A stretch of DNA of 40,035 nt. Source: an uncultured bacterium. Its GTDB lineage: Bacteria; CAYJRR01. The stretch is taken from positions 1-40,035 of the forward strand of contig CAYJRR010000025.1 in NCBI GenBank assembly GCA_964372275.1, read 5' to 3'. The notes under the pieces are model-generated. The model was not told the origin of the DNA, searched no databases, and saw only the letters and a list, made by a program, of their open reading frames with translations. Positions 1 through 40,035 of the stretch are shown here, in pieces; position 1 is the first letter of the stretch; each line of letters opens with the position of its first letter. A program made the position numbers and the translations under genes.

Positions 1-419
1 AGGTGCTGAACCTCCTCCGCGACCTGCAGCGCGAGCGGGGGATCGCCTACCTCTTCATCTCCCACGACCTCGCCGTGGTGCGGCACATCTCCGACCGGAT
101 CGCGGTGATGTACCTCGGCCGGGTGGTGGAGATCGCCGCCTCGGAGTCGATCTATCGCGCGCCGCGACACCCCTATACCAAGGCGTTGCTGTCGGCCGTG
201 CCCGTCCCCGATCCGGCGGTGGAGCGTGAACGCAACCGGATCGTCCTCACCGGCGACGTCCCGAGCCCGATCGATCCGCCGGCCGGCTGCCCGTTCCATC
301 CTCGCTGCCCGGAACGCGTCGACCGCTGCGCGACCGACGTACCGGCGCTCGACGAGACCACCCCGGGACACTGGACGAGTTGCCATCTGGTCGCGCTACC
401 GACCCGCGCATCGGCGTGA
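1..419 (+). CDS. Oligopeptide/dipeptide ABC transporter ATP-binding subunit (OppF/DppF-like), 5'-truncated by window edge
   Basis: H-loop [32 protein letters not shown] and the Cys-rich oligo_HPY tail (GCPFHPRC...C...CH). Confidence 0.95.
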
Positions 420-745
420 GCGAACGCGCGGTTCCGGCGCCACGGCCATCCGCATCGCCGCCGTCTGCGTCCGCCGCGGCGCCCGGCTCGCAGCGCTCCA
501 GCCACTCCAGGCAGTCGTGCGTCGGTCCCCACGTCGCCGCCCCGCGCCCGGTCCGACCATCCACTCGCCGTCGTTGAACGTCTCGGCGATCGCCTGCGCC
601 CATTCGAGGAGCTCGCGCTGGAAGTCGCAGGCGGCGCGCGTCTCCGCCGGCGCGAGCACCGCGAGTCCGGCGAGGAGTCGAGCGGCCCGCCGCGTCGTTC
701 TACGATACGCCGCCCCCTCGGCCTCTGCCGTACAATCGACGTCGG

Positions 746-1810
746 GTGCCCCCCCTCGAGCCCGACGCCGGAATCGACCTCCCCGAGGCGCTTCGACGGA
801 GACTGCGCCGGATCCGATCGCCGCTCCGGATCGGCGAAGAGGAACGGGCCCGGATGGCGCTCTACCGCGACCTGGGCCGGTTCGCCGAATCGGGGATGGG
901 ATTCCACCAGGCGCTGGCCCAGTTGGAGGAGGACGCGGGAAGCGACACGATGCGCCGCGCGCTGGCGGCGGTTCGCGCCGATCTCGCCGCCGGCGCGACG
1001 CTCCGGGAGGCGTTCGGCCGCCAGGACCACCTCTTCCGACCGCTCGACCTGGCGATGCTCGAGGTCGGGGAGTCGCTGGGAACGGTCGGGCCGTGCACCC
1101 GGCAGCTCGTCGAGGAGATCGATCAGTCGCGCGCGCGGCGGGACGCGGTCGTCCGCCGCTTCGTCCAACCGTTCCTGCTGTTCGTCCTCGCCAACTACGT
1201 CCTGACCGTCCCGATCCTCCTCCTGCGCGGCCTCCCCGGATACCTGCGAACGATCTCCCTCCCCACGCTGGGGCTCGCCGCCGCGGCGGCGATCGTGGGG
1301 GTCGTCCTGCCGGCGATCGCCGACACGCTCGGGCCCCGCGTCCGCGATCGCATCCTCCTCGGGCTCCCGGTGATCGGCTCGATCGTCCGCGACATGGCGA
1401 CCGCGCGATTCGCGCGCACCCTCGCGGCGGCGATCGGCGCCGGCGTCGAGATCGGGAAGAGCGTGCGGCTGGCGGCCCGCGCCGCCGGCAACGACGTCGT
1501 GGAGACGGCGATCCTCGACGCGCTTCCGCGGGCGCAGCAGATCGGTCTGGGGAAAGGGTTCGAAGCGGGGGGCGTCCTGTCGCGATCGGAAGCGGCGGAG
1601 CTTCGCGCCGGCGAGGCGACCGGCACGGCGGTGGAGGCGCTGCGCCGGATCGCGTCGGAGGCCTCCGCCCGCGCCTCCCGCGCGGCGACGGCGCTGGGGG
1701 GGATCCTGTCGCTCGGTCTCCTGGGCTTGAGCGCGATCTACGCCGTCGCCTCGGTCTTCCTCGCCGTCTTCGCCGCCGGTCAAGCGGCCATCGGCGGCGT
1801 CCTTCGATGA
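746..1810 (+). CDS. Type II secretion F / PilC-family inner-membrane platform protein
   Basis: Two T2SSF-like repeats (ESGMGFHQAL...GATLREAF...LEVGESLG; RFARTLAAAIGAGV...LRAGEATG) separated and followed by TM segments; TACAAT at 731-736 just upstream of GTG. Confidence 0.8.
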   Translation: MPPLEPDAGIDLPEALRRRLRRIRSPLRIGEEERARMALYRDLGRFAESGMGFHQALAQLEEDAGSDTMRRALAAVRADLAAGATLREAFGRQDHLFRPLDLAMLEVGESLGTVGPCTRQLVEEIDQSRARRDAVVRRFVQPFLLFVLANYVLTVPILLLRGLPGYLRTISLPTLGLAAAAAIVGVVLPAIADTLGPRVRDRILLGLPVIGSIVRDMATARFARTLAAAIGAGVEIGKSVRLAARAAGNDVVETAILDALPRAQQIGLGKGFEAGGVLSRSEAAELRAGEATGTAVEALRRIASEASARASRAATALGGILSLGLLGLSAIYAVASVFLAVFAAGQAAIGGVLR

Positions 1811-1900
1811 TCGGATGCGCCCGCGTCCGGCACGCCGAGCGGGATCGTGCGTGCCGTCACGGCCTTGTGCGCGCAGAAAAGAACACGTAATTTTCGCGGG

Positions 1901-3556
1901 ATGGCCCGCGTTTCCCTCCAGCGCCAGGCCGCCTCGAGTCCGAGGTCCGGAAGGCCGCGCTCGCCGCGCGAGGAGCTGCTGCTCCTCCACCGGAGGATCT
2001 GGGAGGAGAACAAGCGACGCATCGACCGCTCGGCGCGCGACGACACCGGCGAGCTCCAGCGATACCGGGGCGCCTACACCCGCGCGTGTGCCTCGTTCCG
2101 CCAGGTGTCGACCTTCGCCGAGCTGGCGCAGGCCGCCGCCGCCGCGGAGATCGTCTACGTCGGCGACTTCCACACCTCCAAGCAGTCGCAGAAGGTCTTC
2201 CTCAAGCTGGCCAAGCGCGTGCGCGAGGAGGGCCGCACGCCGATCCTGGCGCTCGAGCTCCTGCAGAGCCGCCACCAGCGCTGGGTCGACCGCTACCTCG
2301 CCGGGCAGATGCCCGAAGCGGCCTTCCTCCGCGCCGTCCAGTTCCGCCGGCAATGGCCGTTCGACAACTGGGAGAACTTCCGGCCGATCTTCGACTTCGC
2401 GAGGGAGGCCGGGGTCGCCGTGATCGGCATCGACGCGCCGATCGGCGGCGCGAACAGCCTTTCGCGCCGCGACGTGCACGCCGGAGGCGTGCTGGCGAAG
2501 CTCCTGCGCGCGCGCCCCGGAACGACGGTGCTGACGTTGATCGGGGATCTCCACATCGCCCCCACGCACCTGCCCGCCGCCACCGATCGCGCGCTCGCCG
2601 CAGCGGGCCGGCGTCCGTCGAAGTCTCTCCTGGTGTTCCAGAACAGCGAGCGCATCTATTGGAAGCTCGCCGAGCGGGAGCTGGAGCGGAGCGCGGAGGT
2701 GGTCCGGATCTCCGCCAACGCGTGGTGCGTGATGAACACGCCTCCGATCATCCTCCAACAGACCTACCTCAACTGGCTGGAGCGGGACGAAGAGGTCCTC
2801 GACTACGCCGATGCCCGGACCGAGTTCCTGACCCTGTTGCGGCGGATCGCGTCGTTCCTCGAGATCCCGCTCCCGGCCGAGGCAGAGGAGGTGGAGGTCT
2901 ACACCTGCGGCGATCTCTCCTTCCTGCACCAGCTCCGCTCGCGCCGCCTGTTCCGCGAGAGCGAGATCGAGGAGATCAAGCGGCAGATCCGCTCCGCGGA
3001 GAGCTACTTCATTCCGCGCAGCAAGATGGTCTACCTCGCCAACCTCTCCACCAACCATGCGGCCGAGGAGGCGAGCCACTTCCTGAAGATCCTCTGCGCG
3101 CCGGAGGAGGTGCCGCGGGAGCGCGTCGCCGCCTTCTACGCCACCTGCCTCCACGAAGCGGTCGGATTCTTCGGCAGCAAGATCATCAACGATCGGCGGA
3201 AGACGCCGCACGTGCCGGAGTTCGAGCGGCTTCTCTCCGACGACCACGACTACGGCTCCGGCGCCCGGCGGATCGCGCGGATGGTGCTGGCCCACCACGC
3301 GCTCGAGCGCGGGATTCGCGTGCGGAACAGCCATGTCCTGTATCGCCAACCGGTCGACGTCTTCATCGGCGTCACCCACGCCCTGGGCTACATGCTCGGG
3401 GAGAAGCTGTTCTACGGCATGGTCGCCGGAAAGGTCTCCAAGTCCACCCTCCGCGATCTCTACTTCGATCCGTTCACCGCGCCCGGACGCGCGCGCGGTC
3501 TCTACTTCGAGCTCGCCGCCAAGGTGCGCGGCGTGCGCATCCCGGAGAGGACGTGA
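1901..3556 (+). CDS. ChaN/EreA/Tiki-superfamily domain protein with a long C-terminal extension
   Basis: Motifs IVYVGDFH, LALELL, W-F-WENFRPIFDFARE, RRD, LIGDLH typical of the ChaN-like fold; no signal peptide; ATG at 1901 preferred (TAATTT 7 nt upstream). Confidence 0.7.
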   Translation: MARVSLQRQAASSPRSGRPRSPREELLLLHRRIWEENKRRIDRSARDDTGELQRYRGAYTRACASFRQVSTFAELAQAAAAAEIVYVGDFHTSKQSQKVFLKLAKRVREEGRTPILALELLQSRHQRWVDRYLAGQMPEAAFLRAVQFRRQWPFDNWENFRPIFDFAREAGVAVIGIDAPIGGANSLSRRDVHAGGVLAKLLRARPGTTVLTLIGDLHIAPTHLPAATDRALAAAGRRPSKSLLVFQNSERIYWKLAERELERSAEVVRISANAWCVMNTPPIILQQTYLNWLERDEEVLDYADARTEFLTLLRRIASFLEIPLPAEAEEVEVYTCGDLSFLHQLRSRRLFRESEIEEIKRQIRSAESYFIPRSKMVYLANLSTNHAAEEASHFLKILCAPEEVPRERVAAFYATCLHEAVGFFGSKIINDRRKTPHVPEFERLLSDDHDYGSGARRIARMVLAHHALERGIRVRNSHVLYRQPVDVFIGVTHALGYMLGEKLFYGMVAGKVSKSTLRDLYFDPFTAPGRARGLYFELAAKVRGVRIPERT

Positions 3557-5201
3557 GCGACGCCAGCGCCACCATCGGCCTGTTGCTGGTCCGCGCCGGG
3601 AAGCTGACACGGGAACAGCTCTACGAGGCGCTCCGGGAGCAGCGCTCCAGCGGCATGAGGCTCGGCGACATCCTGGCCCGGCGGGGGTGGGTCAACGAGG
3701 ACGACCTCACCATGCTCGTCGCCAAGCAGCAGGGGATGGGATTCCTCGAATCGAAGCTCCTGGAGAAGATCCCCACCGACGTGCTGGCGAAGGTGCCGTC
3801 CAAGGTCGCGAAGGAGTACCGGCTCGTCCCGGTTTCGCTGAGCAAGGGGAAGCTGACGATCGCCCTCGACGACCAGCGCACCCGGACCTATCTCGACGAG
3901 ATCTCGTTCCTGACCGGGATGACCTGCATCCCGGCGCTCGCCGCGCCGAGCGCCGTCCGCGCGGCGCTGCAACGCCACTACGACATCGTCCTGACCGACC
4001 CACCGGCAACCGCCCAGCCGCACGAGAGCCGGCCCGCCACCACCCTGGCGCCGCCGCCGGCGAAGGAGCCGGCGCGCGAGGAGCCGCCCGCGCCGGCGGC
4101 CGCCCCGCCGGAGGAGGAGATCGTTCCGCTGACGGCGAGGATCGCGGCGCCGCCGGAGGAACGTCCGGAAGAAGAGCGTCCGGAAGAAGAGGAGGAACCG
4201 ATCGCGCTGACGCGCCGCGTGGAGAGCGCCGCGGCGGAACCCGAACCCGATCCCGGTCTCGCGTCCGCTTCGGTCCCGGAAGCCGTCGCCGAATCCGCGC
4301 CCGTGGACGTCGCCGCGACCGAAGCCGATGCCGCGCCCGTGGCCGCGGCCGTGACCGTATCCACAGCCGAGTCCGGACCGGTGGCCGAAGCCGGTTCCGC
4401 CGCCGACGCCGTTTCCGTCGCCGAGTCCGAGCCGGCGGCCGAGCCCGTCACCGGACCCGTCGCCGAGCCCGACGCNNNNNNNNNNNNNNNNNNNNNNNNN
4501 NNNNNNNNNNNNNNNNNNNNNNNNNNNNNNNNNNNNNNNNNNNNNNNNNNNNNNNNNNNNNNNNNNNNNNNNNNNCCGAGTCCGAGCCGGCGGCCGAGCC
4601 CGTCACCGGACCCGTCGCCGAGCCCGACGCGAACGCCGAGCCCGACGCGAACGCCGAGCCCGTTGCCAGCGCCGAGGCCGCGCCCATGGCCGAACCCGTC
4701 GCCGCCGTCCTCGCCGCCGAGCCGCTGGACATCGTCGCCGCCGCGGAACGGGTGTTCGACGCGACCGACCGTCGCGGGATCGCGCAGGTGGTCGTCGACT
4801 TCGCCTCGCGATGGGTCGATCGCGCCATCTTCTTCGATCTCACCGGACCGAACGTGGAGGTCCTGGCGCACCGGCGCGCGTTTCCCGAAGACGTCCCACC
4901 GCCGGCGCTCTCGCTCCCCGTCGCCGACGCCACGCTCCTTTCGGTCATCGCCCGCGGAAAGCAGCCGGCGTTCGGCCCGATGCCGAACGGGCAGATGTAC
5001 AACCGCTTCCTCGCGCTGGCGGGACTGCCCCGACCGCCGTTCGTGCTTCTCTATCCGCTCCTGGCCTACGGGAAGTCGGTCGCGGTCCTCTACGGCGACC
5101 TCGCCGCGCCGCGTCCGGTCGAGGAGTTCGGCGACCTGCAACTCCTCTTCAAGGAGGCCGGCACCGCCTGGGACCTCCTCGGCGCGCTGGTCCGCGGTTA
5201 G
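3553..5201 (+). CDS. MshEN (GspE/PilB N-terminal) domain protein with Pro/Glu/Ala linker and GAF-like C-terminal domain; spans an assembly gap
   Basis: GTG overlaps the upstream TGA (GTGA); TIGLLLVRAGKLTREQLYEALREQ...RLGDILARRGWVNEDDLTMLVAKQ; frames on the two sides of the gap join once the 100 N plus the duplicated 55 bp are removed. Confidence 0.8.
4421..4630. repeat. Identical 55-bp sequence on both sides of a 100-N gap (unresolved repeat or assembly overlap)
   Basis: 4421-4475 equals 4576-4630; short AEPDAN-coding repeats follow. Confidence 0.9.
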
Positions 5202-5207
5202 TACCTC

Positions 5208-6224
5208 CTAGACCGCGCGCCCCACCACGGGGGCGATCTGTTTCACCTGCTGCATCAGCGCCTCGAACGCGTCGAGCGAGAGGCTCTGCGGTCCATCGGA
5301 GAGGGCCTCCGCCGGATTGGGGTGGACTTCGACCATCAGACCGTCGGCGCCGACGGCGACCACCGCGCGGGCGAGGGGCGGCACCGCCCAGCGGATCCCG
5401 ACGGCGTGCGACGGATCGACCACCACCGGCAGGTGCGTCATCTGGCGGAGCACCGGAACGGCGTTCAGGTCGAGCGTGTTCCGCGTCGACGTCTCGTAGG
5501 TCCGGATCCCGCGCTCGCACAGGATCACCCGGTAGTTCCCCTGGCTGACGACGTACTCCGCCGCCAGCAACCACTCCTGGATCGTCGCGCTCAATCCCCG
5601 TTTCAGCAGCACCGGCTTCTTCGCCCGCCCGACCGCCTCGAGCAGCGAAAAGTTCTGCATGTTGCGCGCCCCCACCTGCAGGACGTCGGAGTACTCCTCG
5701 ACCAGCGGGAGCGTCTCGACGTCCTTGACCTCGGTCACCACCAGCAGTCCCGTCTGCGCGCGCGCCGCGGCGAGGATCTTCAGGCCCTCCTCCTTCAGTC
5801 CCTGGAACGCGTAGGGGCTGGTGCGCGGCTTGAACGCGCCGCCCCGCAGGAAGCGCGCGCCGGTCCGCGCCACCGACTCGGCCGTCCGCAGCACCTGGTC
5901 GCGGCTCTCGACGGCGCACGGGCCGGCGATCACCGCGAACGACTCGCCGCCGATCGACGCCCCGTTCGGGAAGGTGACGACGCTCGTCTCGTCGTGGAGT
6001 TCCCGTGAGACGAGCTTGTAGGGCTTCGACACCGGGACGGCGTCGGCGACCCCGGGCATCACCTGGAACGTACCGGGCTCGAGCGCCCCCTTGTTCCCGG
6101 TGACGCCGAGCGCGACGCGCGTCGCCCCCGGGATCTCGTGCGGGGTCAGCCCCATCGAGCGGACCCGGTGGGCGACGCGGTCGATCTCCTCGCGGGTCGC
6201 CCCGGGCTTCATCAAAATCAGCAT
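5208..6224 (-). CDS. aroF: 3-deoxy-7-phosphoheptulonate (DAHP) synthase, class I-beta with N-terminal regulatory domain
   Basis: [66 protein letters not shown]. Confidence 0.97.
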
Positions 6225-6287
6225 TCCCTCGCTATATCACGAATTTGCCGGCGTACGCCCCGCTCTGGTAAGGTCTCGAGGAAGCGC

Positions 6288-7808
6288 ATGCGCCACCCTC
6301 GATCGGCCGCAGGCCTCCTGCTCGTGGCGCTGTCCCTGGTCACCGTCCGCCCGGCGCTCGCGCGCTCCGCCGACGAGCGCGAGTCGACCTTCTGGAAGAT
6401 CGGGGTCGTCGACTTCACCGGCCGCACGCCGCAGGTCACCGGCCAGGCCGCCGCCCAGCGCTTCGCCTCGGGCCTCAAACGCAGCCGGCGCTTCCACGTC
6501 GTCGATCGGCGGTCCGTCCGCGCGGCGGTCCGCCTGATGGAGGTCGTCTTCGAGGATGGGCGGATCACCGACGCCGACGCCCGGCGTCTCTGCAAGGAGC
6601 TCGAGCTCGACGGGCTGTTCGCCGGGCGCCTGGAGCGGCGTTCCGGCGGCGCGGGGTTGAGCTTGAGCCTCCACTCCGCCTCGGGCCGGCTCTTCTCGCG
6701 CTACCGATTCGCCGTCTCCCCCGCCTTCACCCAACGCGAGGCGGACGACCTCGCGCGCGCGTCGATCGCGCGGCTGCCCTACGACGGGCTGGTGGTCAGC
6801 GTCCGTGGCGACCTCGCGCTGGTGAACCTCGGCCTGGCGCAAGGGGTGACCGGGGGGGCGAAGCTCTACGCCTTCGAGCTCGATTCGATGCATCGCGACG
6901 AGGCGGGGGCGAAGGTCGGTCCGCGGTCGGCCCTCGCCGAGCTGGAGGTGGTGCGGGCCGAACGGCACGGCGCGTGGGTCCGTCCCCGGAAGGGGGAGAT
7001 GCCCGAGCTGTTCACCAAGATCTCGCGAAAACCGGTGAGCGGTCTCGATCGACTCAAAGTGATCGAACGGGTCGCCGACGAACCGTCGGCCGTGCCGGTG
7101 GTCGGATTCGAGATCGACGGCGATACGGCGCTGCTGTTCAAGCGCTATCGGCTCGAAGGGACCGGCCAGCGCTACAGCTCGAAGACGACGCTCTTCCCCG
7201 CGCCGGGCCTGCGCGCCACGTGGTATCCGACGCGGCGCTTCGGCGTCGGCGCCTCCTATCGCCGCGGCTTCATCCCGTTCCGGCGGCCGGTCGGCGATCC
7301 GCCCGACGAGACGGTGGAGAGCTTCGACGGGACGGTGGACCTCCTGGTCGTCGAAGGGAAGGTCCGCCACCTGGTCGGCGGATCGGGTCTCCTTTCCGGA
7401 AGCTCGGTCGCCGGGTCGATCGGCTGGTACGACAGCCGCTTCGCCATCGAAGACCAGGATCCGCGGGTCCTGACCAGCGATCGCTACGCCGGCCTCCTCG
7501 TCGCCGTCGAGACGCGCGTCCCGATCTACTACGACATCGGGGTCGGGGCCCGGCTGGGGGTCGTCCCGCGCGCGTCGGTCACCGAGCGCCCCGTGCACAA
7601 CGGATCGGCGCAGGCGTTGGGCCTCACCGGCACGGTGGGTCTGGATTACCACGCCGATGAACACCTGTTCGTTCGCCTGGAATATGGATTCGAGTCGATG
7701 CGGACCCGGTTTCCGTCGGCCGGCGGCAGCCGCGGCGTCCTATCCCCCGAATCCAGCGACGTTTATCACGGTGCCACGCTGACGATCGGATGGCGGGGGT
7801 ACCGGTGA
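6288..7808 (+). CDS. Secreted/outer-membrane protein: TolB-N/CsgG/FlgT-like N-terminal region plus C-terminal beta-barrel
   Basis: Signal peptide (MRHPRSAAGLLLVALSLV...ARS); KIGVVDF...RRFHVVDR; VVSVRGDLALVNLG..QGV (FlgT-C-like); amphipathic strands ending LTIGWRGYR. Confidence 0.6.
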   Translation: MRHPRSAAGLLLVALSLVTVRPALARSADERESTFWKIGVVDFTGRTPQVTGQAAAQRFASGLKRSRRFHVVDRRSVRAAVRLMEVVFEDGRITDADARRLCKELELDGLFAGRLERRSGGAGLSLSLHSASGRLFSRYRFAVSPAFTQREADDLARASIARLPYDGLVVSVRGDLALVNLGLAQGVTGGAKLYAFELDSMHRDEAGAKVGPRSALAELEVVRAERHGAWVRPRKGEMPELFTKISRKPVSGLDRLKVIERVADEPSAVPVVGFEIDGDTALLFKRYRLEGTGQRYSSKTTLFPAPGLRATWYPTRRFGVGASYRRGFIPFRRPVGDPPDETVESFDGTVDLLVVEGKVRHLVGGSGLLSGSSVAGSIGWYDSRFAIEDQDPRVLTSDRYAGLLVAVETRVPIYYDIGVGARLGVVPRASVTERPVHNGSAQALGLTGTVGLDYHADEHLFVRLEYGFESMRTRFPSAGGSRGVLSPESSDVYHGATLTIGWRGYR

Positions 7809-7840
7809 GGGGGGGCCAAGGCCCGCCGCTTGCTTTCCCT

Positions 7841-7869
7841 GGAATAGGACCGGCCGGCCGGGGGTCGAA
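7841..7869 (+). promoter_or_regulatory. Candidate ECF-sigma autoregulatory promoter
   Basis: GGAATA-N17-GTCGAA about 50 nt upstream of the ECF sigma gene, resembling the GGAAC...GTC ECF consensus. Confidence 0.35.
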
Positions 7870-7918
7870 CAACGGGGTTGCGCCCCAGGAATCGGCACGT
7901 CCAGGGGGTACCATCGCC

Positions 7919-8524
7919 ATGATGACCAAATCGGCCGAGATCGTGCCGTTCCACAACGCCGCCGAGGCCGGCGTCTCGCTCTCCGATCCGGAGATTGCGG
8001 AGCTGGCGAAGGTCGATCGCCGTCGCGCGCTGGCGGCGGTCGTCGCCAAGTACCGCCGGCCGCTCTATCGCCACGCCTTCCACATGCTGCGGAACAGCGA
8101 GGAGGCGTACGAGATCACCCAGGAGGTCTTCCTGCGAGCCCACCGGGAGTCGCGTCTGTTCGACGCCGACTTCCACGTGAAGGGGTGGCTCTACCGCGTG
8201 ACCGCGAACCTCTCGCTAAAGAGCCTGCGCTCGCGCCGCGTCCGCGCGCTGTTCTCGCTGCGCCGTCCGGAAGCGCCGCCGGAGCCGACCACCGAACCGG
8301 TGGCGCAGGCGATCGCGTCCGAAACCCGCGGCGAGGTGGCCGTCGCGCTCGAGCAGCTTCCGCCGCGTTTCCGACAGTTGATCGTGCTCCGCTACTTCGA
8401 CGACCTCTCCTACAAGGAGATCGCCGATGCGATGCGGATGCCGATCGGCTCGGTGATGAGCGGTCTGTCGCGCGCGAGAGACCGCTTGAAGAGATCCCTG
8501 AAGGAGATGGAGCCCCGTACGTGA
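7919..8524 (+). CDS. ECF RNA polymerase sigma-70 factor
   Basis: Region 2 (EEAYEITQEVFLRA, FHVKGWLYRVTAN) and region 4 (LPPRFRQLIVLRYFDDLSYKEIADAMRMPIGSVMSGLSRAR); start 7919 or 7922. Confidence 0.95.
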   Translation: MMTKSAEIVPFHNAAEAGVSLSDPEIAELAKVDRRRALAAVVAKYRRPLYRHAFHMLRNSEEAYEITQEVFLRAHRESRLFDADFHVKGWLYRVTANLSLKSLRSRRVRALFSLRRPEAPPEPTTEPVAQAIASETRGEVAVALEQLPPRFRQLIVLRYFDDLSYKEIADAMRMPIGSVMSGLSRARDRLKRSLKEMEPRT

Positions 8525-9207
8525 GTCCCTGCGCACCCTATGCCGACCTGATCGTCCTGCTCTCCGATGGAGAGCTCTCCGGCGACGCCGCCGCGGAGGT
8601 CCGGAAGCATCTCGACGGCTGCGAGGGCTGCCGCCGTCGACACGAGGAGCTCGATCGCCTCGCGGCGATGCTACGACCGGAGCGGTCCGCCGACGCGGAG
8701 GCGCGCGTTCCGGACCTGGCGGAGGCCCGGTTCTGGAGGCGGTTCGAGGTCGACCTCGCGCGGCGGATCGCGCGTGCGGAGACCCCCTACTGGCGCCTGC
8801 GGCTGGTCGTCCCGGTCCCGGTCGCGGCGGCGGTCGTTTTCGCGCTGGCCCTGCTTTCGGCCGGCTCGGTGGTGAGTCATCGGCGAGCGGAGGCGCTCGC
8901 GACCCGGAACGGCGCGCTCGAGGCGTCGATTCGCGCCATCGCCGAGGAGAGTCTGTTCGGCTTCTCGCCCGAGGTGGAGCGCGCGCTGATCGCGCTGGAG
9001 CTGCCCCCGTCGAAGACCGACGGCGCTGCACCGAAGTGGCTGCCGAACCCGCGTTTCCCCGCCCGGTCCGGCCTCGGGCCTGCCGCCGGCATCGGAGCGG
9101 GCGACCTCGTCGCCGGTTCGAGGCCGCTCCTGGGCCCCTCCGGTTCCGGCCCGCGGCCGATCCGCTTCGTCGACACCGACGGGATGGTCGCGGCCGACCT
9201 CTACTAG
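8521..9207 (+). CDS. Zinc-finger (ZAS, zf-HC2) transmembrane anti-sigma factor
   Basis: GTG overlaps the sigma stop; C...DGEL...HLDGCEGC (HxxxCxxC); one TM helix (VPVAAAVVFALALLSAG). Confidence 0.9.
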   Translation: MSPCAPYADLIVLLSDGELSGDAAAEVRKHLDGCEGCRRRHEELDRLAAMLRPERSADAEARVPDLAEARFWRRFEVDLARRIARAETPYWRLRLVVPVPVAAAVVFALALLSAGSVVSHRRAEALATRNGALEASIRAIAEESLFGFSPEVERALIALELPPSKTDGAAPKWLPNPRFPARSGLGPAAGIGAGDLVAGSRPLLGPSGSGPRPIRFVDTDGMVAADLY

Positions 9208-9212
9208 CGTTC

Positions 9213-10394
9213 ATGACGCCGTCGCGCGCATCGAAGATCGTTTCGCTCCTCCTCCTGCTCGCCGCCCCCGCCTCGGCCCAGGAGGTCGAGCCGTCGCGCG
9301 TGTTGGAGGAGTCGCTGGCGCTGATCGAGCGCGAATACTTCGATGCCGGCGTGACGCGCGAGGAGCTGGTGGAGGCGGCGCTCCGCGGCATCGTCGAGCA
9401 CCTGAACCGCCGCGCCGCGCGGGCGGGGCATCCGCCGATCAACGCGCTGCTCAGCCGGCGCGAGGTGGCGCGCCTCCAGCAGGCGATCGCCGGCGAGGTC
9501 ACCGGGATCGGCGTGCTGGCGCGGCCGGGACCGGACGGGATCGAAGTGCTGCAGGTCTTCGCCGGATCGCCGGCGGGGCGGGCGGGTCTTCGCCCGGGCG
9601 ATCGGATTGCGGCGATCGACGACCGCCAGACGGCCCAAGGCGGCATGGACGTCTTCGGCCTGCTCCGGGGCGACGTCGGATCGAAGGTGTCGCTGTCGGT
9701 GGTGCGCGAAGCCGGTTCGGAGCATCCGACGAACTTCGCGGTGAAGCTGGTGCGGGGCCGCTATCACGTGAACTCGGTGGTGGCACGGATGCTGGACAAC
9801 GACGTCGGCTACTTGCGGGTGGGCGGATTCTCACGAGGAACCTACGACGAGGTGGCCGACAGCCTCCTCGCCTTCCGCGAGCAGGGGGCTTGGGGGGTGG
9901 TCCTCGACCTTCGCGGAAGCCCCGGAGGCGCGCTCGAGTCGGCGACCGCCATCGCCGGCCTGTTCGTCACCCCCGGCCGCCCGCTGCTGCAGATCCAGCG
10001 GCGCGAGGAGGATCCGCACGTGCTCTCCGCCGAAGGGGAGGTCCTGTGGACGGGCCCCCTGGCGGTGCTGGTCGACGGCGGCACGGCGGCGTCGGCCGAA
10101 GCGCTCGCCTCGGCGTTGAAGGAGAACGAACGGGCGCTCCTGGTCGGCGACCGAACCGCCGGTCGGGGGCTCGCCGAATCGGTCTTCGCCCTGCCGACGG
10201 GTGGCGCCCTTCGCCTGGCGACGGCCCGCTACGCCTCGATCACCGGGCGGAGCTGGGTCCACGGCGGGCTGGAGCCCGACTCGCCGATCGTGCACGCGCC
10301 GCTCGATCCGCTCGATCCGATCGACCCGCAGCTCCGGGCCGCGCTCACGATCATGGCCCGCTTTCGGCCGCGCAGCGCTGGTTCTTCTCCTTGA
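9213..10394 (+). CDS. S41 (CtpA-like) PDZ protein, probably catalytically inactive
   Basis: Signal peptide; PDZ (TGIGV, GSPAGRAGLRPGDRI); VGYLRV, LDLRGSPGG; catalytic motifs read TAASAE and TAGRG. Confidence 0.88.
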   Translation: MTPSRASKIVSLLLLLAAPASAQEVEPSRVLEESLALIEREYFDAGVTREELVEAALRGIVEHLNRRAARAGHPPINALLSRREVARLQQAIAGEVTGIGVLARPGPDGIEVLQVFAGSPAGRAGLRPGDRIAAIDDRQTAQGGMDVFGLLRGDVGSKVSLSVVREAGSEHPTNFAVKLVRGRYHVNSVVARMLDNDVGYLRVGGFSRGTYDEVADSLLAFREQGAWGVVLDLRGSPGGALESATAIAGLFVTPGRPLLQIQRREEDPHVLSAEGEVLWTGPLAVLVDGGTAASAEALASALKENERALLVGDRTAGRGLAESVFALPTGGALRLATARYASITGRSWVHGGLEPDSPIVHAPLDPLDPIDPQLRAALTIMARFRPRSAGSSP

Positions 10395-11787
10395 GGAGCT
10401 GTTCGATCTGCGACGTGAGCACCACGTCGATCTGCGGATTGAACCCCTGGTGGACCCAGTTGATGTTGCCGCACGGTCCGATTACGACGATCGTCGGGAT
10501 CCCCTCGATCTGGAACACCCGGGAGAGCGTACCGTCGCCGTCGAACGCGATGGGAAAGGTGTAGCTCGCCTCCTTGATGTACTCCTCGGCGAGGTCGCGG
10601 CTCTTGTCGACGCTCACCGCGACGAAGCGCACCTGCGTCTTGTAGCGGTCGTAGATCTGCTGGTAGATCGGAAGCTCGAGCCGGCAGGGTCCGCACCAGG
10701 TGGCCCAGAAGTCGAGGACGGTGACCTGGCGCGAGAGCGTCTCGCTGTCGATCCGGCGACCGTCGAAGTCCTGCAGCGTGAACCGGGGACTCTTCTCTTC
10801 CATCCGGTCCTCGAGCGCCCCTGCTTCGGCCTCCTTTCGTTCCCGATCGCGACGGCGATCGGACTGCGAGCGCTCTTCGAGCTCGCGCGCCTCCCGCTCG
10901 CTCCTCTCCTTCTCCCGCACGGCGCGCACCTGCGACTCCGCCTCCTGGAGCAGCGCCTTCTTCTCCGCTTCTCGAAGCTTCCCCTCCTTCACCATCTGCT
11001 CCAGCGCCGCGCGCGCCTTCGCCGACTCCTCCCCGTCGTCCAACGCCGCCGACCGGGCGTAGGCCTTGGCCGCGTTGGTGCCGTCGCCGAGCGCGCGGTG
11101 GACCTCCGCGAGGTGGAACCGGATCGCGGCGTGCTCCACGCGGCGCGCCGCCTCCTGGAGCACCGCGACCGCCTCCCTCCCCTTCCCGGCCCGGTGCTCG
11201 ATCCAGCCGAGCGTGTCGAGGTAGTAGGCGCGGTTCTCGTCGACGAAGCGGAGGAACTCCTCCTGCCCGACGTCCGCTCCGGGTGGCGGACCTTCCGCCT
11301 CGGACCGGTCGAGCGTGTTCAGCGCCTGCATCACCAGGCGCCGGGCGAGGTCGAGCTTGATCCCCTTCTCGGCGTAGGCGTAGGCGACGGCGTTCTGAAC
11401 CTGGGCGCCGGCGAGGTCGGGCTCGATCTCGATCGCGTCGAGCATCGCCTCCATCCGCTCGATCTTCCCGACCTCCGCGTAGGCCATCGCCAGCTCGCGG
11501 GCGACGTGCTCCTTGGGAGAGCCTTCGACCTTGGCGTGCAGCGTCTCCAGGAGCTCGACGCGATGCGCCGGATCCCGAGTGGCCCGCGCCTCCCGCCAGA
11601 GATCCTCGGGAGGCCGGACCTTCAGGGTCGTACCCGGCGGCGCATCGATGATCATCTTCTTCCGACCGTCCTCGTCGACCACGACGCGAGCCCGCGGCTT
11701 GTCGGAACCCGGCTTGGGACACCCCGCCAGGAGGAACCCCAGGCACGTGGCGAAACCGGCGCGAAGGAGAGGGCCGCGAGCCTTCAT
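10351..11787 (-). CDS. Lipoprotein with TPR repeats and a C-terminal TlpA/ResA-like redoxin domain
   Basis: Lipobox FLLAGC; TPR motifs (NAVAYAYAEKG, YLDTLGWIEHRAG); VLDFWATWCGPC and GIPT; ATG overlaps the upstream TGA. Confidence 0.9.
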   Translation of the reverse strand: MKARGPLLRAGFATCLGFLLAGCPKPGSDKPRARVVVDEDGRKKMIIDAPPGTTLKVRPPEDLWREARATRDPAHRVELLETLHAKVEGSPKEHVARELAMAYAEVGKIERMEAMLDAIEIEPDLAGAQVQNAVAYAYAEKGIKLDLARRLVMQALNTLDRSEAEGPPPGADVGQEEFLRFVDENRAYYLDTLGWIEHRAGKGREAVAVLQEAARRVEHAAIRFHLAEVHRALGDGTNAAKAYARSAALDDGEESAKARAALEQMVKEGKLREAEKKALLQEAESQVRAVREKERSEREARELEERSQSDRRRDRERKEAEAGALEDRMEEKSPRFTLQDFDGRRIDSETLSRQVTVLDFWATWCGPCRLELPIYQQIYDRYKTQVRFVAVSVDKSRDLAEEYIKEASYTFPIAFDGDGTLSRVFQIEGIPTIVVIGPCGNINWVHQGFNPQIDVVLTSQIEQLLKEKNQRCAAESGP

Positions 11788-13088
11788 CAAGGTGCCTTTC
11801 CGAGCGCCTCGAGTTGCGCCCTCAGCCGGTGAAAGTACCCCGGCCCGATCCCTTCGTTCCGATAGCGCACGCGTCCCCCGGCATCAAGCACCAGTGCCAC
11901 CGGAACCCCCTCCACCCGGAACGCGGCGGCGTCCTCCCCGCGCGGATCGTGCCCCACCGCCACCGCCGGATCCGATTCCTGCGCCACCCGCCGCGCGTCC
12001 TCTGCGCGCCCCCCGACCGCGACGGAAACGACCTCGAACCCTTCGTTGCGGAGACGTCCGCACACCGCGAGCGCGTCGACCGACGGACTACTGTACGCTC
12101 CCCAGAACAAAAGAACCACCGGCGATCCGGCGCGCCAGGCGACCGGAGCGCCGAGTCCGTCGGTGGCACGAAGCGGAAGTGCCGGCTCGTCGACCGTCTC
12201 CCGGACCGCTCGCGGTCGGACCCGCGCCGCAAGCGACGCCGCCTCCTTCCGGCGCAGCGCCTCCACTTCGTAGGGCTTCATCGCGAGCCGGAGCGCGACG
12301 GCGTCGAGGAGTTCCCCGGCACGGAACGACTCGGGCCCCTCGCCGGCGACGGCTCGAGCGAGCGCGGTCAGCGCGTCCCTCTCGCGGCCGCAGCCGGCGA
12401 GGGCCTCTCCGTAGGACGTAAGCGTCGCGACGTCGTCGGCGAGGACCTCCGCGGCGCCCGAGAGCTCCTCCAGCGCCGCCGGGCACTCGCCCGCGCGGAA
12501 GAGCGCCGTTCCCAGCGTCCGATGGATCGCCGCCTCGGCGATCGCCACCCGCCGCTTCCAGCTCTTGGCGTCGAACCCGCGCGGCCGCTGCAGGTCCTGG
12601 ACGATCTCCAGGGCGCGGGTCGCGTACCGGTAGCCCCGCTCCAGCTCGCGCCCGGCCCGCGCGTAGGCGGCGGCCATCTCCTCCAGGAGCGCCGCGCCCG
12701 CGAGGTCGTCGACGATCTCCAGCCCGCCCGCCGCGCGCGCCATCTCCACCAGATCACCCCGGCGGGCATGGGACCTCGCCTCCTCCGCGCGCGCGACCCG
12801 CCGCACCTTGGGCGCGGCCCGTGGATCGTCGGCGACGGCCCGGAACCGCTCCGCGCGGCGGCCGAGGTCGGGCTCGACGCGGGCCTCCTCGAGTCGGACG
12901 TCGTCCGCCCCATCGGCCCCCGGCAACGCGAACGGCTCGAATCGGGCGGGCATCGAATGCTCCGCCGTCCCCGCAATCGTCGCCAGCTCGCGCCGAAGCG
13001 AAGCCGGATCGTCGTCCGACCGGTAGGGATCGCACGCGGCGGCCCCCGACAGTAGCGAAAGCGCGCACCATCGCCGCCACGTGCTCAA
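11787..13088 (-). CDS. Lipoprotein with TPR repeats and a degenerate (SxxS) redoxin domain
   Basis: TTG start after GGGAGG overlapping the upstream TGA; lipobox GAAAC; TPR (IHRTLGTALFRAG); VVLLFWGAYSSPS ... GVP. Confidence 0.75.
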   Translation of the reverse strand: MSTWRRWCALSLLSGAAACDPYRSDDDPASLRRELATIAGTAEHSMPARFEPFALPGADGADDVRLEEARVEPDLGRRAERFRAVADDPRAAPKVRRVARAEEARSHARRGDLVEMARAAGGLEIVDDLAGAALLEEMAAAYARAGRELERGYRYATRALEIVQDLQRPRGFDAKSWKRRVAIAEAAIHRTLGTALFRAGECPAALEELSGAAEVLADDVATLTSYGEALAGCGRERDALTALARAVAGEGPESFRAGELLDAVALRLAMKPYEVEALRRKEAASLAARVRPRAVRETVDEPALPLRATDGLGAPVAWRAGSPVVLLFWGAYSSPSVDALAVCGRLRNEGFEVVSVAVGGRAEDARRVAQESDPAVAVGHDPRGEDAAAFRVEGVPVALVLDAGGRVRYRNEGIGPGYFHRLRAQLEALGKAP

Positions 13089-15187
13089 CGATCCTCCCGA
13101 ATCTCCCGCCTCACGGCCTCGACCGCGCTCTGCTCCTCGGAACGGAGCTCCCGCCCGGCGAATCGAGCCAGGTAGAAGGCCTCCGCCCACGCAGGCTTGC
13201 CGGCGCGCCGCGCCAACTCCAGCGCCGTCTCGCCGGCACGGCGGATGATACCTCGGCGGCGGAAGCGACGCTCCGCATCGCGCCACCAACGCTCCGCCTC
13301 GTCGGACGGGAGCCGGCCGGAGCCCCGCACCGCCCGCCGCCGGAGTACGACGGCGATCGCCGCGGCGGCGATCACCGCGAAGGCCAGGCGCGCCGTGCCG
13401 CCGCCAAGGAGCCGTCGCAACCGTCCGGGACCGGTCGAGACGAGCGACCCCATCCGATCTCCCATCCGGTCGGCGCGCCGCCCCGCCTCTTTCAGGATCG
13501 CGAACTGGTCGAGCAGGTTGTATTCGACGACGCGCTGGATCCAGAGCCGGCGGAGGCTGTCGAACGCGCGGATCCATCCGTTGGAACGAACGCGCGAGGC
13601 CCCTCCTTGTCCCGGCGTCGGGTCGAATCGCACCCATCCTTCTCCCGCGAACGGCACCTCCACCCAGCTGTGCGCATCGCTGCGCCGGACGAGCCAGTAG
13701 TTGCCGAACTCGTTCCTCTCCCCGCCGTGGAATCCGTTCGCCATCCGGGCCGGGATCCCGAGCGCGCGCAGCAGCAGCACCATCCCCGACGCGTACTGCT
13801 CGCACCACCCGGTGCGCGTCTCGAGGAGGAATCGTTCGACCGGATCGGTCCCGGCGCCGTCCGGCGGAGCCACGAGCGAATAGGTCCAGGTTTGCAACGC
13901 CGCCTCGATGCGCCGCGCCCGGCGGAAGTCGGAGCCCCCCGCGTCGGCCCCCTTTCCGAGCGAAAGCTCGCGCGCCAGCGGTTCGATCGCCGCGCGGAGC
14001 CGGTCGGGGATCTGGAGGTACCGTCCGCCCGCCCCCGCCGGTTCGACCGCGGCCGCCCCGTCGAGACGTCGCGGGTCCGACGTCGGCGGGGCCGAGTGGA
14101 CGGTGTACGCCATCCGCCCGAACGATCGCGCCCGGTAGAAGTAGGAGTCGGTCGAGTTGACCGCGACCAAGGGGAGGTCGGCCTCCAGGTACCACATCCC
14201 CGGGAGTCCGAAGAGGACCGACAGGTCGATCGGCTCGAGCGTCACCTCCTGCGCGACCGACGCCCTCCCTCGATCCGGCGGCTCGCGGAGCGGGAATCCG
14301 GCGGCCCGCGGGCGGTCGCCGCGGAACAGCCGCTGGGCGACGATCCGCTCCTCGGACGCGTCGGAGACCGACCAACGACCGTTTTCGTACGTGTCGAGCG
14401 CGATCCCCCGCCAGTAGAGCTCCGGCTCCGGCGGGCCCGGATCGGAGAGAGAAACGCGCATCACCGGCCGGGTGTCGATCATCACCGAACCGAGCTCCCC
14501 CAGCTCCACCTCTTCCGAGAAGCCGCTGACCGACTGCGCCTCCAGCAGCCCCCCACGGAACGCGCTGATCTGGATCCGAGGAAGGATCGCGAAGAGGAGA
14601 CAGGTCCCGGCGAAGACGACGCACCCGGCGAGAAGGGCGGCCACCGCGACCGCTCGCGGGACCCGCCCGTCGGCCCCTTCCCGGCCCGGAACCCACAGCA
14701 CCCGGAAGATCGCGGTCCAGGTGCCGGCGAGGCAGAGAAGGAGGACGCTCCCCAGGAAGGCGAAGTTGAGCGTCAGGACCGCGGCCCCCATCAGCATCAG
14801 GATGGCGATCACCAGCACCTGGCCGGTGCTCGCGGGATCGCGTAGCGCAAGCAACCGATTGGCCTGTACGAGCACGAGCAGGTCGATCGCCCCCAGCACC
14901 CAGGATCCGCTCACCGCGATGTGCGCCGGCACCACGGCCAGCGCCACCAGGAACGTCCCGAGGCCGGTGGTGAACCGCCGCACCGGCGCCGTCGAACCGG
15001 TCTCTCCGGACGCGCGGCGGAGGCGGACGGCGGCGAGCAGGAGGCTGCCGCCGAGGACGACCAGCGGCACCGGGCCCACCGGACCCGCCGTCGCCAGGGC
15101 GTAGAGCCCGACCGCCGCCGAGGCGTAGGCTCCGCCCAGCGCCGCGCCGCGCACCGCGATCTCGCCCCCCGATCGCCGGCGGCTCAC
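13085..15187 (-). CDS. Membrane transglutaminase-domain protein (TgpA-like, DUF3488 + TGase + DUF4129-like)
   Basis: N-terminal TM bundle, LFAILPR, SGFSEEV, YWRGIALD; triad GWCEQYA / AHSWVEV / RFDPT; GETALE tail. Confidence 0.92.
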   Translation of the reverse strand: MSRRRSGGEIAVRGAALGGAYASAAVGLYALATAGPVGPVPLVVLGGSLLLAAVRLRRASGETGSTAPVRRFTTGLGTFLVALAVVPAHIAVSGSWVLGAIDLLVLVQANRLLALRDPASTGQVLVIAILMLMGAAVLTLNFAFLGSVLLLCLAGTWTAIFRVLWVPGREGADGRVPRAVAVAALLAGCVVFAGTCLLFAILPRIQISAFRGGLLEAQSVSGFSEEVELGELGSVMIDTRPVMRVSLSDPGPPEPELYWRGIALDTYENGRWSVSDASEERIVAQRLFRGDRPRAAGFPLREPPDRGRASVAQEVTLEPIDLSVLFGLPGMWYLEADLPLVAVNSTDSYFYRARSFGRMAYTVHSAPPTSDPRRLDGAAAVEPAGAGGRYLQIPDRLRAAIEPLARELSLGKGADAGGSDFRRARRIEAALQTWTYSLVAPPDGAGTDPVERFLLETRTGWCEQYASGMVLLLRALGIPARMANGFHGGERNEFGNYWLVRRSDAHSWVEVPFAGEGWVRFDPTPGQGGASRVRSNGWIRAFDSLRRLWIQRVVEYNLLDQFAILKEAGRRADRMGDRMGSLVSTGPGRLRRLLGGGTARLAFAVIAAAAIAVVLRRRAVRGSGRLPSDEAERWWRDAERRFRRRGIIRRAGETALELARRAGKPAWAEAFYLARFAGRELRSEEQSAVEAVRREIREDR

Positions 15188-16191
15188 CTCCGGCCTCCGA
15201 ACTCGACCGCGCTCGCGAGAGCCGCCGTCACGTCGACCACGGCCGCGTCGGCCGGCAGCTCGACCGCCTCGTCTGCCCCGGGTCGGACGTCGACCAGATG
15301 GTCGAGGACGGCGTCGAGCCCCGCCGCCCCCGAGGCCGGGCGGAGGAGCGTCGTCCCGTCCGCGAGGCCGACGCGATAGCCCTCCCGGATCAGCGCCGCG
15401 CACAGTCCCGCGGCCCGCTCCACCGCCGCTTCGAACGCCTCCGGATCGCGCTCGCGTAGACGCAGCACCACCGACGGAGGCTCCTCCCGCGCCGTCTCCT
15501 TCACCATCGGCCGTCCCGCGCGCGCCGACGCCTTCCAATGGATGCGCCGGGCGTCGTCGCCGGGCAAGAGGGGCCGAACGCCGAACAGGTCGGACCCTTC
15601 GCCGCGGACCGGCCGGGGCGCCTCCCCCTCCTCGCGGCCGCGCAATTCGTCGGCCGCGTCGAGCTCCGGCACGAAGGGTCGCACGCGCACCGTCGACGGC
15701 GACTCCAGCCACCGCGACTTGCGGAACAGGCCGAAGGGGAAGACGGTCGCCGCCTCCACCTCGGCGAGCGCGTAGACCCCGCGGCGCTCGAAGCGGCGGA
15801 CGTAGGCGCACCGGCGGCTGCGCCCCGGATCGACCCGCGGGACGATCGCCTCTGGCCCGCCGCCGTCCCGATCGCGCACGGCGAGCGCCAGCGCCGGGAG
15901 CCCTCCCGGCGCGCGCCGGACCACGAAGGCGAAGGTCGCCGCCTCGCGCGCGCGGATCTCCGCCGGAACGGAGCGCTCGACCTCGATCCCGCGCAGCACC
16001 CGCTCCGAGAGGATCCCCGAGACGACGATCGACGCCAGCCCCATCCCCAGGACAAAGTAGAGGAGGTTGTTGCCGGTGTTGATCGCGGCGAACCCGACCG
16101 CGAAGATCCCCAGCAGGAAGAAGGTCCCGGCGCGCGTCGGCCGGATCCGCCGCGGCGGCTCGAGCCACGCGAGGAGTCCGCGCAGCGTCAC
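15184..16191 (-). CDS. DUF58 domain protein
   Basis: GTG overlaps the MoxR stop; AAINTGNNLLY, RRGVY, FPFGLF, PGDDARRIHWKASAR. Confidence 0.92.
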   Translation of the reverse strand: MTLRGLLAWLEPPRRIRPTRAGTFFLLGIFAVGFAAINTGNNLLYFVLGMGLASIVVSGILSERVLRGIEVERSVPAEIRAREAATFAFVVRRAPGGLPALALAVRDRDGGGPEAIVPRVDPGRSRRCAYVRRFERRGVYALAEVEAATVFPFGLFRKSRWLESPSTVRVRPFVPELDAADELRGREEGEAPRPVRGEGSDLFGVRPLLPGDDARRIHWKASARAGRPMVKETAREEPPSVVLRLRERDPEAFEAAVERAAGLCAALIREGYRVGLADGTTLLRPASGAAGLDAVLDHLVDVRPGADEAVELPADAAVVDVTAALASAVEFGGRR

Positions 16192-17144
16192 GCCGGCCCG
16201 TCCACCTCGTCGACCACCTCGTCGATCACCGCGTCGGACGCCGTCGGCGCCGCGCGGCTGGCGAGGACGAGACGGTGCGCGAGCACCGGACGGCAGAGCC
16301 ACTTCACGTCGTCCGGAACGACGAAGTCCCTCCCGGCGAGAAGCGCCGCGGCACGCGCCGCGCGCACGAGCAGCACCGACGCGCGCGGCGAGACCCCCAG
16401 CTGCACCCCCTTGCGTCCGCGCGTCGCCGCGGCGATCCGCTGGATCCAGGCGACGATCGCGTCGTCGACCGTCACCGCCTCCGCCGCCTCCTGCGCCGCC
16501 GCCACCTCTTCCGCCGTGGCCGCCGGCTCGACGTCGGCGGCGCCGTCCAGCGAACCGCGCCGGATCACCGTCCGCTCCGCCTCCGCGTCGGGATACCCCA
16601 TCCGCACCCGCAACAGGAATCGATCGAGCTGGCTTTCGGGCAGCGGGTAGGTGCCGTGGTGTTCGATCGGGTTCTGGGTCGCGATCACCAGGAATGGCGG
16701 CGGAAGCGGATGGCGCACGCCGTCGACCGAGACCTGCCCCTCCCCCATCGCCTCGAGCAGCGCCGACTGGGTCTTCGGCGTGGTGCGATTGATCTCGTCG
16801 GCCAGCACCACGTTGGCGAACAGCGGGCCGCGTTTGAAGACGAACCGCTCCGACGACGGCTCGTAGACGGTGACACCGAGGATGTCGGACGGGAGCAGAT
16901 CGCTCGTGAACTGGATCCGCTGGAAGGTCCCACCCGCGGCCCTCGCCAGCGCGCGCGCCAGCGTCGTCTTTCCGACGCCGGGGACGTCCTCGATCAGCAG
17001 GTGACCGCGCGCAAGCAGCGCCACCACCGACAGCCGCACCGGCTCGTCCTTCCCGTGGATCGCGACGGCGGCGTGGGTCGCCAGCCGGCGCGCGAGCTCG
17101 GTCGCCTTCGCCGGCGCGGCGGACACGGATCGCAAGGTCGTCAC
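16188..17144 (-). CDS. MoxR-family AAA+ ATPase
   Basis: GHLLIEDVPGVGKT, IQFTSDLLPSD, LADEINR, ATQNPIE, YPLPESQLDRF, GVSPR. Confidence 0.96.
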   Translation of the reverse strand: MTTLRSVSAAPAKATELARRLATHAAVAIHGKDEPVRLSVVALLARGHLLIEDVPGVGKTTLARALARAAGGTFQRIQFTSDLLPSDILGVTVYEPSSERFVFKRGPLFANVVLADEINRTTPKTQSALLEAMGEGQVSVDGVRHPLPPPFLVIATQNPIEHHGTYPLPESQLDRFLLRVRMGYPDAEAERTVIRRGSLDGAADVEPAATAEEVAAAQEAAEAVTVDDAIVAWIQRIAAATRGRKGVQLGVSPRASVLLVRAARAAALLAGRDFVVPDDVKWLCRPVLAHRLVLASRAAPTASDAVIDEVVDEVDGPA

Positions 17145-17156
17145 GTCTCGTACCCC

Positions 17157-18881
17157 CTATCGGATCGACAACGCGACCGGCGAGCGGCCCACCGGCGCAT
17201 CCAGCCCCGCCAACACGCGCACCACCGCGCGCACACTCTCGGGACGCCAGCCGAAGGCGCACAGATGTGCCCCGAGCCCCTCCACGTCGTCGAGCAGGTA
17301 GGGGGAGGCGAGCGTCACCCCGATGACCGAGCCGGGCGGCAGTCGGGTCACCAGCGTCGCGGCGAGCGCCGCCTGCTCCTCGTTCGACACCGAGACGACG
17401 AAGCGCGTGCCGGCGCGGCGCCAGCGCGACGCGGCGGCCGCCACGCGCGCCGCGGTCTGCTCGTCCGGCCGTACCGGAAGGTGAAGCTCGACGAGGCCCG
17501 GCCGCACGGCGCGGAACTCCTGGAGGAACTCCTCGAGCGCCGAGAGTGCGACCACCCGCGGGCAGCTCTCCGGCGTCAGCGGCAGCCGTTCCGCGCGGTC
17601 GTGGACGACGGTGATCGCCCGCCTCGCGATGCGACGGGCGACGCGGCGGTGATGGGGATTCCCGACCGACGCCAGCCCCGCCGCTTTCAGCCGCGGCGAC
17701 TTCGGCTCGCCGAACAGCCCACGGCGCATCTTGATCGCGAGGATGCGCGCCACCGCGTCGTCGACCCGCTCCATCGGAAGCTCGCCGGAGCGGAGTGCGG
17801 CGAGGATCGCATCCCGCGCCGCCTCCTTCCGATCGCGCCGCCAGATGACGATCACCATGTCGGCGCCGGCCGCGATCGCCCGCACCGCCGCGGGGCCGGC
17901 GCCGATCGTGTCGTCGATCGCCTTCATCTCCAGATCGTCGGTGAGGATGATCCCGCGGTGGCCCATCTCGCGGCGGAGCAGGTCGGTGAGCAGGATCCTC
18001 GAGAGGCTGGCGGGCTGCGCGTCGACGGCGGAGAAGACGAGGTGCCCCGTCATCACCGCGTCGATCCCCGCCGCCGCCGCCGCCGCGAACGGCTTGAGCT
18101 CGACCTGACGGAGCCGGTCGAGGTCGTGCGCGATGGTGGGCAGGCCTCGGTGGCTGTCCTCGACCGAATCGCCGTGCCCGGGGAAGTGCTTGCCGACCGC
18201 CGACACACCCGACTCCTGCAGGCCGATGGCGTAGGCGACCGCCATCTCGGCGACGCGGTCGGGATCGTCGCCGTAGGCTCGCACGCCGATCACCGGGTTT
18301 TGCCGGTTGCGGTTGACGTCGAGCACCGGCGCCAGGTTCATGTTGACCCCCAGCGCGGCGAGTTCCGCCCCCGCCACCCGCCCCTCGAGACGGGCGAGCG
18401 CCGCCGAGCCGGTGGCACCGGTCGCCATGGCGCCGGGGAAGATCGTCGCACCGCGGTGCAGCCGCACCACCGCCCCGCCCTCCTGGTCCATGGCGATCAG
18501 GCGAGGAAGCGCCGCCCCCTCTTGCAACGCGGCGGTCAGGTTCGCCAGTTGCTCCGTCCCCTTCACGTTGCGTCCGAGGAGAATGATCCCACCGGGGCTC
18601 AAGTCGCGAAGGATCGCCCCCAGCTCCGGCGATCGGCCGGTGGAGCTCACGCCGATCATCAACAGCTGGCCGACCTTCGCGTCGACCGACATCCGCCGCA
18701 ACAGGTCGGCAATCCGCGGATCGTCGGTGGGACGGACCGACAGGAGCGGGGCCGCGCCCACGCTCCGGCGTCCGACGAGCACGGCCGAAGCCGAAAGGAG
18801 CGCCGCCGCCCCCAGCCAGGCACGACGGGCGATCGGGGGCGTCGTAGCGATACCGTAGAGATTACCGCGTGTTGGACCCAT
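17157..18881 (-). CDS. nagZ: GH3 beta-N-acetylhexosaminidase (two-domain, exported NagZ-type)
   Basis: MDQEGG, NLAPVLD, KHFPGHGDSVEDSH signature, VMTGH, ILTDDLEM; possible Tat signal ARRAWL; exact start uncertain. Confidence 0.92.
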   Translation of the reverse strand: MGPTRGNLYGIATTPPIARRAWLGAAALLSASAVLVGRRSVGAAPLLSVRPTDDPRIADLLRRMSVDAKVGQLLMIGVSSTGRSPELGAILRDLSPGGIILLGRNVKGTEQLANLTAALQEGAALPRLIAMDQEGGAVVRLHRGATIFPGAMATGATGSAALARLEGRVAGAELAALGVNMNLAPVLDVNRNRQNPVIGVRAYGDDPDRVAEMAVAYAIGLQESGVSAVGKHFPGHGDSVEDSHRGLPTIAHDLDRLRQVELKPFAAAAAAGIDAVMTGHLVFSAVDAQPASLSRILLTDLLRREMGHRGIILTDDLEMKAIDDTIGAGPAAVRAIAAGADMVIVIWRRDRKEAARDAILAALRSGELPMERVDDAVARILAIKMRRGLFGEPKSPRLKAAGLASVGNPHHRRVARRIARRAITVVHDRAERLPLTPESCPRVVALSALEEFLQEFRAVRPGLVELHLPVRPDEQTAARVAAAASRWRRAGTRFVVSVSNEEQAALAATLVTRLPPGSVIGVTLASPYLLDDVEGLGAHLCAFGWRPESVRAVVRVLAGLDAPVGRSPVALSIR

Positions 18882-18914
18882 CAGACAAGCGACCTGACGA
18901 TCGTTCGCGCATCG

Positions 18915-18943
18915 TTGACAGCCTCCCCGCCCCTGCTTAGAAA
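18915..18943 (+). promoter_or_regulatory. Sigma70-type promoter of grpE
   Basis: TTGACA-N17-TAGAAA, 9 nt before the ATG. Confidence 0.6.
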
Positions 18944-18952
18944 GCGGACACC

Positions 18953-19564
18953 ATGGCCGAGTCGACGTCGAACGGGCGTTCGCCCGAACCCTCCGAGACG
19001 ACCCGCGGCGGCGATCTCCGGCCGGCCGCCGGCCCCGCTGGCGGCGACTCCGCGCCGCCAGTCCCTCCGTCCACCCGTCCGGCAGAGGCCGCTCCGGGGA
19101 CGACCGCCGCGGCGGCCCCGACCGGTCCCGAGGCCCAGATTCGGGAGCTGCAGAGCCTCGTCGTCCACCTGAAGGCCGACTTCGACAACTACCGCAAGCG
19201 GATGCAGAAGGAGCTCCAGGCGTCGATCCGGACCGGCGAGCTGGACGCGGTTCGCAAGTTCCTGCCGGTATTCGCGAATCTGGAACGCGCCCGCGCCGCT
19301 TCGACCGGCAGCCCCGACGCCGCGTCGCTCTCCGCCGGGATCGAGCAGATCGTCGAGCAGATCCGCTCGGTTCTGCAGGCGATCCAGGTGGAGCGGATTC
19401 CGACGGTCGGAACCCCCTTCGACCCGACCTTTCACGAAGCGGTCGCCGCCTCCCCCAGCGCCGGCGTCCCGGCGGGAACGGTGCTGGACGAGTTCGAGCC
19501 CGGCTTCCAGGCCGATGGACGGGCCGTCATCCCGGCGAAAGTCCGCGTGTCCACGACGGATTGA
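18953..19564 (+). CDS. grpE: Nucleotide exchange factor GrpE
   Basis: ADFDNYRKR, FLPVFANLERA, G-PFDPTFHEAV, PGF...RAVIPAKVRVS. Confidence 0.92.
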   Translation: MAESTSNGRSPEPSETTRGGDLRPAAGPAGGDSAPPVPPSTRPAEAAPGTTAAAAPTGPEAQIRELQSLVVHLKADFDNYRKRMQKELQASIRTGELDAVRKFLPVFANLERARAASTGSPDAASLSAGIEQIVEQIRSVLQAIQVERIPTVGTPFDPTFHEAVAASPSAGVPAGTVLDEFEPGFQADGRAVIPAKVRVSTTD

Positions 19565-19672
19565 TGGCGCCTTTGGGGACTCCCCCGACCCCCCGGGTCC
19601 CAAATAAGATCCCGGTCTCGACCGTCTTCACGGGTTGAACGAGCATCCTCGAGCACGGAGGCATCGACCACG

Positions 19673-21994
19673 ATGCGCAGGACGAACGGATCGGCGTGGC
19701 TGGGGCTCCTTCTCACGGCGTCCGTCGCCGAGGGGACGGCGCGGGCGGAGCATGGGGGCGGGGGCGAGGCGGAGCCGGCCCCCGCGCGGGTCTCGGCGAT
19801 CGCGGGGGCCGGGGAGTACTCCGGAGGAGCCCGAACGGGCGGACAGGGGACGCTGTTCGGCCGCGGACCGTACGACGCCGAAGATTCGGAGCTGGCGCCG
19901 AACGCCGTGCTGCGCGCCGGCGACGAGCTGTTCACCGCCGAAGGGTCGATGGCCGAGTTGGAGCTCCCGGGCGAGACGTTCGTCCGACTCGGCCCCTCGA
20001 CGACCGTCGTCCTGCAGGCGGTCGACGGAAACGGGCTGGAGATTTCGCTGGCGAGCGGCTCGGTCTACGTGTCGCGCGGACCGAACGCCCTGCCGGCCCG
20101 CGTGCAGTCGTTCGCGGGGGTGGTCGAACTGGGCGGCCGGTCGATGGCGCGGGTCACCGCGGCCGCCGACAAGGGCCAGCTCGTCCTCTCGGTTGCCGGC
20201 GGCGGGGCCGAGCTTCGCACCGACCGCACGGCCCTCTCCGTCCGCGAGGGCCAGCGGCTGGTGTGGACGCGCGACCGGACCTGGCAGGATCCGTTCCAGG
20301 CGAGCCGCGGCGACGAATTCGATCGTTGGAATGCCGAGCGCGAGCGGATCGTCCGCGGCACCCGGCGGCCGGAGTACGTCGCGGAGAACGTCGTCGGCTC
20401 GTACGAGCTGGAGGGGAACGGAACGTGGATCCGGATCGACGGTCACTGGGCCTGGCGCCGCACGGTGGTCGCCGTCGGATGGCGCCCCTACTTCCACGGC
20501 CATTGGGCCTGGTGCGAGCCCTGGGGATGGACCTGGGTCTCGACCGAGTCGTGGGGCTACACCACCTATCACTACGGTCGCTGGTACTACCGATCGCACC
20601 ACGGGTGGGTCTGGTACCCCGATTCGGTATGGGGGGCGGCGTGGGTGGTGTGGGCCGCCTTCGGTCCGAACGTCGGCTGGGCCCCCTGCGACTTCTGGGG
20701 ACGCCCGATCTACGTCTACAGCTACTACTCGTACTACGACTACGGCGCGTGGTGCTACAGCGACGCCCACTACTTCTACGGCGGCGGCGGCTACTCCGGA
20801 CGGCGGCGCTCGCGCGAGGTCACCACGACCACCTCCCGCGAGTCGGCCGGAAGCGGACGCGGCGGACGCGCCTTCTCGGCGGATCACGACGGCGCACCGG
20901 AGATCCACGCCTTCACCGCCGAGACGATCCGCCAGCACAGTCCGGTCGCCGTGCGCGATCCGCGGCGCGAGCTGACCCCCGAACACATCGCCGCCGCCGC
21001 CGGGCGCGGAGCGATCCGCGGCGTCTCCGCCGAGCAGCGCTCCGGCACCTTGCTGGCCCGCGCGGTGAAGGAGGGCAGCGTGCGCCCCGAGCCGTGGCAC
21101 GACCGATCACGCGCGCGGGGCATCGACCGTGGAGCGGGTTCCCGCGGCGCCACCGACCGCGCCGTCGGCCCGGGCCGTCGCGACGACGACGAGGCGGTGC
21201 GCGGTCGCGCGACCGGCTTCGACCGGGATCGCGCCGGCGACGGATGGCGTCCACGCGGCACGACCCTGCGCGATCGGAGCGTCGAACCGGATGCGCAGTC
21301 CGAGCCCGACCGCCCGTGGAACCCGGACACGACCGGTTCGCGCAACCGCTCCGACGATCCCCCCGCCCCAGGGCCCCGCGGCGAGCCCCGGAGCGAGCCG
21401 CGCAGCTCGCCGTCGCGCGGTCCGTCCTACACGCCGCGGACCGAGCCCCGCCGCGCCCCGTCCACGCCGGCACCGGCCCCGGCACCGGCCAAGCCGTCGA
21501 AGTCGCCGCCGCGGTCGGGCAAGCCCAAGGCGTCGTTCTCGCCGCCGGCCTCGCACACCGGCGCGGCCTCGGCGCCGGTGGCCGTCCACCGCGCGCACGG
21601 TCGCGACANNNNNNNNNNGCGGAAGGAGCCGGTCTACGCGCCGCGAAGCGAGCCGCGCAGCTCGCCGTCGCGCGCCCCGTCCTACACGCCGAGGTCCGAG
21701 CCGCGGCGCGCCCCATCCACCCCGGCACCGACCCCGGCCAAGCCGTCGAAGTCGCCGTCGCGGTCGGGCAAGCCCAAGGCATCGTTCTCGCCGCCGTCCT
21801 CGCACACCGGTGCGGCCTCGGCGCCGGCCGCCGTCCGCCGCGCGCACGGCCGCGCCGAGTACGGCGCCGCCGTCGGACGCTCGTCAACCGGTCGCCTGTC
21901 TTCCGCGATCCGCACCGGCACCGAACGCGCGGCGTCGCATGCGCCGAGGGCGACGTCATCGACGAAGCCCGCCGCCCGCGCTCGCCGGAGATAG
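19673..21994 (+). CDS. Secreted FecR-like + DUF6600-like (Trp/Tyr/Gly-rich) protein with Pro/Ser/Arg-rich tail; contains a 10-N gap
   Basis: Signal peptide; NAVLRAGDELFT...AELEL...FVRLG (FecR-like); L-GNGTW, GWRPYFHGHWAW, WGWTWVS-ESWG-TTYHYGRW, VGWAP. Confidence 0.8.
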   Translation: MRRTNGSAWLGLLLTASVAEGTARAEHGGGGEAEPAPARVSAIAGAGEYSGGARTGGQGTLFGRGPYDAEDSELAPNAVLRAGDELFTAEGSMAELELPGETFVRLGPSTTVVLQAVDGNGLEISLASGSVYVSRGPNALPARVQSFAGVVELGGRSMARVTAAADKGQLVLSVAGGGAELRTDRTALSVREGQRLVWTRDRTWQDPFQASRGDEFDRWNAERERIVRGTRRPEYVAENVVGSYELEGNGTWIRIDGHWAWRRTVVAVGWRPYFHGHWAWCEPWGWTWVSTESWGYTTYHYGRWYYRSHHGWVWYPDSVWGAAWVVWAAFGPNVGWAPCDFWGRPIYVYSYYSYYDYGAWCYSDAHYFYGGGGYSGRRRSREVTTTTSRESAGSGRGGRAFSADHDGAPEIHAFTAETIRQHSPVAVRDPRRELTPEHIAAAAGRGAIRGVSAEQRSGTLLARAVKEGSVRPEPWHDRSRARGIDRGAGSRGATDRAVGPGRRDDDEAVRGRATGFDRDRAGDGWRPRGTTLRDRSVEPDAQSEPDRPWNPDTTGSRNRSDDPPAPGPRGEPRSEPRSSPSRGPSYTPRTEPRRAPSTPAPAPAPAKPSKSPPRSGKPKASFSPPASHTGAASAPVAVHRAHGRDXXXXRKEPVYAPRSEPRSSPSRAPSYTPRSEPRRAPSTPAPTPAKPSKSPSRSGKPKASFSPPSSHTGAASAPAAVRRAHGRAEYGAAVGRSSTGRLSSAIRTGTERAASHAPRATSSTKPAARARRR
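21392..21855 (+). repeat. Imperfect ~210-bp direct duplication flanking the 10-N gap
   Basis: SEPRSSPSR...RAHGR is encoded twice (about 21392-21605 and 21647-21853) with scattered substitutions and a 6-bp indel. Confidence 0.9.
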
Positions 21995-22022
21995 TGTCCT
22001 CGGCGAACGCGGACATTGAGCC

Positions 22023-22280
22023 ATGAACCCTCGATTTCGCTTCACGGTTGGCAGCGAGCCTGAGTACGAGGACCTCGTCGGCGACCTCTACTTCGACGAT
22101 CTCATCGTATGCGTCCTCACGCAGGAAGCCGGCTTCGAGGCAATGCAAGTTGAGATTCATGGGCCACCGGAAGGTGGCACATGGACCTTCCCTCTCGCTG
22201 ATTTTGAGGCTGCCCTCGGGGCGCTCAAGCGGCGGATGTGGGAACTTCGGCGCACGGAATCTGGTGGACCTGCTGCCTGA
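22023..22280 (+). CDS. Small acidic hypothetical protein (85 aa), atypical codon usage
   Basis: ATG start; protein-like composition; many A/T-ending codons (cct, ttt, gtt, caa, gat) unlike its neighbours. Confidence 0.65.
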   Translation: MNPRFRFTVGSEPEYEDLVGDLYFDDLIVCVLTQEAGFEAMQVEIHGPPEGGTWTFPLADFEAALGALKRRMWELRRTESGGPAA

Positions 22281-22324
22281 ACCACCGGCCGCCGGTGGCT
22301 CGCCTGAATCCTAATCACCCTGCG

Positions 22325-22448
22325 GCGGCTTCAATCCCTGGCGTAAGGGGGCGTGGGCGAACAGCCTCGCCCGGCCACCTGTGTGAGCCCGTTCCCCGGG
22401 GTGTCTACGGTTTCCCCCACGCCCCCGTCTTCCAGGTATTGAAACCGC
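22325..22448. repeat. ~125-bp imperfect inverted-repeat element between convergent genes
   Basis: GCGGCTTCAAT.CCTGG.....GGGGGCGTGGG ... CCCACGCCCCC.....CCAGG.ATTGAAACCGC. Confidence 0.8.
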
Positions 22449-22450
22449 GG

Positions 22451-24886
22451 CTAGTGTGGCGGGCCGCCCAGCGTCTCGTGGGTGGTGAGGAGGTTGACCT
22501 CTTCGAACGCGCTCGAGGGCCACTCGAGCGTGCCGACCACCCAGGCGGAGTCGGTACCGATGAGCGGCGTCGGGGTGGTGAGCTCGGCGAGGAGATCACC
22601 GTTGAGCTCGACCTTGACCGTGGCCGTCGTCGCGCCGGCGCCGTGGTTGTTGAAGGTGTGGACGACGATCGAGTAGATCCCGGTGTCCTGCGGCGACGCC
22701 AGCGAGATCACTTCCGGGCCGAATCCGGTGTCGATGTCGGCCTCCAGGAGCGGATTGTCGGCGCGGATCCCTTCCGCCCCCCACTCCGGATCGGGAACGC
22801 CGTAGTAGCAGTCGTCGGTCGTCCAGTAGCCGTAGATGTTGTTGCGGATCAGGTGCAGGTCGAGGTCCGACATGTCGGTGTCCCAGTTCAGGGTCACCCG
22901 CAGGTCGCGGAAGGGGAGCACCACGATGTCGGTGAGGTTGTCGTCGTCGCGGCCGCCGTACCCGATCTCGCCGCTGTCGGTCTCGTCGGTGTCGGTCACG
23001 ACCAGCCCGATGCGGTAGAGCCCGGCCTGGTCGGCGATGAAGCTGGGGGACTCCGCGGAGGGATCGTCGAGCTGCGCGTTCGACCCCTCCGGCCGGGTCA
23101 CGATCTCCCAGGCGTAGGTGATCGTCTCGCCGTCCTCGAAGTCGTAGCTGCCGGAGCCATCGAGCTGGATCGGACTGCCGGCGAACGCCTCGGCGCTGGG
23201 GCCGGCGTTGGCGACCGGCGCCGAGTTCACCGGCGCGAGGAGCGTGTCGTTGCAGCCGCCAAGCAGCAGGAGCGACGACACCGCCCCCGCCGTCCGGAGT
23301 CCGCCGGCCGTCACCGCCCGCACGGCGGGCGCGGCCGCCTCGCGGCGACGCGACCACCAGGCGGCCAGCGCCAGCGCCGAGACGGCGATCGTCGCGGCCG
23401 CCAGCGGCGCGCGCTCCTCGGCGGTGCCGGTCAGCCGGCAGCTGCAGCTGCTGCTTCCGAATCCGCCGTCGTCGGCGCGGCCGAGATAGAGGTAGCCGCC
23501 GTCGAGCGCGGAGGTGGCGCTGTCGGTGTTGGTGGCGCGAACCTCGACCGATCCCGAACCGCGCGGCGTGGTGACGACGATCTCGTCCCCGTTGATGAAC
23601 TGCTGCGCCGGCACCGCGACGCCGTCGAACGAGATGACCGTTCCCAGGTCGAAGCCGCTCCCGCGCACCGTCACCTGCACGCCGCCGATCGCCGGCCCTT
23701 CCGGCGGGTCGACCGACAGCACCTGCAGCGGCGCGTCCTCGGGATGGACGTAGTAGGTGTAGGCGCCGGCGCGCACACCGGTCGAGGCCGTGCCGCTCGG
23801 GGAGGCCGTCACCGCCACGTCGACCGGGCCGACCGAGTGCGGCGGGGTCACCGCGACGATCGTCTCTTCGTCGATCACCTGGAACAGCGCCGGCACGGTG
23901 CCGAACGACACCGCCTGCACGTTGATGTAGCCGTCGCCGTGGATCTGCACCTGCGTGCCGCCCGCGACCGGGCCGCTCTTCGGAGAGAGGTAGTCGATCT
24001 GCACCTGGCCCGCTGTCGTCGGACCTTCGACGTACTCTTCCGAGAGCTGGAAGTTGTCGACCAACACCGCCGAGTCGTAGATCCCGTCGCCGCGGTCACG
24101 GATGCTGAAGGTCAGCGTCACCGTCTCGCCGGGGACGACCGGCGCCTGGGTCACGAGCAGCCCGGTCGCCCCGGCGTCGCACGAGCCGCCGGAATAGATG
24201 TCGAAGCCGGTGTTCTCCAGCGAATTGCACGGCTGGTTGAAGAACGCGGAGTCGATGTTGATCGGGTTTCCGTTGATGTCGAAGACGATGTTCGCGTAGT
24301 TGTAGGACGGGCTCTGCACCTGGACCGAGAACTCGTCGTTGAACCCGAGGTTCACGAACTCGGGGTACTCGACCGACATGAAGTTGAAGTCGAACTGGAT
24401 CGAATGCATGTCGGCCGGGACGACGAAGCTGAACTTCAGGAAGACGCAGTCGTAACCGATCCCGGAGGAGCAGCTGCCGCCCATGTTCGTCCCCGACTCG
24501 GTTCCCCACGCCGACGGGTCGAGCGATTGCGGCGTCCCGGCGCCGACGACGCCCGTGCTCAGGAAGGCGAAGTTCGAACCCTGCGTCGGGATGAGCGAGC
24601 CCAGCCCCGGGAGCGCGGCGAACTGGTTCTGATGCCCGGTGATCGACGGCGAGGAGACGGTCGCCGGATCGATCCCCATCGCGGTAAGGATGTCCTCCAC
24701 GCTCGTCGCGGCCTGGCCGAGCATGCCGAGGTCGTCCTTTTCGGCGTGGTGCGCGAACTGCCGCTGCCACTGCCGCAGCCGCACGCGCGCGTCGGCCGAC
24801 AACTCGGCGTTCGCGGCCCATGCCGACAGCGGCAACACCCCCAGAACCAGAACGACCCGCCGGACCCACCCGCCACGCGTTCTCAT
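22451..24886 (-). CDS. Surface protein: choice-of-anchor-L-like domain, 2 IPT/TIG, MYXO-CTERM-like signal, internal lipobox, PKD-like and YfaP/DUF2135-like domain
   Basis: RBS GAGGGGAG then ATG at 24886; LSTG, FMSVEYPEFV...FNDEF, I-DRGDGIYDSAV; SPKSGPVAGGT / PPEGPAIGGV; PVANAG...LDGSGSYD; LRVTLNWDTDMSDLDLHL...GFGPE. Confidence 0.85.
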   Translation of the reverse strand: MRTRGGWVRRVVLVLGVLPLSAWAANAELSADARVRLRQWQRQFAHHAEKDDLGMLGQAATSVEDILTAMGIDPATVSSPSITGHQNQFAALPGLGSLIPTQGSNFAFLSTGVVGAGTPQSLDPSAWGTESGTNMGGSCSSGIGYDCVFLKFSFVVPADMHSIQFDFNFMSVEYPEFVNLGFNDEFSVQVQSPSYNYANIVFDINGNPINIDSAFFNQPCNSLENTGFDIYSGGSCDAGATGLLVTQAPVVPGETVTLTFSIRDRGDGIYDSAVLVDNFQLSEEYVEGPTTAGQVQIDYLSPKSGPVAGGTQVQIHGDGYINVQAVSFGTVPALFQVIDEETIVAVTPPHSVGPVDVAVTASPSGTASTGVRAGAYTYYVHPEDAPLQVLSVDPPEGPAIGGVQVTVRGSGFDLGTVISFDGVAVPAQQFINGDEIVVTTPRGSGSVEVRATNTDSATSALDGGYLYLGRADDGGFGSSSCSCRLTGTAEERAPLAAATIAVSALALAAWWSRRREAAAPAVRAVTAGGLRTAGAVSSLLLLGGCNDTLLAPVNSAPVANAGPSAEAFAGSPIQLDGSGSYDFEDGETITYAWEIVTRPEGSNAQLDDPSAESPSFIADQAGLYRIGLVVTDTDETDSGEIGYGGRDDDNLTDIVVLPFRDLRVTLNWDTDMSDLDLHLIRNNIYGYWTTDDCYYGVPDPEWGAEGIRADNPLLEADIDTGFGPEVISLASPQDTGIYSIVVHTFNNHGAGATTATVKVELNGDLLAELTTPTPLIGTDSAWVVGTLEWPSSAFEEVNLLTTHETLGGPPH

Positions 24887-25215
24887 TCGCATCTCCCCTC
24901 GAGCCACCGGACTCGGGCACCGCCTTCTACGTCAAGGGAACCCACCGGAGCAAGAGGCAGGCCAAGCGACCCCGCGGTCGCACCCGCTTTCGAGACCCGA
25001 CAGGTGAGTCCCGAGTTCTTTCCGAACCCGTTGGAACAAAAAGAGAAAGTGAGTCCGATCGGGCCGCCCGAAGAGACCCCTTTTCCGTCGCTGAACGCGC
25101 ACTCAAGGGGCGCTCCGGGTGTGACAGGAACCACACCCTCCCGTTTGCGCCACCGTGTCGCGATTCGCCGAAAAATGGTTGTACCGGTCGATCGTTCCAG
25201 CCGCTGCCCAATCGA

Positions 25216-27495
25216 CTACTTTTTCGACGAAAGCCGGTAGATCGAGACGCGTTCGTTCCGGTAGACGGCCTCCAACGCCTCGAACTTGGCGAGCCGGAAC
25301 TCCGGATACTTTTCGGTATCTTGCTCCAGTTCGCCGACGACGACGTAGTCGGCGTCGTAGCGACGGGCCGCGGCCCGCGCCGTCTCGAGGTCGGGGGCCG
25401 TGTAAATCTGGTCGATCGCATGACCACGCTGGGTGGCGGGCGCCCAATCGTTCCGCCACCCCGATTCGTGGTTTTTCCATCCGACCAGACCGATGCGACC
25501 GGTGAAGGTGGCGAAGCGAGATTCCCATTTGTACGCGTGGTCGGCCGCCTCGACGATCCGGCTGTCGGGCGGAAGGTGCGCGTCGACCCACGCCACCGCG
25601 GCGGCGTCGTACGGATGGCGTTTCTCGAACAGCGACAGCGGATCGAGCGTCGGTTCGTTTCCGGATCGCGTCCTCGTGAAGCCCGACGAGCGGCTGGCGT
25701 CGGCGAGAAGGGCGAACAGGAGGGACGGAAGGAGGACCGCCGCCAGCGCCGCGGCGAATCCGATCCGCGCCCGCCGTCGATCGGCGAGCGCCGTCCATGA
25801 CGCCGCCAGGAGACCGGCCCCGCCGACGGCCAGCAGGATCCACGCCTGGACGTAGGCCTTGAAGATGGTGTTCATCCGCTCCTTCTCGCCGTCGTAGAAG
25901 TCGTCGACGTAGGCGAACTCGCAGACCAGCACCACGCCGAACGCCGCCGCGACGAGGAGGCGCGCGATCCCGGGCCCCGTCCGGAGCGCGCCGGCCGGAA
26001 GGTCGGCGAGGAGCGTCCAGAGCAGCGCGATCAGCAGCACGAACGACAGGCCGCGCAGCAGGAGATGTTCGAGGGAGAGCGCCGCCGCGAGGCGAACGCC
26101 GCCGTCTCCGCCGGCGACGTGCAGCAGACCTTCGACCGGCGCCGTTCCCCACCGCTCGTAGGCGACCAGTCCGACGATCGCCAAGGCGAGCGGCAGGAGC
26201 CGCCCGCGCCGTTCCGCGCCCGACCGCGCCGCCGTCCAGGCCCAGATCGCGACGACCAGCACCCACGGACCGAAGTGGACCAGCATCGCCGCCGCATCGC
26301 TGCGGAGTGTCGCGATCCCGACCCCGCGGCCGACCTGTTTTCCGAAACCGATGTGGAACGGAAGGTAGAGCAGCACCGAGAGGAGGACGAGCGCCGCCGC
26401 CCATCCAGCCGCCGGCCGGAGCGCGGCGAACGCGCCCCGAGCGGTCCGAATCGGTGGAACGAGCGGCATCGCCATCGCCGCGACGGCGAGCGCGAGGAAG
26501 GTCGGGTAGTCCCAGGAGTTCGTCGGGTAGAGGGACCCCAGCGCGAGCGAAAGGACCGCGAGCGCGAGCAGGCGGTCCCGGCGCGGGCGCGCCGACGAGA
26601 ACGGCGACTCCCCCTCGCGCGCCATCGCCACCACCAGCGCCACCGCGGCCGCGACCAGCGGAAAGGCGATGACGTACGGGTGGAGGTCCCCCCAGAAGGC
26701 GGCGAAGGCCGGCGTCTCGTTGATCGTCCCGGGAATCACCCTCGCGGCCGCGAACCAGTCGAGCGAGCCGAAGGCCCATCGCCCTTCGTCGAACCGTCGC
26801 ACGAGGAGCTGCCGCGCGAACTCGTAGTTCCCGACGAAGGCCCCGCCGAGCGCCGCGAACATCGCGAACGCTCGGCGGCCGGTCAGGACCAGTCCGGCTC
26901 CGAACAGCGCCATGGCGAACGAGGCGTAGACGACGGGGATCCCGAGGTTGAAGAAGTCGCGCAACGGAAGGCCGGCGATGCGCCGCACCACGTCCATCAG
27001 GTGGTAGCCGTAGTAGTAGTACTGCAGCGTCATCCCCGCCATCCACGAGTCGTCCGGCGGGAAGTGCGTCGACAGCGAGAGGCGCTTGAGGATGGCGTAG
27101 TCCATGAACCGCTCGGCGAGCGGATGGACGTCGCCGTTGAATCGCGCCGCCCACACCAGGAGCGCGAAGACCAGGACCCCCAGGAGCTCGGCGAGGAGCC
27201 AGGTGCGCCCGCGCGCGCGCGCCAAGTCCCGCCACGCGACGCGGTCGGCCCAGGCGACGGCCCCGCCCGCGGCGGCGAGCGCGAAAAGCGATGCGACCAC
27301 CAGCCACGTCCCGTAGGGGACGGGCGAGATCGAGGCGACGATCCACGCCGGCCAGGCGACGAGGATCCATCCGACGGGCCGGGCGATCGTCCATCCGCCG
27401 TCGCCGAGGGACGGGAACGCGCGACGGAGGAGCGGCGCGGCGAAGACGGCCGGCAGCGCCGCCGCGAGGTAGACGCGCGCGGCGTCGGCGATCAC
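25216..27495 (-). CDS. DUF2298 / YYY-motif polytopic membrane protein (GT-C glycosyltransferase-like)
   Basis: ERFMD, FPPDDSWMAG-LQYYYYG, INETP, GDLHP, NSWDYPT, RMNTIFK, GWKNHE-GWR; many TM helices. Confidence 0.88.
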   Translation of the reverse strand: MIADAARVYLAAALPAVFAAPLLRRAFPSLGDGGWTIARPVGWILVAWPAWIVASISPVPYGTWLVVASLFALAAAGGAVAWADRVAWRDLARARGRTWLLAELLGVLVFALLVWAARFNGDVHPLAERFMDYAILKRLSLSTHFPPDDSWMAGMTLQYYYYGYHLMDVVRRIAGLPLRDFFNLGIPVVYASFAMALFGAGLVLTGRRAFAMFAALGGAFVGNYEFARQLLVRRFDEGRWAFGSLDWFAAARVIPGTINETPAFAAFWGDLHPYVIAFPLVAAAVALVVAMAREGESPFSSARPRRDRLLALAVLSLALGSLYPTNSWDYPTFLALAVAAMAMPLVPPIRTARGAFAALRPAAGWAAALVLLSVLLYLPFHIGFGKQVGRGVGIATLRSDAAAMLVHFGPWVLVVAIWAWTAARSGAERRGRLLPLALAIVGLVAYERWGTAPVEGLLHVAGGDGGVRLAAALSLEHLLLRGLSFVLLIALLWTLLADLPAGALRTGPGIARLLVAAAFGVVLVCEFAYVDDFYDGEKERMNTIFKAYVQAWILLAVGGAGLLAASWTALADRRRARIGFAAALAAVLLPSLLFALLADASRSSGFTRTRSGNEPTLDPLSLFEKRHPYDAAAVAWVDAHLPPDSRIVEAADHAYKWESRFATFTGRIGLVGWKNHESGWRNDWAPATQRGHAIDQIYTAPDLETARAAARRYDADYVVVGELEQDTEKYPEFRLAKFEALEAVYRNERVSIYRLSSKK

Positions 27496-27498
27496 CGT

Positions 27499-30072
27499 CT
27501 AGCCCGCCTCGCCCAGACGACGCGCGTCGTGGACCAGCATCGCCCCGAGCGGCTCGGGCGCCGCCGAGCCACGCCGCTTGAGATCGAGACGGAGCACCGC
27601 CCCGCCGCCGGCGTCGAAGTAGCGCACCTCGATCGGGTGCAGCCCGGGCGCGAGGCGGCGCAGTACGCCGGTCCGCGCTTGCGCCCCGTGGGTACCGCCG
27701 TTGTCGAGGACCAGCGCGCCGTCGAGGTAGACCCACGAGCCGTCGTCGGAGTGTGTGGTGAAGGCGTACTCGTCGTCGTGCTCGACGCGGAGATAGCCGG
27801 TCCACCGGGCGCAGAACGGCGCGCGGAACTCGCGCGCCTCACGGCGAAGATCGTCGCGTCGCCGGCCGTAGACCGGCACCGGGTCGACGCGCCGCGCGAG
27901 CGTCTCGCCGGTGCATCCGATGCCGTAGCGGTAGTCGGCGATCAGGCCGGGGGAAAGGGCCACGCCGGGATCGCGCGTGATCGCCGGATCGACGGCCGCG
28001 GGCTCCGGCGGGGGGCCGAAGAGCGGATCCCAGACCTCGGGCGTGGCGTAGAGCACCAGCACCACGCCGGGGCGGAGCATGAAGCGCTCCGCGCGATAGC
28101 CGGCGAGCTTCTCGCGCAGCGCCTCCTCCTGCGTCGACGAGGCGACGACCACCGGCGGCGGATCTCCGGACGGGATCTTCCCCTGGTAGTAGTCGACCTG
28201 CTTCTCGTGCCGCCGCATGTAGAACGGCATCGGCCAGTAGTCGCCGGAGGTGGTCCACACCTTGAGCGACGGACCCTCCGCCTCGAACAGCCGCTCCAGA
28301 CGCGCGATCATCGTCTCGTAGTCGCGCACCGTCTGGACGTAGACGATGCGGTGGCGGTCGTCGTCGGCGTGGACGAAGTTCACGTCCCATCCGACCTCGA
28401 ACCAGGTGGCGGAGCGGCCGGTTCCCGCCGGATCGAGCACCGCCCCCGCCGGCACCGGAAAGAGGAACGTCACCGGAACGGCCAGCGCGGCGAACGCCGC
28501 CTCCGCGACGCCCCCCCACCGCGCCCGTACCGCCGGGAGCGCACGCGCCGCCTCGCGCGCCGCGATCCCACCGAGCAGCGCCATCGGCACGGTGAAGTTG
28601 AGGTTGAGCCAGGGGGTCTTGTAGGAGATCAGCGAGTAGATCCCCCAGAGACCCCAGGCCCAGACCAGGACGAACAAACCGACCCGATCGCGGCGCCACA
28701 GGACCGCCAGCGACCCCAGCGCGGCGAAGACGAGGATCGGCAGGTCGTACTGGTGCAACAGCTCGAGCCAATAGGCGAACGGCTTGGAGTGTCCCGCCCC
28801 CTCGTTCCCGCGCCCGACCCAGGTGAGGTAGGTGGCGAACATGTCGACGGCGCCGCGCATGTTCTTGAACAGCGAAGTGAACAGGATCACCACCAGCGCC
28901 GCCCCCCAGGCGTAGGCGAGCGCCCAGTCGGAGAGCGCCTCCAGTTCGGCCGGGGCCCGCCGCTCGACCGCGCCGCACGCCCGCTCCACCGGCCCGAGCG
29001 GCAGCCCGTAGGTGCGTCCGAGCCATCGGAGCAGGAACAGCGGTCCGACCACGAAGAAGAGAAAGCCCCAGAGGGCGAGGCGCGCCAGCGGCACGAGCGC
29101 GAGCCACGGCGCCTCCAACGCGAAACGGTGGCGCCGGGTCGAAGTCGTCCAGATCGCGGCACCGGCGATGCCCGCGGCGGCGAACCACGGCAGCCACGTG
29201 CCACGCTGCACGCCGTCGGCGAAGGCGGCGATCGTGGCGACGGGAAGGACGGCGAGCGCCGCCGCCCCGGCGACCGACAGCCCGCTCGATCTCCGCGCCG
29301 GGGCCTCCGGTTCGTCCGGCCGGCAGCCGATCCACGCGACCAGCGCCGCCAGCGCGAAGACGGCGAAGGTGAGGACCGACGTCTCCTTGTTGGTGAAGAC
29401 CAATGCCAGGCTCACGACTCCGAACAGCAGCCAGTTGCGGTCGAACGGCGCTCCTCCCCGCGGGATCCGTTCGAACGAGCGCAGCAGGCAGACGAACGCG
29501 GCCAGTCCGAAGAAGACGACGTAGGTCTCGTGGATGATCGTCCGCGAGAAGTAGACGGCGGGCGGGGAGAGGGCGACCAGCCAGGCGGCGAGCGCCAGTC
29601 CCGACCAGCCGAGCCATCGGCGGATCGGCCAGAGGATCGCGATGCAGCCGGTCCCCGCCAGCGCGGGCAGCAGGCGGAGCGAGAAGACCGAAGGCCCCAA
29701 CGTGAAGAAGGGGAGGAGCCCCGCGAAGTAGAGGAAGGGACCGTGGTAGTTGGTCGGATCGTACTTGTAGTTGACGAGCCACCCGCGCCAGGTGAGCCCC
29801 AGGAACTTCCGCCCGCCCGACGCTTCGTCGAACGACACCGGCCAGTGTGCCAGGCCGTTGTAGAGCTTCATCAGGAACCAGCCGTTCACCCCCTCGTCGG
29901 AGTGGAGAGGCTTTTGCTCCAGCACCCGGAGTCGCAGCCACCCGCCGACGGCGACGGCGGCCAGGAAGACCAGCGTCCCCACCACCCGTGCCGCGCGCGC
30001 GTCGCCGCCGCCGCCTGCCGGAGCGGGTGCCGGCGAGGCGGGCGGTCTTTCGCGCGAAGCGGTCGCGGACAT
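27499..30072 (-). CDS. PMT/ArnT-like GT-C membrane protein (TIGR03663/Agl23-like) with C-terminal PA14 domain
   Basis: LHSDEG, YKYDPTNYHGPFLY, LSPPAVYFSR, KE, YKTPW, WPMPFY; PA14 motif FCARWTG...SDDGS...DNGGTHG...GLHPIEVRYF. Confidence 0.88.
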   Translation of the reverse strand: MSATASRERPPASPAPAPAGGGGDARAARVVGTLVFLAAVAVGGWLRLRVLEQKPLHSDEGVNGWFLMKLYNGLAHWPVSFDEASGGRKFLGLTWRGWLVNYKYDPTNYHGPFLYFAGLLPFFTLGPSVFSLRLLPALAGTGCIAILWPIRRWLGWSGLALAAWLVALSPPAVYFSRTIIHETYVVFFGLAAFVCLLRSFERIPRGGAPFDRNWLLFGVVSLALVFTNKETSVLTFAVFALAALVAWIGCRPDEPEAPARRSSGLSVAGAAALAVLPVATIAAFADGVQRGTWLPWFAAAGIAGAAIWTTSTRRHRFALEAPWLALVPLARLALWGFLFFVVGPLFLLRWLGRTYGLPLGPVERACGAVERRAPAELEALSDWALAYAWGAALVVILFTSLFKNMRGAVDMFATYLTWVGRGNEGAGHSKPFAYWLELLHQYDLPILVFAALGSLAVLWRRDRVGLFVLVWAWGLWGIYSLISYKTPWLNLNFTVPMALLGGIAAREAARALPAVRARWGGVAEAAFAALAVPVTFLFPVPAGAVLDPAGTGRSATWFEVGWDVNFVHADDDRHRIVYVQTVRDYETMIARLERLFEAEGPSLKVWTTSGDYWPMPFYMRRHEKQVDYYQGKIPSGDPPPVVVASSTQEEALREKLAGYRAERFMLRPGVVLVLYATPEVWDPLFGPPPEPAAVDPAITRDPGVALSPGLIADYRYGIGCTGETLARRVDPVPVYGRRRDDLRREAREFRAPFCARWTGYLRVEHDDEYAFTTHSDDGSWVYLDGALVLDNGGTHGAQARTGVLRRLAPGLHPIEVRYFDAGGGAVLRLDLKRRGSAAPEPLGAMLVHDARRLGEAG

Positions 30073-30092
30073 CGATCGGGGTGTCGTTGGCG

Positions 30093-30755
30093 TCAAGGGA
30101 TCGGCAGTCGGCCCGTCCGCAGCCACGACATCACGAACACGATCCCGGCGCCGCACGCGAGCATGTTGAGGAGCGTCCAACGCTCTCCGCGCAGCGCGCG
30201 CCACCGGAACGCTTCACCGGGTCCGGCATCGCCGCTCGCGATCCCCCGGAGGCGCGGCACGAAGCGCGGGACGCGCGCCTTGTAGGTGCGGTATTCATCG
30301 CCGAATTTCCCCTCCAGGAACTCCTCCTCGATGCTGACGATCAGCCGGTACTGGAAGGCGAAGAACAGGACGTAGAGGGCGATCACCCAGCCGATCCGGG
30401 TCAGCAGCACGAAGCCGAGTCCCAGGAGGAAGTTCCCGACGTAGATCGGATTGCGGACGACGGCGTAGGGCCCGCCCGTGGCGAGCGCCGGGGCCTTCAG
30501 CGATTTGGCACGGGTCGTCGTACCGGAATGGCCGACCGACCAGATGCGCAAGAGCTCGCCGGCGAGTACCAGCGTCGCGGACAGCGCGGTGGTCGCCGCC
30601 GCCGCCGCCGGATTGCCGCTCGCGAAGTCCGGGTGGTGGAACCACATCCCGCCGAGCGCCACGACCGCCACCGGGATCGGCACGTGATCGCGGTGCCGGA
30701 ACAGGAATTCGCGCAGGTCGAACGCCTTCGCCTCGGACCCCATGGGGCCGGCCAT
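30093..30755 (-). CDS. ICMT/PEMT-family membrane methyltransferase (LmtA-like N-terminus)
   Basis: FLFRHR..P, GELLRIW, LATGGPYAVVRNPIYVGN, EEEFL-GKFGDEY-Y-VPRFVP; start 30755 or 30743. Confidence 0.9.
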   Translation of the reverse strand: MAGPMGSEAKAFDLREFLFRHRDHVPIPVAVVALGGMWFHHPDFASGNPAAAAATTALSATLVLAGELLRIWSVGHSGTTTRAKSLKAPALATGGPYAVVRNPIYVGNFLLGLGFVLLTRIGWVIALYVLFFAFQYRLIVSIEEEFLEGKFGDEYRTYKARVPRFVPRLRGIASGDAGPGEAFRWRALRGERWTLLNMLACGAGIVFVMSWLRTGRLPIP

Positions 30756-30759
30756 GCTA

Positions 30760-32670
30760 TCAGAAGCGGTATCGGAACGACACGACGACGCTGCCGTGCG
30801 CGTCGGTGCCGGCGGAGTCGACGAGCGGAGGATCGTAGGCGGGCTTGGCGTCCCCGGTGAACGCCACGCCGCGCACCTCCTGGGTCACGCGCACGGCGAA
30901 GGCGGAGCGGCGGCCGTCGAGTTCGATCGACGCGCCGCCGCCGAACGCCCATCCTCCGTCGTACTTGCCGGAGGCCGCGGCCGGCGTCTCGGTGTAGGCG
31001 TGCACCAGCCGGACCTCCCCCCGCGGGACGACGTTCAGGCGCAGTCGCCCGACGCCGATCGGGATCCGTACGTCGAGGCGCGCCAGCGATTCCACCGACT
31101 GGTGCGATGGCAGGAGGTTGGCGGCCTCCTCCTCGACGGTGAGGTCGTTGAACGTGCCCCGTTCGTAGGCGAACCCCATCGACGCCGAGAGGGCGGGAGA
31201 GCCGTCGGAATCGCGCTGGCCGAAGAGGTGACGATAGCCGCCGAGCACGCGCGCCCGCGCCGTCGATCCCCCCTTCACGCTCACCGTCGAGCCGTCGGAG
31301 AGCTGCGTGTCGAGCGTCGACAGGCCGTAGTTCGCCCAGCCCACTTCCGTCGCCGCCAGCCATCCGCGACCGGCGACCTCCACCGCGACCGCCGGCCCGA
31401 CGCCGAAGAACTGGCTCTTGAACGTCCCACCGTCCTTCCCCGCCAACTCCCGCGCGATCAGCGACAGGAGCACCCCGCCTTCCGCCGTGACGCGAACGCC
31501 GCCCGGTCGCGAGGAGGCGGCGACGACCGTCGGAAGCGGGCCGGACGGCCTTCCCGACGCCGGCGGTGGTCCGGCCGATCCGCTCGGCACCGAGGCCGAC
31601 GCCCCCGCGGAGCTCACCGGCGGGGCGCGCGGCGCCTGGAAATGCCCCTCGAGCCACGAGCCGAGCGCCTCCCCGACGCCGCCGCGGAACGGAAGCGTCA
31701 GACTCAAGGCGGCGGTCTCCGCGCGCGCGTCGATCAGCGCCGCGCGGACCTGCAGGTCGGGCCCCTTCCTCGCCGAGGCGAACACCATCCACTCGACGCC
31801 GAGCTTCCGCCCGAGGGTCGAGAGTTTCTGCACCACCGCCGGCGGCGGCCGCTCGCTCCAGACGAGTTCTCCGACCAGCTTCTCCAGCGCCGGAGTGACG
31901 TCGTAGGGGAGGTCGAGCGGGAACTGGAGATCGCCGTCGACCTGGAGCACCCGCGCGACTTCGCGGCGACCCGGCGCGGAGACGACGAGCGTGTGGCGAC
32001 CGAGCGGCACGGTGAAGCTGGCGTCGACCGGCCGGTCGTCGACCGTCACCTTCGCCCCGGCCGGCAGCCCGACGACGGTCACCTTGCCGGTCGGGAGCTT
32101 GGTCGCGCGCGCCCGCTCCACCAGGTCGCGGACCGACGGCCGGAACTCCTTCGGCACCGTCAAATCCGGACCGAGCACGAGCGCCTCGCGAGCCTCCGCG
32201 CGCGCCTGGTCCTCGTCCTCGGCGGCGAGGAAGACCGCCGCGCGCCAGAGCCGCATCCGGATCCGTTCGGTGACCGGAAAACGCGCGAACCGCTCCTGGA
32301 GCGAGGCGAGGCCCCCGAGCCGCTCCAGCGCCATCGCGGTCCGGTCTTCGTAGTAGGCGGCCTTCGCCTGGTCGAGGAGCGTCGTCGCCTCGGCGATCGC
32401 CGCTTGGAGCGCGGGATCGGCCGATGCGGGACCGGCGGCGTCGCCCGTCCGCAGCACGCCCGAGACGGTCGCGAGCTTCTGGGGCGGGAGCAGCGCGATC
32501 CCCGGATAGGCCCCCAACCGTCCGAGGAGCGATGCCTGCAACTCGGCCACGACGTCGATCTCGTTCCCGGCGCAGATCACCGCCGCCGGAACCGGGGAAG
32601 CGCCGGCGCCGCCGGCGGGGCCGAAGGAGGTGACGAACAGCGACGCCGAGAGGAGCGGAAGGGGCGTCAT
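30760..32670 (-). CDS. TPR-like + PEGA domain protein with C-terminal outer-membrane beta-barrel
   Basis: ATG overlaps the kinase stop; PAGAKVTVDD...LGRHTLVVSAPG (PEGA); alternating beta-strands ending VSFRYRF. Confidence 0.75.
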   Translation of the reverse strand: MTPLPLLSASLFVTSFGPAGGAGASPVPAAVICAGNEIDVVAELQASLLGRLGAYPGIALLPPQKLATVSGVLRTGDAAGPASADPALQAAIAEATTLLDQAKAAYYEDRTAMALERLGGLASLQERFARFPVTERIRMRLWRAAVFLAAEDEDQARAEAREALVLGPDLTVPKEFRPSVRDLVERARATKLPTGKVTVVGLPAGAKVTVDDRPVDASFTVPLGRHTLVVSAPGRREVARVLQVDGDLQFPLDLPYDVTPALEKLVGELVWSERPPPAVVQKLSTLGRKLGVEWMVFASARKGPDLQVRAALIDARAETAALSLTLPFRGGVGEALGSWLEGHFQAPRAPPVSSAGASASVPSGSAGPPPASGRPSGPLPTVVAASSRPGGVRVTAEGGVLLSLIARELAGKDGGTFKSQFFGVGPAVAVEVAGRGWLAATEVGWANYGLSTLDTQLSDGSTVSVKGGSTARARVLGGYRHLFGQRDSDGSPALSASMGFAYERGTFNDLTVEEEAANLLPSHQSVESLARLDVRIPIGVGRLRLNVVPRGEVRLVHAYTETPAAASGKYDGGWAFGGGASIELDGRRSAFAVRVTQEVRGVAFTGDAKPAYDPPLVDSAGTDAHGSVVVSFRYRF

Positions 32671-34511
32671 TTGACGCGGGCGGTCTTCGCATCGACGTCG
32701 ACGAACAGCTCGACGTTCTCGGAGGCAGGAATGGTCACGCTCTTCTCCAGGCTGAACTGGTAGTCGCGGTTCACGAACTTGAGCTTGTGCGGGCCGGCCG
32801 GGAGGCGATGGCCCTTGAGCGGCGTCTCCTCGGCGACCCGCTTGCCGTCGACCCATACCTCGACCCAGGGTTTGGCCTTCACCGAGAGCGTGCCGGTCGC
32901 CGCCAGGTCGACGGTGGCGACCTTCTCGGTCTTCGGCACGGCCTTCGCCTTGGCCGGCGGGGGGGCCGCCTTCGCCGCGACCGGGGCGCCCGTCGAGGGG
33001 ACGGCGGCACGCGGCTCGGGCGCGGCGGCGCGCGCGTCGGGCTCGATCGGCGCGGCGGCCGGCGCGGCCTCCACGGCCTCCCCGGCGGGAGAGACGACGT
33101 CGGGCGCGACGGCGGCGGCCGGCGGCGCGGAGACGGTCGCCACGGAGGCCGACGGCTCGGCGGCGGGCGTCCCCGCGGGGGCCCGACCTCCGAGCGTCAC
33201 GAATCCCTGCTCGACCGCGATGAAAAGCCCCAGCCCGCCGACGAGGAGGAGGGACGCGACGCCGAGAACGACGCCGTTCAAGAGTCCGGCCGGCTTTTCG
33301 ACATCGGTCCGGCGCGGCTCCGGCTTCTTGATCGACTCCTTGCTGCGGATGTCGACCTTCTTGCTCGGCTCCTTGTTGACGGTGAGATTGCTCCCGGTCC
33401 CCACCTCCGGCTCGGGCTCACCGACGGCCGCGACCTGGAACGCCCCCGACGGAACCTGCATCGTCTCTTTCGACGCGAGGGCGCTGCGTTCGGTCGTCGC
33501 CGACCGGGAGGAGGCCGCCGCGCGCTCGGCCGGCGGTTGGCCCGACCACTGTCCGGTCGGCTCCGAGCCCGGATCGGGGGCGAGATCGGCCTGCCGCTCC
33601 GCGGCGAACAGATCCATCACCAGCTTGGAAAGCGCTTCGCGGGCCTGCACCTGTCCCTGCGCGCCGAGGGCCATCGACAGCGCCGTCTCCATCTCCAGCC
33701 CCGATTGGTAGCGATCCTCGAGCCGGCCGCGCAGCGAGCGGTCCAGCACCCCGCGGGCTTCGGGCGGAAAGGCAGCGAGCTCCGCCTGCGAGAGCCCCTG
33801 GTAGCGGCCGATCTTTCCCAGGATCTCGGCGCTGCTGTCGCCGCCGAACAGCTTCTCCCCCGTCAGCAGCAGGTAGAGCACCAATCCGAGCGAGAACAGG
33901 TCGCTGCGGCGATCGAGTGGATTTCCGATCGCCTGCTCCGGGCTCATGTAGGCGAGCTTGCCGCGAACGCTACCCGAGGTGGTGTGCGAGACGGCGCTGG
34001 CGACCTTGGCGATGCCGAAGTCGGCGACCTTCACCTCGCCGCCGTAGGAGACGAGCAGGTTCTGCGGCGAGACGTCCCGGTGGACCAGGTTGAGCGGCGC
34101 GCCGTTGGGTCCGGTGCGGGCGTGGGCGTAGCCCAGTCCGCGGCAAGCCTCGAGCGTGACGTAGAGCGCGAGCGGCGCCGGGAGCAATCTCTCCTTGGCC
34201 TTCAGCCGCTTCAGGAGCTGCGCGAGGTTCGTTCCGGCGACGTACTCCATCGCCAGGAAGTATTCGTCGGGCCCGAGCTGCCCGAAGTCGAACACTTGCA
34301 CGATGTTGGGATGGACGAGCTCGGCGACGAGCTTCGCCTCCTGGATGAACATGTCGATGAAGGAGCTATCCTCGACCAGGTGGGGAAGCACCTTCTTGAT
34401 GGCGAGGGTCTTCTGGAAGCCGGCGGGGCCGTCGGCGCGCGCCTTCCAGATCTCCGCCATCCCGCCGACGGCGATGCGACGGACGAGGGTGTACCGCCCG
34501 AAAGCCGGCAT
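32667..34511 (-). CDS. Transmembrane Hanks-type Ser/Thr protein kinase with C-terminal PEGA domain
   Basis: IAVGGMAEI, AIKK, HRDVSPQN, DFGIAK, GKLAYMSPEQ, DLFSLG; TM helix; PWVEVWVDG...ETP...LPAGPHKL. Confidence 0.96.
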   Translation of the reverse strand: MPAFGRYTLVRRIAVGGMAEIWKARADGPAGFQKTLAIKKVLPHLVEDSSFIDMFIQEAKLVAELVHPNIVQVFDFGQLGPDEYFLAMEYVAGTNLAQLLKRLKAKERLLPAPLALYVTLEACRGLGYAHARTGPNGAPLNLVHRDVSPQNLLVSYGGEVKVADFGIAKVASAVSHTTSGSVRGKLAYMSPEQAIGNPLDRRSDLFSLGLVLYLLLTGEKLFGGDSSAEILGKIGRYQGLSQAELAAFPPEARGVLDRSLRGRLEDRYQSGLEMETALSMALGAQGQVQAREALSKLVMDLFAAERQADLAPDPGSEPTGQWSGQPPAERAAASSRSATTERSALASKETMQVPSGAFQVAAVGEPEPEVGTGSNLTVNKEPSKKVDIRSKESIKKPEPRRTDVEKPAGLLNGVVLGVASLLLVGGLGLFIAVEQGFVTLGGRAPAGTPAAEPSASVATVSAPPAAAVAPDVVSPAGEAVEAAPAAAPIEPDARAAAPEPRAAVPSTGAPVAAKAAPPPAKAKAVPKTEKVATVDLAATGTLSVKAKPWVEVWVDGKRVAEETPLKGHRLPAGPHKLKFVNRDYQFSLEKSVTIPASENVELFVDVDAKTARVK

Positions 34512-34521
34512 TCCGAAAGGG

Positions 34522-34536
34522 ATTGTACCCTAGAAT
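34522..34536. promoter_or_regulatory. Back-to-back -10 boxes of divergent genes
   Basis: TACAAT on the minus strand (34527-34522) and TAGAAT on the plus strand (34531-34536) within a 33-bp intergenic gap. Confidence 0.55.
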
Positions 34537-34544
34537 GGGTTTGG

Positions 34545-35861
34545 ATGGTGGACCGGGTGGAGAGCCGCCGACCGACTCGATTCCGGCCGTTCCTCGCCAC
34601 CTTGGCCGGGGTCCTCCTGGTCGCGTCCAGCTGCCGCTTTTCGACCGACGCCACACTCGGCGACGGCGGGGACGAGCCGACGCCGACCGGTTCCGGAACG
34701 GGCCCCACACCGGCTCCCAGTCCGCACACCGATCGCACCTTCCAGCCCCCCGCCGAAGGGACCGGCGAGGAGTTCGGGCGATCGGTGGCGTTCGTGGGTG
34801 GTCACGTCCTGATCGGTGCGCCGGCCCGCGCGGAGGGGGCGACGGAGGCCGGAATCGCTTACTTGTTCGACGGCTACGACGGATCGCCGATCTGGACGCT
34901 GCACAACCCCGACCCGGATCCCGTCGATCGCTTTGGATGGTCGGTCGGGTCGCTGAACGGAAATCCGGTCGTCTCCGCGCCGAACGACGATCCGTCGGGC
35001 GTCACCGACTGCGGCAGCGTCTACCTCTTCAGCGCCGAGACCGGCGACCTTCTGCGTACGAGCCCCTGCCCCGCGGCGCAGTCCGGAATCAACTTCGGCG
35101 AGAGCGGACTGGTCGAATTCGATGGAGACCTGCTCGTCGGCGCCCCCGACCGGACCGTCGGAAGCACGAACCAAGCGGGTACGGTCTATCGCCTCGACGG
35201 TCAGACCGGGGATCTGGTTCGCACCTACACCAACCCGTCTCCGGACAACGAAGAGCTCGGATCGGTGCTCGCCGCCGTCGACGGAACCCTCGTCACGGCG
35301 GCGCTGTCCTACGACGTCAGCATCAACGACAACATCGGCATCCTCCACCAGTTCGACCTGGAGACGGGCACGCTCCTGCGCTCCATCGCCAATCCCGATC
35401 CGGACGAGAGCGATACGTTCGGCCGCTCGATCGCCGCAGGGAACGGGATGGTCCTCGCCGGGAGCGATGGGGACGACACCAGCGGAAGCAACAGCGGTCG
35501 GGCCTACCTCCTCTCGGCCGCGAACGGAACGTTGCTGCGAGAGATCGCCAATCCGGCGCCGAGCACCGGCGACCGGTTCGGGGGCGCCGCGGCGTGGATC
35601 GGTCCTTGGGTGGCCGTCGCCGCCACCCAGGAGAGCGACGGAGAGGGAGCCGTCTACCTGATCGATCCCGCGACCGGCGGCCTGCTTCGCACGATCACCC
35701 TCCCGCTCGCCGCCGACGGGGATGCGTTCGGATCGGCGGTGGCGGCGATCGACTGCTGCCTCCTGATCGGCGCGCCCGGCGCGGCGCTCAACGACGGTGC
35801 GGTCCGTCTTGTCGTCGTCGATTCGGGCGGCGCCTTCGCGCGCGGGTCCCCCGGACCCTGA
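34545..35861 (+). CDS. FG-GAP (integrin-alpha-like) beta-propeller lipoprotein
   Basis: Lipobox LVASSC; about seven repeats of FG-SV...LIGAP...G-VYL-D--TG-L-RT--NP. Confidence 0.85.
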   Translation: MVDRVESRRPTRFRPFLATLAGVLLVASSCRFSTDATLGDGGDEPTPTGSGTGPTPAPSPHTDRTFQPPAEGTGEEFGRSVAFVGGHVLIGAPARAEGATEAGIAYLFDGYDGSPIWTLHNPDPDPVDRFGWSVGSLNGNPVVSAPNDDPSGVTDCGSVYLFSAETGDLLRTSPCPAAQSGINFGESGLVEFDGDLLVGAPDRTVGSTNQAGTVYRLDGQTGDLVRTYTNPSPDNEELGSVLAAVDGTLVTAALSYDVSINDNIGILHQFDLETGTLLRSIANPDPDESDTFGRSIAAGNGMVLAGSDGDDTSGSNSGRAYLLSAANGTLLREIANPAPSTGDRFGGAAAWIGPWVAVAATQESDGEGAVYLIDPATGGLLRTITLPLAADGDAFGSAVAAIDCCLLIGAPGAALNDGAVRLVVVDSGGAFARGSPGP

Positions 35862-35905
35862 CGGGCCTCGACCGCCGGCCACCCGACCCGCCTCTCTGCG
35901 GACGC

Positions 35906-35935
35906 TTGACAGAGGCGGGGCCGCTCCCGTAGAAT
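35906..35935 (+). promoter_or_regulatory. Sigma70-type promoter
   Basis: TTGACA-N18-TAGAAT. Confidence 0.75.
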
Positions 35936-35942
35936 ATTGAAG

Positions 35943-35959
35943 TTGAGAATGATTCTCAA
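35943..35959. promoter_or_regulatory. Fur-family operator (Fur box)
   Basis: Perfect palindrome TTGAGAAT-G-ATTCTCAA matching the 7-1-7 Fur motif, located at the predicted transcription start. Confidence 0.85.
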
Positions 35960-35993
35960 AATCATCGATTGGCGTAGCGAGGAGACCGAGACG

Positions 35994-37439
35994 ATGCAGA
36001 TCAGACGGTGGACGGGACTGGGGGCGGCGCTGCTGCTCGCCGGATGCAGCGGCGGGGACGAGAAGGCGGGCGGACACGACGAGGTCGCGCCGCCGGAGAC
36101 CTACACCTTCGAGAGCCGCTTCGAGGAGGGCACGAGCGGCGTGAAGTACACCGGGCAGATCTTCCGCCACGTCCTGATCGAGGACGTGAAGGCCTACATC
36201 GGGGGGTTGACGGCCTCGATCGACGACGCCTCGTTCACCCCTTCCGCCGGCGACGTCGTCGACGGACTCGCCTACTACTACGAATTCGACATCGCCACCT
36301 CGGCCGACGGCGAGCCGTCGATCAGCACCACCCCGGCGCGCCGGCAGACCCAGTACGACGACCTCTCCGCCAGCGGCGCCAAACTCAAGGAGAAGATCGC
36401 CGGCAACGACCCCGAGGGGCAGCACAAGGATTGGACCGTCGCCGGCACGCTGGTCGGGGTCACCACCATCGGCTCCAACGGCGGGCAGACCTTCACCCCC
36501 GATTCGCTCGTCGCCGCCTGGTTCGAAAAGCTCGACGACCTGGCGGTCGACTGGGCCAACGGCATCAAGGGGACGACCCCGACGGGCGCCACCCTGACCA
36601 AGGTGCACGTTACGCCGCAGGGGCAGGACCTGCAGCAGTTGATCCAGAAGTTCCTGGTCGGGGCGATCGCCTTCTCCCAGGGGACCGACGACTACCTCGA
36701 CGACACCATCGACGGGAAAGGGCTGCTCTCGGACAACGAGGCGCAGGACGGCGAGAACCCCTACACCGCCCTCGAGCACGCATGGGACGAGGGGTTCGGC
36801 TACTTCGGCGCGTCCCGCGACTACGGGCTGCGCACCGACGAGGCGATCGCGACCACCCCCTACTTCGATACCGACCAGGACGGGTCGATCGACCTCCTCT
36901 CCGAGTACAGCTTCGGCCACTCGGTGAACGCGTCGAAGCGCGACAACGGCTCGGCGGAGAGCGCGCCGACCGACTTCAGCGGCGAAGCGTTCCAGGCGTT
37001 CCTCACCGGGCGGGCGATCATCACCGCCGCCGGCGGAGCGCTGACCGAGCACGAGATGGAGCACCTCGTCGAACAGCGGGACATCGCCGTGGCCGCCTGG
37101 GAGAAGGCGATCGGCGCGTCGATCGTGCACTACGTCAACCAGGTGCTGGTCGACATGGGGACGATCGGGACGGGCGACTACGACTTCTACGACCATGCCA
37201 AGCACTGGTCGGAGATGAAGGGGTTCTCGCTGGCGCTGCAGTTCAACCCGCGGTCGCCGGTGACCGACGCGCAGTTCGCCGACTTGCAGGACCTGCTCGG
37301 CCAGGCGCCCGTCCTGACGGGAACCACCGAGCTCGACGCCTACCGGGACGATCTGAACGCCGCGAAGGACCTCCTCCAGTCGGCCTACGGCTTCGACGAT
37401 GCCAACATGGGCGACGCGGACGGATTGGCCGGCTGGTGA
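35994..37439 (+). CDS. DUF4856-like iron-regulated lipoprotein
   Basis: RBS GAGGAG; lipobox LLAGC; TYTFESR, YTGQ-R, QLIQKFL-GA, YTALEHAWDEGFGYFG, HAKHWSEMKGF-LQF. Confidence 0.8.
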   Translation: MQIRRWTGLGAALLLAGCSGGDEKAGGHDEVAPPETYTFESRFEEGTSGVKYTGQIFRHVLIEDVKAYIGGLTASIDDASFTPSAGDVVDGLAYYYEFDIATSADGEPSISTTPARRQTQYDDLSASGAKLKEKIAGNDPEGQHKDWTVAGTLVGVTTIGSNGGQTFTPDSLVAAWFEKLDDLAVDWANGIKGTTPTGATLTKVHVTPQGQDLQQLIQKFLVGAIAFSQGTDDYLDDTIDGKGLLSDNEAQDGENPYTALEHAWDEGFGYFGASRDYGLRTDEAIATTPYFDTDQDGSIDLLSEYSFGHSVNASKRDNGSAESAPTDFSGEAFQAFLTGRAIITAAGGALTEHEMEHLVEQRDIAVAAWEKAIGASIVHYVNQVLVDMGTIGTGDYDFYDHAKHWSEMKGFSLALQFNPRSPVTDAQFADLQDLLGQAPVLTGTTELDAYRDDLNAAKDLLQSAYGFDDANMGDADGLAGW

Positions 37440-37484
37440 GCCCGCACGCGCCCCGGCTGGGCCGCCGGCGTGGGGGACGAAAAG

Positions 37485-37511
37485 GGGGCGGCGCGACCGA
37501 CGCGCCGCCCC
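37485..37511. other. Strong intergenic GC hairpin (mRNA-stabilising or partial terminator)
   Basis: GGGGCGGCGCG-ACCGA-CGCGCCGCCCC, preceded by an A-tract, with no U-tract on the plus strand. Confidence 0.6.
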
Positions 37512-37533
37512 GTCCCTCTCGAGGAGACGACCG

Positions 37534-38751
37534 ATGAGAGCGATCCGAATCGCATTACCGACCGCCCTCGCGGCGGCCGTTCTCGGCGCCGCCGCGGCGT
37601 GCCAGCGAGGCTCCACCGGCGGCGGCGGCCCGACCGACGACTTCGACCGTCGCGCGATGCTCGCCCACCTCGGGGGGCAGGTGATCCTCCCCACCTATCG
37701 CGACTTCCGCGATGCCGCGGACCAGCTCGTCCTGGCCACCGCCTCCAACGGCGCGGCGGTGGGCACGGCTGGCGAAGCGGCGTCGCTGGAGACGGCACGG
37801 GCGGCCTGGCGCACGGTGATGGCGATCTGGCAGGAGGCCGAGCTGTTCCAGCTCGGCCCCGCTGGGCTCTCGTCGGCGACGACCGGCGGGCAGGGTCTCC
37901 GGGACGAGATCTACTCCTGGCCGACGGTGAACCCGTGCCGCATCGACCAGGAGATCGTCGATCGGCAGTACGACGACGAGGGGTTCTTCGACGGCGAGTT
38001 GGTCAACGTCTACGGGATCGACGCGATCGAATACCTGCTGTTCCACGACGGTCCGGACAACCAGTGCCCGTCGCAGGTGACGATCAACCAGAGCGGCGCC
38101 TGGGCCGCGCTGTCGGCGCAGGAACGGGCGCAGCGGCGCGCCGACTACGCGGCGGCGGCGGCGGTGCACCTGGCGGCGGACGCGAAGGCGCTCGTCGACG
38201 CCTGGGAACCGACCGCCGGCGACTTCCTCGGGACGCTGTCCACGGCGGGGGAGAGCGGCTCGCCGTTCGAAACCGCCCAGCAGGCGGTCGACGAGCTGTT
38301 CGCGGCGATGTTCTACCTGGACCTGACCACCAAGGACGTGAAGCTCGCGGTGCCGGCCGGGATCAGTCCCGACTGCGATGCGGTGACCTGTCCGGACGAC
38401 GTGGAATCGCCGTGGAGTGGCCATTCGAAGGAGAACATCACCGCCAACCTGCGCGCGTTCCGACGGCTGCTGGTGGGGGGCGAGACGCCGGAGGCGGGCA
38501 TCGGATTCGACGATTTCCTGGTCGAGCTCGGAGCCGAGGCGCTTTCGACCGCCATGATCGAGAAGACCGACGCCGCCCTGACGGCGGTCGCGTCGATCGC
38601 CGGCACGCTGGAGTCGTCGATCGCCGCCGATCCGACCGCCGCACGGGATGCGCACGCGGCGCTCAAGGCGGTCACCGACGAGCTGAAGAGCCAGTTCGTC
38701 GCCGTGCTGAACCTCCGCGTCCCCGACGAAGGGGCGGCCGACAATGACTGA
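37534..38751 (+). CDS. Imelysin-family (M75-like, iron-uptake) lipoprotein
   Basis: RBS GAGGAG; lipobox AAAC; ILPTY, ARAAW...WQ-ELFQLGP, IYSWP, GIDAIEYLLF, KDVKLAVP-G, ESPWS, C-terminal DND. Confidence 0.88.
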   Translation: MRAIRIALPTALAAAVLGAAAACQRGSTGGGGPTDDFDRRAMLAHLGGQVILPTYRDFRDAADQLVLATASNGAAVGTAGEAASLETARAAWRTVMAIWQEAELFQLGPAGLSSATTGGQGLRDEIYSWPTVNPCRIDQEIVDRQYDDEGFFDGELVNVYGIDAIEYLLFHDGPDNQCPSQVTINQSGAWAALSAQERAQRRADYAAAAAVHLAADAKALVDAWEPTAGDFLGTLSTAGESGSPFETAQQAVDELFAAMFYLDLTTKDVKLAVPAGISPDCDAVTCPDDVESPWSGHSKENITANLRAFRRLLVGGETPEAGIGFDDFLVELGAEALSTAMIEKTDAALTAVASIAGTLESSIAADPTAARDAHAALKAVTDELKSQFVAVLNLRVPDEGAADND

Positions 38752-40035
38752 CGCGCGGCGGCCGGCCGGCCGGGCGTTCGCGCCGGTCGACGCGGCATCG
38801 CTGGCGGCCTTCCGGATCCTGCTCGGTTCGGCGCTCTTCGTCGGCGCCCTTCGCTACGTGGCGAAGGGATGGATTCCGATCGTCTACGAGCGTCCGACCT
38901 TCTTCTTCAAGTATCCCGGTTTCGCGTGGGTCGAGCCGTGGCCGGGGATCGGGATGTACCTGCACTTCGCCGTCACCGCGCTCGCGGCGCTGGGGATCGC
39001 GCTCGGGTTCCGCTATCGCGCGAGCGTCGTCCTGTTCACCCTCTCGTTCGCCTACGCCGAGCTGATCGACGTCACCAACTACCTGAACCACTACTACCTG
39101 GTGATCCTCCTCGGCGGGCTGATGTCGATCCTGCCCTTGCACGCCGCGTGGTCCCTCGACGCGCGCCGCGATCCGTCGATCCGCCGCGACGCCCTCCCGG
39201 CCTGGATGCTGTGGCTGCTCCGCTTCCAGGTCGCGGTCGTCTACGTGCACGCGGGGCTGGCCAAGGCGGGATCGGACTGGCTCCTCCACGCCCAGCCGCT
39301 GTCGATCTGGCTGGCCGCCCGAAACGAGACGCCGGTCCTCGGACCGCTGTTCGACCACGCGTGGACCCCATATCTGATGAGCTGGGCCGGATTCCTGTTC
39401 GACACCACCATTGTCGGCTGGCTCCTCTGGCGACGCACACGGCCGTTCGCGTACGCGGCGGTGCTCGTCTTCCACCTCTTCACCCACGTGCTGTTCGAGA
39501 TCGGAATGTTCCCGGTGATCATGCCGATCGCCGCGACGCTCTTCTTCGACCCGTCGTGGCCGCGCGCGCTGGGCCGCCGCCTCCGCACCGCCTTCGCGCC
39601 ATGCGGTACCGATCCGTTCCGATCGGAATCGGTACCGGAATCCGATCCGATCGGACCGGTATCGGTATCCGTTTCCGATCCGCGCTGGACCCTCCCCCGC
39701 CGCGCCGCCGCGACCCTTCTCCTCGCCTACTGCGCCTTCCAGGCCCTCTTCCCCCTCCGCCATCTCCTCTACCCCGGCGACGTGAACTGGAACGAGCAGG
39801 GGATGCGCTTCGCCTGGAAGGTGATGCTCCGGGAGAAGAGCGGCAGCATCACCTACCGCGTGCGCTCGCGCGAGACGGGGCGCGAGTGGCAGGTTTCGCC
39901 GCACGACTACCTCGACTGGCGCCAGGCGAACGAGATGGGCGGGCAGCCCGACCTGATCCTCCAGCTCGCGCGCCACATCGCCCGCGACTTCCGGGAGAAG
40001 GGACGTGGCGAGGTCGAGGTTCGCGCCGACGCCTG
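38744..40035 (+). CDS. HTTM-domain / vitamin K-dependent gamma-carboxylase-like membrane protein, 3'-truncated by window edge
   Basis: Absent from the ORF track (no stop codon); translated by hand: PVDAASLAAFRI, YLNHYYL, RFQVAVVYVHAGLAK-SDW, FH..T..LF-IGMFP, WNEQGMRFAWKVMLREK, QPDLILQLARHI. Confidence 0.92.
   Translation, partial: MTDARRPAGRAFAPVDAASLAAFRILLGSALFVGALRYVAKGWIPIVYERPTFFFKYPGFAWVEPWPGIGMYLHFAVTALAALGIALGFRYRASVVLFTLSFAYAELIDVTNYLNHYYLVILLGGLMSILPLHAAWSLDARRDPSIRRDALPAWMLWLLRFQVAVVYVHAGLAKAGSDWLLHAQPLSIWLAARNETPVLGPLFDHAWTPYLMSWAGFLFDTTIVGWLLWRRTRPFAYAAVLVFHLFTHVLFEIGMFPVIMPIAATLFFDPSWPRALGRRLRTAFAPCGTDPFRSESVPESDPIGPVSVSVSDPRWTLPRRAAATLLLAYCAFQALFPLRHLLYPGDVNWNEQGMRFAWKVMLREKSGSITYRVRSRETGREWQVSPHDYLDWRQANEMGGQPDLILQLARHIARDFREKGRGEVEVRADA

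Follow-up and report, generated by a model that had tools for sequence, protein, structure and literature searches.

Sorting tags at the C-terminus and lipoprotein signals at the N-terminus are treated as end-of-chain elements, and it is at the ends that pipelines and predictors search for them. Mid-chain arrangements are familiar from viral envelope polyproteins (bunyavirus, pestivirus), where a stop-transfer helix is followed by a brief cytosolic loop and then an internal signal, and host signal peptidase cuts the chain to give two membrane-anchored ectodomains. These belong to the eukaryotic ER and to signal peptidase I, with no lipidation-dependent cuts, and their resemblance to the locus described here is one of analogy only. 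Closer to it stands HVO_0405 of Haloferax volcanii, reportedly recognized as a substrate of the archaeosortase ArtA by Abdul Halim et al. in 2017. This protein is a fusion of two formerly independent genes with a central tripartite sorting signal, and its cleavage by ArtA at the central tag is seen on western blots (PMC7157517). In Myxococcus xanthus, an internal MYXO-CTERM was noted in MXAN_5598 by Guo, Haft and Wall (mBio 2025, PMC11980579), who suggest a fusion of two genes, propose processing with the N-terminal part anchored at the surface (left untested in that passage) and compare the case to TraA/TraB, which are encoded by overlapping ORFs; for TraA with a FLAG tag at its C-terminus, the same authors detected cleavage. 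Internal sorting tags brought about by gene fusion are already known, by experiment for HVO_0405 and as a proposal for MXAN_5598, and the new part here is the lipobox partner. Open-access phrase searches returned no report of Lgt or LspA acting on a non-N-terminal signal or an internal lipobox, which does not prove that there is none, and Haft's preprint has no mention of internal, fusion, lipoprotein or choice-of-anchor.

The ORF in question lies in a 40,035-nucleotide stretch of DNA from an uncultured bacterium (the window, i.e., the whole stretch analysed), and its layout is found in 28 proteins forming two clades: F1, comprising the window's protein (P0001) and 10 others, and F2, with 17. 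Like HVO_0405, it is a gene fusion leaving a sorting signal in mid-chain; unlike it, HVO_0405 is archaeal, a Tat substrate of the PGF-CTERM/ArtA system, its fusion is strain-specific, and no second lipidation signal is described in the part of the source that deals with it (PMC7157517). MXAN_5598 differs in its partner, which is an outer-membrane beta-barrel/OmpA with no lipobox mentioned in the paragraph about it, whereas the window's is a lipoprotein; it also figures as one protein in a discussion paragraph, whereas the window's layout is kept across both clades (PMC11980579).

We propose that the ORF is a conserved in-frame gene fusion whose product is a single membrane-hairpin precursor, cut by LspA and by a myxosortase, and we put the probability of this reading at about one half. 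The preliminary description had called it a polyprotein. Both of its signals stand as they were read there, but the case is better worded as a fusion of two neighbouring genes.

The fused frame and its domains

Along the protein come choice-of-anchor L, two TIG domains, a Cys motif, a membrane helix, RRR, a hydrophobic stretch, the lipobox Cys, a PKD domain and a TerD-like domain. The features are as follows.

22451..24886, minus strand: fused ORF (P0001), 811 aa plus stop (22451-22453), a single open frame
24815..24886, minus strand: putative N-terminal signal peptide of the signal-peptidase-I type, aa 1-24 (MRTRGGWVRRVVLVLGVLPLSAWA, probable cut before AN), read from the sequence
24056..24664, minus strand: choice-of-anchor L domain, aa 75-277 (NF038133, 71.8 bits, cut-off 27)
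23510..23998, minus strand: two IPT/TIG domains, aa 297-459 (PF01833, 70.8 bits, 2 stretches)
23342..23464, minus strand: internal MYXO-CTERM-type sorting element, aa 475-515 (Cys motif, helix and RRR)
23294..23341, minus strand: variable linker, probably cytoplasmic, aa 516-531, with in-frame GTGs at 23321-23323 (V522) and 23312-23314 (V525)
23252..23293, minus strand: second hydrophobic stretch and lipobox, aa 532-545 (TAGAVSSLLLLGG-C), Cys545 at 23252-23254
22973..23227, minus strand: PKD domain, aa 554-638 (PF22352, 30.8 bits; PF18911, 28.0 bits; cut-off 27 each)
22460..22912, minus strand: C-terminal beta-sandwich with a predicted TerD-like fold, aa 659-809 (AF2 model and fold comparison)

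The frame is uninterrupted on the minus strand, as had been claimed from the letters alone, and the strings quoted at the time match letter for letter. Its start is the ATG at 24886, with the GTG at 24907 as an alternative, and it contains no stop codon between RRR and the lipobox; ribosomes therefore make one 811-aa precursor. GC3 is 0.94 over the whole ORF, 0.93 across the junction and 0.93-0.95 in each half, and an overlapping plus-strand ORF of 1000 aa is regarded as a shadow frame because its GC3 is 0.65. An error of sequencing or assembly, or a stop lately lost, as in a pseudogene, from one metagenome-assembled genome, could be suspected from the state of the source, a draft of 225 contigs with two runs of N in the window. 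Against this, contigs of 3 runs (from 2 studies) bridge positions 23250-23450, the interval for which a check of read support had been proposed, with 0 differences and 0 indels, and contigs of 3 runs cover the whole 811-aa ORF without indels; one of the three bridging runs may be the source sample. This bridging, together with the 27 other fused proteins, which derive from several sources, refutes an artefact as far as the data reach, and with GC3 unchanged through the junction its probability is negligible.

The arrangement was also sought as a pattern (Cys, hydrophobic stretch, basic cluster, hydrophobic stretch and [GAS]-Cys, at least 150 aa from both ends) in the 7,645 stop-to-stop frames of at least 300 aa in the source genome. 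Two frames match, one being the fused ORF and the other an Arg/Pro/Ser-rich frame of non-coding look, and the succession of Cys, helix, basic cluster, hydrophobic stretch and lipobox exceeds chance. A promoter and terminator scan gave nothing exceeding shuffled controls.

The N-terminus, by inspection, resembles a Sec signal. The choice-of-anchor L domain is matched by NF038133 in 11/11 F1 and 17/17 F2 proteins; its AF2 model (pLDDT 79.3) is a beta-sandwich, and the top fold matches of this model are the C-terminal domain of VesC (Z 9.5, rmsd 3.3, 130 aligned) and CBM61 (Z 8.6). A match to NF058597 (aa 389-459) falls within the IPT/TIG region.

In the second half (AF2 model of aa 545-811, pLDDT 88.4), the PKD-like domain announced after the lipobox is borne out by two Pfam families over cut-off and by fold matches to PKD domains at Z 10-11. 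The last domain had been called YfaP-like, a label that finds no support. Its predicted fold is TerD-like, with 2qz7_B, a TerD homologue (Z 11.9, rmsd 3.1, 136 aligned), and 2kxt, TerD (Z 10.3), as matches, a resemblance of modelled fold only. YfaP structures are absent from the fold-match lists, and a Pfam search at E<=10 of aa 652-811 and of the same domain in two relatives returned zero families, the HMMER filters being such that weak matches are dropped. A Foldseek search of the PDB produced only generic matches, to Ig-like and PKD structures. Complex prediction for the two halves (aa 28-475 and 546-811) scored 0.00, which has no bearing either way.

Two signals back to back at the junction

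The first of the two signals carries the Cys motif GGFGSSSCSCRLTG, with Cys481 at 23444-23446 and Cys483 at 23438-23440, followed by the helix APLAAATIAVSALALAAWWS (aa 493-512, 23351-23410; 20 uncharged residues) and by RRR (aa 513-515, 23342-23350). The signature of Cys, hydrophobic helix and Arg cluster is present, with C481, C483, R513 and R514 invariant in 11/11 F1 proteins, whilst F2 retains one invariant Cys and the Arg cluster. It is the tripartite tail of the MYXO-CTERM/myxosortase pathway (TIGR03901, MrtX), and the GC-x-C seen in the homologues agrees with the generic motif of that pathway, GCGC. Unlike the tails of that pathway, the window's copy is not C-terminal, 296 residues lying downstream of its Arg cluster, and it scores below the TIGR03901 cut-off of 20 bits (14.7 on a 49-aa fragment, 14.1 in the genome scan), as it does for GVDTG_CTERM (15.7 bits, cut-off 29).

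Of its ten F1 homologues, four pass TIGR03901 (20.3, 22.0, 22.2 and 25.5 bits), three fall just under it (17.8, 17.9 and 19.7) and three have no match at E<=1; 5/17 F2 members match at E<=0.001. The model rises above cut-off at 4 places in the source genome and in 0/14 control genomes, and 12 of 15 inspected matches lie within 22 aa of the end of a frame. The internal element is the same in form as the true C-terminal tails of this genome and as the ends of the first gene where relatives are split (see below), and it belongs to a working class of sorting tails. The MYXO-CTERM-like anchor proposed earlier thus holds in its signature, its invariance and its terminal position in split relatives, but not in its model score.

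Beyond a linker of 0-16 aa in the 11 F1 proteins (mean pairwise identity 0.17) and 0-12 aa in F2, the second signal ends in EAAAPAVRAVTAGGLRTAGAVSSLLLLGGC, which contains Cys545 and is followed by NDT and then 263 residues. C545 and N546 are invariant in 11/11 F1 proteins, as is C479 in 17/17 of F2. The lipobox pattern applied, modelled on PROSITE PS51257, is satisfied by the window's protein and by 23/28 fused proteins; in the remaining 5 the sequence is VPLAGC or GPLAGC, and Pro at -4 is the sole departure. The distance from the first Arg of the cluster to the lipobox Cys is 15-37 residues in 28/28 (the lone 37 is P0009), against the 15-35 expected between a positively charged n-region and the Cys. 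The earlier reading of a lipobox at this Cys is upheld by the invariance of C545 and by the same signal being truly N-terminal in paralogues and split orthologues; standalone paralogues in the source genome carry an '...AC-N-D/E' lipobox at their true N-terminus.

The likeness to bacterial lipoprotein signals handled by Lgt and LspA extends to the positive n-region, the hydrophobic stretch of 10-20 aa, the L-x-[GA]-C lipobox and the identical N-terminal signal of the paralogues. The differences are that the window's signal lies at least 500 aa into the chain, starting at about aa 513 of 811 and so not N-terminal in the fused product, and that it uses another signal's basic tail as n-region. 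That RRR doubles as this n-region, as first suggested, agrees with the Arg cluster directly abutting the second hydrophobic stretch in 3/11 F1 and 6/17 F2 proteins, because of which the cluster is taken as the n-region. In 11/11 F1 proteins the net charge of the junction loop lies between +3 and +6, and in 6/17 F2 proteins the predicted hairpin loop is a tight RRRR alone.

Fused, split and standalone relatives

The ten further F1 proteins (800-832 aa) have 46-62% identity to the window's at 93-100% query coverage, and F2 consists of P0016 and 16 others (748-793 aa); one fused member (L053) was confirmed at the DNA level. Mean pairwise identity is 0.30 in the junction compared with 0.55-0.59 in the domains. 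In the F1 junction C481, C483, R513, R514 and C545 are the sole invariant residues, and in F2 they are G443-C444, R467 and G478-C479, each Cys there having a Gly in front of it. The two Cys motifs show no variation in 11/11 and 17/17, on which point the first reading had asked for homologues, whilst the junction outside them is only 17-28% identical, a pattern of conservation that, judged from the alignments, is signal-like. Since both signals stand side by side in the middle of the chain and have outlasted deep divergence, the machinery of export and sorting very probably reads them there.

Where any annotation exists for the 28, it is hypothetical or 'MYXO-CTERM domain-containing'. Among the best 150 matches listed in a search of protein representatives, nearly all are giant TIG/PKD repeat proteins of 1,000-7,000 aa, and P0007 is the only member of the fused family. 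In 40 other genomes (same-domain kin only) no orthologue was found, the matches being at domain level only. The NCBIfam family 'midcut-by-XrtH protein' (NF033207), named for a mid-protein cut by a sorting enzyme and belonging to the exosortase/PEP-CTERM system, was considered and rejected, its sole match being a chance-level one in one homologue (10.5 bits, cut-off 45).

The comparison of fused with split homologues that had been called for sets the 28 fused proteins beside three distant loci (L022, L054 and L056) that hold the halves as adjacent genes. There, the Arg cluster closes gene 1 and the lipoprotein signal opens gene 2. In L022 gene 1 finishes ...ARRRRA-TGA, its stop sharing the letters ATGA with the ATG of the lipoprotein gene, an overlap resembling that of the TraA/TraB ORFs (PMC11980579), and AGGAGA is found within the Arg codons; in L054 and L056 gene 1 has a TAA stop, and the lipoprotein gene opens with GTG after a further 48 and about 90 nt. 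P0252 and P0253, first halves that stand alone, have the Cys motif, helix and RRR at their ends. By tblastn both halves were met at 1/31 loci in genome contigs (L022). In metagenome contigs the loci inspected were the 3/36 (L053, L054 and L056) whose listed match spans both halves; for the other 33/36 the listed match is confined to aa 30-318. In trees of the second half, good support goes to F1 and F2 and likewise to the groups of split and of standalone proteins, the branching order of the four being a polytomy that fits one fusion or two.

These relatives bear on two other accounts of the ORF. In one, the fusion is formal only, the second half coming mainly from an in-frame internal start, with the read-through product minor or unproductive. 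Because in-frame start candidates exist, i.e., the two linker GTGs between helix and lipobox, the lipoprotein could also be made alone; in L053 a GTG directly before the Arg pair would give M-RRLGNRK...AAGC, and split relatives begin gene 2 at an ATG or GTG near the tail. However, without a stop every ribosome on the first half reads through, and no clear Shine-Dalgarno site precedes the linker GTGs (a GAGG lies 14 nt upstream of the one at 23321-23323). The linker, for all its variation in length, is in frame in 28/28, and among the 8000 candidates sharing most words no standalone first half (about 515 aa) was found at 46% identity or more within the searched range of 446-1420 aa. An internal start as the main source of the second half is accordingly rated improbable.

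In the other account the product stays uncleaved, as a membrane protein with two helices and two periplasmic domains whose conserved Cys residues serve in disulfides or metal binding. Membrane hairpins with a short basic loop are common, and both cleavages of the fused product are drawn from its signals. Yet both motifs are bona fide terminal signals in split orthologues and paralogues, the lipobox pattern is kept in all but the five proteins with Pro at -4, and the genome has both Lgt and LspA; such a protein seems still less probable than an internal start.

Proposed processing of the fused product

The enzymes are encoded in the source genome. Lgt (TIGR00544, 131.8 bits, cut-off 118.9) and LspA (TIGR00077, 111 bits, cut-off 73.95) are present, and a protease of the myxosortase family at C37:28058-28804 (minus strand) reaches NF040914 Mrt_core (126.2 bits, cut-off 100), a family-core model only, as it remains below the equivalog cut-offs of MrtP (184.1/250), MrtC (139.4/195) and MrtX (136.6/180). 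GspD (528.9 bits, cut-off 351) and BamA are likewise over cut-off. That the two genes are fused and the fusion conserved, what the two signals are, and that the enzymes are encoded, are all matters of observation. The genome also encodes Lgt-like paralogues.

The hairpin topology, both cleavages, the lipidation and the final location are inferred, and can be pictured as follows. Gene 1 would have been that of a Sec-exported surface protein (choice-of-anchor L and 2 TIG) with a MYXO-CTERM-type tail, and gene 2 that of a lipoprotein with PKD and TerD-like domains. Export would be begun by the first signal peptide and halted by the tail helix (aa 493-512) acting as a stop-transfer, with the Arg cluster staying cytoplasmic; the hydrophobic stretch of the second signal would then re-enter the membrane N-in/C-out, so that the second half is exported and the junction forms a hairpin. 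Lgt and LspA would lipidate and cut at Cys545, releasing the second half as a lipoprotein, whilst the Cys481/483 motif would be lipidated and cut by the myxosortase-family protease, letting the first half go to surface display, perhaps via type II secretion; what is left of the hairpin, a peptide of about 60 aa, would be discarded. That the fused product is cut in two after export is probable. The fuller version, a hairpin polyprotein with two lipidation-dependent cuts mirror-imaged on its legs (the N-out/C-in leg cut by a myxosortase, the N-in/C-out one by LspA), a shared Arg cluster and two lipid-anchored surface proteins at 1:1, is put forward a little more tentatively than the cleaved precursor proposed above.

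Since either cut by itself would separate the halves, the need for both rests solely on the invariance of both Cys motifs. A single cut might thus be used, e.g., with LspA freeing the lipoprotein whilst an uncut hairpin holds the first half in the inner membrane, or the reverse, the other Cys motif being a relic or having another role. The sub-threshold TIGR03901 score of the window's element and the three F1 homologues with no listed match fit this, as does the fraction of uncleaved MYXO-CTERM protein that still reaches the surface in an mrtX mutant, as recorded in the myxosortase study (PMC11980579). A relic, however, would be expected to decay, and both motifs stay invariant in all 28 proteins amid a junction that has otherwise diverged widely; use of one cut only is unlikely, if the least unlikely of the alternatives to the cleaved hairpin precursor.

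The hairpin precursor, if it exists, is a naturally occurring substrate whose size changes greatly when it is cut, the role that HVO_0405 played for the archaeosortase, and the fused protein could be used to study myxosortase specificity and the acceptance of a non-terminal signal by Lgt and LspA. It could also help with the enzyme that lipidates the MYXO-CTERM Cys, a question left open in the discussion of Guo, Haft and Wall (PMC11980579). Should Lgt, or an Lgt-like paralogue, act on both Cys residues, the MYXO-CTERM lipidation step would have in this protein a ready-made test substrate. The occurrence of split as well as fused forms would, from sequence, mark the halves as a conserved functional pair, i.e., a glycan-binding-like surface protein and a PKD/TerD-like lipoprotein.

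The reading frame across the junction

The minus-strand frame 22451-24886 is uninterrupted and codes for 811 amino acids (P0001), and our reading of the sequence agrees with the preliminary description in the single frame, in the lack of a stop across the junction and in all its strings and coordinates. The junction elements, in order of translation, are:

GGFGSSSCSCRLTG, minus strand: upstream Cys motif, 3′ of two IPT/TIG domains, followed by seven residues
APLAAATIAVSALALAAWWS, minus strand: uncharged stretch after those seven residues
RRR, 23342-23350, minus strand: aa 513-515, directly after APLAAATIAVSALALAAWWS
EAAAPAVRAVTAGGLRTAGAVSSLLLLGGC, minus strand: read on from RRR without a stop, and including the lipobox Cys545 (23252-23254)

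Downstream of Cys545 come NDT and then 263 more residues. GC3 of the frame is 0.93-0.95 in both halves and 0.93 at the junction. A 1000-aa frame on the opposite strand, with a GC3 of 0.65, is a shadow frame of the GC-rich gene.

The window is one entire contig of the genome (G000), whose draft assembly has 225 contigs and a completeness of 94.6%. Logan contigs from three public runs of two studies cross the junction with zero differences and zero indels, though one of these runs may be the source sample:

X1, 22451-23647: Logan contig over the junction
X2, 22912-23411: Logan contig over the junction
X3, 22667-23432: Logan contig over the junction

Beside these contigs, the notion that the fusion is an artefact carries practically no weight. 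As nothing stops translation before the end of the frame, ribosomes have to read through to it, and one precursor is very probably made. The second half could instead come mainly from an internal start, for which in-frame GTGs are available at 23321-23323 and 23312-23314, as well as just 5′ of the Arg pair in the fused outside locus L053; none of these candidates has a clear Shine-Dalgarno site, however, and we regard this origin as quite improbable.

Fused relatives, split forms and the origin of the fusion

Searching 5.8 billion proteins with P0001 (8000 candidates scored, 446-1420 aa) gave 46 hits among the scored candidates. Full-length relatives account for ten of these; they have 800-832 aa, share 46-62% identity with the query over 93-100% of its length and make up clade F1 together with P0001. 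No standalone first half (about 515 aa) of that identity level was found within the same length range and candidates. In the F1 alignment pairwise identity is 55-59% in the folded domains and 30% over the 79 junction columns, where only C481, C483, R513, R514 and C545 are invariant, along with N546 right after the last; both Cys motifs, whose conservation had been in question, are thus kept in an otherwise divergent region. A linker of variable length, 0-16 residues, separates the Arg cluster from the second hydrophobic stretch, and the net charge of the loop is always +3 to +6.

A more distant fused protein, P0016, leads to a second clade (F2) of 17 proteins (748-793 aa), in which the 16 further members share 43-77% identity with P0016. 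Their layout is that of F1 but with a single upstream Cys (invariant G443-C444, R467 and G478-C479), and in 6 of the 17 RRRR directly adjoins the second hydrophobic stretch. The fused architecture that the preliminary description proposed to look for is therefore found in 28 proteins of two clades, against three loci with split gene pairs. The lipobox pattern is present in 23 of the 28, the remaining five (VPLAGC or GPLAGC) failing it only by a Pro at -4, and its Cys lies 15-37 residues past the first Arg.

The two halves are neighbouring genes at L022, L054 and L056. In L022, whose MAG bears the title Myxococcota bacterium, the last residues of gene 1 are ...GGSTSGCSTAKTGPGGTWIAVLILGIARRRRA and gene 2 starts with MTFLWALGFTVGC, the TGA of the first overlapping the ATG of the second (ATGA); the sorting tail's Arg codons (CGA AGG AGA AGG) contain a Shine-Dalgarno-like AGGAGA 6 nt 5′ of the lipoprotein-gene ATG (L022:2790-2830). 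In the low-GC metagenome contigs L054 and L056 gene 1 ends in ...LRIRQR and ...LRIRKRE, respectively, with a TAA stop, and a GTG-started lipoprotein gene follows 48 nt (L054, in the same frame) or about 90 nt (L056) downstream. Standalone first halves (P0252, P0253) end with Cys motif, helix and RRR, standalone second halves (P0214, P0206) start with a lipoprotein signal, and G000 encodes at least seven second-half paralogues as lipoproteins in their own right, which carry '...AC-N-D/E' or a similar motif. Because all these forms carry them terminally, the mid-chain elements are, judging by sequence, one gene's former C-terminal signal and the next gene's former N-terminal signal. A small frameshifting indel at the ATGA overlap, or loss of one in-frame stop as in L054, would suffice for the fusion. 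With the paralogues as root, the second-half tree gives 100% support to each of four groups (F1, F2, split and standalone) and resolves no order among them, so that one or two fusion events both fit. As architecture and evolution, the two-signal fusion is well supported at the sequence level.

The G000 paralogues with PKD and TerD-like domains lie on C29 (21393-25374, three in tandem), C53, C41, C159, C57 and C19, most with Cys-Asn-Asp/Glu after the lipobox.

Predicted processing and the sorting system

The order of elements (cleavable signal, exported domains, N-out/C-in helix, basic loop, N-in/C-out hydrophobic stretch, exported domains) agrees with the positive-inside rule, and a hairpin at the junction is probable. 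With such an order, each Cys motif would sit at the inner membrane's outer face, beside the helix its enzyme would recognise. Lgt action followed by an LspA cut at Cys545 would free the second half as a lipoprotein, which we consider likely, and a myxosortase-family protease cutting at the Cys481/483 motif would free the first half, towards which we lean somewhat. These cuts are, as biochemistry, what we infer; for precursor, hairpin and both cuts jointly the probability is about 0.5. Use of only one of the two cuts is unlikely, and an uncut two-helix membrane protein very improbable.

Fusion-born internal sorting tags are already known and not new. Haloferax volcanii HVO_0405, from two formerly independent genes, has a central cleavage site and is cleaved in the parent strain and uncleaved in ArtA-pathway mutants (PMC7157517); for MXAN_5598, perhaps a TraA plus TraB-like fusion with an internal MYXO-CTERM, Guo, Haft and Wall propose processing (PMC11980579). 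NCBIfam also has a curated family named 'midcut-by-XrtH'. Unlike in HVO_0405 and MXAN_5598, the downstream partner in P0001 carries its own lipidation-and-cleavage signal, which would bring both signals into one hairpin with an Arg cluster common to both; the layout spans 28 proteins in two deep clades, as opposed to one strain, and its split ancestors are known. Phrase searches limited to an open-access library turned up no description of an internal lipobox.

The MYXO-CTERM model TIGR03901 is above cut-off at four places in G000 and nowhere in 14 control genomes. Among 16 listed hits, 15 were inspected (one, in a 46-aa frame, was dropped): 12 stop no more than 22 residues short of the frame end, with tails resembling the junction element (e.g., ...IPACGCSLTGRRGPAAGIVVAVALAALAIALRRRAA and ...GGFGCRVAAAP...AFRRRQRR), and three are internal, namely the fused frame and two without a Cys motif. 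The window's own element stays below the cut-off (14.7 bits vs 20), and 4 of 10 F1 relatives pass; five of 17 F2 members are hit at E≤0.001, and two F2 members are named 'MYXO-CTERM domain-containing protein' by JGI. Of the five CPBP proteases in G000, a single one passes the myxosortase family-core model (126.2 bits vs 100), though it reaches no equivalog model, and Lgt, LspA, GspD secretin and BamA are each above cut-off.

On C54 (25478-28169, minus strand) two divergent Lgt-like frames (84.1 and 107.8 bits, below the TIGR00544 cut-off of 118.9) come after lspA (111 bits) on its own strand, the canonical lgt being at C87:17064-17969 (131.8 bits). These paralogues are candidates for lipidating the MYXO-CTERM Cys, because the enzyme is suspected to be Lgt-like (PMC11980579). 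At C49 (about 10730-13305) a 480-aa frame ends in a tail of MYXO-CTERM-like form (...GGFFSCSVLG...LATLARRRRS, 13.4 bits), and about 300 nt downstream of this frame is a CPBP protease (PF02517, 68.5 bits; myxosortase core not reached, 26.1/100); by analogy with MrtJ and JDVT-CTERM, the two may be a dedicated protease-substrate pair. Two tandem CPBP proteases at C8:10858-12399 (minus strand) best match archaeomyxosortase MrtA among NCBIfam models, sub-threshold (67.4 and 63.1 bits vs 200).

All 40 relatives in the genome comparison are kin of G000 at domain level only, G000 being alone at phylum level; it has MYXO-CTERM tails, a myxosortase-family protease, GspD and BamA despite no close kin being found, and the loci with relatives of the fused gene have mostly Myxococcota titles. 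Either its lineage is poorly sampled, or the MYXO-CTERM system extends past the named Myxococcota.

Domains of P0001 and its neighbourhood

Domain assignments in P0001 are:

aa 75-277: choice-of-anchor L (NCBIfam, 71.8 bits vs cut-off 27)
upstream of the junction: two TIG domains (Pfam)
aa 554-638: PKD domain (Pfam; also seen in the AF2 model below)

Modelled by AF2 (pLDDT 88.4), aa 545-811 form the PKD domain and a second beta-sandwich, the top fold matches of which are TerD proteins (2qz7_B, Z 11.9, 136 residues at rmsd 3.1; 2kxt, Z 10.3). This last domain has no Pfam match even at E≤10, so the label 'YfaP-like' it had been given is without support. The choice-of-anchor L domain is modelled as a beta-sandwich (pLDDT 79.3) with middling matches to the C-terminal domain of the Vibrio protease VesC (Z 9.5), carbohydrate-binding modules and MAM domains, which suggests at most a binding module.

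Directly upstream of the fused gene and on the same strand, 25216-30204 (minus) encodes two proteins: one is a membrane protein of the DUF2298 family (295 bits), the other, of 901 aa, combines a PMT-type glycosyltransferase region with a PA14 domain. The three genes may form an operon; this neighbourhood is not kept in L022, L054 and L056. The window has N runs (scaffold gaps) at 4476-4575 and 21609-21618, the latter within the repeat-rich Pro/Ser/Arg tail of a FecR/DUF6600 frame (19673-21994, plus strand), where its flanks are near-exact repeats of each other.
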